Source: Lytechinus pictus
Taxonomy: Eukaryota
Direction of reading: 5' to 3'
DNA length: 64,000 bases
Assembly (NCBI RefSeq): GCF_037042905.1
Contig: NC_087247.1
Span: 59,520,001 to 59,584,000, forward strand
A model generated the notes under the pieces. The model saw only the letters and a program-made list of their open reading frames with translations, had not been told where the DNA came from and did not search any database. The position numbers and the translations under genes are program-made. Shown here piece after piece: positions 1 to 64,000 of this stretch. How positions within the stretch are numbered: position 1 is the stretch's first letter; the number at the start of each line of letters is the position of its first letter.

Positions 1-3000
1 AGTTTGCACTGAAAACATATTTTTGAACTGAAAATATCACCATAGCATTACCAGCAGCTTTCCCCTATCTGTTCTTCTTTCATTTTCCTAACCTGCATTG
101 AGACCTTTAAAAAGTAAAATGCCTATACAAGATCTGTTCTGTTATTACTATCATCATTACTAATTTGCAGTTATTTCTGAAAATTAAAATTTGCAACCAT
201 TGCTAAAAACTAAGACAAATATAAATTCTTTGGTATTCTCATTAGATATAGAGCATTTTTAACAAAATCCCTTTTGTATATTACACCATCAGTGGGCAAT
301 TAGTTCTGAATGATTATATCAACTTGCCGACTCATATAATCTCTCTGAATAAAGGCCCTGTGAAACCTGAGAATGCCTTCAACAAAGCAGAAAATGATCA
401 TCTATCAATATCTCCATTAAAAAACTTATTTATATCCATGTTTCATTGTGATACCAGAATGTGAAATACAACAAAAATCTTTAGTTAAAAACACTCTTAT
501 CATTTGTTTACTTTATGATCACAAATGTCAGATTATGATATATAATGCCTTCTTACTCATCACAATAGCACACTGAGAAAATAGTTATTCATGAGAAAAT
601 GATGAATTCTGCAATACATTTGGTTGTTTCTTGTTTAAACCTGATCACTACTCATCCTAAATTTCAACAGACAAGTAATTGCTTGATCATGAATCATTTA
701 AATTTCCTTTTACACACATAAACTGAAAAATCGATTTAAAATAATACTTTAGAGGTTTTCCTGGTCTATTAAGACTTCCAACTTGTATATGAAATAGTAA
801 TGATTAGTAGAACTCTGTTACTCACAATGCACACAATTCATTCACTTTTTTCATTACATAACTAAATAATAATTTGCAACAATGAATATGAAACTAGTAA
901 CAGAAAAATTGCAGCATATATAAAGTAAACTTTAAATATATAAGGCAAAATATTTCAGTAAATCTTTCAGGTATACATGTATTTAATGTATATTTAAGCA
1001 TCTTATAATGCACTCAACTGAGATTGATATCCAAGGAATATAGGGCATAATATATCCAGAGAGAGCAATATTGACTGATTTAGTCATTTTCTTGTCTGTT
1101 GCGTATATGCAATGTGACTATTTCAGTGTCAATACTATAATGTACATATAATGCACATTTATCAGTGCGTTATGGCGATGCAGCACACTCAAGGGTATTC
1201 GCATGTTATTGCTAAAACCTGAGATGCCTGCATTGCCACTAACTCCACAAATTTAAATATGTGCATTATTTGTCTTATAAAACGGAAATCAGTGTGAATT
1301 CATAAGAAAAGGTTGCTCGAATCTCTCTAAATTTTTTAGGATTGCATAGATTGAAAGGTATTATGATATCACAGGTGTATCTAGTATGCATGTAGCACCA
1401 GCAGCATGCCTTTCCTTTGAAAGAATGCGTATTTCAGATGGTGTCTCAGTTTAAGGGCTATGGGCAAAATGATGCACCCAAAATGCAGTGCTGCAAGAAA
1501 AATGCATGGCTGGGTGGTTACATGAAATTAAAGCATAAACATTTGACTTGCATACCCACTCACTACTGGCTACATCTCTGAACCCGTTTTATAAAACAAA
1601 TTATTAATACTGAACAAACTTAACAAATTTCAAAAAAACACTATGCTCATCATGCTTATCTGTTAGTTTGGCCAAGGAGGTTTCAAATGAGATGGAGTAA
1701 CAGCAAATAAAATCCCTTTGAACAAGGTTAAAAACCGCCAGCAGAAAGTATGTCAGGCATGCACTTTGCTCAACATCTCTTGCAATTGTGTAGACAAATG
1801 ATTCCCGCATGACTCCGCAGCTATAGGTCATATATTAAAGGGAAATATGCTATTGTGATGATAATTACTTTTTCGCTGCATCTTGGTCTGGTTATATGTG
1901 TAGTACATAATTCGAAGGCATGCGAAAATAAACTCTGCAATATGTCCTGAAATATGACTCAAATTTACTCAACTGGGCATGTACGGGCACTCATCTGGCA
2001 TATACAATAATGAATAACAATATTCCACCGACCACATTTGAAATTTTCATTCACCGCAAACGATCAGAAAAAGTGTTAAAATCTGGTTTCAGGAAAGGTC
2101 AAATTCTTACTTTTTTCACTAATCAAAGGTTAATTGATATAATCTGGGCAGTATATCGGTGTAATAGTGCTTGGTTATTGATGTCTTGTAATGCGTTCAA
2201 ATTTCAGTTTGTTTATTAATATGAAAGATTGAAAATTGATACAAATGGATATTGGTAAAATTTCACTCCTCGGATTTCTTCACTGAAACTGGTGGCTTCG
2301 AAGGCGGACATGAAAAAGGTCCTTACTGCCGTTCTTTCTTTTGTGCTTCTTTAGAAGTGAACAGCTGCTTGAATAAATTTGTTGCCTGTTGGATCTCCAG
2401 TCATAGAATCTTCTTGGTTTGGCAGAATTTAGTTACTAAACAGCTTCATGATATCGACAGATACACTTATAAAACACAATTAAAATATCCACCTTATCGA
2501 CTAAGAATAATACATCTTATCCTAAGGCTTACATTAAAAAATAGATCAGAAAAAAATCTTAAGCATCAAGGATATGCATTTCATACATATGATAATTGAT
2601 ATACAAAATAATGGAAAAATAAACAGACTCTTATTTTCATACACACAAAAAATGGTGGAATATAATCATGTATGACAACCAATCATATCAAGTTATAACA
2701 AATAAAACAAAAAGTTCTACAAACAATCACAAAGATAATTGATTGAGATTTCATTAAATGCGGAATTTGTGAAACTATTGTGAAGCAAAATTATAAATGT
2801 GAATATAAGACAAAGTTTCTGTCCTATACCTTCTATCATAGATTTACAAATGATTTTCAAACGAATTGGGAGAAGGTTTTATAATGCATTTTTTCCTCAA
2901 TATTTCAATGATATTTTTTACTTTCTGTCAACACATTATTTTAAGTTCACTATACAGCAAGATTCAATCTGAAATTGATGTCCAGTTTGCAATCATAAAA

Positions 3001-3081
3001 TCAAATCTGTGTAACTGAATACTTAGCTTAGATGAAATTTGTTGCAGTAAGAAATCTTGATTGCCAGCTCAGAATTCAACA

Positions 3082-6000
3082 TTACCTGCTATGATAGGTT
3101 TCTGAGATAAGGTGTTTTTGTTTATGGTAATAAGGAATCTTAGCAGGTGACTTAGAATCTAGGTCGACTAGGTGACATGCTACATGGAATCTCTGTTCCT
3201 TCAAGGATACAATATCCCCATCCATGGTACTGAAGGGTGGAAGAGAAATAAAAGAAAGGAATGAGAAAGAGGGAGAGGTGGGCAGCGTGATACAAAAGAC
3301 AAAATATAGGAAAAAAATATTATAAGCTTCATTGGAATTTGGGCAACAAAAATAGTTTGAAGTAAAATTAGATTATAAGAAGGCACTACAGATTTCATAA
3401 TTCCACATGTATAAAGTGAAGTTTCATTTTTGTAGTTGTGATAAACTTAAAACATTTGACAATATCTACCAAAATCAATAAAATTTTGATATCCAAGAAG
3501 ATTTGCAAGAGCGAAAAAAACCATAACTTTTCATGCATAAAGAGAGTGAAAGGAAAATGAATAACTTTGTTTAAACAAGTGGAACGCCTCTGGCTGTCTC
3601 GCCTGCATTACGCAATTCAAAATAGCAGCAGTGCTGACTTTGAAAACAGCAATTGAATAATTATTCACAAAAGAAAACACTCAAAATACTATGTTCATTG
3701 ACCCAACATGATCTTTGACTATGATCATGTGACCTAAGACGTGTGCAAAACAATCATTCATACTTGATTACCCTTATACATGTATATCTATTTTTCATGA
3801 ACTACTAGTACATGTGTAGATCCATAAACTTTCTAAGTTCTGATGCCAATTAAACAAATACCCCCAACACGGCCAAAGTTCACTGACCTTAAATGACCTT
3901 TGATCTTGGTCATGTGACCTGAAACACGCACAGGATATTCAAGGATACATAGTTACTCTTATGTCCAAGTTTCATGACCTGTAGATCTATAAACTTTTAA
4001 AGTTATGATGTCAATTTCACAAATACCCCCAACATTATCAAATTTTGTTGACCCTAAATGACCTTTGACCTTGGTCATGTGACCTGAAACTCGCATAGGA
4101 TGTTCAGGGATACTTCATTGCTCTTATGTCTAAGTTTCATGAACTAGATCCATAAAATTTCAGAGTTATGATGACAATTCCACAAATATCCCCGACATGG
4201 TCAAAGTTTGTTGACCCCAAGTGACCTTGGTCATGTGACCTAAAACTCAGGCAGGATCTTCAGTGATACACTATCACCCTTATCTCCAAGTTTCATGGAC
4301 TAGGTCAAAATACTTTCTAAGTTATGACGATATTTCAAAAACTTAACCTTGGTTAAGATTTCAATTTTGACGACACCGTCGTCGGAAAAGCAGCGCCTAT
4401 AGTATCGCTCAGCTATGCAGGCGATACAAAAAACTAGAATATCTTCCGCTTGCAAATAGCCTACTTAGCTTGCCGTTGACAAGCTTACGCAAGTCTCTGA
4501 AAGTTAAAATGTGCAACATTCATACCCTTGCATGGCCATATCCATTACAAAAAAAATGCTGCACATTTACCTTTCCACGAGGGAACTGTGCCTTAAAAAG
4601 CAAGACATAAAAAGGTCCTGAGCATACCTTGAAATGTCTGCTGCTTTGAATGTAATCAAAACAGAGCAATCCCTAGCTGTCCTTGACATCATGTAGGTTT
4701 TGAGAAGATTTACACACTCTTGAATTGGTAGATCTTTTACCTCATCATCACTCAATCTCTGCTTTAGAATTGTTGATGAGCTAACTGTCAAAGATGGGTC
4801 AGTGATGCTTAATCCCTCCCTGAAAAGAATTCAAGACAAATCTGAAACTTTATCTGCAATACAAGATAAAACTTACAACATTTGCATTCATAAAAAAATC
4901 AATAAAGACTCTAAAACAGTTTTAAACAAGAATTGTTGTAGTACATACCAGGTAGTCAAAATTTGTGACTTCGCCTTTTCATTCATTAAACAGTAATTTT
5001 GGGGAAATGTTTATTTTTGTATAATTTGTTATAGATTACAACCACACCTTACTCTTTCAAAGAAATGTGGAACTTGAAGAACGTTTGAGACATGAATACC
5101 TTACGCAGTTTTGATAGCATCAAGGTCTTTGGAAGGATTTTGTCCTTCAATTTACTTAAATTGTTAAGCAGAGCTGTCCATAACAACTCGGCCTGAAATT
5201 TTCCTCTATACTACTTCTTCAAAAAAAAACTTCTCCTCTTTTTTTTGTTCAGAAGATATGGCAACTGCATGATATTAATCCCACTCCAAATTATACATTT
5301 CTAGTGATAATCAAAGAAAAAATAACTACATATTGTATAACATATGATTAGCCATCATATATTCTTTTTATAACATCTGTCAGTCTGCAAGTATGTTAAA
5401 GAGCAAATGAGCAAGATTTATCCAAGTCCTCTCATGGCTGAATTCATATCCCTGCAAAATCTTGTGAATTGTGAGACATTCTTTCTCAAAGAATTAAACC
5501 ATTTTCTCCTTGAGTAAAATTGATTATTTTTGTACCACAGGAAAGAGTAAACGTTACTCTTTTATATTGAATATTTCTTTAGAATCAAATATTTTGATAA
5601 ATAAGTGAATTTCAAGCCTGAAAAGATACCTCAACAGAATTTTCTTCTTCAGTTTTCTCTTGCAAATTTTGTGTTTTGGGCACAAACATTATTTATATCG
5701 ATCATCAGAAAGCTCAAAATACATACTTTCATACAATGTCACTCTTGTTATGTGGCACTTTTTAGATGGGTCAGCAGCCAGCTTTTTCCATCAAGATGCA
5801 AGACGAGATTTCTGAAATTTCTAAGTAGCATAAAATCTAGGGTTCTGATTTGCTGAATAATGTTTAAAAAAAACAGGCGCGGGTAATTTGAAGAGATTAG
5901 CACATGGTGTGACCTTGCAAAGGCCCAGTGTGGGGAACATTGGAATTTGTGTGGGTGTGTGGTCTCTATGACCAATCAGAGCGCAGTATTCTTGTTTTTG

Positions 6001-9000
6001 AGCTGCTAAATGTACTTGGCCTATGGAAAGCTGGCTGCTGACCCATCTAAAATACCTCTTCTTATAAAAATCACATCATATTAAAGCTTAGATCTTCAGC
6101 TTTATCATAAGCTAAAAATCATTTGGGCTCAAATAGAAATTAAGTGTAAAAACAATAACTTTTGTTGCATGAAAATAATTATTTTGTTTCATGTTTTAGA
6201 TCAAAAGTTTTCCCTATATTACAAAATCTTTTTAAAAATCCAAACACATGACCTGAAAGAATTATTTTTCTTCTTTATAAAGATACCACAAACATGAAAT
6301 GAAATTTGGTCAATATTTAATAATAATAATAATAATATAGGGTATTTATATTGCGCACATATCCACCTTGTTAGGTGCTCAAGGCGCTCCTATATTACCC
6401 GGCTAAGCTAGGCGTTCATAGCGCACACAGCTTTTTAAGGAATTACTTCCTACCGGTACCCATTTACCTCACCTGGGTTGAGTGCAGCACATTGTGGATC
6501 AGTTTCTTGCCGAAGGAAATTATGCTATGGCTGGGATTCGAACCCACAACCCTCTGTTTCAAAGTCCGAAGACTAATCCACTGGACCACAACGCTCCACA
6601 TTTAGAGCAGCAATGGCCGAATAAAAAGAGGTGTTTTGGTCCGCACCAAGCTCATTAACAATGCAAAAACCCTCTAGTCATGAATATCACTTGGATAAAA
6701 GAAGCTACTTTTTGAGGGCTTGCTGACTGATTGACATCAAACCATGTCTTAAATTGACTACTTGACAATATTCTCTTACCTTACAGTTAATGCCTCTGAT
6801 AAACATACTCTACTTCCCTACCTTAGGAAAATTATTCAATAATGAGAATAAAAATGCATTGCACTATTGATTGTGATCAGGGAAAAATTTACCATTTAGT
6901 TTTGATAGTTGGGTAAGATGGAATTAGGTTTTTTGTTAAAATTGTAGTTATAAATAATTATGACTTGATACAGTTTTATATTCAGTTACAAAATTGGAAA
7001 GCTTGTGTAGAGTAATCCATGCAGAAAATATTAATTTTGACATACTTACTTCTGCTCAGGATATTGATTAAGATGATTCATGTATCTATTGTATATCTTA
7101 TGTATCACATCAATACCAAGAGTGTCCATATGTTGCATAGTTAAGATACGACCAAGGACACAATCATTCGCAAGTCTACAGGAACTAGCATCCTTCTTAT
7201 GATCTGAAAAAAATAGAACAAAATACACCCATTCATTTCACAATGCATTCTATCTTTCCATGTTGAAATTTGTGAAGAATATGATAGGTGGATTAAGGTA
7301 ATAAACCATATTCATCTGATAGCAAGTTGGGTATGTGAATAAATAAAGTAAACTTACTTGATCCATGTTGTTGACCTTCAAAACATGGTATCCATGGTGA
7401 AGACCTCTTGCTGATCTCTTGTAATGTTGATGTTTTATCTGATCGACATAGGGTCTGTATTAGAAGACTTATGATATCTTGAATACAGTCACTGTAAGAA
7501 ACAAAATTGAAGAGTTTGATTCTTCTGGTTACTCAGTCTAGCCCAATTACCCTCTCTTTCTTCTCCCAGACATACTGGCGTCATTAGGCATGGGCCCCAT
7601 CTCACGAAGAGTTGTGATAAATCTGATCAACCACAACTATGGAAAGCCAGTAATGCCAACATTTAAAATACATGTTTTTTCAAAATATTTTTTAGATATA
7701 ATGCGTATCACATATTCCACATTGTTTTGACAATTCAATATGCTTCCTCTTCACTCACAAAAAAAAATAATTGTGCAAAGTTCCTGTATAATTTTTTTTT
7801 TTGACAATGATGGATTTCCATATAGTAAGACGGGACCCTGGTCTTTGAGCATTGCTCGAAATTGTTTTGCCATTTGATAAGCTGCTTGATCAATTTCTCA
7901 TTGCACAAACTTTGAAATACTGAGCAATAAATTGTAGCACTTCGCATGATTATCCTTGTATGGAACTCAAGCCAAGCAAGTTCTGAAATATGGCTATATC
8001 CCCAGATTGATTTGTCCACTGCCACTTTAATAACCACAGGAATTGTCTCTAATTCTTTAACAGAAAGAGAAATAAGTGTGAAGCTATGAGAAAATTTGCA
8101 CAAGGTGTAACAATTCATACATATTATATGCCTAGCAGAGCAACAAAGCAATCATTATATAGTAAGGTGATTTACCTTTTAGTGAAAGGAGGGATACAAC
8201 ACTCCTCTGATGACAGAGATTCATTGTGGCATCCAAACCAACTCTTTATTGCCATGGTGATATTTTCATGATCATCTTCTGTTGGTAATGTCCTTTTTTC
8301 TCTTGAATAAATCAGTTCACCATCCTATATCAATAAATGATAAAGTGGTAAAATATTTTAGAAGAGGAACTTCCAGAGAGCATCATTTCTCATGGGGCAA
8401 ATGAATTTACACTGGAGAAGAGACAATATGAGGAGAAATTTAATTAATATTTCATCCAATCTCTGATTCAACATATGCACTTTTGATATTCCTTTTATTA
8501 GATCAATTTCTTTGAAATTAGATACTCTTTCTTGTTTAGATATTAGAAATTAAACAAATGGGTTCTCTTACATGTAAATTCATTTTGGATAAAATGCAAT
8601 GACTAAACAATATGCACTATTGATATGAGAGCAAATAATAATTTGACTGAAAAGGACAAAAGTAATTACTTGTATTTCAACAAAAAAATTCGACTAAAGA
8701 GGTAGGTGTGTTGGCTCAGTTGGTAGAGCGTCCGTCTCACAACCGGGAGGTCGGAAGCTCAAACCCCGCCCGCGTCAGACCAAAAGACATTAAAAGATGG
8801 GTGTTGCTGCTACCCTGTTTGAAGGGATAGAGCCTGGTCGATCTGGTGCTGCACAGTGGCTGCTGGGCCCACGATCAAAAGGGCAAAAATGAATTTTCTA
8901 TTCTCAGATTTCTATTTCAAACAATAAAAAAAGGGGTTTTCATTTTTTTTTTATGAAAGGAGCAAGACAGATAAACCTCTATAAACAAGCTATAATAGGA

Positions 9001-12000
9001 TACTTGTACATCAACAACAGAAAAAAACCTCTTATGTTATGTTCAATGCCCTTGTGCTTAAACTCATTTGTGACAACTAAATATTTGAAATTTTATTTAA
9101 TCACATTTTTATCCCTAAAATTGATAGCATAAGTCTTTTTATTTCATCGAAACACTTTTCCTTTTAATGTTCATTATCAAGAATGAACTAAGATTGATAA
9201 AGGATACCTTAGAAGTATCCCAAATATTACAACAAACACAATTGGGCAGTATGTGTATATGTTTAACTCTTTCTTCTGATATGTTGTTAATGATTTAGAG
9301 GGTTCTCCATCAAAATATTCTCCCTTCTCCCTTCATCAGAAATTAGTTTTATATAGAAGGAAAAATATCATTAACAATTTACCTTAAAGATGCAAAGGTT
9401 GTTTTGTGGTGTTTTGAACAATCCTTCAATGGCCTGCCTCATTCTCTCTGGATCTCTGAAATAATATTTTCAAAAAAGGTTCAATAAACATACATGTACA
9501 TATATATGTACAATGAGAAAAGAAATGACACAATGAGAAAAGAAATGACAAATTTCAATTTAATTTCTATGGCCTGTGATGATACTCTGATTGGCAATAT
9601 TGTATTAAAAATGCTATGTTTTGTATAATAATTTACAGACTAGGCCTATTACAGATTGTTTTTCTGTATTATTTTAGTAGAGTGCCTCGTTTCACTCATG
9701 ACATATGGGAAATGTATTTTACAGAACATACATTGAGTTCATGAAAGCACAAGCAGCATTAGAGAAACAGTGGACGAAAACTGTAAAACAAAACATATCA
9801 AGGGTTGACAGAGAAGTCGAATAAGATTATAAAGTAATAAATGCAAATGAGAAATAAACTAGATGGATTATTGACTGCACACAGGTGTAATGTATATTGC
9901 ATACTTTATTCTGATATTGTGAAACCATTAAATTAATTTAATCGCATTGTTAAACTGTAGAGTAAATTATAAAATGAACAAGCCATTCCCTGAATCTAAA
10001 GATCATAATCATTCCTATATGCTTGCATATATAAACCAAGTTTGAAGTCAGTCCTTCAAACAGTTCTTGAATTATCACAAAAAGAAGATATATTTCAAGA
10101 TGCATGTTCTCTGTGACCTTTGATCTATGTCCCTCTAAACTAATCAGATCATAGTCACTCCCATATGCATTCAATATCTAAATATGTAGTCAATACATCA
10201 AACTGTTCTTGAGATATCGCGAGAACAAAAACGGGATGGACACCTCCAGCACCACTACGGTGGGCGGAAGCATGATTAAAAAAATTGATAAATCTCATTT
10301 TGGGACTAATTTGGCAATGAATATTTTAGTTCTCAACATTAAAATTGTTTTTCCAAAAGTTTTTTTTTCCAAATTCAGATTCAAATTTTTTTCCACATCT
10401 CATAAAAAGTACAATACAAATTTAAAAAAGGTAAATACATATCAAAGATGCAAATGTATCTATTCAAATGCAAAGGAGGGGGGGTATTTATTTAGTTAGG
10501 GAACAGAAAAAAATCTTAAACAAAAGTAATTTTACCCAGAGAAAAGATTGACAGGGCAGTATTTGCTTGTGTAGTTCCATTGACCTTCTTTCCTCTGAAA
10601 GATAATATATACAAACACACAGAACCTCATATAACAAATCAGTATTTACTCAACCTGTGATAAATGTGAATGACATGCTCTTAATATGTTGATTGTAATG
10701 GGATTTTATTGAAATCTTTGGCAGAAAACTTGTATGAAATAAGTGCAAGAAGCACAACATAACAATTATAATCTTTTATAATAAATCTTGAAATTATTGA
10801 GTTTATTGATCACTTTAATATAAAATAGATTTTCTGAATGTAATAAAAAGGTGTCCTAAGCTCCTCCTAGCTTAAACAAACATATTTCAATAAAAAAAAA
10901 TCACTGACAACTCCCCCCCCCAAAAAAAAAAAAACCCACACCTTTAGTAAAATATTGAAATAAAAAGACATGATAGTATAATTTACTTCCTTAGAATACA
11001 ATAATGACAATTTTTAAGAGATTCATGAATAATCTTAAATTTCAAACCTTTAATATTTGTTGCATGCAGAACAAGCAAACTGGTTGATCTTCAATCTCTG
11101 GAGATGAAATATGGTGGATGGGTATATAACCTAGTTTAGGCTGAAAATCAGAGAAAGTAATGATAACATTTTGTAAACAAACCAATAAAAATCATTAAAT
11201 CAATACAGAACACATTTTTTACATATAAATCACAAATATAGTTACCTTGAAATTTCTTTTACCTTTATATTTACACTGTGGTTGATATGTCCTTAAACTA
11301 ACAGAGATAAAGTTTAATCATTAATCGACAATCATTTAATCAAGATCAGCAGCAGATCTGAAAAAGATGGTCCTGAAAAAAAAATGTTAATATCAGAAAA
11401 GATTTTTTTCATGAGCATTGTAATCATTTTCTGTTCTAATTGCCAAGGGCAAACTTTCATACAATCTAAAAAATCAGATCAACCATATATTGATATTGCT
11501 AAATGTGTACTGTACCTTTAATTCTACAGTAAGAGTTGATGTTCCCTTAAGTCCTTTGTCATCTAAAAAGCAGTAATTTGGTGAGCAGAGAACTGATGTT
11601 TGATTGGGATCTATCATCTGATGGCATCTTTTTAAAGGTCTTTGGCTCTCAAATGCTTTGCTTACTGAATCAACAAAATCTGCACTCACTGGAATGCATT
11701 TCTGTGCAAAAAGTGAGACAAAAGTTTGTAGGATAAATAACAGCTATTCATACAAAAAAGGAGATGAAAATATACATCAAAAACTGTATGTAGAGTTTTG
11801 ACATAAAAACTGCACCCATCCTTGGAAAATTGATTAAAGACATATCTCAGTTATTTGTGATTATCAGCCCTCTCATGTTATGCCTTATATTAATATAAGA
11901 ATCGTGTAAAGTTCAAAGCAGTAATAAGATGTTTCTACAAAGTCATAATTGCCGCATCACAATCAACAAAGTAGGAATGTGAACTTATGTAGCGTCACAT

Positions 12001-14550
12001 ATTGTACTTGAGCAAATTTACAAATGATTCAAGAATAGGCTGAATGGGAACAAAACATAATAATTTACCAGGTACTCCAATGGTGTTAAACAATTTATAA
12101 TTATAAAAGATAATAAATTAGAACTTTGTATGTCGGACTGACAAGGAACACAGAATAGACAAGGGTTCTATTAAACCTTATGAATGTCTTTGATTCACAC
12201 AAGATTTTCACAATTTACCAGAATTTTGGAATAAGAAACTTCTTTATGAACATGGCAGTAGTAGCCAGATTGCATCTTCTTTATGAGCAAGGAGGTACCT
12301 AGATTGTGTCTTGCCCACAAACAGAGTGTTACTAAAGCTCAAAAGTGATTTACAATATCAAAGATTTCAAAATGGAACCTCTGAAATCAGAATGACTGAT
12401 GTGCTTCAATACTTACTGGAATACTGGAATATCTCCCCAAGATAGGCAGGAGGCAGTTTTTGATGTAATTAATTTTTGCCCAACACTCCATTTTTCTAGA
12501 ATTCTGCAGATGTAACAGATTGATTGAAAAAAAATGATGATAAAAATTACAATTCAAAACTATACACATGGGTTTTTTCATATGAACATTCTATGTTGAA
12601 GGATTTCTACTATTGTATTAAATGATTTATACAAATTTAAAGTGGGAATACAGTGCACAAGACAAGAAGATTATCACTACCGGGGGGGGGGGGGGTATAA
12701 TAAAAACTAATATCCACCTTTTATTTTTCAATAAAGTGAAGAAAATTAGAAAAGAGTGATTAAAAATGTACAGTTTTGTATAGAACTGATGACAAAGCAA
12801 TTTTCCTTTAATAATAAAGCTCTCTTCTAGGCATATAGACAAGATTCAACAATGTTGAGACCCTAAAATATCCATTTCATTTACATTCTGATTGTCAATT
12901 TCAAATACTAAAGTTTTCTGCTAATTAAACACGTTTTAAAGCCAGACTAAACAAGAATGCTAGAAGTAATTTTATGACTGGCCGTACTTCATCTTCTTAA
13001 TTGTATATTTATGAAAAAGATATTGTACCAAACATTTGAAATTTACTGAATTTATTCATATTATCCTTTTTCTCAATATTTCTTTTAACAAAATATATTT
13101 TTGTTTGATTCCGCTAGATTGAAATTAATCGAACCTTGATGAATAGCTTGGTTATAGCAATCCAGAAACAAGTGAAAAATTATTTTGTTAAGAGAAATGT
13201 TACTGGTAACTGGTTTGGGTTAGTGTAAACAATGATATGAAAATTCCACCCAAGCGTATGCTCCCACTAAGAAATATTTTATTAGGATATACTACCTTCT
13301 GAAGGACATCTTTGGTGTCTTTCTTCCAAAGCCGATAAACAATGTGCTTCTGTAGAAAGGAATTAAAAGAATAATGTACAAACCACCATTATTGGCAAAG
13401 AACTACATGAAATGTTATACATCTATTTATTAACAATATTTCAACAGGATACCCAATCAACATAAAAATTGCTCTCCCTTGGGGTCCTGTATATTAAAAA
13501 ACAATCACAATATGTCTTATTATACACAGTAAAATTAACATGAGAAAATATACATACATTATGATAGAACATAATAGTTGAAGTAAGATATAAACGAAAC
13601 TATAAATAACTATTAACTACGCACATCATTAGAAAGAAGGGAATATACATACATGTACATAGAACATAATAATCGAAATTGACATCGGAGATATTTACTA
13701 TTGGAAAAAAAAAAGGTATCTACATGATTAAGAGAAACAAAGCACCAGTCTTCACCCTGTTTCCCTGTTTTAGATATTTTGGTAAAAAGGTTTGAGGATT
13801 CTGAAGATCAATTATCAGTGAGTTATTATGACACCAATTAGTCTAATACTCCAAGGTACGTTGGATCAAAGATACTCCAAGGGGAAACTGGACACTTTGG
13901 TGATCGTTTCTACATGGGAAGAGACCAAACAGTGTTTGGTCATGAATCGGCATACGGGTTGTGTAAAAACATAGAGGTGAAATGATAAGAGGCGGATGCA
14001 GGGGTGGTGCAAGGGGATGGTCTCATCTCTCCTTTCATAATAATAATAAAATTATTATTATCTCTCCTTTCACAGATATTGCTATCAAATACTTATTTTC
14101 GAATTTGTTGGCATTAAAAAAAGTAAAATTTCAGAATTGCACATCCCCTCACCCCTCTCTCATTTCGCCCTATACTTTGTAGACAACCCAAAAATTCAAT
14201 ATGCAAATGTTGACCTACCCAAAGCTAATGGGTACTCTTTCAAAGAGTTACATTACATGCCCTATTAAAAGTGTCCAATCTTCCCCTTGATGTACAGGTG
14301 TCTTTGTTTGGACCCAAAAAAATTATCAGCTAAAATACTGCCTGGTTATCAATATATCACTAAAACACTCTATATCTAATAATAATTAACCAATAATTTT
14401 ATTCATACTTATCACAGAGTAACAAGGATATTAAATATGTTCACGCCATCTCACCTTCTTATGTCCAATAACTAATGATGAATTTCCCTCCTTGATATAC
14501 TTCCAGAATTTAACATCCTCAATATCCTCTTCTAGATCATTAGAATCCAT
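3082..14550 (-). CDS. IPPK: Inositol-pentakisphosphate 2-kinase (IP5 2-kinase), 12 coding exons, 474 aa
   Basis: Manually spliced exons, all GT-AG with consistent phases: 14550-14455, 13349-13296, 12503-12417, 11701-11516, 11140-11048, 10594-10536, 9455-9383, 8324-8176, 7491-7358, 7203-7050, 4819-4628, 3229-3082 (1425 nt incl. TAA). IPPK motifs occur in the expected order: WKYIKEGNSSLV, LTVELK|PKLG, CLFCMQQ, SKYCPVNLFSG, PQNNLCIFKDGELIY, TARDCSVLI, LVDLDSK. Confidence 0.93.
3573..4433 (-). mobile_element. Non-autonomous Helentron-associated (HINE/DINE-1-like) element in IPPK intron 11
   Basis: Subterminal inverted pair GTCTCGCCTGCAT (~3596) / ATGCAGGCGATAC (~4415). T-run 5' end and CTTGTTT 3' end on the minus strand. 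GACGAC microsatellite-like stretch near the 5' end. Internal ~165-bp tandem units rich in TGACCTTTGACC/CATGTGACC. Confidence 0.6.
6318..6599 (-). mobile_element. tRNA-derived SINE (family A) with (TTA)n tail
   Basis: Minus-strand head GTGGAGCGTTGTGGTCCAGTGG (A box) ... GGGTTCGAATCCC (B box), central CCAGGTGAGGTAAATGGGTACCGG block and a TTA-repeat tail. Related copy at 31519-31816. Confidence 0.8.
8705..8950 (+). mobile_element. tRNA-derived SINE (family B)
   Basis: A box TGGCTCAGTTGGTAGAGCG, degenerate B box, body AGACCAAAAGAC..AAAAGATGGG.GTTGCTGCTACCCTG. Homologous over its length to 24984-25250. Confidence 0.8.
9856..10285. mobile_element. Degenerate HINE-like repeat
   Basis: AAACTAG start, TGACCTTTGA motif, TTCTTGAGATATCGCG and an A-run end. 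Resembles the 3573-4433 architecture but is decayed. Confidence 0.3.
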
Positions 14551-14622
14551 AGTCCCATCAATTCAACTTTCCAGTGTGTTAGCTTCTTTTAATCATATTG
14601 ATGCTTTGTGTTGCTTACAGAC

Positions 14623-14721
14623 CTATGGAAGAATAGGCAATGAATATTAGATCTAATGCGGATGGTACATTAAAGCAGATACGAACCAATAGCGCCATCT
14701 CGAGTCCTCAACTACTCATAC
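14623..14721 (-). other. Probable 5'-UTR intron of IPPK (99 nt); first exon and promoter probably in the CpG-richer 14722-14960 stretch
   Basis: Minus-strand donor CCAG|GTATGA at 14721. Acceptor TTCCATAG| at 14623, 72 nt upstream of the ATG at 14550. Confidence 0.45.
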
Positions 14722-16534
14722 CTGGCCAGTTTCCTGGCCCATAATGCTAGTGTTGTCTAGTAATATAGACACATAGAGATGTATACTAATAATGCTAGAG
14801 GGCGTACTTCGTCAAATCTCTGTGATTACGCGGAGACCGGCCGCTATTACTCGATAGGTCTTCGCAGCCTGCCATGCGCGTACATTACCTATGGGGCATG
14901 TACAGTGATAGCACAGAAACGGAACAAAATGATGACATATGAGCTTGAAAGCAAATGGAAAAGCAAAATATTGTAAATCGCACTGGATTAAAGTTCAAAT
15001 TAACAAAGAATCTATCAAAACTGAGGACAAAACTGCCTATATAGACCTATAGGCAGTCATAATATATCCTACAAATAATACAGTCCAACGATAATATACA
15101 TCCCCAATCATTTTTGCTTTGGTCATAACATTTCGATGTATCATATATATGACTTCTATTTTCTGATGATTTGGAAGGGATGAATATTAAAAACAACATG
15201 CAGCTAGGCCTATAGGCATATCGTTCTAGGTCCTGTAAATTTAACATGATCTGGTGTTCAAGTTGACCTCAGAAATTTCATAGGCCCTTTCACAGTGTCT
15301 GATGCATCCGAGACACAAGCTATCGAAAAAACACGATTGCATTTTTTTTCAAGTATAGTTTCCTAATTACTATGATGCTGATTGCTGATAATTTATTTCT
15401 TTACTTTTGATAATTTTTATAATTCATTTTCCATTTAGATCTACACATAGAAATCATATAAAGAATATAGAGCCTAACTCCTTTCCCCATGGTTTTAAAC
15501 GTCGATGTAACCAACATCACAATAACTTGTGAGTCATAAAATGACTTTTATTGATAATATTTGAAAATGATTTATGCATTGGTCCAATTAATTGATAAGT
15601 TTATGATTTAAATTTCCAATGCTGTCAACCATCCGGTCATATTGATTACTTATATACGTGCGAGCAATTAAGAAATGTTTGTTGACAGCAAAATTTGCAT
15701 ATCAAATGCGCGCATGCAGTAGTACAATTTTGCAATGTACAGGAGGCCATGGGGTAAAGTGTAGGATGTTTACCGTGTATTATTGACTTGCAAACATTTC
15801 AATATTTCGGAGAGTAAACAAATTACAATGCGTGTTTAACGCAACATAGAACAATTTCACTTTGATTTTCTGGAAAGTCTAAACTTGATTCACTCCGGCT
15901 GAAATACTATGCAGATCGGCAAACCGGCTGAAATATTCTGTTGATATAATTATGGCCGGCGTTTGTGATCCTAATGATTGGACCAATATTATGTGAACAA
16001 ATCAAGGATAGAATAATAAGAAGGAGAGGAATAAGGAGGAGAAGAGAAGAAAAGGGGCGGGAAGACTGAGGATATTTGTATTATACTACAAAGATTATTA
16101 TTACTAAAACTGAGTGTATAAAACCAGTTGATAACAATATCATGAAAGAGATTCATAAATGCAAACTTAATAAACTTATATAAAAACGGTTGCAAAATTG
16201 TGAGTACTAAAACCAAACATAATATTATTGAATATTGCAAAACTGAAAATCCTTGGAATAAGATGTTATACAAATTGTCAGCTGTTGAGTGATCATCATA
16301 ATTACCTGTCTTGAGATTGTGTTAATATTTATTAACTGTGTCTGTGTTAAATTTATGGCAAAGATTTCCAAACACTGGCACCGGCCTATGTCATAAACCG
16401 GTAAACATGCGTTTTGCATATTCAGTTTTGTTTGTCACTTTAAAAGTATAACTAACTTGATCTTCTAATTTTATTCTTTTAATTTCATTGGCTAGCCTAT
16501 GGACCTGAGTTTGATTTTTCAGGTTTGTTTTATA

Positions 16535-18424
16535 CACTACTCAAAAAAAGTTAAGGACCACTTTTTAATGTGTGTATACAATTTTCAAACCGGGTGTTGT
16601 ATTTCTAGAAATACCCGAATATGGCTGTCTTGAATCTCCTCAAACACCCTGTAACAATTTCACACATGGGTGGTTTCAGTTGTTGCATGATGTCTCTCGC
16701 ATTATTGCATATCCTGAAAAGTGGGCCCATTGTGAAGTGGTACAAATGTGGATTCAAATGCATTTTCTGTCTTTAGTCTCTACAATCAACAAATTGCTGA
16801 CAACAGCAATGCCAAGATACAGCTGTCCAGGATGCCATCAAACACAATGAAATCAATTTCACACATGCAGTTCTTTCATGTCTCTTGCATCATTGCAATG
16901 TGCCCGTACAAAAGTGGCTTCCAAAGCATTTTCTGTCTTTAGTCTCTACAATCAACAACTTGCTGACAATAGCAATGCCAAGATACAGCTGTCCAGAATG
17001 CCATCAAACACAATGACATCAATTTCACACATGCAGTTCTTTCATGATGTCTCTGGCATCATTGCAGTGGGCCATAAGACAAGTGTCTTCCAAAGCATTT
17101 TCCGTCTTTAGTCTGTACAATCAACAACTTGCCTACAACAGCAATGCCAAGACACCACCTAAGTGAAACAGATGTAGCCAGAGCCCTAGGGATGCTGGAA
17201 GCTGGCCTCAGTCAGCGAAGAGTAGCCAGAATGATGGGCGTGTCACACAGTGTCATTAGCAGAGCAAATCAAAGACACCGAGAGACAGGGCTATACTCCG
17301 AGAGACCCCGCAGTGGCCGACCAGTTTCGACAACCCCTAGAGATGATCGCTACTTGACGAATCTCAGCCTCCGCAACCGCTTTCACAGTGCACGCCGCCT
17401 CAACAATGACTTCGCTGCAGCAACTGGAGTGATTGTTTCCACTCAAACAATCCGTAACCGACTTCACAGAGCCAATATGCATGCCAGACGGCCAGCTCAG
17501 TGTGTCCCACTCACCCCTGCTCACAGAAGAATTCGTCTCAACTGGGCCCGGGAGCATGTCAGATGGACCAGACAGCAATGGCGTAGAGTTCTGTTCACAG
17601 ATGAGAGCAGATTTTCCCTTGACCACAATGATGGACGTTCGAGAGTCTAGAGGCGACCAGGAGAGAGATTTGCAGACCCCTGTATTGCAGAACATGACCG
17701 TTATGGGGGAGGCAGCGTCATGGTGTGGGGAGGCATCACCTACGCCAACCGTACTCGTCTCTACGTGGTCCCAGGGGGAGCAATGACAGGAGTGAGGTAC
17801 AGGGATGAGGTCCTTGAACCTATAGTGGTGCCATTTGCAGAAAATGTGGGACAAAACATCATTTTCATGGATGACAATGCCCGTGCCCACCGAGCTAGGG
17901 TGGTGACCGAGTTCCTTGAGGGCCAGGGGATTGAGCGTATGGAGTGGCCAGCGAGGTCCCCGGACTTAAACCCGATAGAGCACGTCTGGGACATGATGGG
18001 GAGGAGTCTCGAGCAGCTCGAAGCCCATCCACTTGGACTGCAGCAGCTGGGTGTGGCTCTGGAGGCTGCATGGGATGCACTGGACGTCAGAGACATCAAT
18101 CACCTCATCAGCTCCATGAGACAGCGCTGTGAAGCCGTTATTGCTGCAGGAGGTGGTCACACTCGTTACTGAACTGCCTGAAAGACACTCAGACATTCGT
18201 TTTTACATGTCGGTAGCTGATACCCCTCGGGGCCCACTTTTCAGGATGTGCAGTGATGCGAGAGACATTGTGCAACAACTGAAACCACCCATGCGTGAAA
18301 TTGATTACAGCGTGTTTAAGGACATTTAGGACAGTTGTACTGAGGTATTTCCAGAAATAAAACACCTTGTATAAAATCTTTATGTACGTTTTAAAAAGTG
18401 GTCCTTAACTTTTTTTGAGTAGTG
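16535..18424 (+). mobile_element. Full-length Tc1-family (DD34E) DNA transposon, 1890 bp
   Basis: TA on both sides (16533-34, 18425-26). Perfect 34-bp terminal IR CACTACTCAAAAAAAGTTAAGGACCACTTTTTAA extends as an imperfect ~195-bp IR (16535-16728 / 18230-18424). Transposase inside. Confidence 0.97.
17144..18172 (+). pseudogene. Tc1 transposase (342 codons) interrupted by one in-frame TAG at 17648-17650
   Basis: ORF-track fragments 17129-17650 and 17720-18172 share one frame. Paired-like HTH N-terminus, GRP motif, FTDES, MVWG, MDDNARAH and SPDLNPIE, with exactly 34 residues between the second D and the E. TAG replaces the conserved W of RVWRR. Confidence 0.95.
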
Positions 18425-18559
18425 TAATAAGGTTTTCACGGATGAACAAAATTATAATATCATTGACATACGGGGCCGCAGAATGATTTTGAAACAGGGG
18501 GTGCATAAAATCACAATCATTTATTGTGTCATGTTCATTTTCACTTTAGGGAGGGATCC

Positions 18560-19087
18560 CCGGGGGGGGGGGGGGGGGGGTACTCGACCAAAAAAGTAGT
18601 AGGTATGTGCCGCGGGCGAGACAAAAAACGGGGGCCTTGGAGCGCGCTTATTGTAAAAAGGAGGGTCCTCGGTAAAGGCTTCGGAACTACAAATGTTTGG
18701 GAAAACGGGGGTCCTTGGAACAGGTCGCCTTTGTGTGCATCCCAATGGAACGGGCATACGTGCATGCAGCTAGCACGGGCGCCGGGTACGCTAGCGCAGA
18801 GGTGATGGTCGGACAGCGCTCTGCGGCCGCTTTTCACCATCGTAGCAGATCAATGCGACCGGAACGGTGTAACGGAAAATATGCGAAGCTTTGGAGCGGA
18901 TATCTTTCTTCTTTTTTTCTCGATAAGAAAATGCTATGCTTTGGAGCGGCTTTCTTTGTTCTTTTTCTCAATAAGACAAAAATGCTATGCCTTGGAACGG
19001 AAATATGAGTGTGAAAATGGGGGTCCCCTCCGCGGCACATACCCACTATGCATTATATACTGAGTGCCCCCCCCCCCCCCCCCCCGG
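18560..19087. mobile_element. Non-autonomous TIR element with poly-G/poly-C ends
   Basis: CCG(G)nTACTC...GGTATGTGCCGCGG at left and CCGCGGCACATACC...GAGTG(C)nGG at right. Flanking direct repeat AGGGATCC (18552-18559 / 19088-19095). Confidence 0.75.
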
Positions 19088-20236
19088 AGGGATCCATGCA
19101 GTCGCGCCCCTATTTTATTTTGATTATAGTGTGTCAAAGTAATTTTGATTGGATGCGTATGACACTAGTCTTTAATTACACCCACCCTTTAAAAAGCGAA
19201 TAAAAAATCGATTCTAGAATGTACACTGGTGTAACGCCAAGAAAAGTAATGAGATACCCTTTATAATTACTACTTGCTATTATAATAGCGCATAATCAAA
19301 GATCAAAACACTAACTTATACAAATTATTGTTAATGATATATTTCTTACAAATTAAAGCAAGTTGCATATAGTAGGCCTATATAGAAATTAAAATATTAT
19401 ATCCAACATAAACAAATTGGTCATGAGAACATCAAGTGACGTGAATGAAGGAAATGTGGAAAAGGACGATGCAGTTAAAGGTAGGGATATCAAGCGGAGA
19501 AGATGGGCTAATTCACTGTCTTTTGAATTAATTGTCAATTTTTCCATTAATGTACGTTGTATATTTTTATTTTATCTGATATAATAGATATTATTATCTA
19601 TTATTATCTAAAATAGGCCTATAAACAGAGAGGTAAATGCAAAAATTATATAAAGAATTTCATCCCGAGAAGTCAGGTATAAATGCCAAATTCACAGCAT
19701 AATCCCCATGTAATCACACTAATAATCAATCGAAATGCAATTTGTCATTAATATTTTCGATTGTAACGAGGTTGGATTCTTTTCTTCAAGAAAAAAGGCC
19801 GGAGACGGCATCCCTTTTTCCCTTTTTCACAGCGTTACAACGCACGAGCTATGTGTACATCCGGGTACGTTTGCAAATCAAGACCTATCGAGCAATGGCC
19901 TACCACGCTCCACGCAATCACAGACGTTAAGTACGTGGCCTATGGCGACTCCGCACTCTAGCGTAATTAGTATACATCTCTATGTATAGACAGACTTGAA
20001 TGATAACATGCTAACTAACTACTCAATATATTTATACCGCAATAATTATGTTACCAAGTAGCAAAACAATTACTTTTCCTCTCAAAACATTTTGGTTTCT
20101 CGATACAAATACAATTATAGGTCAATTTTTTCTCTGTAGTATTAGTAGATATCTGAAAACGTATATTTTGAAACTATGTGATCTCTCATTGACTGTGTGT
20201 TATAAATTTTATAACACACAGTTCACCCCCCTTTAA

Positions 20237-20816
20237 AGGGGGAATCCAACCCAAATGAAAACTTATTTTTTTGAGGAAAAAGAAAATTCAGACAATTTGA
20301 TAGGTGAAAGTTTGAACAATATCGGACAAACAATAAGTTTTGAATTTTTAAAATTTGTAATATTGGTAATCACTATATGCATGGAGACTTCAAATTGGCC
20401 GCATTTGTGATGTCACAGTGATGTAAGGCAAGGACTACTCTTCCATGTAATCCATAAAATGGCTTAAATGTCATATTTTTTTTCAAAAGTTTTACTTCAT
20501 TTCAAATTATATTTTTCTTTCATGAGGACATTAAACAATATACTACCTGGGTTTTTATTTAGATTACTGTCCCAGGGGAATTGGTACTTAGAAGAAAGAA
20601 AACCTAAAATCCCTGATAATTAAGTACATGTATATGGGAAAGTTGTCCACTTACCCAGTTGCCAATTTGAAATCTTCATAGTCCTATCGATCTCAATTTT
20701 GAAGCAGCCACAACTTTCTTATTGTTTGTCCGATTTCTTTCAAACTTTCACCATTCTTTTTTATTGATTTTTCTCCTTTCCAAAACAACATTTTATGACC
20801 AAAGCTGGATTTCCCT
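20237..20816. mobile_element. TTAA-flanked MITE (Kolobok-like AGG...CCT ends)
   Basis: TTAA|AGGGGGAATCCA ... TGGATTTCCCT|TTAA, with an internal mirrored AAAGTTTGAA/TTCAAACTTT motif. Confidence 0.7.
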
Positions 20817-21891
20817 TTAATTCAGCTTTGATTTTGATTACTTTGTGAAACACGTAGGCCTAGTCATACAATTCCAGTCAACAGATTGGGGCATCCATCA
20901 AGTACTCACTTGCAGGGTAACAATCTCTTCTATACCAAATGGGCATGTTCTTCAGAAATTGAAAAAGGCATCTTTTTGTCCTGTAAAAGGGATTTATTTC
21001 ATACTAGCATATTTCTACATGAATGGTGGCAGGCCTTGGCAATCAACTCATTTTTATATTCTGTATGAATTTCCATTCAAGCATGAGGTCATATGAACAA
21101 AAATTAGAATGGAATCGGCAAAGCATAGATGTAATATTTACCCTGGTAAGCCAGTCTGCCTAAACAAAAAAATGATGTGAATAAAGAAAGCAAAATCAAA
21201 CAAGCATAACATTGGAAATAAGTATCAAGGGTGGAGGGGAATTAAAAGTCATAAGTACCTGTTGTTAGGAAGGAACTTTAACTCTTGTAATTTATGCAAA
21301 TGCATAGATGGGTTCTAAATCACAACAATTACATTCGTAACATTCCAGTTGGCTTTATTTTCGGAAGCCCAAGTACCAGTTTCAAATTTATAATATATTG
21401 CTTTATAAAGCTCATGAATACATAAATGCTTTATGGAATATAGGACATCAGAGAAGTTCTCAAATTTAGCACTGTACCAAAGTTGATAAAAGGAAAATTA
21501 GATTCTTACGAAAGTTCAATATTTGAATATGTTCTGATCATTTGCACACTGTCATTTAATCCATGATTTACAATCTTCAATATTAGGTACTTTGCTTACA
21601 GTGCATGTTTCTGTATGTTTTATTTGTAGTTGAAATAATTAAGAAAATACAAGTTTACGTTCCTTCACGAAACGCATTTACACATTTGATCATTAATAAA
21701 AAATCATTAAAAGGGACAGTGAACAGTTGCCAAGATACAGTGTTCTGATATGTGAGTTTTGAACGACTTATGTTTTTTTTATCTAACTACCCGGTTAGCA
21801 GATAACTTATCAGTGGTGTAAAGAATGGACACAGAAGAAAGCAGCTTGACCCCTCTCCTTCATAACAACTCCCTTGTCTTAGAGTTTCTTT

Positions 21892-22757
21892 GGGTGTGTT
21901 TATGCTTCCACTTTTCAGGCCAGAATCAGCGTTTTCATACGTGATTAGTCCAAAACACAGTTGCATCCATGCTTACTTTCACGCTTTTAAACAACGTTTC
22001 AGAACACTGATTGTAAGCTTACAAAAAGGTACGTTTCAGAACATTGTTCGACCAGAATCAGGGTTTCTGGGGAAGTATAAACAGAACCACGATTAAACCT
22101 GTTTAAATGAGGTCAATTGGTACCGGTACATGCTTCCGGTGAGATGAAAATCCGCGGGCAAATACAGTCGCATGGTTCTAACAGGGAATTACCTCACACA
22201 TCCCTGGTTCTATATAATAATGACCAATGTACATTTGCATGTGTGATTATCAAGTTAAGTACTGTACTCTTCATCTAATTGTCATCACGATGTATGTTGA
22301 GGGATTTACAAAAAACCCGGAACATGAATTATGGTGAGGAGACATCGTTGGGCCAGAAGCCCCAGTAGCATGAATAAATAGATGTCTTATTATTTTCTTA
22401 CGTAGACTTTAATATTCTTTATTTTGTTTTATTATTATCCTCACCATGGTAGAAATTCTATGGCTACATCAAGTAGCTCCATGCAATTACTAAAAGATCG
22501 GAAATTGTTTGAAGTTTAAATAATAGTCGACCATAACGACACTCGGAAAAAAAAAACTTTCAAAAAATGGCGTGCCCAATTTGACCTCGCTTTCCTGCTC
22601 AACGGAGATTACGATGCGAAGCCAGCAGCAAATCGCGATTTCGCCTCTGAAAAACAAAGCATAAACAGCACCCACAGAACCACGTTTGCGAATGCCGATC
22701 TGAAACAACGTTTGAAAACGCTGATTCCGTCTCAGCAATGGAAGCATAAACACACCC
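21892..22757. mobile_element. PIF/Harbinger-like MITE ending 180 bp upstream of the EPHX copy 1 ATG
   Basis: Perfect 19-bp TIR GGGTGTGTTTATGCTTCCA / TGGAAGCATAAACACACCC. 3-bp flanking duplication TTT. Confidence 0.75.
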
Positions 22758-22936
22758 TTTGAACAACATGCAATACAAATACAGCATGTTTTGCTGTAAT
22801 TAAGCAGACTTTGCTCTGTTTACAATTCTGATTGTATGAAATACTCTTTGTGTTGTTCAGCAATAGTATAGGCAGCAGAACTAGAGCAGAGAGGTACCAA
22901 TTATATCATTTTCCTACCGCTATACATAGGTCTATA

Positions 22937-25900
22937 ATGGGGAACCCTCTTCAGCTCTTCACTATCACAGGCCTGTTTTATCTGCCCTTTTTCCTACTTG
23001 GAGTACTAAGGGGCATTCTTGTTCTTCTGCTGTCCCTGGTCTTCAAAGGACCACGATGGGTGTTTCATCGAAAGACCAGGAACTCACGACCACCTTGCAT
23101 GGAGGACTTGCAGCTTGGCTCCCATAAATTTGTTACTGTGGAGGTAGGACAACTGTAAGGTATTGATGTGCTATTCAATGCAATTCAATACTCACTGTTT
23201 GTACTATTCAATAGAAAAAATACAGCTCTCTCTCTCTCTCTCCTCATCCCTCTGCTTGGTTTGCAGTCTGATTTGCTATACTATGATATTGTACATTCAT
23301 CTGTGTCATTTCCACAATCATGTCTAGTCTTCAAACATATACTCTTTTGACAATGCACATTCATATTGTAGAGATTACAAAACACTACCTTCTTTTTAAT
23401 GGATTGAATCAAAGAAAGCTGAATTAAGTATTCTTCCACTGTTTTAATACCAAATATGCACACCAAGTACCTTCTCCCAGTTCAAAGAAAATATTTTATC
23501 CTTCTAGCAAGCTCTTGCAGTTTTATCCCTCTTCAGTTCTTGACTTTTACTTTTTATTCTGGGTACTCTTGGTACCTTTCTCTTGATTCTTCACTCTTAA
23601 CATGTTTTACAGGGTCAGGCTTTCTGGCTTTTCTTGCCAAGTTATCCTACTCATATATCTATATCTGATCCAAACAGTAGTATGAAAGACCATAAATAAT
23701 TTAATCTTTTAACCTATAAGAAGAAATTTCACCTTCCTACTTGAGAATATGCATTTCAAATTTCATTGCAAGAAATATGTCTCTTACCATTGCTATTTTA
23801 CTTTCTACCTTACAATTCACCTTTTTTATTTGTATTCCTTCTACTTTAGGATGTAAAGCTTCATATTGTAGAGTCGGGTGATCCTAAGAATCCTTTGATG
23901 TTATTTCTACATGGCTTTCCAGAATGCTGGTATTCATGGAGACATCAGATCAGAACATTCAATAAAGATTATCAGTAAGTATGACCTCATTCAAACAAAG
24001 TAACCAAATAAGGAAACATTTCCAAAACATATTTCATTTACATGTATCAAAATAATGCAAATGAAATAAAAGAAATATGGAGAGCCCTTGATAGTAATAC
24101 AATATGTAGTTGCTAAAACCTCATCATGATATGAATAAAACAATACACATTTTAGTCTATCTCTGAAGGCAAGTCCATGCTATTATGACACAACCTCTTA
24201 TTCAACATTCATAACTTTATGACACAACCTCTTATTCAACATTCATAACTTTTGTCTTCCCTTTCATTGATTTATCTTTATGCAGTGTTCTACAACCTCA
24301 TTAAACAATCATAATTTTGTACAAATGTTTGGTTTAAAATAAGTGATGCAGTTAATCTACATTTCTAACATTGTAAGCTTTTCTTATAAAAGCTTTATGA
24401 TGTCTTGTGCAGTCTGCTTCATCCTTACACATTTACTCTTGTTTTTAAAATGCAACTTTTCTTTTAGTTAAGTCATCATCACTCAACTTGGACCATCAAA
24501 ATTATGTGTTAAACAAATAACCTCCTTTGATAAATTCATTAGTCTGTCCAACATTTTTTCAACTGGTTTGCTACTTTAGTTGTGTATCATTTGACATGAG
24601 AGGAACTGGTGAGTCAGATGCCCCACTATCCAAGAAGTTCTACAGTCTAGATAAACTCACTGGTAATTATAATTACTATTCTTAGGTATTAATCTCATTG
24701 TCGGAGTTTTGCGTTTTGGCTATACAGGCAGTCAAGAAAAGGGCAACATATTAAAGATGCTGTGAAGTTCTCACTGAAATTAATAATAAATGAAATAAGA
24801 GACCTACTACTAGAGACTATCCTTAATAGCCAATATTAGCTACAAAATCCCTTTGCCCAAAGAGATAGTATGAAACCCTGTTGGACCAGAGATGATTTCC
24901 CTTGAGTACATGGAGATCTTTAGACTATATTGTACCATTCAGAACTGTTGTTTCAAATTTACAATTGAGCACTAAATTATATACCGGTGTGTTGGCTCCG
25001 TTGGTAGAGCGTCTGTCTCACAACTGGGAGGTCGGGGGTTCAAACCCCGGCCGCGGCAGACCAAAAGATGTTAAAAGATGGGAGTTGCTGCTACCCTGTT
25101 TGGCGTTCAACGATTAAAAGGGATAGAGCCTCGTCGATCTGGTGCTGCACAGCGGCTGCCGGGCCCATGATCAATTGGGCAAAGCAAATTTTTGGAGTAT
25201 TTCATTTCATGTCTATTTCGAACAATAAAATATGGATTTTCATATTCATATGTGGAAGGACCCAGATCATCTTGAACACATATCATTCAATGATTAATTT
25301 TAGATCAGTATTCCTACCACTAAAACATTGGGGGTTTTAGAATATTCTCTAAACCAAGTGACACAAACAATGATCTCAGTATATTTCTAAATACATTCTC
25401 AGACTAAACAAGTATTAGATTTGAGAAGAAATTATAGCTGACAGTTGGTTAAAAGCCAACACATAATGTATTTAACTGATATAATAATATATTCACTTGA
25501 ATAAATCACCTATATTTCTTCCTTTCTTTTCACAGAAGACATTCATAAGCTGATTGGTGTATTGGGTCATGATTCCTGTATCCTGGTAGGGCATGACTGG
25601 GGTGGTATGATCGCCTGGGACTTTGCTACCCGTTACCCAGAACAGCTGAACAAACTAATCATTATAAATGCAGCTCATCCCAATAGATTCAGAGAACTCT
25701 TTCAAAGCTACTACTTACCTCAGCTGTGGCGCTCATGGTAATTTTATACCATATATTCTTTTTCACTTCTTTTCTACTGAAATGTAGGCAAGTGTTTCTG
25801 TATCCTTCACTCATCAAGTTTGAACAGTGAAAGATGAAAAGTTTTGTAGTAAACCAATTGTTATCAGGAATTCTGGGATTCTATGACAATACTCAGAAAT

Positions 25901-27809
25901 CTCCTCAAGCTTGCATGGATTAAACAATGACAGGCACTCTCCTATCTCTCTTTCTTTTGAGCAATTTAATAGCATCAAAATGCTGAGGATGATCCTTTAT
26001 AGTATATGTATAATATAGCTTTAATTCAGCTCTCTTATTTAGCTCCCATGAAAACTTGACTTGCAATTAAAGTTTAAAAATACAAGCAACAAACAAAATA
26101 TATCAGGGAAGGAAATTAACAGGTTTTTGAACATTTTTTTCTTCTTTCAGGTATGTGTTTTTCTTTCAACTGCCATACTTGCCAGAGATGTTGCTGTCAA
26201 TGGGTGATTATATAATACTCCAGAAACATTGCATGAAGGGCCCAACAACTGAGGAAGATATAGAAGCCTTCAAATTTGCTCTTTCAAGACCAGGCAAGAA
26301 ATATTATGTAACTTATTTTTTCCCTTTAACTTATTTGATATATCTACTGGGAAGATATATGAAGAAATTTCTTTTCCATTTTCAAGAGCTCTTCAAAGCC
26401 TGCTTTACATGTGATCAGATTTGACTTCCCGTTCTTCTGTATTTTAAGCCCTACATGTATATCTAAATAATCCACACTGTACTGCACTCAGCTCAGGTGA
26501 GGTAAATTATCATCCAAAGTCTCTTTGGAAGTGCTTATAGATGTATGGTATATATCGTTGATGGTCATCTGAACCGTCGTATCACACATAAGACGGTGCA
26601 AACCCATTTCAGAGAAAATTGACTTCAAAGTTCACTATAATTTTCACACTCAGTTCCCAAGCCTTACATCATATTCATTGCAAGAAAAATACATGGTTGG
26701 AAAGACCAAGACAATTGCTTGACATTGATATCTTTATTTCTATACAAAACCAAGGATCAGAGAAGGTATCGCAAAAGCAAAAGAGATACAATTGTAATTT
26801 TGGTTTGAGTGGTTTAGATTTTTCTTGTACAAAAACGCCATAGGCGATACAACAACCCTGACTGCGATTTAAATGCATGCGGCCAGTCAAAACATATCGC
26901 TTTTTCACGGGCAAAGACAATGCAGTGCCCATACGACGGTTTGGCGGACCGCGCATTTGCATATTGAGTGCGTACAGTTGTTGTTTGCTTTGCTACAGTA
27001 CACGTTTCCAACGGGATTTGCGCATTTTATAAACAATTTTCCTGGCATTGCCATGGAAAACCCCTCATATCTCAGAAACTAAAATAAATTGCTGCCTAGA
27101 AATTTAGTTATGAACAGAATAGCCTGAATAGGACTTGTACATTTCATTTTCTGCAAAAATCTAAAAATCAACTTTTCGACCAAAATTAACTGATATGACG
27201 GTTTGGATAAACGCCGACGATATACACTACAGAAGAACTGAATATCATAGTGTAGTAGGTTTCACGGTACACCATGTATCTTTCTTGGGCAAGTGTTGGT
27301 CCTGAAAGGACCACCCAATCTCGACGTTTCGACAAGTGTGTTCTGAGGATGACAAGAACACACTTGTCGAAACGTCGAGATTGGGTGGTCCTTTTCAGGA
27401 CCAACACTTGCCCAAGAAAGATACATGGTGTACCGTGAAACCTACTACACTATTCTTCTTCGCCATGGAAACCTTCAGAAGTTATAACGGAATATCATCA
27501 TTATATGAATGAGACTGCCCATTTTAATTGTGAAGCCTTGTTTTTTTCACTACAGGGAGAGTGACTACATTTCTAAACTACTACAGGAATGCAGCACATG
27601 AATTTTTCCATGGAACAGGTTATGTCACCACACCTACTCTTCTCATCTGGGCCACGTCACACTATGCTCTTGACAACAAGCTGGTGGATAAAACAGAAAG
27701 ACTTTGTCGTCAATTAATTGTAGAAAGAATAGAAAATGGTGATGTGCTGGTGCACCAGGAACAGCCTGACATTGTCAACAGACTCATCAAAAAATATCTT
27801 GTAGAGTAA
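22937..27809 (+). CDS. Epoxide hydrolase 3/4-like alpha/beta hydrolase, copy 1 (337 aa; altered catalytic triad)
   Basis: Exons 22937-23143, 23850-23974, 24580-24662, 25536-25737, 26151-26293 (GC donor), 27556-27809 = 1014 nt with an open frame. N-terminal hydrophobic anchor, [15 protein letters not shown], DMRGxGES, GHDWGG, SWY and NYYRN are present. C-terminus reads WATSH and ENGDVLVHQ instead of WGTGD and EGGxH. Confidence 0.9.
24984..25250 (+). mobile_element. tRNA-derived SINE (family B), more complete copy
   Basis: A box TGGCTCCGTTGGTAGAGCG, B box GGTTCAAACC. Homologous to 8705-8950. Confidence 0.8.
26551..27224. mobile_element. Older TA-flanked MITE in EPHX copy 1 intron 5
   Basis: Imperfect ~34-bp IR: TATATCGTTGATGGTCATCTGAACCGTCGTATCA versus the reverse complement of the right end, TATATCGTCGGCGTTTATCCAAACCGTCATATCA. 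Confidence 0.5.
27249..27489 (+). mobile_element. Penelope-like element remnant: inverted plus direct pseudo-LTR hairpin with a hammerhead-type core
   Basis: ~98-bp near-perfect inverted arms (27247-27344 / 27355-27453). CTGAGGAT-GACAAG-AACACA-CTTGTC-GAAACGTC core at 27343-27376. Flanking 9-bp direct repeat GAATATCAT (27240-27248 / 27490-27498). Confidence 0.65.
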
Positions 27810-29548
27810 TTTTTTTTACTATGCTTTCCTGTAAATAGCTTGTAAGCGAAGTTTAGTACAATTTCCTCATTAATAATCTAGTCAATGTTTTCTTTTATTT
27901 CTTTGAAATATTTCTCTTTAGTTTTGCATATTAGCAATATACAATAATGAATAATCTTTGTTGGTGAATCATTAAATACTATTATCATCTATGTAGAGCG
28001 TTTTAGCGTATTTTGGTCTGCATCAATTGCCCGTGGAGTATCAGAGCATATCCCTAAAAAGGACCAAAATCCGACGAATATTCCACAGGCTCCTGTACAA
28101 AGCTTGCCGTTGAATATGAGACCGTATTCGACAGTCTACTGCGCATGCCCGAATGCATGAAATATACAACGCGTACAACAATGAAACCAATGCAATGCAT
28201 AGAGCACAATGACACTCACTGATGTCATAATGAACTATACGTATAAAGTCGCATGACGACAACATTTATCCTACTGAAGTGATGATGCCATAATGTGATA
28301 AGTGATATGACTTGTTCAACCAAAATTCTCTCTCTTTTTTTTGTTTCAATGAAACAGTCCTGACAACCCTTGTACATTTGGAGAAAATTCTAGGTCATTT
28401 TAAAACTACTTATCCTACTTCCCTAATTTATATATATTGCCATCATATATCATACTAAAAGTGAATGCTGTGAGGAAGAGACAGAGAGAGAAAAAAAACA
28501 TCTGCATGTGTTTAAAAATTGCAAGATTCTAATGACTGAATAAAGATCAAACAATATTATCAGTTTAAATAAATGATAACTTGAACAGCTAGAAGCAAAA
28601 TTGAACTTTGTACAGTACTCTTTAATTTGACCAGTGTTTGTTAGATATAACAGGAGTATGAGAAATAATGACTGCACATATACCCTTTAATAGTATCATA
28701 TCTACATGTAGATAAGGTTGTACAGTATCAATATCACAAGTCTTTCCTATATTTAATAGATAGTTAATACAGAAATATAATCTGTTTAGTGTTTGTACTC
28801 CACAGAGTGACATAGTGATTTTACAGGCTACATTGTTTATTGTATTTATAGTCACAAGGATTCTAAGCACAGGTCAGTTTTAACGTGGTTATTTTTATTT
28901 GTTATTTATAGAAAGTACTCAACTCATTTCATCATAGCATGAAATCATGGTGAAATCAAACTGAGATCTCTCTAGAATACATAAAGACCCACATGGGCAT
29001 ATTAAAACAAAAAGTTAGAAGGAACAAAAAAATGAATGAAGATATGAAGTACTACATGTACATGTAGTCTAGTATTAAAATGCCAGAGTTTTATAAATAA
29101 TTGCATTTTTGTTTCTAAACACTGTATGGAAAATTGCTAACTATCTTCTCTTTGAATATGGCAATTACATTTTTTAAGAACAACCATATAATGCTTGTTA
29201 CGTGCTATACGAAAGAAAGACTGAAAAGACAAGCTTGCATTGAAAATGAGAAAGATCGTTCATCCTTGTTTTTTAAATAACTTAATTTTTCATGGCTTAA
29301 CTTCTCACAAATTGTTTTCCAAAAAAATTCTTTGAAAAAATATTGTCCAGCAAGAGGAAAAGTTTTTTTTTTTTTTAAAACCTGACAATTTTATCACCCA
29401 GAATGAATATTGCTATATATACACTGTACTAAGTACTATCAATTATCTATATGAGATTAATTTTGAATCACTTTCATGCAGATTTCCCTTTTGCAATCGC
29501 TATGGTTTGATGAATTTGCCATCTAGACTCCTAAACGTTAGTGTGAGA

Positions 29549-32500
29549 ATGAGCATTTTGAAATATAGCTGTGTGAGGACCTTGTACTACCTACCAATGT
29601 ACATCTTGGTCATTCCTGTGGTAATATTCATTGTCCTGAAAGGATTGTTACGTCATGGACCATGCTGGCTGTTTTATAAGAAAGAAAGATTAGAGAGACC
29701 AGCTTGCATGGATGATCCACAGCTTGGAAACCATAAGTTTGTCCAAGTCAAGGCAAGTGTCCATTAAAGTTTTATTAGCTCTATATTTCAAAATTATTAT
29801 CATTATATTTTTTGGGGGGAGGGGCTACTTTTCTTCTGCAACATTGGATATGCTTTAATCTTAACATAGCAGTAAATCAGGATTTTCTGGGACTTTTTTT
29901 ATGTCTGAGGGCTCTTTTGAGCATTTCAGGGGCAAATGGCCCAGAGCCTCCAAGTAATTATTTCCCTGCAAGCAAGATATCGTAACCAGAAGAAACGAGG
30001 GGCAAATCGCCCTGAGCCTCCAAGTAATTATTTCCCTGCAAGGTATCGTAACCACAAGAAATGAAGGGGCAAATCGCCCTGAGCCTCCAAGTAATTATTT
30101 CCCTGCAAGCAAGGTATCGTAACCAGAAGAAATGAAGGGGCAAATCGCCCTGAGCCTCCAAGTAATTATTTCCCTGCAAGCAAGGTATCGTAACCAGAAG
30201 AAATGAAGATGACGGGTGTAGGGGCAAATTTGCTGGTTGTTAGGCCAACTTAAGTATTTCACTTAAATAATCATTCATGACTAGTGTCTTTATCACCGAA
30301 ACAGTTTTAAAGAAAGGTCAGAAAACTTAAAATTCCCTGGTCACAGAAATACAACATTAGCACGTGATTGAATGTTTCCTAGGTCTCAAGTAATCCTGAG
30401 CTACAAATTCTACAAGTTTAAACATTTAACAAAAAACATAAAGACACTGATGCATATGGAGGCTACAAAGTGTCTTTTTGGTGTTTATAATCCTATGTGA
30501 CAGCAATTACTTCACAACTTGTTAGGAGAGCTCTCACTGTTCTGTGTACCCTGCTATGTACCTCTTGACTGAAAATGATACGTCACTATAATTTGCAATT
30601 TCACTTGCATAAAACTTAACTTCATAAGATGACTTGAATACTGGAATACATATGGAGTCTTTAAATTATAGCGTTTATTCCAATAATATTTAATTCTTCT
30701 ACTTTAGGACATAAAGCTTCATATTGTAGAGTCAGGTGATCCTAAGAATCCTTTGATGTTATTTCTACATGGCTTTCCAGAATGCTGGTATTCATGGAGA
30801 CATCAGATCAGAACATTCAATAAAGATTATCAGTAAGTATAACCATGCATGATATAACTGTGCCTGAAACACAATCAGAAAGACAAAAAACTTCTTAGGT
30901 TCACCAAGATATCTGAAAGTCAATCCAAAATCTGATCCAAAGAAATACTCCAAAAATGCCGAACAAATCTGACATATAATTAATAAAATGCTGAAGGCAA
31001 TATGAATTATAAACATTAATTCTTATGAAGGTTAAACATTGCAAACACAATGATATTGACAGCCTTCTTTTTTCTTGAAAATCAATTGAAAAATATCCAG
31101 TATCTACTTTTCTGTGAACAAACAATACAAACCATTGACATGCTTGCAATCTCTACTTAGCTGTGTAGCCATTGATATGAGAGGTGTTGGTGAATCAGAT
31201 GGTCCTCCAGGAAAGATGAACTATACTTGTGACCTTATCACAGGTGAGCTACAACCTTTGTTTCATACATGTATATCATATCCACTTGTTCTGTATCACT
31301 TGTTTGTAATTTTGCGTAATTTTTGACCTATTTTCAAATTTACAGAGGTAACATCCTTAAAAACTCTATTTTATTTGTAGAAAACAATGTTTTTATAAGT
31401 AGAAACAATTTTTTATGATAATAGCCAATTGAAAGAAAATGATCCATCCTCATTCATAAACTTAAATTAGGACCTACTCTTAAAATATTCCCAATCATTA
31501 ATTGATAAACTGAAGAAGATAATAATAATTGGCATTTATATAGCGCTTTATCAATCTACGACTGTTCAAAGCGCTTCACAATTATTATTACCCGGTCACT
31601 GGATTCATAGCATTTCAAGCAGCCTGTTAGGCGCACACTTGCTAAACCAACCACAATGACGGTTGTTTCCTACCGGAACCCAATTAGCACCTGGGTGAGA
31701 GTGGCAAAGTGTGGATTGACGCCTTGCCAAAGGGCGCTAGGCCATGGTGGGATTCGAACACACGACCCTCTGATTACAAGACGAGAGTCAGAACCGCTAC
31801 ACCACGGTGATTCCACAAGATCCATTCTAAGTATGAATATACCTCTAATACCCTCTTCACACTGGTTTTAAAATTTATCCTGGTGCTGTTGAGGGAGGGC
31901 GGCACCGCTATAAACCCGCTATAAATGCATTCAGAGTAGAAAAGTTATCCAGGCACAGTCCTGAGATAAATTTCATGTATCCGTTCACACTGCAGCAGGT
32001 GATTTTTTATGACCTTGGTAACAAAACACGTGTAGGCTTGTGACCCAGTGAGTGACCTGACTTTGATACACCGGAAATATTTGAGGGTGGGGAATGGAAC
32101 CCACGTCCTTCATATTGAAAGACGAGAGTCATGACCACTAAACCACGATGCCCCCACATTATAGTAAAGATATCACAAGTGGTTTATCCCGGAGTTGTAG
32201 CGGTGTGCCTTCACACTGAATGAACACCGCGACAGTCGCAGGGCTGTCCCCGCTGCTATTACTATGGCTTGCGAATAGCGATAGTTTGTTGCAGAGTTAT
32301 AGGGAGGCGAGGTTATCCCGGGGTAGTTTATTGCAGGTCCGAGAATTCACACTGAAGGCAACACTGCTACAGTCTCAGGACAGTCTCGGTACTGAAGCTG
32401 TGATTGAGGCCGTGTGAAGACTGTATACTATAAAAGAGCAAATTGTCCTTGTAACTTCTGAAGGTTTCATGGTGAAGAAGAAGAGTGTATTGACTTTACG

Positions 32501-35338
32501 GTACACCATGTATCTTTTGTGGATATATATATAGGCCACGAAAGATACACCACTACAATTAGTTCATGAGTTAACATTTTTGTGAAAACAGATAATTATC
32601 CTTTTATTTCTCAAATACAGGAGATGTGTGTGAACTGATCCATGTTCTAGGACATGAGACATGTATCTTGATAGGACATGACTGGGGTGGATTGATAGGA
32701 TGGAAGTTTGCTGCACAGTATCCTGAAATGGTGGATAAATATATAGCAATGAATATACCACACCCTGATAGATTCAATGAGCTTGTATCATTATACTTGC
32801 CACAAATAATCAAGTCATGGTGAGCAACAGCTAAGACAATTAAAATTCTATATGCAATAGGTAGCTCCCCCCATCTTAGCCTAAAATTCAATTAAGTAAT
32901 CTAGTACCAAGGTAATTATAATGAAGATGATAATGATGACAATCTTTTAAAGATAAAACAGCCATCCAAAATCAATTTAGGCTTTGGTGTAATGTATGTG
33001 CTTTAATGTGGTCACTGTCAAATGTTCAACTAGAGAAGCATTATTCCCGACCTTTCGTTGGAGAACGCGAACGTTTATTTACGACAGTAGTTGATTTTGG
33101 AAGAGACTTTTGGGCCTGTCGTCATGGTCGTAAAACTCTGTCCTGCAATGCAAATTGTGTGACATGAGATTTTTTTTTGTTTCGCATCTGCAACGGAAAC
33201 ATTCAATATGCGTTTCGTGTGCAAAATTCTGGTTGCTACTATGGTAACAGCGATATATCCGATTTAGGACGACTTTCCAGAGCCACATTTTGTTCCTCCC
33301 AGAGCTCGAGAGGCCGCCCGGGGGGCCCACTTCCATTGACGAGTGGATACCAGGCGCGACCACGCGTAAAAGGGGACAGAGTGGGCAAGTAGGTTACGTA
33401 TATAGGCCTTTGTAATGTTATAAGGGTGTCAAAAACGATGTTTAAAATACTGAAAAAAGTGATATATTTCCAATACTTGTAGGGTTTCACAAGCCAAATA
33501 CTTAAGAGATGCATTTTCATAATCTGGAAAAGCCTTGCTTCCCTTGTTTAGGGTGCTTTTTGAAACCGCATGGTCGTGCCTGGTATCCACTCATCAATGG
33601 AAGTGGTCCCCCCGGGAATTTGAATCTAATCCCCCATTTCTGGGGAAAGTAGAACATGATGCACATTACATTGTGTGCTAGAGGCATATCGTTTGTGTAG
33701 AAGGAGTAAACAAAAGAAAAAAAAACGCAATTTCGGCTGGTATTCAGACGTATACATGCTGTGTAGATATCAACGCATGCAAAATGGTTTCTGCTGGAGA
33801 GGTCATCTGACCCATGGAATCAATTGCCAGTGATCCACCAATAATCCACATTAAATACAATATTGATTCGATGGACTGTAATGATCTATATCTAAGCCTT
33901 AATTCAGTAAGTTTTTCCTCACTCAATATGTACTCGATTTGTTTGAAAAACCACTTTCTTATCCATGTCATAATCTATTGTGGGCCCTGCATTTCGATAT
34001 CTCCAGCCAGCTGTCATAGCTAGTAGAGGTTCGCCGCCGGCTCAAGGGGCATATACGATGATGACCAGACGTACACATGCATGAAAACGGGTGTCGCGTG
34101 AAAGAAATTTGCACACGAATAGCAGATCTACAAAGCAATGAATGTAGAACAGATTTGTACGATTGATTCTATTGATTATAATGTACAATTACTCGTTAAA
34201 ATCGAATGTACGATTAATCGTTGATTTTTTGTGTTAGGGGACCCTAATCTTACCGTCCATGAGGTTTGCGAGAGGTGGCTATTTCCATTCTGAAGAGGTA
34301 CAATAATATAGCCAATGATCCATATGAAATACTGTAGTGATACTTTTCACTAGGCCTATAAATAATTGATCCACCGTATAATGGATAAATCTTTTCTGTT
34401 TGAAACTGTTTGACAGGTACATATTTTTCTTCCAAATGCCATGGTTCCCTGAAAGGGGAGTACAGATGGGAGATTACAACATGATCAATGAAGAATGTAA
34501 ACATGGCGAAACTACTGATGAAGATATTGAAGCATTCAAGTATTCTATATCAAGACCAGGTAATCACATTTTTCCTGGGTGACTTGGTATTGTAAAGTCA
34601 GAATGAGCAGTTTAGATATTATGTGCGAGTGATTCGGTGGTGTGGGTTTGTTTGGTGGTGTGCAGTATCTATATGAGTAAATTGACACAATAGACATCAA
34701 ATTGGACTGATATTCCACATATCATTGATTAACAAATAACAAGTATCTAGTTACTTTCTAGCAGACTGATTAAATCCTGATCATATCAATTATTAATTTA
34801 TTAGAGTCAAGAAATTCAAAGAACAAAGAAAGCAAAACAAAAACTAGAAAAGCCATATTCTTTAATTTCCCTTAAAAATAAAATATGACAAATAGAAAAT
34901 GAAGATTGCATTTTTTTAAATGAAAATTCAACATAGTTTTCATTTGAAAAATTCACCTATGGTAGAAGACGTACTGCTGTACCAAAGAAACTTATAAATA
35001 AACTTTTTAAAAGTCTATACTACAGCTGAACTGTACATGATTGATACTGATCTGATTTTCTTATAGATCGTCTGCATACCTTCATGAACTACTACCGTAA
35101 TGAACTTACTCTGATCTTCACCAAAACTGGAGTGGTTAAGACACCAACTCTGCTCATTTGGGGGACAGGAGATGATTACCTTCACACCCGTCTTTCTTAT
35201 GACACTGAGAAATTCTGCCCAAATCTGAAGGTGGAGCGTATAGAGGGCGGCAATCACTTCATCCAACAGGAGCAGCCGGATCTTGTCAATCAGCTGATGA
35301 AAAAATATTTGGAGAAAGAAATTACTCTTGAAATATGA
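29549..35338 (+). CDS. Epoxide hydrolase 3/4-like alpha/beta hydrolase, copy 2 (341 aa)
   Basis: Exons 29549-29752 (GC donor; an in-frame upstream ATG at 29510 is possible), 30708-30832, 31161-31243, 32621-32819, 34417-34559, 35067-35338 = 1026 nt. HGFP, GHDWGG, NYYRN, WGTGD and EGGNH are all intact. Confidence 0.9.
29929..30227. repeat. Minisatellite, ~70-bp unit, about 4 copies, in EPHX copy 2 intron 1
   Basis: Unit GGGGCAAATCGCCCTGAGCCTCCAAGTAATTATTTCCCTGCAAGCAAGGTATCGTAACCAGAAGAAATGAA, starting at about 29929, 29999, 30066 and 30137. Confidence 0.95.
31519..31816 (-). mobile_element. tRNA-derived SINE (family A relative)
   Basis: Minus-strand A box GTGGTGTAGCGG, B box GTTCGAATCCC, CCAGGTG..AATTGGGTTCCGGTAGGAA core, TTA tail. 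Similar to 6318-6599. Confidence 0.75.
32452..32550 (-). mobile_element. Short diverged second copy of the Penelope-like 3' end
   Basis: Reverse complement ATACATGGTGTACCGT...TTCTTCTTCACCATGAAACCTTCAGAAGTTA matches 27421-27484. Confidence 0.6.
33317..33616. mobile_element. 300-bp MITE with CCCGGG termini
   Basis: ~46-bp IR CCCGGGGGGCCCACTTCCATTGACGAGTGGATACCAGGCGCGACCA / TGGTCGTGCCTGGTATCCACTCATCAATGGAAGTGGTCCCCCCGGG. No clear TSD. Confidence 0.75.
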
Positions 35339-37779
35339 AGCAACATTTCAGAGTTTTTAAAGTTGCTTTTAACTATTGTTTCGTTATTAGGTTATATTGA
35401 CACAGTACATAGCTCATAGTGATGAATGTTTGAATGATAAAATATGCACATTTTACAATCATACTTACTTCAATCATTGATAATTTGAGAGTTTTGATTA
35501 CTTAGTGTCTTCTTTGCTATTCTCATGTATAAACTGCTTGTAACATCCATTTCTGTTTAATTCAATTATATACTTTTTTTTTTCAATATCACATAATCTG
35601 TGCTGTATCTTAATTATCCATGTACATATTGATATTGAAATGTAAACAAAATGACTTCCTATTTTTAATGATGGACAAGAAATAAATACATAAACTTATA
35701 TACAAATTCAAAAATTGATACAATTTTCATGGGGGAAAAAGTACCGGAGAATGCATTATAGTTTTTTTCCCGTTTTATCAGGCTTTTGTAATAAACCTGA
35801 GAATGTTGTACTTTAGTGTATTTTCCCCTTAATGTTCAAGACCTAAGATTATATTAATGATCCATGAATGCAGATATACAATGAAATTTAGCATCCAATG
35901 GCTTTCAAATATATATTTTTTTTAATGTGGAAAATTCAAAATACATGTGATAACAAAACTTTTTAAAAAATTCAAATAATTCAATTATGGTCAATTTCTT
36001 TGGAATAATCTCAAACCTGTCTTTAAAATTCTAGTTACATACTCTATATTTAAACACAAATTGAAACTTCTATCCTAAACATATACCTGAATAATAATCC
36101 CTCGGCTCCCTAGTGTTCTTCAAAAGCATCATCAGTTCACCCTAATTTTTTCTTTCTTTTTAAGTATATCTCTTTCTATTTTTTGTTTATATATATTTTA
36201 ACAAATTGACAATACCTATAATTTATTCAGAGGGAATCTTCAAATTATAAGCTCTGCCTTTAGTTTACCTTTCATGCATGTTCTCATCTTCATGTCTATA
36301 TCCAATGTGCAATTCCATACAAGTACGTTTTAACAGTCTTATTTCTACTGAAATATTGTAATGCACTATTTTATCATTAACATTTTTTTCTTGTTGAATG
36401 ATATATTGTAATATACTTTGTTAGATATGAAAATAAACCAAACTGAAACTGAGTGAATTTTTGTAATAACTGTACCCCTTCAAATTAATGTCAAAAGTAC
36501 GTGGATCATATTTGCATCTAAATTTACTTGCATTTGTTTATACATGCTCTATTCATTTTCCAAGCTACATCAATACCTCATATCATAACAAGATGAAATA
36601 TTGTATAAGCTTCTGACATTGAAGTAGAACATTCAACTTAAGAATGGGATTTCATATTTTCTTTCTAAGTAGCTATAGAAGTATTCAAATACCATGCAAG
36701 AACACTCTCTTGAAGATCTAATCATTTAGATGTACAGAACCTTCATCCTCAAATGCTTTTGCTTGAAAGAAAAATAATATCGTACCAGTAGACATTGAAC
36801 TTCACGTGAGCACCCCATAATTCCATAAATTGGTATTTTCTCAAAGATTCACCAACATATTCTTGTTTTTTAAGATCAACTTATCATCTGGGTAAACTTC
36901 CTTTCACTATAAAAATAATTCAGAATCCTTCTGGATCAATTACTGCAAAAAGGGTAATGGTACTTGTAAGACTGGGGAAGACACGCATGCTGAGTACCTA
37001 GGGAGCTCTTTGAAAGAAAAAAAAAAACCCACATCATTGGTGAGGCGACTTGCTATTCAAAGAATGGACTTTGATCAAAGAAGTGTGTACAGTCCCGATA
37101 TCTAGATCCCGATCCCAATTATGGAGGTGGATTCTTTCTTCTCGCTGAAATATGATTTATGAAATCTCTTTCATTTTGGAGGAGGTATTCTTCAGATGAG
37201 GTATGAAGCTTTTTGTCTGATTTAATAATCATAAACTAGAGAAACATTTTACAAAATTACTTAGGAAATCTTTTGAAGACTCTTTAAGGAAAGGAAATAC
37301 GAATTAGGAGGAAAATGAGGAGGGGGGGGGGGGGGAGAAGGAGATCGATTGATGAGAGAAGAAGAGAGAGGAGGGGAGGGGAGAAGGAGGGGGATTGAGA
37401 GGAGAAAAAGAAAATAAAGAAAAGGATGTAGAAAAAATAAGAACAAGAAGATAGCTGAAAAAATAAGATTTTAAAGTCCACATTTCTAAATTCTAATCTG
37501 AATAAAACATTAAACACTAGTAGGTATTGTTTAAATAAGGAACTTCCATGGCATGCATATATTGACACAACCTCTAACAGAAAGGTATATTTCTTTGTAT
37601 TGACGATCAAGTGAATGCCATTCATATAGCACATGTTCACTGAGGTAGTCAGACACCCACCCATTCAGAAAGACATGCATTCAGGACCTCTATTTCTTGC
37701 ACATCATATATAGTACTGTAGCTATACTGCAAAGGTGATCTTATTTTCAACAATAATATCATTTTGTAAAGCTTCGATC

Positions 37780-40700
37780 ATGAGTCTAAGGACTCTCCTG
37801 AGCTATCCCATCATCAGATATATCCTGTTGCTTCCATTGTTCATCTTAACAACGCTAATTGGTATCTTATTTCTCCTTGGTGCGCTGATCTTCAAGGGAC
37901 CATCATGGGTATTCAGGAAGAAGAAAACTGGCTATGTTAGACCAGAGTGCCTTGATGAACCAAGTCTTGGTACTCACAAAGTCATCTCTCTTAAGGTAAA
38001 ACAAGTATATTTTGCTTATATTAAGACCCATAGTTATGCAGATTATGATGATAGATAGGTTTGTCAGTTTCATAATAACGGTAAGGTTTAAAAATGGTCA
38101 ACACTATATTTTGGATAAACTATGCTCTTTATGTTGTATCAAGTGAGTGATGATAGTGGTAGAATTCTGTAATTCCTGATTGGAAACATTTTATACAGAA
38201 CACATTATTTTCTTTGAATGAGCCTGGATAATTCACTCTTGTAACACGTTGAATTCAGATTACATGATTGTTAGCCAAGAAAAAAGAATGAGATAGATAT
38301 TATTATGGCAGCATAGATATTCTTGAATTATCAAATCATTATCATTTCATCTATGTATACATGACCAAAATTCAGGGGAAAATACTGCAAGTTGGTTTGA
38401 GTGATTTTATGATTGAGACAACAGTACCACCCTTTAGAATGATGGCATATCCTTTTTAAACATCTTGGCCCGTATTCTGAAGTCAGGTTTAACTTAGACT
38501 CAGGTTTAAAGTTGTGTTTTAAGTATGGGAAGCCAAAAGTATCAAATTTTTTATTAAGTTGTACGTTTCTTATGTTTACTGTGCTCTTTCCTGATTCATC
38601 GATGGTGAAGACAATAATCTATATACACTTCCTAGACAATTATGAATGATTTGAGAGCCAAATGAGCTAAAATATGATATCTCTACCGTTAGTGATTTAT
38701 GTAACAATTGGCTGTCCATACTTAAACCACAACTTTAAACCTGAGTTTAAGTAAAACCCGACTTCAGAATACGGGCCCATATGTACATGTATGAAGTATG
38801 GTTCTGAACAAATCCCTTACAATGTACAAGTAAACATGTATGGTATTGTAAGCCATTCAGGCTTTCAGATGTTTAAAACCAGTTACCATGGGGATGAATG
38901 GTTGTAATGTCATGCTTCTTTGATATATTGCTTTAAAGGGTTGCTGCCCAGATATTATGTTAGCCTTCACCTTCCTACATCAACACTATGCTTCACGTCA
39001 CAAATAATTAATTTGGGTATCTAATTTACAAATTAAAGTGGATGCAAAGTCATGAAAAATCAGATCTTTTATACTCCCAGCAGCTTAATTAAGTTTCATG
39101 GTTGTGCAGTCCATTCTAGTTTCCTAATAATCATTTGATGTTAATAGGTATATGTATATCCCTGAACATAGAACATCCAATCAGAGCATTTGATAAAGGG
39201 GGTAAAGGTCATCCTGACAATTTGCTCCATTCAGTAAAAGCTGAAAAATATTGAGAAATGATAATTAAGGCTTGATGAAAATCCATCAAAGAATAAGACA
39301 GTCGAGTCTTTTAATTTTGATTTTGTTCTGTCATATTTAAGCAGCTATCCCATAAGTAATATAATTCTATAAATTCACATTTTTATTGATTCATGAATTC
39401 TTAAATGTCTCTATCCCAGAAACCTCTGAAATGATGTATCTGATGATACAAATTGAATGCACAGGTAATATAATTTCTTATTTTTTATATCACATGCAGA
39501 TTTTCACCAAACCTACATCTATGATTTCTTTTGCTTTTTTTCAAAACAAATTTGTTATCAGGGTGAACCAACTCTTCAATAATTTTTTTTTTTTATTCGT
39601 ATTCCTTCTACTTTAGGACATAAAGCTTCATATTGTAGAGTCAGGTGATCCTAAGAATCCTTTGATGTTATTTCTACATGGCTTTCCAGAATGCTGGTAT
39701 TCATGGAGACATCAGATCAGAACATTCAATAAAGATTATCAGTAAGTATATCCTCATTATCAAAATGCCTAGGTATTGACAACGTGGTAATGCCCTTCAA
39801 TGAAAAAAATAAAAATGAACCAAACTATTTCTGTATGTATACTTATATTAATGGAACTAACTCCCCTAAACTTCTTTGAAAATTTCTGCAGTCTCAATGA
39901 ACCTTTATTACTTTAAACCTGAACATTGCATATGTGGAACATTAGGGCTACATATCATGCAAATACAAAGCGATGATAAGCTGATTAATAATTCTGATAC
40001 TGTATTCATGTATTGTAATAGAACACAATGGACCAATGTGAAATGCAAATAAATATCTTAATTTTCTAATAGAAAATATAACAACTTTGCCTGGGCTTTG
40101 TTTTTTTTTACTTTACAGCTGTGTTGCATTTGATATGAGAGGAGTTGGTGAGAGCGATGGCCCAGATGGAGTGTCTAATTACACCATGGATAAACTTGTT
40201 GGTACGAAGCACACACAAAAAGTGAAACAGAAATTATGTAACCAACTGTCAAACTATGCGAATATTACTGTAGAAGCTGTTATTTTTGGCAAGGGTTTTA
40301 TTTTCACGGATAAACAGCCGCGAACTCAACAATGTGCAAAAATATTGACAAACTTAGTTATCAGTGCCAATGTCCCCAACAGCAAAGCTTTGCTATTGAA
40401 AACATGATGTGTCAGTGTTTCCACAGGTCAAAAAGAAATTTCCGAAACTGAATCCCAAAGTTCCCTAAATTCATCTCCTGCATCTTTCAAGTTTGATATT
40501 TAACAAAATTCAGACAAAATACAGGGAGCCTAAAATTGGTCCAAGAGACCAAACTCAAAGAATTTAGCCTTTTTTGTTCGCACCCTTTCAAAACATATGA
40601 ACAAAATTACGAAATCTGAGTCCGCGCAGAAAATTTTGAGCTACTTATGAGGCAAACAATTCTTTAAATATAACATGAATATTGAAAGTTGCTAAATTTA

Positions 40701-43199
40701 ATTGTTGATTAACTACGATTTTCAGATTTCCCGAAATTTCTTCATTTCCTGAAGATTACCTGAAAATGATCAAAAGAATTCTGGAAATTTCCTTCAAAGT
40801 AGAAACACTGTGCTGTGTAATGAAAAAGTTGAAATATCCACCTATATTTAAAAAATAAGGTTGAAAATACAGTTAGTAATTCAAAACTTGCTAGAATTTC
40901 ACTAACAAAATCAGAGCCTAAATTACTTCCTGGCATATTTTCATCCACTTACTGTAATATTACAATGTATTTTGCATGAACTACATGTAATTTCATTTCA
41001 TTGTCATCTGATTGACTCTATGTACACAGGTACATTGGCAGCTATTTGCATACTTATTAATATTCATAAGTCACATGACCAGAGGTTTTAGAGGTGTAAG
41101 ATTCTGTTCACAAAATTCTACATTTTTTATGCCAATGCAATCCAACCAACAAACATGTACACTTTATAAGCATCTGAAAGAAATATTAATGTACATGTAA
41201 ACAAAAACCACCAATTAGAATCTTTAGTCAACTTGATATAATTTTTTTTTCTTTGAAGGTGACGTACATGACATGATCAAAACATTAGGACACAAGTCAT
41301 GTGTTTTAGTAGGACATGACTGGGGTGGTTTAATAGGATGGGAGTTTGCAGCTCGGTATCCAGATATGGTGGATAATTACATCCCAATGAATGTACCTCA
41401 TCCAGATAGATTTGCTGATTTCATCACCAGCTCTGTTGTCCAGATAATGTTGTCATGGTAAGATCAGGAGTTTTCCTCTTCAAGATTAAATAATTATTTT
41501 TGAGGAGATAGCAAACTAAAATTGAAAATCGTCATTTGGAAAAAGATCACTGTCTTTAGACTTTATTTTATGATCTTCTTCCAATTCTATTCAAGGGAAA
41601 GTAATTCTACAAATTAGAAGGCTTTAGTAATGATCAGCACTCATAGTTGCTCCCAAATTTATAATGTAATACTACACTAAATATTCTATGTTCCTGATAC
41701 ATACATGTAAGTGTTTCATGTACATGTATCTATATAGTACTTATCTAGTCTTAAAAGAATTTTACAGGAAAGGTCATTTTAAGTTATTCCTATTTGAAAA
41801 AAAAAATTATGAGATTTAAATTGTTAAAATACAAATCTCCAATATTTACTTTCAACCTTTTTTAATTTGTGCTTTTTATAAAATATTTTTCCTCATGGAA
41901 CATAACTATGTAGTTTCAATTTGTTCACATAAATGTGGAAATTTTGGATCACTAGAAAATAAAAAACAATTTCAAATTTTGCGAAGAGAGCACACAAAAA
42001 CACTTCCAACAGATATCAATTGAAATAAAATCATTATATCATATATATTATCTCTAAAACAAAAACACTTAATATTTCTTGGACAATTTCCTGCACTTTT
42101 TGTCTTTCTTTTGATTGAAAAACTTTGAAAACAATATACCGGTATATATATATATATATATGTATATATCCTACGAAAGGGCGAAGTCTATGAATGGGTT
42201 TATTCTGTCATAATACATATTTAGACGTAAAGACGAAGGTAGAGGGCGTTAAGGCGCATTACGAACATTGAAAGAAGACAAAAAAATTCGCCTTAAACAC
42301 AGATGTAAAGAAATATATATATATATATATTTATATATATTTATATATGTCATGAATTTATGTTTACCTAAGTTGTTGTTTACCTAAGTTGTAGTTTATC
42401 AATGATATTACAATTTTTTTAAATATTCTATCCCACCCTAGGTACATGCTGTTTTTCCAGTTGCCTTATCTACCAGAAATCCTAATGTCCATGGGGGACT
42501 ATGGCATGCTGAAAGAAGCATATAAGATTGGTCCAAATACAGACGAAGATGCTGAAGCCTTTAAGTATTCCATCTCTATGCCAGGTAATATCAATTCTGA
42601 TTGATTTGGGTTCATAATTTCATATCTATAAAAATTTCAAATCTCAGCGATAGAATTGCATTGACTTAAGTGGCTATACCGTCTGATTCTGGAGTGACAG
42701 TCGCTGGGAGTCTGAAAATACAAGATAATTTCAAATTGAATTTGGTTGATTAGAGATGTCATCCCCATGTACTCAACATGACTGTATGCAATGTGGAATA
42801 TAATTACCACTTATAAATAAGAAGTCACTTTCTTAGATTTAGTTCCTACGTAGACCTATGAAACTGATTATCTTGCCATGAATATCTGATTATGTTCAAT
42901 ACTTACAAATTTTGTAGACCTATATCTTGTTTTTCTTTAAAGGTCGGTCAACCACCTTTGTCAACTACTATCGGAACATCATCGGGGCTATCTTTAACCA
43001 GCCATGTGGGAAAGTTTCTGTGCCAACTTTGTTGATTTGGGGAACAGGAGATGCAGCATTTAATATCAAGCTTTCACATGACACTGAGAAGTACTGTCCC
43101 AAGATCATTGTTAAGAGGATAGAAGGTGGTCATCATAGCATTCAACAAGAACAACCAGATGTAGTTAATAATTTCTTGAAACAATACTTGAATAATTGA
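37780..43199 (+). CDS. Epoxide hydrolase 3/4-like alpha/beta hydrolase, copy 3 (340 aa)
   Basis: Exons 37780-37995, 39617-39741, 40119-40201, 41259-41457, 42442-42584, 42943-43199 = 1023 nt, with the same intron phases as copies 1 and 2. HGFP, GHDWGG, NYYRN, WGTGD and EGGHH are intact. Confidence 0.9.
38467..38777. mobile_element. MITE with GGCCC ends (Harbinger-like)
   Basis: ~50-bp IR GGCCCGTATTCTGAAGTC..GTTT.ACTT..ACTCAGGTTTAAAGTTGTG, mirrored at 38728-38777. Confidence 0.8.
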
Positions 43200-43510
43200 A
43201 TATAAGGTTGGTACTTGTGTTTAGGCAACACCAAGACATTGTTAATGACCTAATGGAAAATACTTGAATGATAAATAGTGAATTTAAAAAAAACATAAGA
43301 TAGAAAAACTGTGCAAAAGAAAATAAAAAATATGGAAATGCTGTTCAGGCTTTTTCAAAAGGAGTGACTATTTGAAGTCATGCTTAATTAAAAAAAAACA
43401 TGTAGGCCTATATATTTACCACATAGTTTTGATGATTCTGCATGCATTACTTAGTTTGCAATATGATGTATGATATACTATAAGTAGAAATATGAGCAAC
43501 TTTATATTAA

Positions 43511-44094
43511 AGGAGAATGAAACCCTTGAAACCAGCTGAATCCATATCAAAGAGAAAAATCAAAGAAACATATTGTTGAAAGTTTGAGGAAGATTGAATG
43601 AATAATAAGAAAGTTATGAGCATTTGAATATTGAGACCACTAATGCCATGTAGATCCTCCTATTGGCAATGCGACCAAGATCTGTGATGTCACACACGTA
43701 CAACTCCCTCATTACTTTAGTACTTATTTCACTTATATTCTCACTTTTATAGAGTCTATCACAAGGTTAGGTGTTTTCTTTATGAGAGGACAAGTACAGA
43801 GGTTTCACAACATTATATCATTGATGAATCATTTGTCATATGATTAGAATGAGCAAAAAGAGATGTTTTGGGGTATATTTTCAGTGTCCAAAAGGGGAGA
43901 GTTGTTCATCTGTGACATCATAGATCTTGGTCGCATTGCCAATGGGAGGATCTCCATAGCATTAGTGATCTCGACATTCAAATGCTCATAACTCTTCTAT
44001 TGCTTGTCCTATTTTACTCAAACTTTTGTTAATCTTATTCTTTGATTTTTCTGCTTTCACAAAAGCTAACTTGCTCCAAGAGTTTCATTCTCCT
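43511..44094. mobile_element. TTAA-flanked MITE (Kolobok-like)
   Basis: TTAA|AGGAGAATGAAAC ... GTTTCATTCTCCT|TTAA. Long internal mirrored segment (ATTGGCAATGCGACCAAGATC / GATCTTGGTCGCATTGCCAAT). Confidence 0.85.
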
Positions 44095-44845
44095 TTAATA
44101 TAAGTTAGAAAGCTTCTCATGTTAGTGTTATTTCATATTAAAGTTTAATACTACATTATATGAATGAGTCTGTCCTAAAAACGTTACAGTGTAACATAAA
44201 AAATGTATTTTAGTATAGTGTATTGTACAGGAAAATTTATTATTCTTGGGAAGCATTTGTTATAAAAATAACTCAGTATTTTTGTCCAAAAAAATGTGAA
44301 ATTGTTAAAATGATAAGAATTTTCAAATTACTGATTTGGTGAAGTGATCAGAGGAGCAAGTTATTGAGTTTCATTTCAGCCTTTGTTTTGAGTCTTGCTG
44401 TGAACAGTACAAACTTGCAGTGGGAAGAAAGGTGCATGTGTGCCATAATGATTCATCTTATTTTCAAGTTTGACAATGTTTCACTTTGAAATCTTAACTA
44501 ATTTCTAAAACATTTTAGTTTTTTTAAGATTATTTAAATATATCTTCAGAACATTTCATTGAAAACTAACATCAATATATATTAGATAATTGATTTTTGT
44601 CTGTCTGTTATAAGTTGGTGCTTTCTTTTTCTTCCTTCCTTCCTTCCTTAAATTATTTCCTTTCTTTCTTTCTTCTATTGTTATTATCAGTGATTTCCCT
44701 TTTATGTTGTGTGCCTTGGTCAACTACAAAGTACATGAAAATATATGAGAGGAAATTTCTTCCTTCCTTCCTTCCTGAAATTATTTCCTTTCTTTCTCTC
44801 TCTCTCTCTTTCTTTCTTTAGTTCCTTCCTTAAATTCGTTCATTC

Positions 44846-44984
44846 NNNNNNNNNNNNNNNNNNNNNNNNNNNNNNNNNNNNNNNNNNNNNNNNNNNNNNN
44901 NNNNNNNNNNNNNNNNNNNNNNNNNNNNNNNNNNNNNNNNNNNNNNNNNNNNNNNNNNNNNNNNNNNNNNNNNNNNNNNNNNNN
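44846..44984. other. Assembly gap (139 N)
   Basis: Run of N; preceded by (TTCC)n/(CT)n low-complexity sequence. Confidence 1.
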
Positions 44985-46586
44985 TCCCTTTTATGTTGTG
45001 TGCCTTGGTCAACTACAAAGTACATGAAAATATATGAGAGGAAATTTATCAAACAACATATTGATCCTTAGGCCCCCCCCCAAAAAAAAACTGTTGTATT
45101 GGAGTAACGGGTCACTGAAAAATAGGGTAGGTACGGTGGGGAGGGGGGGGGTTCCTTCTTCTTCCAATCTGCACATATATTCCACTAACATCATTTATAC
45201 TACCACACACACACACAAGACTGACACTCATACATGTATATGTACATGCATAAACTCAATGAAGACGGGTTCATTTTGCTAGCTAAACAGGATTTTAGGC
45301 CCAAGTTTGCCCGTGACCTTCACAGTGTAACGCCACGTTGATGTAAACAGCTCACCAGTAAAGTGTCTAGTGATATCATTATCCAGGCCATGCACTAGGC
45401 TGTGGCTAGCGGTCGGCTCCACTAGCTAGAAAGCTGTAGATACAGCGATACGGCGAAGGGGCTCCAGACCAGTCGCCCTCGAGACAGGCCGCCCTACGAC
45501 ATGTCACTCTATTAAATCGTACGTGAGAGTATCTCCTCTCACGAGTAGGGAAACAAGTCAAGTCACCCTCATAAACATGAGGGTGACCTCACTGTCCTCG
45601 GGCGACTTGACCCTGATCCAGGCGTAGATATCATTCCAATATTAAGCGGAATTGGGCACGCTTATGAATACTAAATACATCTCTACGGTGCTCACAAAGA
45701 AACTCTTGCCAAAGCCGCTCGAAACAAATATTTTTTTTTGCTTTTCAAATTGTACCTGGACGAAATGAAATGCATTTTTAGGTGAATTTTTTGTTCCTTT
45801 TTGCTGGCTGTCAAATTTTCCTTCCAAAAGGAAAATGTGCCCCCCCCCCCTTTTAGAAAATCCTGGATCCGCCCCTGCACATGACCATGTGATAATTTTT
45901 AATCTTATTCTTAAAAGTAAATTATCAGACACGGATCCAGGAATGGAGGAACGGGGGCATGCATCCCCCCCCCCCCCCCGCTGCCCTAAGATCTACATAT
46001 GGGAGAAGCTCCGAAAAAGCTGTTGACCTGCTCTTGACCCTTTCAAGATTTTCAGTTTTTTTAACTCCCCCCTTCATGCAGGTATATCCTGGACCCGCCT
46101 CTACTTCAGCCTTTGAACAAAAAAGATTACACAGCTTGTAATACAGTCATACAAAAAAACACAATTCAACTTCATATCTCTTGCTCCCCCCCTCCTCATA
46201 AGCATGAATCTCCCCACTTCGTACTTGCAGCAATTCAGCCACTCTCGTGATCACATGACACATGCACACACAGCATATCCTAATATCATTCAGCATTGCT
46301 GGAGTCATAGAGGTACACGTACAGTGCAACTTGCAAATGAGTGTTGGCAGCCAAAAACATCTCATGAATAAATTAGCATGAATATGCCCCCCCCCCCCCA
46401 TTTCTCTGCAAAAGATCATGATATGACAACAAAAATGTACAAGATGGTAGAAAATGACATTAACTACTTAATAGAATTTTTTTAAATTTGAATTTATTAA
46501 CAAACTTCATTCATATGGCATGAATATTTTGTTTTAAAATATATACAATGATAACATATATAAACAAAAACATTCATAACTGTATG

Positions 46587-48064
46587 GGGTCATTCCATGC
46601 CAATTCACCCTATGAATGTGCAATTTTGCACCCGACCCTCTCGGAATTTGTTGTAAATTGGTACACATAAAATTCACCATGGCCCACGCACAAAACAAAA
46701 AAAAATAAGTCCAATTGGTCCGTCGGTTCTCGCGCTACGGCCCGCCCTTTTCTCCTTGTTTTGACAAAAATGGGCGTGACCTTCAACTTTCAATGGCCAC
46801 TGCGTCGTAACGTGTTGACCAATTTTCATGAAACTGGTACCATTTATTACGAAATTCAGAGAGGAATCCAAAACATGCATCAAATAATGTATTGGAGCGA
46901 TTTATAAGGTCGTGACCCTTGACCTTTACTTTGACCTTGAATTTGACCCCCGGACAAATAATTTTTTAACTTGATTTTCGTGTATGTTAATTATTAGTAT
47001 GATATTGACAAAATATGTTAAAATCAATGATGATAATTTATTTCTTCACCTTTTAAAACTGTTCCAAAGATACCATGAAATTTCACTCTAGTCCTACATA
47101 CTGATATTCATGTTAGTAAAGTGTTTACCAGTTACATGATTTCTTCCAATCTGAAGTTACAGTATGCATGCACATGAAAAGAAATTAAGCTCATCAGTTC
47201 ACAAATGAAACATTAAACATTTATGCTCATGAATAGGTATCTGTTTAGGCATTTTGATGTTCAGCAATATATATCATATATTATATATATATATATAGAT
47301 CTTCTTGTTAGTAAATAGGCATATACTCAACAATTTGATTATAAAAGTAAACACTTTACTAACAAGATTATATATATATATATATATGATATATATTGCT
47401 GAACATCAAAATGCCTAAACAGATACCTTTTCATGAGCATAAATGTTTAATGTTTCATTTGTGAACTGATGAGCTTAATTTCTTTTCATGTGTTTGCATA
47501 CGTAACTTAAGATTGGAAGAAATCATGTAACTGGTCAACACTTTTACTAACATGAATATTAGTATGTGGGACTAGAGTGAAATTTCATGGAATCTTTGGA
47601 AGAGTTTTTAAAGGTGAAGAAATAAAATATCATCATTGGTTTTAACATATTTTGTCAATATCATACTAATAATTAACATACACGAAAATCAAGTAAAAAA
47701 AATATTTGTCCGGGGGTCAAATTCAAGGTCAAAGTAAAGGTCAAAGGTCACGACCTTATAAATCGCTCCAATACATTTTTTGATGCATGTTTTGGATTCC
47801 TCTCTGAATTTCCTAATAAATGGTACCAGTTTCATGAAAATTGGTCAACACATTACGACGCAGTGGCCATTGAAAGTTGAAGGTCATGCCCATTTTTGTC
47901 AAAACAAGGAGAAAAGGGCGGGCCGTAGTGCGAGAACCGACGGACCAATTGGACTTATTTTTTTTGTTTTGTGCGAGGCCATGGTGAATTTTATGTGTAC
48001 CAAATTACAACGAATTCTGAGACGGTCGGGTGCAACCACTGGGTGAATCCAGATGGAATGACCC
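46587..48064. mobile_element. 1478-bp almost fully palindromic TIR element with a 4-bp TSD (Sola2-like termini)
   Basis: TATG|GGGTCATTCCAT ... ATGGAATGACCC|TATG. Arms ~46587-47314 and ~47355-48064 are near-identical in inverted orientation. Mirror ORFs 46674-46883(-) and 47780-48046(+) in the track confirm this. Confidence 0.9.
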
Positions 48065-48197
48065 TATGTCGTATAAATCAGTAATACATCAATACATAGA
48101 TTTCCAATTATTATATAATAAATGAGGTTACACGTCCCACATGCTCGCACTGTTAGTGTTACTTTATCAGAAAACTTTTATTCCTGATGCCATTACT

Positions 48198-50026
48198 CAA
48201 GGCTCGACATTAGCGGTGGCCCGGTGGCCCGGGGCCACCAGAAATTCACCTCGGGCAACCATTATTGATAAAATGTTAAGTTTTGGTGGCCCGAATCGGG
48301 CAACCAATAATTTTCAAAGTAGCGCAATTTTTCTCCCGATTTTGCACGCATTTATCAACTTTCTACAGTTCAAATTGCAACCCAGTTCGTCATGCGCCCT
48401 TTTTGTTGATCTACACACAAATACACACACACAAAGTTTGCATATTAGGCCTACAGCTATAGCATACAGTAGCTATTATCCAGCCAGCCGCGCCGGCCGG
48501 CTGGCGTGAGCTTTGCATGAAGCCACTGCATACAGCTGTGCTCTAGATGGTGCTGCGATAAAAAATGTTGCTGCTAAGAAATCTTCCACAGAACTTTGAA
48601 AATCTGAGTCAAATCACATTTTACACCAGTGAAATGACATTCTACAGTCTATATTACGAAAATTTGGAGTACCCTGATTATTTGCAAGCATTAAGAAGAG
48701 GAATTATGACCTCTCTTTTGACTACAAAAGACCGATTTCCAAATGAATTAATACACATAAAAACACATAGGCAAGTACATCACAGTCCCACGTGTGCATT
48801 TGTATGTATGTTGATACTTGGTTTCTTTCGTAGAGCTCTTTTCTAGCCAAAAATAAACAGACAGTTTCTTTCTTTCTTGTTTATAATTGACTTCTAAACC
48901 ACTCTTGAGAAAGTAAATACTTTGGGAAGGCATTTCATTGATATAAAATGTGAATTTTTCCAACATTTTGGCAAATATAGGGAAGAACTTTTCTCACACT
49001 TTTTTTCCAGATATAACTTTTGCCGTTTTCTTATTTTTTTTCTTTCATTTTTTTAACAGTGGTTAAACCATTTATACCCCTTCCCATTGAATATGCCTGA
49101 TTGAAAAATATGTTTCTACTGAAAAAAAAATAATATAAACTAAAGGATATAAAAATAGAAATATGCCATTCCCAGAAGGTAAGTGAAAATTATTTGCTTG
49201 GCTTTTAATTATATTCCAGTCAGAATAGACTATTGCCACAGCTGTTAAAAAATATTCGTAATGGCTTCTTAATTTTCCCCATGTTTATATTAATTTTGTT
49301 TTATTCATTTTTCTTTCACTTTCTTTTCTTTTTTTTCTCTCTAAATTTTTTCGTTTCTTTTTTTCCCTGTTCTTTGTTTTTTCTTTCTTCATTTTCTTTC
49401 TTTTGTTTTATTTCACTTATTTCTTTTATTATTTTTGTTTTCTTTTTGTAATATACTTTTTGAAAATTATTTTCATTTGTTTCCCCCTTTTATGCATTGT
49501 TCTAATTTTGCAGCATATTTTTCTGTGATTTTCTCCTGCTATAATATGCTGCAAAAGAGAAAACAGAAATAAACTGGATTTGGGGCCTGCATAATCTAGG
49601 TTTTAGGATTCAAAGAGGAAGAAATGAAAAACCAATGTTTTGTACATCTATCTGAGTTTGCTATGCACTATTTATTTACTTTACCAATATGAGTGTGTGT
49701 CTATACGGATATAAAAAAAAGTCCACACAACCTGCGAACAATAAAATTCATTTCTCTTTCAATCATTTCATTTTTACAACGATAGAAACAATTTATATTT
49801 TACCACAAGCCAATTAGCAAAGTAGAATAACAGCAAACAAGGTTTACATACAAGATGATGAAGTGAAAGTAACTTAGTGGTAGTGGCTGCAGAATTAATA
49901 TTTCAGAAGTTTGTTTTATTAATTTTTAATGTGTTTCTTTATATTTTTCGGGCCACCAAAAAAAAATTTTGATGGTTTTGGTGGCCCGAACGGGCCACCA
50001 CCAAAAAAAGTTAATGTGGAGCCTTG
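48198..50026. mobile_element. 1829-bp non-autonomous TIR element with a 7-bp TSD
   Basis: CATTACT|CAAGGCTCGACATTA ... TAATGTGGAGCCTTG|CATTACT. Subterminal GGTGGCCCG/CGGGCCACC motifs at both ends. No transposase ORF. Confidence 0.8.
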
Positions 50027-50092
50027 CATTACTAGACTGTGGAATATTCTCCCTGCCATTACAGTTAAATGCACTTCAGTAGCCAGCTTCAA

Positions 50093-50539
50093 CAGTAGAG
50101 GCGCACGGCCAATATTGGAGACTGTCTCCAATGTGGGAGATTATCTCCAATATCAGAGACTTTTGTAAAGAATTTGGGTATCCAATTTCAGAGACAGTCT
50201 CCAGTTTTGGAGTCCAATTTCCTTTGTTTACATTTGCTGCAAAAGGATTACCTTGGCGGCAAATAAAAATGTGATAAGCAGATTCCTCATGAAAAATTAC
50301 CCTTTTCACCGTCTACTTTAAATATTCACCGTCTACTTTTGTTTTGATAAGGATTTTTGTTGTCGATCACACACAAAACAAATGGGCTTCTGACCTCAGT
50401 GAGACAAAATTTTGGGTGGAAAAAATCATGCTTTTGTTGGTGGTTTCTTTTGTCCTTTCGCAAAGCAAGTCTCCAATGTGGGAGATTGTCTCCCCTATTG
50501 GAGAGAGTCTCCCATATTATTGGCCGTGCGCCTCTACTG
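50093..50539. mobile_element. 447-bp MITE with a 5-bp TSD
   Basis: TTCAA|CAGTAGAGGCGCACGGCCAATA ... TATTGGCCGTGCGCCTCTACTG|TTCAA. Internal GGAGA...TCTCC mini-palindromes. Confidence 0.85.
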
Positions 50540-51109
50540 TTCAAGGCTGAGGTGCAGAAAATCCAATTGCGCTAAGACTGCGCTGATTCTTTTTAACCGC
50601 ACATAGAATAGACCTTCCACAGCACTGTACATACTCCTGCACCATGTGCACAATTAGTACAAGTACCAACCTGGTGGACTGTACTCTAACTTCTATCTAA
50701 GTACGGATGATGATGATGATGAGAAGGGAAAAAAAGAAAGTAAAAAAAAAAAAAAAAGCGAAAGGATGAAGGGAAAGAAGCTTTTCATCCTCTCAAAGAA
50801 GGCTCCAAATAAAAGCAGTGGCAAAAGTCATTTTTGTACTTGTTGTTGCCCACACACCACACAAAACAGAAAAAGAAGAACCGGTTATCGGACCGCCCAT
50901 ATGGCCCATATGCATCCATCCTACCGGGGCGCCCGGGGCTATAATGGCATGGACAGGCCGCTCGAGCTCGGAGCCTGCAGTGTCGCGGCAGCCGGTAGTT
51001 AATTGAGCTGAGCTCCCACTCCAGTTTAAATTTCAACTTAACACAGTGCCTGTTACTTTCAAAACGATATACATAAATCTCCTTACCGAATTAAAGATTA
51101 GAACAGTCT

Positions 51110-51205
51110 CCCAAAGTCACGTCAGAGCGAGTAAAACGCCAATGTAAAGATTGTTGTTCAGCGACGTCCAATGCGTGGGAACTTTATTATGGAAAGCCAA
51201 TTACG
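51110..51205. promoter_or_regulatory. Candidate promoter: three CCAAT boxes plus a CRE-like site
   Basis: CCAAT at 51139, 51168 and 51197 (29-bp spacing). TCACGTCA at ~51117. Adjacent CpG-rich 50880-51000. Confidence 0.35.
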
Positions 51206-51736
51206 GTAGTTTGTGATCCGAAAAACCCTTGGAAATGTATTACTAGTTTATATCTCTATGGAAAAACCCCGCCTCTTCCCCAGCATGGTGTTAAATATAA
51301 GCAGTTGATCTCTATATCCTCCGAATTGATTTCATACGAAAATAGTGTATTTTTTAATGATTTCAATTTTTAAGTCTTTTTCTTCAACTAACTTCTGGAT
51401 AAACAATGCATATTTAATTCCACACTGACACAGTAAACATATTTGAAATTGTTATGCCACATCACATTCGGTTTTTCATAAGGAGGATTGACGCTTATAT
51501 ACATTTTTTTCATGTGGTTTATTGAATCAACATATTAAAAAAACATAAACACTAGAATATCAATGATTTTAGTAATGATAATAATAATATAATCAACAAA
51601 AAATAAAACATGACATTCACGTAATGCATACAAATACAAAAAAAGCAGCTTATAAAATTAATATTCATGTAAATACGAATAATATATGATGACAGTCATC
51701 TTGAACTCTTGTAAACTTCTATACGCTAAAAACGGA

Positions 51737-52920
51737 ACCCAGTTAACACATAACGTTATGATAACATTTTAGAAAGATCTTAGAAGTGCATAACATTATT
51801 ATTATGTTAAACATTAATGATATCAAGCAAATGTTTTGATGGCCTGACTATATAGAAAACATTTAAAAGACATTTTCAAAAATATTATTAAAACATCTAA
51901 TCAAAATGTCCAATCTTGATGTTAAAATGACATGAAAGAAACATTCTTAAGAAAACAAAATAACATTTTTATAATGTTTCATAATTAATGCAAAAATAAC
52001 ATTTTTAAAACGTTCTTAAGATGTTAAGGCAATAATATCTAATGTTATAAAAAGTCATGAAAATTATGTTTTCGAAATATTTCAACAAAACATTCTTGAA
52101 AAATGTTTTTCTGATGTTCTCTAATAGAAATAGTTCTCTATTAGAAACAATAATTTTGACGTTTTTGTGATATCATTTTATCATTTTATGAGAAACACAA
52201 ACTGTCATCATTGTAATGTTATATCTTGGATGTAAAAATAGCATTTTAAAAACGTGAATATTATGACAGTCAGATTTATTTATTTATTTATTTATAAGTC
52301 TTTTTTTTAGTAGGGTGGCTCCATCAGTAATTGGTATACTGTTGTCCTTGGAGGCCCTACAACAAAAATACAAACATATAACAAACATGGGTAAAATAGT
52401 GTACAATGTAAGTTGAAACGAACAAACTGTAAAGAAAAGAACAACACATTAGGGCCAGTTTATAAACATTATAAAACATTGATAATAAACATTCTTGAAA
52501 TGATATGAAACTATTTCAACAAAACATTTTTGGAAAATGTTTTTCAAAAATGTTTTAAAAATATATTAGAAACATCCTTATTTTTACGTTTTTGTGATGT
52601 AATATTTTTTGAGAAACAAAATAGCATTTTACTAACAGCTATATAATGTTTTACATATTTACGACATTTTCTTAACATTATTAAAATAACATGTTTAGAA
52701 CATTAAACGTAAACAGCACTATAATGTTTTTCAAAAAAATGTTTTAATTATATCAAAATGTATGGTTTCAGAAATGATTAAAACGTTTTTCAGAACATTA
52801 ACTTAAAACATCAGAAAGATATCATTGCAACATTTTATTAATATTATTAAAATTCATTGGGAAAATATGTTTTAATTTTTTTTATGTTGCAGCTAAACGT
52901 TAGGAAAATGTTTTATAGAA
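51737..52920. repeat. Degenerate AT-rich AAAACATT/AATGTTTT motif array, probably an old TIR-element interior
   Basis: Begins ACCCAGTTAACACA. Dozens of AACATT/AATGTT motifs in both orientations. Internal duplication (52060-52200 vs 52500-52620). Confidence 0.5.
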
Positions 52921-52923
52921 AAC

Positions 52924-52924
<1 letters not shown>

Positions 52925-53002
<78 letters not shown>
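52925..53002. repeat. (CA)n(TA)n compound microsatellite
   Basis: Directly visible. Confidence 0.95.
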
Positions 53003-53005
<3 letters not shown>

Positions 53006-55671
53006 ACATGAACCCATGAAACCCACTAGATCAAAGTTCAGAGTCTGTGCCTACATAATGGCAGACCTGTAACGTGAGACAATGTCGGTATCAACTTTTA
53101 GCTGTAGCAAATCAATTTACACACCCCTTGTTGCAAAAGCAGTCGGTTATAATCCCGGCATTCAATTTATACAAAATTACAACTGATTATGAACCCAAGA
53201 TGGTATTGATTTAAAATTTCTTGCAACACCGGTAGCGATGTACATAAAAAGAAGTTGTTTAAAAAAAAACAGTATTGCATATTAGGGTCATCATTTACCA
53301 AAGCTGGAAGATTGATTTTAATGCCCTCAACTGGAATTTCCTCACCTATATAGGCTTACAGTGGTTTTGTAAAGGAAACAAAAAGGAAAAACATACATGC
53401 GCATGCGGCCCTGGGAAGCGGGGGTTCTGAGGGTGCTGAAGCGGGGCTGAAGCACCCCAAGGATTTTCCTTGGGGGTGATGTGTGTATTATTTTCCACTG
53501 AGGCAGCACCAAGGGCAGCACCCCCTGGAACTTATGGAAGGTGTGACAAAATGGAGAAATGTATAAAATTACCTCCTTTTTTTTACAGAATTTTTTTTTG
53601 GGGGCATGTCAAATTTCTCGGGACGAAAATGACATTCATTTCGAAGTGAAACCCTTTTTTTTTTTTGGGGGGGGGGCTTTTCAAATTGACATCAGTACTC
53701 AATAAATTGGAGGCCCAATGGAAACGGTTTTGATGCGGGGGTGCTGGTTTGGAAGAAAAATTTGACAAAATTACCATTACAAAATAGGCCTAAGGGTGAT
53801 TTTTGTCAAGAAATATCAATAAAAAAAAAATACGTGTCACTAAAGAATGCAGGTGATTTTTAATTTCTACTTTAGCATACCTAACGATTTCCAGGCCGGG
53901 TACTGCATATGCCTATTGTGTATATACACACGCAGCACCACCCAACCAAAGGTAGGCCTATATCAACATAATACATTGGTATTATGAGAGACCGCCACCT
54001 TAAGCTTGGAGCTTGAAATTGTTGGAGGCCTCGAAAGGAAGAGTCGACTTACTTTGGACTATCTTTTACTGCACAAATAAATGATAGAAATATAACAGAA
54101 GAAAAGTGGACAGGAAAAAAAATCAAATGAGAAAGTATATATTGTAATGTTGATAAAAGTGAAAGTGCAAGTGCGGCGGGAGTGTATACGCCTACAGAGA
54201 AAGGTTTTAGGTTGTCGATCCCCGGGGTCAGATCTGACAACTTTCCTTGATTTTGATTGGCTCATATGCACTAGCTGTTAATATGGTAACTTGGATAAAA
54301 CATCCGAAAAGTCATTTTTGTAGAAGGCTCCCGGGGTGGGGCCCCATGACTGTGGGTTGAAGAAGAAAAAACGCTTCCAACGGGGGTACGTGTGATATAA
54401 CTCACTGAAGAAAGGTTCAACTTTAGCTTTGACCTTGACCAAAATAATGATCTCACACGTCATTAGGGAACCCACCTGTAATTATCTCTCCATAAACTCA
54501 TTTTTGGAAAAATAAGATTTGACAAAATATATATATTTTTTAATCATACCCTTGCCATCCATTTCCTGAAGAAAATTTAGAAAATATGTTTTCACCGATT
54601 TCAGTATTTTATGATTTTTTTTCTAAAATATTATAGGTGGCGCTATATCATAGTTACATTGCGTGCCCTTCTAATCCAACAGTAAGATAAATAGTCCGAC
54701 AAACAAATTCAAAACTAAAAAAGGTTTTACAAACAAATTAAATAAACCAGCTGGCCAACGCACTTATCTCAGTGCCAAAACATAATCAATCAATATAATG
54801 TTTGTAACAATAGATGGCGCTACAAAACTTATGCTCGTAGTGCCGTATTCGAAAAATGTCCGATTGTCCGCCGAAAGATGATCAGGATAAGGCGGAGAGG
54901 GTGGGGCAAGGGGCAAGAATAAAATTGATATCATTACTAAATAAAGGGGTTGGCCAGTGGCGTACCGTGGGCCATGGCATTAGAGGGGGGGGGCGAGCAA
55001 AAATGTTGAGTCATAATGAGAGTGCGAAGCGCTCAATAGGCAAAATAATAATAATAATAAATCTTCAAGAAACCAAATACCAATACCAATCAACTCCATC
55101 ACAGAACAACCCACACCAGCTATTTTTATTTGCTTATTATTCCAAATAAAATGTATGTGATGCATATGGGTAGAATAGATAATAAAAAGCTCGAAGCGCG
55201 AGTTGTATTATAAATTAATTGCTAATAATGTGGACGTTTTTAACGTCATTTCCTTTAAAAAGACCATACGAGCGCCAGAATGATGAACGCATTAGAGGGC
55301 CTAAGCAAATTGTGTTTTATTAAATTATGAGAAAAAAATGCTTATATTTTCTTTTTCTTTTCCTGCTATGTTTTCTCTTTCTTTCTCTACGGCCCAATTA
55401 TTATTCTTTTTGCTAGCCAATTAGGGGGGGGGGGGCACGTACCCCGTACACAAGTTAAAGTGCGCGGAAGTGCTATTACCCTATTATTTTCCAACATTAT
55501 TGATGAAATAATAGGAAGGGGGAAAAAGGGAAAAGAAGAAGAATAAGAAAAAAAAGTAGGAGAATAGTATTAGTGTGTTAAAATCGTAGAAATCATAGAG
55601 TGCTTATGATGTGACTATGTAATATTTTTAACTGATAGACTAAAAAAACCACATAAAACCACCTACATATA

Positions 55672-56487
55672 TAGTGCGTCCCACAAAAAACGAAACCGAG
55701 ATTTATCGATGATTTATCATAACTTAATCACAAATAAAATAGACAAATGACCTACCATTTTAAAGCTTAGAATCTCCTCTTACATCTGAAATTACTTAGA
55801 TTATTTTTCATTCACGCATGAGTGAGCAAAAACAATTTGAAGAGGGGATACCAAAAAGTCATTTGGCGGGCTGTATCTGGGTTTCAAAAAGAAAACCACA
55901 TTTTTAAAAGGATCAATATCTGCTCTGTAATTTGATACCATAATTACAGAAAATGGTCAAGAAATAACAAAGTTCTAGTTATTTGAAATAAGGCTTGAAT
56001 TTCAATAATTTCATAAAATGAAGAGGTTTTACATGCTAGCGTTCAAACTCACTTGACACTCCGTTTTGTTGACGATCAGCAATGTATTAATTCTTTTGTT
56101 AACCATGCGACAGCTTCTGTGGGAAACCGGTGAAAACACGTTTAATGAAATTATGGAAATACAAGCTTTGTTTCGAGGGAACATAACTTTTTTACCTCTC
56201 GACCATTTTTTGTCATTAAGGTATCAAATAAAAGAGCAGATATTGAACTTTTTAGGCATGTGATTTTCTTTTTGAAATTCAGATACCCCCCGCCAAATGA
56301 TTTTTTGGTATCCTTTCCTAAAATTGTTTTTGCTCACTCATGCGTGAATGAGACATAATCTAAATAATATCAGATGAAAGAGGAGATGCGAAGCTTTACA
56401 TTGGTAGGTAATTTGTCTACTGTATTTGTGATTAAGTTATGATAAATCATCGCTTAATCTCGGTTTCGTTTTTTCTGGGACGCACTG
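55672..56487. mobile_element. Tc1/mariner-type MITE with long TIRs
   Basis: TA|TAGTGCGTCCCA.AAAAAACGAAACCGAGATT ... AATCTCGGTTTCGTTTTTTCTGGGACGCACTG|TA. Inverted similarity extends roughly 250-300 bp. Confidence 0.9.
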
Positions 56488-56539
56488 TATAGATCAAATT
56501 GCCCCACGCACTCATGCCCATGCTTTTATATACACTAAT

Positions 56540-59113
56540 CAGTGGCGTACCTGGCATATTTCGTCAGGGGGGCAAGTGACAAGAATGAGCAAGGTAGGGG
56601 GGGGGGGGGTAGTAGGCATGGACGTATGTAGGCACAATTTTTTTCAAGGGGACTGATAATAATTGCCCAAATATCAACTTCACAATTTTTAATTTTCGAG
56701 CGAGCAAAGCGAGCGAACCTTTTTTTATATTATTATTTAGCCTTTTTACATGATGTGAAACGTGCAGAAATTATACATTCGGTCATATAATTACCAATAC
56801 AGTCCTCGTTGCCCTGCATTTTGCAGCCCACCCCCCATACAGGTTTGGATGTGTAGGTCTGGCAGTGGCACTGAAGGTGGGAAAGGTTACCCAGGGGTAC
56901 CCAATAAAACAGTTTGGATCTTGCTACTATACTGATATTTGTTATCGGGCGATTGCACTTTATTGTCGAAATTAATTCTTTTTTTATATATAATTCCAGA
57001 AATGAAATGTATTGGATCGTGATCGATATATTTCTAATCAAGTGGTAATTGCAATGTTTATATAAACATACTTCTTTTATTCCTCTGAATGTGTTCACAT
57101 TATGTTCCCAATTCTGCTGATTTGGAGACGTTATAAAAAAGGTATTTTACATTGAAATCAGTTAAAAATAATAATATAAAAATGATAATTGCGAGCGCGA
57201 AGCGCGAGCTTATTTTTTTCAAAAAAATTTAGACCTGAAACGATACATTTTGTGCCCTTAATTATTAATACGATGGGATTTTCCTTAATAAATCATGCGA
57301 GCGCGAAGCGCGAGCTAAAAATTTTGATATTCCTAACTGGACACTAGACATTCTAAGTAGTTTGACATGATGGGTATCTAAACAGTCATGCGGGCGCGAA
57401 GCGTGAGCTAAATCTTTTGATATTCCGACTTAAGAACTTGATATTCTAAGCACTTTTAGAAACCTTGAACAAATTGGTTTCTAACTGAATAATTAATAGA
57501 TGCGAGCTGAAAATTTGAGATATTCCCCCTGAAAAGTGGGCATTCTAAGCACTTTTTTTTTTTTAACTTTGAACAAGATGGTAGTTAAAACAATTAATTG
57601 GTGTGAGCGCGAAGCGCGAGCTGAAAATTTTTCATATTTCGACCTGAAAACTTTACATTCTGAGCACTTCATTTAAAGGTCAAGTCCACCTCGTAAAAAT
57701 GTTGATTCGAATCAATAGAGAAAAATCAGACAAGCATTATGCTGAAAATTTCATCAAAATCGGATGCAAAATAAGAAAGTTATGACATTTTAAAGTTTCG
57801 CTTATTTTTCACAAAATAGTTATATGCACAATTTAGTCACATGCAAACGAGAGAATCGATGATGCCCCTCACTATTTCTTTTTGTGGATTTATACATTAT
57901 TTCAATTTTTGCAGATTTGACAATAAGGACCAACTTGACTGAACCATACATGTTAAGCAATGGTAATTTAACATGTTCAGGGAGAAATAAAACTTTGTTT
58001 CACAAGGACAATGAGGAGAAATTAGAATATTTCATATTTCATATAATAAAATACAAAAGAAATAGTCAGTGAGTGATGTCCATCAGTTCCCTCATTTGCA
58101 TATTGACCGGAATGTGCATATAACTGTTTTGTGAAATTAAGCGAAACTTTAAAATATCATAACTTTAATATTTTACATCCGATTTTGATGACATTTTCAG
58201 TGTTGGATTTTTCACTTTTTATTCAAATCAAAATTTTGTTGGGGTGGACTTATCCTTTAATTATGAACAGGATGGAATTTTATGCGTTTGCGAAGCTAGA
58301 GCTGAAATTTTTGATATTCCGACCTAACTTGATATTCTAAGCAATTTTTTGTAACAGTGAACAAATTGGTTTTTAATGATATATTTTTGATTTTTTATAT
58401 TCCGACCTGAAAACCGGACATTCTAAACACTTCATTTAACTATGAACAGGATGGAGATACCTAAACAGTTATATGTGAGCACGAAGTGCGAGCTGAAATT
58501 TTTGATATTCCGGCCTAAGAACTGGATATTATAAGCACTTTTTGTAACCGTGAACAAATTGGTTTCTAACTAATCAATTGACGCGAGCGCAAAGTGTGAG
58601 CTGAAAAGTTTTGATATTTTAACCTGAAAACTAGACATTTATTTTAGGTATCCAAATAAAAAATTGATGCAAGCGCTTAGCGCGAGCGAAATTTTTATTT
58701 TTTAATTGCATTACCTAAAAGTTGTTCTGTACCTTTTTCCTGTCCCTGGTCAGCGCAGTCCGTACTCACTGTCGGTACAGAGAGCTCTAAAAGTCGCATT
58801 GCGTAAAAATCACAATTTACCGATAAAAGTGTATATAGTTTAATTGACATTTATCGACAAAGATGGTTGAACTAAAAAAACCGATTCAGTTGGAACAGCC
58901 CCGTGTGCCCGACAGTTTATGATTTTTTCTAACAGTCTGCAGTCCAGTTTTTGTATTCCCTTTCTCTTAAACTCTTTCTTCTTTTTCCCCTTCCCCTTTT
59001 TTCTCTCTTTCCTTTATCCTCTTTTCTTTTTTCTTTCCCTTTTTTCGCTTCCTTTTTTTTTAACTTGTGACTCGTCAGGGGGGCAGTCTGCCCCCCTGTC
59101 CCCCCTTAGGTAC
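56540..59113. mobile_element. Large non-autonomous TIR element carrying GCGAGCGCGAAGCGCGAGCT tandem units; right end runs into the gap
   Basis: Left end CAGTGGCGTACCT..CGTCAGGGGGGCA. Right end TGCCCCCC..AGGTAC[N], the expected continuation being GCCACTG. ~90-110-bp units at 57190-58690. Confidence 0.6.
57677..58256. mobile_element. TTAA-flanked MITE nested in a tandem-repeat unit
   Basis: TTAA|AGGTCAAGTCCACC ... GGTGGACTTATCCT|TTAA. An uninterrupted sister unit lies at ~58428-58455. Confidence 0.85.
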
Positions 59114-59256
59114 NNNNNNNNNNNNNNNNNNNNNNNNNNNNNNNNNNNNNNNNNNNNNNNNNNNNNNNNNNNNNNNNNNNNNNNNNNNNNNNNNNNNNNN
59201 NNNNNNNNNNNNNNNNNNNNNNNNNNNNNNNNNNNNNNNNNNNNNNNNNNNNNNNN
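59114..59256. other. Assembly gap (143 N)
   Basis: Run of N. Confidence 1.
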
Positions 59257-59806
59257 ATGAAGAATAGAAGGTCAACTTCTTATGCTTCAACTATTCCTGT
59301 GCTCTTAAAATTCACAAAAGATAACGTCACACATCTGTTATTAAAATCAATGTCATGCACCAACTAAAATTTTCAGTTTCCAATATTGATCATAATATCG
59401 TGATTAGCTCTATATATTTTTTCTTGATCACCACCCTTGTCATTACTGCTATTCAGATGATCTTCTAGCTCATTGAAATTACAGATCCCTGTGTTTGTTG
59501 GAAAATATTGACAAGATCCAAAAACAATGACAAAAATAAAAGCAAATTAGGCCTAGCTCTTTGTTATATTCAACCTTCACTATTATCTACTGTTGTTTTA
59601 ACATCTAAAAGTCAACTATATAACCAGACTGTAATAGAACGGGATTCTTTTAATTTTCTGAATAAAGCTATGCTCCTATAACAAAGAACAAAATTGGAGT
59701 GCGTAAATAAGAGATGTGATGAACATTGCATTAAGGCTTGATGACTTATGTATCATGTATGCGCCTACATAATGTCTCCAAATTCAAATCTTGATTACTT
59801 GGTAAT

Positions 59807-62445
59807 CATAGGCGGATCCAGTTTTTGGCGAAAGGGGGGGGGGGGCACTGCCAAGTGGCGCACATATTTTTGCAATTCACCGGCGCCATAAAAGAAAATG
59901 TTGAAAAAGGGGTAAAGTCTGACCCTGTCAAATGCTCTTTTCAAAATGTAGGATTTCCAGTCATGCCATTTTGCATGACCACACGCAGATAATATTTCCG
60001 GGGGGGGGGGGGGGGGGGGGCAAGACTCGAAAATTTGAAGTCCACTTAAACATATCTCATTATAACAGAAATATACATCAATTTAAACATATAATCTTTC
60101 TAAAACATATATAGAGAGAGATTGAAAAACTTATTAAAGAAAGAAACAAGCAAAAAGTAACACAAATTATGCATGTTATGTGCGATTTCAAAATCTCGTG
60201 TATTAACCCTTTTATTGCGATGAGGCCAATACTTTTGTATATTAATAGAGATACAAGTTTTTTTTTTACTATATGTATATATATATATATATACACAGGG
60301 GCGTCGATCCTTTTTTTAAGATTTGGGGGGCAAAATCATGAATGAACTTTCCAAAGGCGCTCGATATCACACAAAACAAACAAACTCACACAAACACACA
60401 CACACATATGCATATATATATTTATATGACTCATAAGATAAAAACACATATCTCACCAACAAATTAATGCGAGCGCGAAGCGCGAGCTGAAATTTTTTTA
60501 GTATACTGACCTGAAAACAGGAAAAAGGTGCCTGTTTAGGACTGTTTGTAGTAACTCATGAGGAGGATACATATCTCACTACACAGATAATGCGAGTGCC
60601 GAGCTGAAATTTCTTTATATTCTGACCAGAAAGCTTGATATTCTATGCATTTTTGGTACCAATGATTAAGATGGGTATCCAAAAAAACAATAGATGCGAG
60701 CGCGAAGCGCGAGCTTAAAATGTTGATATTTCGATCTGAAAAAAAATGACAGTTTAATGGACGTTTGTAATAAAGAACAAGATTATATCCAGCAAACGAT
60801 TATTGCAAATCGAAGCGGGAGCTCTTTTGACGTTTAGTCCTGAAAAAAGGACATTCTATTTACCTATTTAATCATGAAAAATATGGGGTTTTGCTACAGA
60901 AATGATGCGAGCGCGGAGCGCGAGCTGAACATTTTTATATTCCAATCTGAGAAGCGGATAATTTAAGCACGATTTTCAATAAAGAACGAGTTGTGTAGCT
61001 CAATCTCAATATACGACTGGTTGCGTAATTATACACTCCCGGTACTAGCAACGGGTTTTAGAAAAGTTTTGGGCTAAAATATCGAATCATCTTCATAAAA
61101 CACTATAGTAGCTGTCTTAAACTAAAGGCCATAGAGGTGGCACAATGTGGAATGTGTAAAGAAGAAAAGTGACTGACCTTTTTTTTTTATTAAAGCATTG
61201 GAAAATAAGATCAAAATTAAAGGATTTGCTCTATACGCTTTTGTATGATTCTGGGATTTTTTAAATAAATTAAAGATTTCATGACATCTGTCATTCTGTG
61301 GGCAACTGCCCCGCCCCAGTCCACTCTGTAAGGGCATGCGATAAGCTTTGTTATGACCATTCAACAATAAAATGTATAACCAGGTGCCGCTGATCATTCT
61401 TGACCGGCGCCGATCTAGATTTGGTTGGCAATAGGCCCTTCTTCATTATTCTACCGGTGCCTATTTATTGGATCCAGGGGACGCTGATTTAGAACAAGTA
61501 GTGCTGAATATTTTTACCGACGTCACGTAAGATTCAGGCAGCGGCAATTCATAATTGACTGGCGCCGATTATTCTTGACTGGCGCCGATTTTTAACCAGG
61601 TGGTGCTGATTATTCTTGTCCGGCGCCGATTTAGATTTAGGTGGAGCTGATTATTCTTGATCGGCGCCGGTTAAGACTCAGGCAGCGCCGATTTATAACC
61701 AGATGGCGCTGATCATTCTTGACCAGCCCCGATTTAGATATAGGTGGCGCTGATTATCCTTGATCGGCGCCGGCTACGAACTCAGGCAGCGCCGATTTTT
61801 CTTTACCGGCGCCGATTTATAACCAGATGGCGCCGTTTATTCTTGCCCGGCGCCGATTTAGATTTAGGTGGAGCTGATTATTCTTAATCGGCGCCGGTTA
61901 AGACTCTGGCAGCACCGATTTATAACCAGATGGCGCTGATTATTCTTGTCCGGCCCCGATTTAGATTTAGGTGGCGCTGATTATCCTTGATCGGCGCCGG
62001 TTAAGAACTCAGGCAGCGTCGATTTTTCTATACCGGCGCCGATTATAACCAGATGGCGCTGATTATTCTTGTCCGGCGCCGATTTAGATTAAGGTGGCGC
62101 TGATTATTCTTGATTGGCGCCAGTTATATGCAGGCAGCGCACTGCTGATTATTTTTAACCGGCGAAGTTGTTGGGAAAAGGGTAGTTAAAAGAAAAGATA
62201 AGGAAGATGATATGATTGTGCTTTGCTGGGGGATAGTCTTTCCTTACTGTTGCTAATATTATATCAGTGTATAATTTTTTTAAGCGGCGCCTTTTCTTTT
62301 CTTTCCTTTATTTTTATTTTTTCAAGCAGCGCCTTTTCTTTCTTTTACTTTTTTTTTTTTTTTGAGCGGCGCCTTTGGCGCCGCTCAAATATATGGGGGG
62401 GGGGGGGCGCGCGCCCCCTGCGCCACCCCCCTGGATCCGCCACTG
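59807..62445. mobile_element. 2.6-kb composite non-autonomous TIR element with a 5-bp TSD
   Basis: GTAAT|CATAGGCGGATCCAG ... CTGGATCCGCCACTG|GTAAT. Contains GCGAGCGCGAAGC units (60467-60950) and the GGCGCC satellite. Confidence 0.65.
61380..62165. repeat. GGCGCC-rich satellite with higher-order structure
   Basis: ~20-bp subunits centred on GGCGCC/GGCGCTGATT, grouped into ~102-bp monomers (starts ~61588, 61690, 61815, 61918, 62041). Confidence 0.9.
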
Positions 62446-63477
62446 GTAATGGTGTTGTTAACATAATTGCTTTTTTTAACCTGTCCTCCCACGTAGGGTT
62501 ACTTGTATCAGATTCAAGATTTAATCATTTAGTTTATTCTAACAAAGATAAATTCAAAGTCATGTTCAGTAGCAATCGTAATGAATCAATTTAAAGCAAG
62601 AACAAGTACCTACTGATAAAGGGAAAAACGTAATGAACTCACCAATTACAAATGGAAAAATTAGTTGTTGGAATCACACAAAATGTATTTATTATTATGA
62701 CTCAAGAGGAGGGTGTAAGCAAAAATGCCATCTCCATTCCCCATCCAATTGACGGAACAAAAGATGAGATAAAAGTACGAAGTATTATATGATAAAGGAA
62801 AAGGAGAATTGGCAAATTTTAGGTCACTATATCTAAATAAATTTTATACCTGTTTTTAATGAGCTACATATCCTGTTCAAGTCAATATACAAAAGAGCCC
62901 ACCGTGCTTCGCATTTTCATTATTTTGTTCAGTGAGATCCTGTATACCTTGACCCATCAGGGACAATTCAGGACTGTATATGAATTCACGAACATGGTAT
63001 CTCATTATACCAAAACAATGCATGCGCAAACTCGGCGCAAAACGAAATATTTGATATTCGGATGTGAAAACGGCATTTTTTGTGGGACCTCTTATAATCA
63101 TGAATACTCCCTTTTTTCTCCTCAAAGTCCCTGACGGACGGTCGTTGCGCATTTGCATGATTGGAATGTATATGACATTATGGTATATAATCACATAATT
63201 GGCCCATGAAAGCTTTAGATAACAGGCATATCATGTAAGAAAGCTCTACATATAAAGATATATATCATCTTGAAAATTTTATACCCATCTTTGAATGAAA
63301 AGTTGTTAAATATACCATCCTTTTCATTTTAGACAATTTCATCGTAAATCATGTATCAAGCGATATTTTTTTTTATCGTAGGATCTTTTAGTCTATCTCA
63401 CAATAAATTCAGCTCTAAAAGATTTTAGATTCACCAAAACCAGATTGCATCATTAATATCCCGTTTTCAAGTCATTG

Positions 63478-63556
63478 TATAATAATAATAATATCAATAA
63501 TAATAATAACAATAATAATAATAATAATAATATTAGTAATAATAATAATAATAATA
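63478..63556 (+). repeat. (AAT)n microsatellite
   Basis: Directly visible; produces the poly-Asn in ORF 63475-63816. Confidence 0.95.
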
Positions 63557-64000
63557 TACTAATGGACCAAAAACTTAATCAAGAAGAGAATGGAGCAGAA
63601 GAGACAATATTAATGTCATGGAATGTTATTATGAGAGCAGACCTGACAAGGAAAGAGGCTATACACATCAAGAGAATGTACAAGATCTGGCAAGAGAAGG
63701 GTCTTTTCCCAACATCAGAGCAAAGACTTGCAGATCAGGTACGTGTGATCCAAAGAAATGAGTTACTGACTGAAGTTGAGAGGGAAGGGATCAAAAGAAA
63801 TGTGTATGAACCGTGAGAGATGAACAGGAGGAAGTTCTCAGACCGGGAAGAGAAGAAGAGCAGAAAGAAACAACAGCTCCACTTCAAAGAGAATTGGATC
63901 CAACCACTGACAGATTGGATGAAGAGCAGGAAGAGATAAAGATGAAATTATTGGAGATAAAAGGGGGGTTAACACAAGGAGAGCACCCCATCACTCCTAA
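63557..64000 (+). mobile_element. Degenerate 5' ORF region of an R4/Dong-like (RLE-type) non-LTR retrotransposon; continues beyond the window
   Basis: Across a frameshift the frames read WSRRDNINVMECYYESRPDKERGY / IKRMYKIWQEKG..SEQRLADQVRVIQRNELLTEVE, the N-terminal motif pattern I recall for R4/Dong ORFs. An acidic linker follows after a further break. Confidence 0.6.

What the first reader, a model, noticed from the sequence alone, without database searches (positions are those of the whole stretch)
23832..39750. One exon homogenised across three otherwise deeply diverged epoxide hydrolase paralogs
Seen: exon 2 (125 nt; [41 protein letters not shown]) is 125/125 identical between copy 2 (30708-30832) and copy 3 (39617-39741). 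It is 122/125 identical to copy 1 (23850-23974; GAT GTA vs GAC ATA, TCG vs TCA). The identity extends only ~12-20 nt into the acceptor (CTTCTACTTTAG) and ~8 nt into the donor (GTAAGTAT), then stops. The adjacent exon 3 differs at 33 of 83 nt between copies 2 and 3 by my count, mostly saturated third positions, and the other exons are visibly similarly diverged. Protein-level constraint cannot preserve every synonymous site. Inference: recurrent exon-limited gene conversion keeps the oxyanion-hole (HGFP) module uniform while cap and active-site exons diversify. A nucleotide-level function (RNA structure, small-RNA target) is the alternative explanation.
Basis: partly seen in the sequence, partly recalled or inferred. 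Interest (0 to 1): 0.8.

Follow-up and report, generated by a model that had tools for sequence, protein, structure and literature searches.

The report
One exon kept identical by gene conversion
Three old, otherwise very different neighbouring epoxide-hydrolase-like genes of a sea urchin share one 125-base exon that is kept almost letter-identical by repeated copying of about 150 bases of DNA from one gene to another; this is a clean but not new kind of gene conversion.

Summary
Exon 2 (125 nt) is 125/125 identical between copies 2 and 3 and differs at 3 sites in copy 1. The rest of the three six-exon genes is 50-56% identical in protein, with saturated synonymous sites (pS 0.73-0.81).

The window is Lytechinus pictus, chromosome-scale contig C3.
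- Outside exon 2 the genes group by paralog (support 100/100/100).
- Exon 2 groups by genus (97/97). It has 8 sites fixed across all paralogs within a genus and different between genera, and no paralog-diagnostic site. The other exons have 0 and 123 such sites.
- Between genera, exon-2 synonymous sites differ as much as those of other exons (pS 0.46-0.65 against 0.43-0.50). This excludes a nucleotide-level constraint.
- Three independent assemblies show the pattern, which excludes an assembly artefact.
- Identity runs 9-33 nt into both introns, so the template is DNA, not cDNA.

Verdict: recurrent, short-tract interlocus gene conversion confined to exon 2, independently in both lineages. This is a new member of a known kind (compare TLR1/TLR6, BMP8A/B). 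The core peptide is invariant even in relatives that are not converted. Conversion is therefore probably a consequence of that conservation, not what keeps the module uniform.

The parts
22937..27809 (+). Gene c1, an EPHX3/4-like alpha/beta-hydrolase of 337 aa. Exons: 22937-23143, 23850-23974, 24580-24662, 25536-25737, 26151-26293, 27556-27809.
   Evidence: Gene model. 94% identical to L. variegatus P0154 and 78% to S. purpuratus P0157. Intron 5 has a GC donor.
29549..35338 (+). Gene c2, 341 aa. Exons: 29549-29752, 30708-30832, 31161-31243, 32621-32819, 34417-34559, 35067-35338.
   Evidence: Gene model. 97.7% identical to L. variegatus P0276 over 257 aa. Intron 1 has a GC donor.
37780..43199 (+). 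Gene c3, 340 aa. Exons: 37780-37995, 39617-39741, 40119-40201, 41259-41457, 42442-42584, 42943-43199.
   Evidence: The model is 100% identical to the NCBI L. pictus protein P0272. Exon-length contigs with no differences occur in run X1, and RNA reads of organism B cover all six exons. Best PDB match is the epoxide hydrolase 5ng7, E 2.5e-54.
23822..23991 (+). Converted segment in c1: exon 2 plus about 28 nt of intron 1 and about 17 nt of intron 2.
   Evidence: Repeat family D6: 96% identical to 39589-39758. Flank comparison.
30696..30841 (+). Converted segment in c2: 12 nt of the acceptor, exon 2 and 9 nt of the donor. It is 146/146 identical to c3.
   Evidence: The last 12 nt of the intron read cttctactttag, as in c1 and c3. 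The L. variegatus c2 ortholog has cttttaatgtag there, although its flanks further out are orthologous to those of L. pictus c2.
39589..39758 (+). Converted segment in c3. It is a mosaic: the intron flanks are c1-like, while the first exon codons (GAC ATA) and the rest of the exon are identical to c2.

Best explanation
Three tandem, same-strand EPHX3/4-like alpha/beta-hydrolase genes of Lytechinus pictus arose by duplications that predate the Lytechinus-Strongylocentrotus split. They have diverged to saturation everywhere except exon 2. That exon is homogenised again and again by short-tract interlocus (non-allelic) gene conversion. In this process a break in or near exon 2 of one copy is repaired from a misaligned neighbouring copy as a DNA template, and about 130-180 bp is transferred without crossover.

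What is shown:
- The pattern of concerted evolution.
- Its recurrence in at least two lineages.
- The neutral rate of exon 2 between species.
- The spill-over of identity into both introns.

What is inferred:
- The tract is confined because only exon 2 still offers enough uninterrupted identity to start and sustain heteroduplex formation. It encodes the most conserved peptide of the family, about 20 invariant residues around HGFP. Each conversion renews that identity. The flanking introns and other exons are too diverged, or conversions reaching them are selected against.
For: (1) Within-genome identity of synonymous sites. Exon-2 pS is 0-0.09 among the L. pictus copies, against 0.73-0.81 in the other exons.

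(2) Orthologous arrays exist in L. variegatus (L007/L009: c1, c2) and S. purpuratus (L008, L011: c1, c2, c3a, c3b).

(3) Trees. The rest of the CDS gives c1, c2 and c3 clades at 100/100, 100/100 and 100/99. Exon 2 puts all five Lytechinus copies together at 97/97. On exon 2 the AU test rejects the c1 ortholog clade (p 0.0066) and the c2 clade (p 0.00098). On the rest it rejects the species clades (p about 1e-44).

(4) Diagnostic sites. Exon 2 has 8 genus-diagnostic and 0 paralog-diagnostic sites. Exons 1, 4, 5 and 6 have 0 and 123 (Fisher p 6e-13).

(5) Neutral rate between genera. Exon-2 pS is 0.46-0.65 for any Lytechinus-Sp pair, against 0.43-0.50 for orthologs in the other exons.

(6) Recurrence.
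- A derived GCA>ACA (Ala>Thr) change is present in all three L. pictus copies and in no other.
- A derived ATC>ATT change is present in both L. variegatus copies only.
- In S. purpuratus, c1 is 7/125 from c3a and from c3b, and c2 is 10-14/125 from the others. The events therefore have different ages, and one pair is not adjacent.
- The c3 flank in L. pictus is a mosaic.

(7) The template is DNA. Identity extends 9-33 nt into both introns. The acceptor of L. pictus c2 was overwritten relative to its L. variegatus ortholog.

(8) Permutation test for the longest identical fragment: 0 of 10,000 for all five paralog pairs tested.
Against: - No conversion event was observed directly; everything is inferred from the comparative pattern.
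- Exon 2 has only about 23 synonymous sites, so each pS value has a standard error near 0.1. The tree inside the Lytechinus clade is unresolved.
- The c3 ortholog of L. variegatus was not recovered from the assembly. Its existence rests on coded runs of 'organism B'.
- There is no GC-biased-conversion signature. Exon-2 GC3 is 0.27-0.44, below the 0.41-0.50 of the rest.
- Why the tract stops at the exon borders (lack of homology or selection) is not resolved.
Confidence: 0.9

Rival explanations
1. Nucleotide-level function. Exon 2 carries an RNA structure, a small-RNA target or a similar element, and purifying selection on the RNA or DNA sequence itself preserves every site in all copies.
For: Synonymous sites are identical within a genome. 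Even the unlinked paralog c0 is 78-81% identical in exon 2, against about 58% elsewhere.
Against: Between genera, exon-2 synonymous sites diverge at the normal rate: pS 0.46-0.65 against 0.43-0.50 elsewhere. 16-19 of 125 sites differ between Lytechinus and S. purpuratus. The fold energy is ordinary, z -0.34, with 69 of 200 shuffles folding at least as well. There is no Rfam family in 22000-44000. Sequence constraint would not produce species-specific states shared by all paralogs.
Confidence: 0.03
2. Assembly or polishing artefact. The three exon-2 copies really differ, and consensus polishing with multi-mapping reads made them look the same.
For: A stretch of about 150 nt repeated three times within 16 kb is the kind of place where short-read polishing can copy the majority letter. 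The three-site difference between c1 and c2/c3 is small.
Against: The same exon-limited homogeneity appears in two other, independently produced assemblies: L. variegatus GCA_018143015.1 and S. purpuratus GCA_000002235.4. Cross-mapping of reads already needs near-identity, so polishing could only explain the last few percent, not 97-100% against about 60%. In run X1, contigs from another organism-A data set show no other letters in exon 2. Their word depth there is about 5-8 times that of the c3-specific exons, as expected if several transcripts share the exon.
Confidence: 0.02
3. Gene conversion occurs, but it is kept by selection for homogeneity. The copies would need identical exon-2 surfaces, for instance for a shared partner or hetero-oligomerisation. 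This is the argument made for TLR1/TLR6.
For: The pattern has persisted in two lineages since before their split. Published cases invoke such selection (PMC2077338, PMC2720389).
Against: The core peptide is invariant also in c0 and in Diadema, which are not homogenised with the array at the nucleotide level. Protein-level purifying selection is therefore enough. The probable pseudogene Sp_c3a still takes part: its exon 2 is 7/125 from Sp_c1. No interaction was tested.
Confidence: 0.1
4. Homogenisation by unequal crossing-over, or conversion through a spliced cDNA intermediate.
For: Both processes are known causes of concerted evolution in tandem families (established knowledge).
Against: Unequal crossing-over would homogenise whole repeat units, but introns and the other exons are saturated. 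A cDNA template could not carry intron sequence, yet identity covers 9-33 nt of both introns.
Confidence: 0.01

Closest known systems
TLR1/TLR6 region-limited gene conversion in mammals (Kruithof et al. 2007, PMC2077338)
   Same: The genes are tandem paralogs. One defined segment is more alike between paralogs than between orthologs, through independent conversion events in each species. The remainder of the genes diverges by paralog.
   Different: There the segment is about 300 codons within one large exon and the paralogs are moderately diverged. Here the tract is about 130-180 bp, coincides with one small exon, involves three or four copies, and lies in genes whose other synonymous sites are saturated.
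BMP8A/B, DDX19A/B and TUBG1/2: concerted evolution lasting over 100 My (Carson and Scherer 2009, PMC2720389)
   Same: Specific segments of old duplicates are homogenised over a long time in several lineages. The detection criterion is the same: paralogs are more similar than orthologs, and non-coding sequence is included.
   Different: Those cases are gene pairs with long homogenised stretches that include whole introns. Here only 9-33 nt of each adjacent intron is included and the array has more than two members.
Short-tract non-crossover (ectopic) gene conversion between dispersed or tandem duplicates in general
   Same: The tract length of about 150 bp, the dependence on local identity and the mosaic boundaries fit the usual picture. 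This comparison rests on established knowledge and was not tested here.
   Different: No de novo event, hotspot motif or GC bias was seen here. Exon-2 GC3 is lower than in the rest of the genes.
EPHX3/EPHX4-type (ABHD9/ABHD7-like) membrane-anchored epoxide hydrolases
   Same: Public annotation names the relatives 'epoxide hydrolase 4-like', '3-like' or '1-like'. The proteins match Pfam PF00561. They carry the HGFP motif, the GHDWGG nucleophile elbow and a hydrophobic N-terminus. PDB matches are to epoxide hydrolases, down to E 2.5e-54.
   Different: No activity is known for these sea-urchin proteins. c1 and its orthologs lack the usual Asp and His positions of the charge relay.

Membership tests
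Concerted evolution by interlocus gene conversion | In the segment, paralogs within a genome are more alike than orthologs between species | tested here: met
   Exon-2 differences: 0-3 within L. pictus, 5 within L. variegatus and 4-14 within S. purpuratus, against 16-19 between the genera for any pair, orthologs included. The Lytechinus clade has 97/97 support. AU rejects the c1 clade (p 0.0066) and the c2 clade (p 0.00098).
Concerted evolution by interlocus gene conversion | Sequence outside the segment keeps the orthologous (by-paralog) history | tested here: met
   The rest of the CDS gives c1, c2 and c3 clades at 100/100, 100/100 and 100/99, and species clades are rejected at p about 1e-44. 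There are 123 paralog-diagnostic and 0 genus-diagnostic sites. The intron flanks of L. pictus and L. variegatus align by ortholog.
Concerted evolution by interlocus gene conversion | Silent and non-coding sites are homogenised, not only amino acids | tested here: met
   pS is 0-0.09 in exon 2 against 0.73-0.81 elsewhere. Identity runs 9-33 nt into both introns.
Concerted evolution by interlocus gene conversion | The identical fragment is longer than chance allows (GENECONV-type test) | tested here: met
   Longest identical runs of 131, 102, 101, 79 and 45 sites. 0 of 10,000 permutations reached them in any of the five paralog pairs.
Concerted evolution by interlocus gene conversion | The segment evolves at the neutral rate between species, so similarity is not due to constraint on the nucleotides | tested here: met
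   Exon-2 pS between genera is 0.46-0.65, against 0.43-0.50 for orthologs in the other exons. Between L. pictus and L. variegatus it is 0.09 against 0.05-0.10.
Concerted evolution by interlocus gene conversion | Direct observation of conversion events or of polymorphisms shared among paralogs | not testable with these tools
   Only one hint: exon-2 site 27 is G in Lp_c1 and Lv_c2 and A in the other Lytechinus copies. Pedigree or population long reads would be needed.
Alpha/beta-hydrolase-fold epoxide hydrolase (EPHX3/4-like) | Alpha/beta-hydrolase fold domain | tested here: met
   PF00561 scores above its cut-off on the exon 4 and exon 6 peptides. It is precomputed on P0272, P0154 and P0163. 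PDB epoxide hydrolases match down to E 2.5e-54 over residues 65-338.
Alpha/beta-hydrolase-fold epoxide hydrolase (EPHX3/4-like) | HGXP oxyanion-hole motif and Asp nucleophile in the sm-x-Nu-x-sm-sm elbow | tested here: met
   HGFP lies in exon 2 and GHDWGG in exon 4 of all three copies. Both align with the same motifs of 5ng7.
Alpha/beta-hydrolase-fold epoxide hydrolase (EPHX3/4-like) | His-Asp charge relay at the C-terminal positions | tested here: inconclusive
   c2 (WGTGD...GGNH) and c3 (WGTGD...GGHH) have it. c1 and its L. variegatus and S. purpuratus orthologs read W(A/S)T(S/A)H...GD(V/M)LVH instead.
Alpha/beta-hydrolase-fold epoxide hydrolase (EPHX3/4-like) | Epoxide-hydrolysing activity | not testable with these tools
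The names in the databases are automatic annotation.
Functional RNA element or small-RNA target inside exon 2 | Reduced substitution at silent sites between species, a stable structure, or a match to a known family | tested here: not met
   Neutral pS between genera. Fold z -0.34. No Rfam match.

The most novel reading that the evidence does not exclude
The homogenisation is not merely tolerated but maintained. Either selection for identical exon-2 surfaces in all array members (a shared partner or hetero-oligomerisation), or a sequence-encoded recombination-initiation site inside exon 2, would have kept a conversion island of about 150 bp alive for tens of millions of years in several echinoid lineages. 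The array would then be a natural system for measuring the minimal homology and tract length of ectopic conversion in a deuterostome.
Probability: 0.12. Interest if true: 0.6.

Novelty: new member of a known kind. Interest (0 to 1): 0.4.

Why it matters
This is an unusually clean natural example of micro-tract concerted evolution. One 125-nt exon is homogenised in three or four tandem genes, while everything around it has diverged to saturation. It happens independently in two sea-urchin lineages.

- It shows that a single-exon tree can be positively misleading for orthology in this family.
- It gives tract boundaries that can be mapped to within a few bases against a sister species.
- L. pictus is a laboratory model with short generations, so the array is a tractable locus for measuring ectopic conversion rates and homology thresholds.

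It does not reveal a new mechanism.

Tried and rejected
- The exhaustive representative search with the exon 6 peptide returned only distant cluster representatives (about 40% identity) and one 110-aa fragment. It gave no direct orthologs.
- Spliced proteins have no reference, so I used an alignment of four distant full-length relatives plus the window's exon peptides as the query. That found the urchin orthologs.
- P0169 turned out to be an ortholog of the unlinked paralog c0, not of c2.
- The look-up of encoding contigs had no record for P0271 or P0373. The longest isoform, P0374, worked.
- No c3 ortholog lies within 10 kb downstream of L. variegatus c2. A DUF5641 transposon-like gene is there instead. 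No L. variegatus c3 protein is in the database.
- The Diadema setosum locus holds a single gene inside an intron of a xanthine-dehydrogenase-like gene. It served only as an outgroup.
- The read laying tables of joints and loose ends were swamped by a high-copy repeat at 38466-38777, so no splice-junction counts were obtained. Run X21 has almost no reads on c3.
- NCBIfam gave no hit above its cut-offs, since its models are prokaryotic.
- A GC-biased-conversion signature was looked for and not found.
- The AU test for the c3 clade on exon 2 was uninformative (p 0.34), because Lp_c3 is identical to Lp_c2 and was left free.
- Rejected readings: unequal crossing-over, a cDNA-mediated template, RNA-level constraint and assembly collapse. 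The reasons are given under the rival explanations.
Full report
**What is in the sequence.** The three 125-nt stretches at 23850-23974, 30708-30832 and 39617-39741 are as described. c2 and c3 are identical. c1 differs at three sites. Identity continues for 12 nt upstream and 9 nt downstream between c2 and c3. Between c1 and c3 it continues for about 28-33 nt upstream and 17-20 nt downstream, then stops.

I built complete six-exon models:
- c1: 22937-27809
- c2: 29549-35338
- c3: 37780-43199

All three are on the + strand and have the same intron phases. Two introns are GC-AG. The c3 model equals the NCBI protein P0272 residue for residue.

Outside exon 2 the copies are 50-56% identical in protein and their synonymous sites are saturated (pS 0.73-0.81). 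In exon 2, pS is 0 or 0.088. The longest identical runs (131, 102 and 101 sites) were never reached in 10,000 permutations, whose maximum was 30-37. The window holds no further copy. The genome holds one distant paralog, c0, 33 Mb away on the same contig. Its exon 2 is 81% identical to the array's.

**Which organism.** The window is contig C3 of an 812-Mb genome. C3 is 82,431,108 bases long. That is exactly the contig length recorded for the Lytechinus pictus proteins P0163 and P0272, and P0272 is encoded in the window. The window is therefore L. pictus.

**Related loci.** The following were recovered:
- L. variegatus (L007, L009): c1 (P0154, 94% to L. pictus c1) and c2 (P0276, 98%) in tandem, downstream of an inositol-pentakisphosphate 2-kinase gene. 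A transposon-like gene follows, and no c3 lies within 10 kb.
- S. purpuratus (L008, L011): c1 (P0157, 78%) and c2 downstream of the same kinase gene, then two c3-type copies about 11 kb and 25 kb beyond c2.
- Of the S. purpuratus c3-type copies, c3a looks like a pseudogene. Its exon 3 is 81 nt instead of 83, it has a reverse-transcriptase-like insertion, and its end is shortened.
- Diadema setosum has a single gene in another genomic context. I used it as an outgroup.

The duplications into c1, c2 and c3 therefore predate the Lytechinus-Strongylocentrotus split. From my own knowledge that split is some tens of millions of years old; I did not test this here.

**The decisive comparison.** The table gives pS values for the other exons.

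| Comparison | pS, other exons |
|---|---|
| Orthologs, L. pictus - L. variegatus | 0.05-0.10 |
| Orthologs, Lytechinus - S. purpuratus | 0.43-0.50 |
| Any paralog pair | 0.73-0.87 |

In exon 2, every Lytechinus-S. purpuratus pair gives 0.46-0.65, whether ortholog or paralog. That is the normal between-genus rate. Paralogs within a genome give the following:
- L. pictus: 0-0.09
- L. variegatus: 0.09
- S. purpuratus c1, c3a and c3b: 0.09-0.13
- S. purpuratus c2 against the others: 0.31-0.36

In raw counts, exon 2 differs at 0-6 sites among the five Lytechinus copies and at 4-14 among the four S. purpuratus copies. Between the genera it differs at 16-19.

Eight exon-2 sites are fixed across all paralogs of a genus and differ between genera, and none is paralog-diagnostic. 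In exons 1, 4, 5 and 6 the counts are 0 and 123 (Fisher p 6e-13).

Maximum-likelihood trees agree:
- The rest of the CDS gives c1, c2 and c3 clades at 100/100, 100/100 and 100/99.
- Exon 2 unites all Lytechinus copies at 97/97.
- The AU test rejects the c1 (p 0.0066) and c2 (p 0.00098) ortholog clades on exon 2.
- It rejects the species clades on the rest (p about 1e-44).

**Recurrence and tract anatomy.**
- A derived GCA>ACA (Ala>Thr) change is present in all three L. pictus copies and in no other sequence.
- A derived ATC>ATT change is present in both L. variegatus copies only.
- Homogenisation therefore went on in each species after they separated.
- The flanks of L. pictus c2 are orthologous to those of L. 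variegatus c2. The exception is the last approximately 12 nt of intron 1, which in L. pictus read like c1 and c3 (cttctactttag against cttttaatgtag). L. pictus c2 was thus a recipient, and its tract started inside the intron.
- c3 is a mosaic. Its intron flanks are c1-like, while its first codons are c2-like. This needs at least two events.
- In S. purpuratus the closest exon-2 pairs include c1 and c3a/c3b, which are not neighbours. The probable pseudogene c3a takes part.
- Because intron sequence is included, the template is genomic DNA, not spliced cDNA.
- Because the introns beyond the 9-33 nt next to exon 2, and the other exons, are untouched, unequal crossing-over is excluded.

**Alternatives.**
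- A nucleotide-level function is contradicted by the neutral between-genus rate, an ordinary folding energy (z -0.34) and no Rfam match.
- An assembly artefact is contradicted by three independent assemblies showing the same thing, with species-specific shared states.
- The artefact reading is further weakened by contigs of run X1, another L. pictus-like data set. They carry exon 2 without any other letter. Their word depth of about 111 compares with 14-24 on the c3-specific exons, as expected if several transcripts share the exon.

**Expression.**
- Contigs of run X1 end at the exon 1 boundary, or cover exon 4 with 82 extra letters upstream. This is consistent with spliced c3 mRNA.
- RNA reads of the coded 'organism B' cover all six c3 exons at about 93-95% identity. 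A close relative of L. pictus therefore also has an expressed c3.
- From the share of words held (0.22) and the divergence, organism B is probably L. variegatus. This was not verified.
- In the organism B RNA run X24, all reads at the start of exon 2 read GAT GTA. In the DNA contigs of run X3, about two thirds of the word depth reads GAT GTA. This hints that its c3 carries the c1-type start (weak evidence).

**How it most likely works.** Exon 2 encodes the first strands and the HGFP oxyanion loop. Its core, [13 protein letters not shown](Y/F)SWRHQI, is invariant even in c0 and in Diadema. Neither is homogenised with the array: 26-29 and 31-39 of 125 sites differ, respectively.

- Protein-level selection therefore suffices to keep the module uniform.
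- It also makes exon 2 the slowest-diverging stretch, and so the only place where misaligned neighbours still find enough identity for strand invasion.
- Each short non-crossover repair renews that identity, and the island perpetuates itself. Everything else has passed the point of no return or is protected by selection against chimeras.
- These steps are inference. The comparative pattern is what is shown.
- No GC-biased signature accompanies the pattern.

**Comparison with what is known.** The phenomenon is of the same kind as the region-limited conversion of TLR1/TLR6 (PMC2077338). It is also of the kind of the long-lasting segmental homogenisation of BMP8A/B, DDX19A/B and TUBG1/2 (PMC2720389). 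No paper in the library joins epoxide hydrolase, sea urchin and gene conversion on this subject. This case has three distinguishing features:
- The tract is short and coincides with one exon.
- The array has three or four members.
- The surrounding sequence is extremely diverged.

It is a new member of a known kind.

**Gene family.** By homology the genes are EPHX3/4-like alpha/beta-hydrolases. Their activity is untested. c1 has an atypical charge-relay region that its orthologs share.

**Verdict.** Interest is moderate.

Noticed in passing
window 27556-27809 (c1 exon 6); L007 15308-15561; L008 15325-15581: c1 reads WATSHYAL...[11 protein letters not shown] where c2 and c3 have the usual WGTGD...GG(N/H)H charge-relay residues. 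The c1 orthologs of L. variegatus and S. purpuratus share the odd arrangement, so it is old and conserved rather than a recent defect.
   Followed up: partly
window 38466-38777 (c3 intron 1): A repeat of about 310 nt with very high copy number. Word depth in contigs of both organisms is 10^4-10^5 times that of single-copy sequence, and it is abundant in RNA reads. It swamped the joint and loose-end tables of read laying.
   Followed up: no
L011 1823-9391 (S. purpuratus c3a): A probable pseudogene copy of c3. Exon 3 is 81 nt instead of 83 (frameshift), a reverse-transcriptase-like ORF lies between exons 4 and 5, and the C-terminus is shortened. Its exon 2 is intact and only 7/125 from S. purpuratus c1. 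The database protein P0274 (c3-like with a PF00078 domain) looks like a gene model that reads through this insertion.
   Followed up: partly
window 29753 and 26294: Two GC-AG introns: the donor of c2 intron 1 (AAG|gcaagt) and the donor of c1 intron 5 (CAG|gcaaga). The other copies have GT at these positions.
   Followed up: no
window 29928-30210 (c2 intron 1): Four tandem copies of a unit of about 70 nt, 91-93% alike.
   Followed up: no
window 23876, 30734, 39643; L007 11462, 19298: Exon-2 site 27 (TCG/TCA) is G in L. pictus c1 and L. variegatus c2, but A in L. variegatus c1 and L. pictus c2 and c3. It may be a variant moved between paralogs by conversion.
   Followed up: no
L009 17470-22860 (L. 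variegatus, downstream of c2): A gene for an 819-aa DUF5641 (transposon-type) product lies where L. pictus has c3. c3 was not found within 10 kb, although RNA and DNA of a close relative (coded organism B) match the c3 exons.
   Followed up: partly
window 61372-62139: A tandem array with a period of 41 nt (also 62 and 227), rich in GGCGCCGAT motifs. Elsewhere, at 57189-63066, there are dispersed copies of a unit of about 45 nt that starts ATGCGAGCGCGAAGCGCGAGCT.
   Followed up: no

Follow-up and report, generated by a model that had tools for sequence, protein, structure and literature searches.

In all described epoxide hydrolases the nucleophile, held in a sm-x-nu-x-sm-sm elbow, is an Asp (PMC5340866). 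Work on StEH1 has described the role of the HGXP motif and given a Glu and a His, equivalent to Glu94 and His158 of the protein considered here, a part in positioning the hydrolytic water (PMC6315908). Asp-nucleophile alpha/beta hydrolases whose base has been mutated lose turnover: in StEH1, substitution of the His base (H300A, H300N or H300Q) leaves the enzyme nearly inactive (PMC6315908). Replacement of the base by Phe in DhaA H272F traps the alkyl-enzyme ester (PMC3520037), such that the HaloTag principle on which the original prediction drew is a documented one. Proteins with the epoxide hydrolase fold but little or no activity, such as Cfl2, have also been discussed as possible pseudoenzymes (PMC8244358).

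The gene analysed here, copy 1, opens a tandem array of three EPHX3/4-like genes, each with six exons, in the window, a 64,000-nucleotide stretch of the Lytechinus pictus genome. Its product scores 101 bits against Pfam Abhydrolase_1 (cut-off 25.8), and a Foldseek comparison of its AF2 model (pLDDT 94.1) with the PDB returns epoxide hydrolases or mutants thereof as all of the top 50 matches, with TMt values of up to 0.90. The best structural and sequence matches are the solved bacterial and metagenomic epoxide hydrolases CH65 (5ng7/8agn) and that of B. megaterium (4nzz), together with the C-terminal domain of human sEH (TM of 0.90 by target, 34% identity and an E value of 1e-51). Unlike copy 1, all of these are soluble, lack an N-terminal anchor and use an Asp-His-Asp triad. 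The vertebrate EPHX3/4 proteins, to which copy 1 is 38-42% identical, are of the same length class and have the N-terminal anchor helix; the mammalian EPHX3 (EH3/ABHD9) and EPHX4 (EH4/ABHD7) also share with it the HGFPE, GHDWGG, SWY and NYYRN motifs and the (Q/H)QxQPD tail. However, the mammalian proteins have the His in SHW and the acid Asp in WGExD, where copy 1 has Val and His respectively. Copy 1 therefore possesses the alpha/beta-hydrolase fold with its helical cap, the Asp nucleophile, the HGXP motif with its Glu and the two Tyr of an EPHX3/4-like protein, but neither the His base nor the relay acid. It is not a one-to-one orthologue of either EPHX3 or EPHX4, falling within an echinoid-specific expansion (support 100/100).

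Organisation and transcription of the locus

All three genes lie on the forward strand. The model of copy 1 exactly matches RefSeq XP_054750417.2 (P0243), labelled 'epoxide hydrolase 4-like', and its frame is intact over 337 codons in six exons. Exon 1 (22937..23143) begins with the ATG and encodes the membrane-anchor helix of the N terminus together with a linker (in all, residues 1-69, with the helix at residues 4-37 in the AF2 model); it is followed by exon 2 (23850..23974), with the HGFP motif and Glu94, exon 3 (24580..24662), with DMRGTGESD, and exon 4 (25536..25737), with GHDWGG. Exon 5 (26151..26293) encodes the cap domain, and exon 6 (27556..27809), immediately preceded by an AG acceptor, carries the C-terminal part of the active site and closes the frame with a TAA stop (27807-27809); its translation includes FLNYYRN and finishes in LVE. 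Intron 5 is of the GC-AG type, with the donor GCAAGA (GC at 26294-26295). A scan of positions 22000-44000 of the window with Rfam gave no matches at the gathering score.

Spliced contigs from two L. pictus RNA runs join all five introns of copy 1, with additional support from a few stranded RNA reads. One such contig joins 23143 to 23850; the joints 23974/24580 and 24662/25536 are both found in the X1 and X15 contigs and in single X20 reads, and that of intron 5 in X1, X15 and two X20 reads. The same GC donor is found in L. variegatus and S. purpuratus, and the possibility that it represents a splice defect was rejected. RNA-seq expression, one of the checks proposed with the original prediction, hence finds the gene transcribed and correctly spliced at all five introns, albeit at a low level in both raw samples.

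Copy 1 has the same exon structure and phases as its two neighbours, copy 2 (29549..35338) and copy 3 (37780..43199). Copy 2, which also has a GC donor in intron 1, is contained within RefSeq XP_054749779.2 (P0249), while copy 3 is identical to P0144, an L. pictus 'epoxide hydrolase 1-like' protein. Exon 2 is nearly identical in DNA between the copies (97.6% for copies 1 and 2, 100% for copies 2 and 3), as opposed to only 60-70% for exons 3-5, and the protein encoded by copy 1 is 54-58% identical to those of copies 2 and 3 and to P0143, a fourth echinoid type. Copies 2 and 3 are catalytically canonical. Both have the relay motif LIWGTGD (at 35153 and 43032 respectively), and their general-base sites read RIEGGNHFIQQE and RIEGGHHSIQQE at 35237 and 43116, with the motifs GGNHFIQQE and GGHHSIQQE. 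P0143 likewise retains the catalytic His and GTGD, and copy 1 is the sole exception in the L. pictus genome.

Active-site residues of copy 1

The copy 1 protein was aligned with 57 canonical relatives, with 5ng7, a solved epoxide hydrolase, and with homologues from bacteria and animals, which assigns its residues to family columns. Asp159 (25595-25597), in GHDWGG next to His158, aligns to the nucleophile column, which is Asp in 229 of the 231 family members. The oxyanion-hole motif and the following Glu are present as HGFPE (23910-23924; HGFP at 23910-23921, with His90 at 23910). Tyr207 of SWY (26152-26154) and Tyr263 of NYY (27582-27584; Tyr262/Tyr263 at 27579-27584) occupy columns that are Tyr in 227/231 and 231/231 members; we take these two to be the ring-opening pair, on the basis of the alignment and of general knowledge of EH3 and sEH. 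The intact frame and the retention of all these motifs, as originally described, are therefore borne out.

The residues of the His-acid relay are replaced. Val317 (27744-27746) stands on the column of the general-base His, which is His in 57/57 canonical relatives, and no such His follows strand beta8, the loop being located at 307-312 in the model. After strand beta7 the charge-relay acid (Asp in 55/57 canonical relatives, Glu in 2/57) is absent, its column being occupied by His289 of WATSH (27660-27662). His320 of NGDVLVHQE (27753-27755) is on a column that is Gln in 53/57, and Ala286 (27651-27653) on one that is Gly in 57/57. Copy 1 and its closest relatives depart from the family at only seven of the columns conserved at 80% or more, and Gly286, Asp289, His317 and Gln320 make up four of the seven.

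The alignment thus confirms the reported change of LIWGTGD to a WATSH form, of the catalytic His to Val and of the acid Asp to His. The interpretation of these as an exchange of Asp and His is weakened. An Asp does adjoin the old His position (Asp316, 27741-27743), and a His is present three residues beyond that position, but in the fourth echinoid paralogue type (GGDHF) such an Asp precedes a normal His, and 13 canonical members have a His at +3. Neither residue can consequently be considered a new catalytic invention. Given also that residue 317 is always hydrophobic in the relatives described below, loss of the base followed by compensation fits better than a clean swap.

Conservation of copy 1 among sea urchins

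Syntenic orthologues of copy 1 in L. variegatus and S. purpuratus have intact frames, the same exon structure, the GC donor of intron 5 and the same pattern of residues, the S. purpuratus motifs being WSTAH and KGDMLVHQ. The conservation of WATSH and GDVLVH in orthologues, and dN/dS, had both been suggested as checks; the substitutions are kept in both species, and dN/dS is 0.25 between L. pictus and L. variegatus (p = 3e-5) and 0.18 between L. pictus and S. purpuratus (dS 0.66, p ~ 6e-20), rather than near 1, with a value of 0.17 for the last exon alone. Copy 1 evolves somewhat faster than the catalytically normal copy 2, for which dN/dS is 0.10-0.13 (the comparison with S. purpuratus being computed on exons 2-6, as exon 1 of its copy 2 could not be exactly matched between assembly versions). 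Between L. pictus and S. purpuratus, amino acid identity is 85% for copy 2, 78% for copy 1 and 73% for copy 3. Identity in the cap domain is 86% for copy 1, 81% for copy 2 and 67% for copy 3, and the cap is the best-conserved part of copy 1.

These observations bear directly on whether copy 1 is a young unprocessed pseudogene with a frame open by chance, the simple decay that the loss of the two most critical relay residues, the non-canonical donor of intron 5 and the faster evolution relative to copy 2 might suggest. Such decay is hardly credible, as both the substitutions and the GC donor are common to three species in which the frame is intact, and exons of copy 1 are 93-98.5% identical between the Lytechinus species while the flanking non-coding DNA is 85-91% identical. 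With spliced transcripts, a dN/dS well below 1 and intact orthologues sharing the substitutions, the pseudogene explanation is refuted, and copy 1 is a selectively maintained variant.

A homologue search with exon 6 alone, by a method that relies on shared 5-mers and similar length, gave no candidates. A representative search with the 83-aa exon 6 gave 20 matches, mostly fragments, among them P0001, an 86-aa metagenome exon with the motifs WGTDH and GGDFLLHQ; the L. variegatus orthologue surfaced in an alignment-based search otherwise dominated by cyanobacterial homologues. P0001 groups with the copy 1 sequences with support of 100/98, or 98/96 once the columns of the trait itself are dropped. 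The contig of P0001 also carries a 490-aa Porin_10 ORF. Among the four members of the clade, from L. pictus, L. variegatus, S. purpuratus and the metagenome, residue 317 is Val, Met or Phe, while His289, Asp316 and His320 are invariant, as are 40 of the 83 exon 6 columns overall. Residue 286 is Ala or Ser in the three sea urchin orthologues and still Gly in P0001. Loss of the His or the acid was found in 0/226 other family members, although the nucleophile has been lost in one, Antedon P0156; in a scan of JGI metagenomes for exons of this type, 60 pattern matches included no relatives. On the evidence of these sequences, replacement of the half-site appears to predate the split between Lytechinus and Strongylocentrotus.

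Possible functions of copy 1

The original prediction, which proposed either a single-turnover binder or an enzyme with a rewired triad, is partly supported. The preferred reading, given about an even chance, sees copy 1 as a paralogue that selection has maintained although it is deficient in hydrolysis; it would bind epoxides and probably undergo alkylation. It would be a functional membrane-anchored EPHX3/EPHX4-like alpha/beta-hydrolase whose water-activating half-site has been replaced: the components presumably serving substrate binding and the alkylation step (Asp159, His158, HGFP-Glu94, both Tyr and the conserved cap) are kept, while the His-Asp relay expected to hydrolyse the alkyl-enzyme ester is lost, through changes of His to Val, Met or Phe and of Asp to His. 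Substrates of the epoxy-lipid type would still be bound and the protein probably alkylated at the first step, whereas diol release by the canonical route should be impossible. This would make copy 1 very slow or single-turnover, and so a covalent or tight binder, a sensor or a sink. His289 and His320 may mainly compensate for the lost buried His-Asp pair, neutralising and packing the site.

The combination of a kept Asp nucleophile with a non-basic residue in place of the His base is the trap-type pattern, likening the clade to HaloTag (DhaA H272F/N) and to the StEH1 H300A/N/Q mutants; the Phe of P0001 is the very change of the first HaloTag variant. Copy 1 differs further from these mutants in that the acid Asp and Gln320 have both become His, and Gly286 has changed as well in the three sea urchin orthologues. 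HaloTag and the StEH1 mutants are engineered, while this lineage is natural and under purifying selection, and trapping in it is only putative. Two considerations count against parts of this reading: by analogy with the water-positioning residues of StEH1, the retained Glu94 and His158 might permit slow hydrolysis, contrary to a trap, and a stoichiometric covalent sink would be costly, and expression of copy 1 was low in the two raw RNA-seq samples.

An alternative is that copy 1 is a rewired multi-turnover hydrolase, in which His289, in the beta7 loop, or His320, in the first turn of the C-terminal helix, perhaps with Asp316, would activate water; a topologically permuted acid/base pair would be its extreme form. 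The invariance of these three residues, set against the variation of residue 317 between V, M and F, is compatible with a new catalytic role, and the strong constraint on the first-step residues and the cap, together with a dN/dS not far from the values for the active paralogues, agrees with continued catalysis. The signal from invariance is weak, however, as half of the exon 6 columns are invariant anyway, and the occurrence of Asp316 and His(+3) in canonical enzymes argues in the same direction. Moreover, general alpha/beta-hydrolase geometry places the acid site behind the canonical His, such that a His in that position would reach the ester only through movement of the loop or by way of a bridging water. 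Residue 317 is, in addition, always hydrophobic, and the Phe of P0001 would occupy the site in the manner of HaloTag H272F. Rewiring is rather unlikely. It is also unlikely, to a greater degree, that copy 1 is a non-catalytic pseudoenzyme that neither turns over nor is alkylated, acting as a subunit that binds lipid, provides a scaffold or regulates, for instance together with its ER-anchored paralogues. This would account for a gene maintained by selection with both relay residues gone and the cap as its most conserved part. A pure binder would not, however, need Asp159, His158, HGFP-Glu94 and both Tyr, which are kept with synonymous codon turnover across species (the Asp159 codon being GAC, GAT and GAC in L. 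pictus, L. variegatus and S. purpuratus), nor an exon 2 that barely differs from those of the active paralogues; the case of Antedon P0156 indicates that the nucleophile can be lost in this family, yet copy 1 retains it.

In the literature searched, neither this gene nor any naturally His-less epoxide hydrolase was described. To our knowledge, all alpha/beta hydrolases are taken to follow the order nucleophile-acid-His, and the only His-less members with an Asp nucleophile that we know of are engineered traps, namely HaloTag and mechanistic mutants. Copy 1 appears to be a natural His-less variant that has been under purifying selection since before the divergence of Lytechinus and Strongylocentrotus. 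That it embodies a new catalytic arrangement, either a permuted triad with the beta7-loop His (with His320 and Asp316) as base or a natural suicide receptor permanently alkylated by epoxy-lipids, is a tentative proposal. The two normal neighbours constitute built-in controls, enabling a direct test of whether covalent capture is physiological in epoxy-lipid biology and whether a relocated base is tolerated. L. pictus is under development as a genetically tractable sea urchin, which makes knock-outs and knock-ins realistic. For the three RefSeq 'epoxide hydrolase 4-like' entries, the status of active hydrolase should not be presumed, and, if the suicide receptor version were true, copy 1 would be a biological HaloTag, signalling or sequestering through alkylation by an endogenous epoxy-lipid.

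The locus, its gene models and its transcripts

A motif scan and open-frame listing with splice-site refinement place three tandem six-exon EPHX3/4-like (epoxide hydrolase) genes, a eukaryotic locus, on the + strand of the window, which has a G+C content of 35%. The gene under study, c1 (exons 22937-23143, 23850-23974, 24580-24662, 25536-25737, 26151-26293 and 27556-27809, + strand), encodes 337 aa, while c2 (29549-35338, + strand) and c3 (37780-43199, + strand) encode 341 and 340 aa respectively. RefSeq agrees with these models: XP_054750417.2 (P0243), 'epoxide hydrolase 4-like [Lytechinus pictus]', is identical to the c1 protein, P0144 is identical to c3 and P0249 contains the c2 sequence. 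The stretch 27556-27809, for which altered catalytic residues were originally proposed, is exactly the last exon of c1. Besides those of c1, c2 and c3, only two last exons of the family are found in the L. pictus genome, L004 (G000:C5:56174290-56174538, - strand) and L005 (G000:C3:26246223-26246471, + strand), both canonical (GTGD, GGDHF) and both matching the L. pictus 'epoxide hydrolase 3-like' protein P0143. These two have the same protein sequence on different contigs, and may represent a recent duplicate or assembly redundancy.

All five c1 introns, including one of the GC-AG type, are joined at the predicted sites in contigs from the L. pictus runs X1 (depth 18) and X15 (depth 53), with zero depth in unique intron sequence in X1. 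The stranded raw RNA-seq run X20 contains a few c1 exon reads, along with two reads crossing intron 5, and the raw run X19 contains no c1 reads; expression, as spliced transcripts, is real yet low in these two samples. The GC donor of c1 intron 5 (GCAAGA, 26294-26295) can be ruled out as a lesion, because it is also present in L. variegatus and S. purpuratus. Intron 1 of c2 likewise has a GC donor (29753-29754), kept in L. variegatus, and both junctions read AG/GCAAG. Repeats within the c1 introns, at 27272-27615 (intron 5), 24864-25379 and 26584-26755, reach RNA and contig depths of hundreds to thousands with many variant letters, and match no Rfam family at gathering score, so that a hammerhead is not supported at this cut-off; the element at 27300-27400 in intron 5 is a near-perfect hairpin, with reads showing 'opposite strands' joints.

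Exon 2, which encodes the HGFP module, is exceptionally similar between the copies (23850-23974 in c1, 30708-30832 in c2 and 39617-39741 in c3). Those of c2 and c3 are 100% identical in DNA and that of c1 is 97.6% identical to them, compared with only 60-70% in exons 3-5, and in the introns on either side the identity continues for no more than about 10-25 nt. Between species, exon 2 of L. pictus c1 matches that of L. variegatus c2 (98.3%) better than it matches its orthologue (96.0%), a pattern pointing to recurrent gene conversion.

Substitutions around the His-Asp dyad

Residues were placed by an ungapped comparison of c1, c2 and c3 and by alignments with bacterial and animal relatives, 57 canonical members and the solved epoxide hydrolase 5ng7, all of which were concordant. 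The charge-relay acid column is occupied in c1 by His289 and the general-base His column by Val317; relative to the 57 canonical members, His320 replaces a 93% conserved Gln, and Ala286 an elsewhere invariant Gly. Only seven columns with at least 80% conservation differ in the c1 clade, and four of these (286, 289, 317 and 320) surround the His-Asp dyad. HGFP-Glu94, His158-Asp159 (GHDWGG), Tyr207 (SWY) and Tyr262/263 (NYY) are kept. The alignments bear out the original prediction that the acid Asp has become His and the catalytic His Val, with a new His three residues on, and that the nucleophile, HGFP and both Tyr motifs remain. Of the 231 members of the family (250-400 aa) compared, those without the His or the acid all belong to the c1 clade. 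Two points temper the notion of an Asp/His exchange: an Asp at 316 is shared with the canonical paralogues of the GGDHF type, and 13 canonical enzymes have a His at +3.

The AlphaFold2 model of P0243, built on a 60-sequence alignment, has a mean pLDDT of 94.1, with 96-97 in blocks over the two altered loops. It contains an N-terminal helix (4-37), beta7 (281-286), beta8 (307-312) and a short helix (319-322), and its top PDB matches are epoxide hydrolases, namely CH65 8agn/5ng7 (TM 0.90 by target), the B. megaterium enzyme and human sEH.

A long-branched pair of crinoid EPHX4-like proteins also departs from the canonical pattern. P0156, from Antedon mediterranea, reads GHGWG, with Gly in place of the nucleophile Asp, and P0151, from Anneissia japonica, has Glu at the acid site; in this second echinoderm class, catalysis may have been lost independently.

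Age of the replacement and selection

The c1 orthologues of L. variegatus (XP_041458417, P0022; 94% identity) and S. purpuratus (XP_011661314, P0140; 78% identity) each have the same six exons as c1, and both retain its residue pattern (WATSH/GDVLVH in L. pictus), which in S. purpuratus reads WSTAH/KGDMLVHQ. Both are syntenic, with an inositol-pentakisphosphate 2-kinase (IPPK) gene upstream on the opposite strand and the c2 orthologue downstream; window positions 10754-14769 are collinear with the part of the L. variegatus locus holding this upstream gene (- strand), and the order IPPK - c1 - c2 is common to the three species. An older S. purpuratus model, P0248 (XP_796482.4, 683 aa), fuses the c1 and c2 orthologues in one protein, the cause being read-through transcription or else an artefact of annotation.

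The maximum-likelihood tree contains an echinoid-specific expansion (support 100/100), in which c1, c2 and c3 share one clade and a fourth paralogue type ('c4'), with one protein from Diadema among its members, forms another. The c1 clade (100/98) comprises the L. pictus, L. variegatus and S. purpuratus genes and P0001, an open frame of 86 aa on a metagenome contig in ENA; this frame starts at the boundary of exon 6 and has the sequences WGTDHYAL and GGDFLLHQSQPD. Because this clade, P0001 included, is still supported at 98/96 without columns 286, 289, 316, 317 and 320, the replacement was a single event predating the split of the P0001 lineage from the camarodont genes. This places it well before the divergence of Lytechinus and Strongylocentrotus, tens of millions of years ago. 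On its other strand, the P0001 contig (ENA ERZ26222911, 10.6 kb) has an ORF of 490 aa that matches the Pfam family Porin_10, which is of bacterial type. The assembly may be chimeric, or the ORF unrelated.

By the Nei-Gojobori method, dN/dS of c1 between L. pictus and L. variegatus is 0.25 (19 non-synonymous and 21 synonymous differences; p = 3e-5 against neutrality), compared with 0.13 for c2; between L. pictus and S. purpuratus it is 0.18 (dS 0.66, p about 6e-20), compared with 0.10-0.11 for c2, and 0.17 for the last exon of c1 alone. These ratios are not near 1, the value that the original prediction associated with simple decay. Protein identity between L. pictus and S. purpuratus places c1 (78%) between c2 (85%) and c3 (73%), its stem branch does not exceed that of c2 in length (0.29 against 0.31), and L. 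pictus and L. variegatus share 93-98.5% identity in exons against 85-91% in the surrounding non-coding DNA. Orthologues with the same pattern, the dN/dS values and spliced transcripts together refute a pseudogene, and that c1 is decaying is scarcely credible.

Proposed catalytic consequences

Epoxide hydrolases of the alpha/beta fold act in two steps: attack by Asp forms an alkyl-enzyme ester, and water that the His-Asp relay has activated then hydrolyses it (PMC6315908, PMC5340866). The His-base mutants H300A/N/Q of StEH1 are nearly inactive (PMC6315908), and replacing His272 with Phe in a related dehalogenase leaves the ester permanently trapped; an Asn introduced later at this site was preferred because it hydrogen bonds to the orphaned acid (PMC3520037). 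The machinery of the first half-reaction is intact in c1, with synonymous codon turnover across species at Asp159, His158, Tyr207 and Asp316; exon 2, which carries the oxyanion-hole module, hardly differs from its counterpart in the active paralogues, and the cap is the most conserved region of c1 (86%, compared with 81% in c2 and 67% in c3). Conservation of these features speaks for a continuing importance of ligand binding and probably of alkylation, and it is improbable that c1 is a purely non-catalytic binder or scaffold.

A relocated base, His289 or His320, could instead restore turnover. Along with Asp316, both are invariant in the c1 clade, which is weak evidence alone, since 40/83 columns of exon 6 are invariant; this rewiring seems possible, if rather unlikely. 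Of the two functional alternatives originally proposed, a trap or binder is favoured over a permuted triad. The simplest reading is a loss of hydrolysis with structural compensation: a hydrophobic residue (Val, Met or Phe at 317 in every clade member) fills the base position, and the buried acid, now unpaired, would be neutralised to His, with compensation beside it through the nearby Gln to His change and Gly286 to Ala/Ser in the three sea-urchin orthologues (P0001 keeps Gly). The result would be a slow or single-turnover protein capturing or tightly binding epoxides; the chances that c1 is such a hydrolysis-deficient trap or tight binder appear roughly even.

Full-text searches of the literature turned up neither an account of this gene nor one of an epoxide hydrolase paralogue that naturally lacks the His. 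The nearest case discussed there is Cfl2, a low-activity Cif-like protein that keeps its catalytic residues (PMC8244358). The fold, the nucleophile, HGXP, the Tyr pair and the anchor make c1 a member of the EPHX3/4-like lineage. Two defining features of epoxide hydrolases, the His and the acid, are absent from it, and it ought not to be classified among the active ones. It would work in a similar manner to HaloTag and the His-base mutants, differing from them in being a natural, selected lineage.
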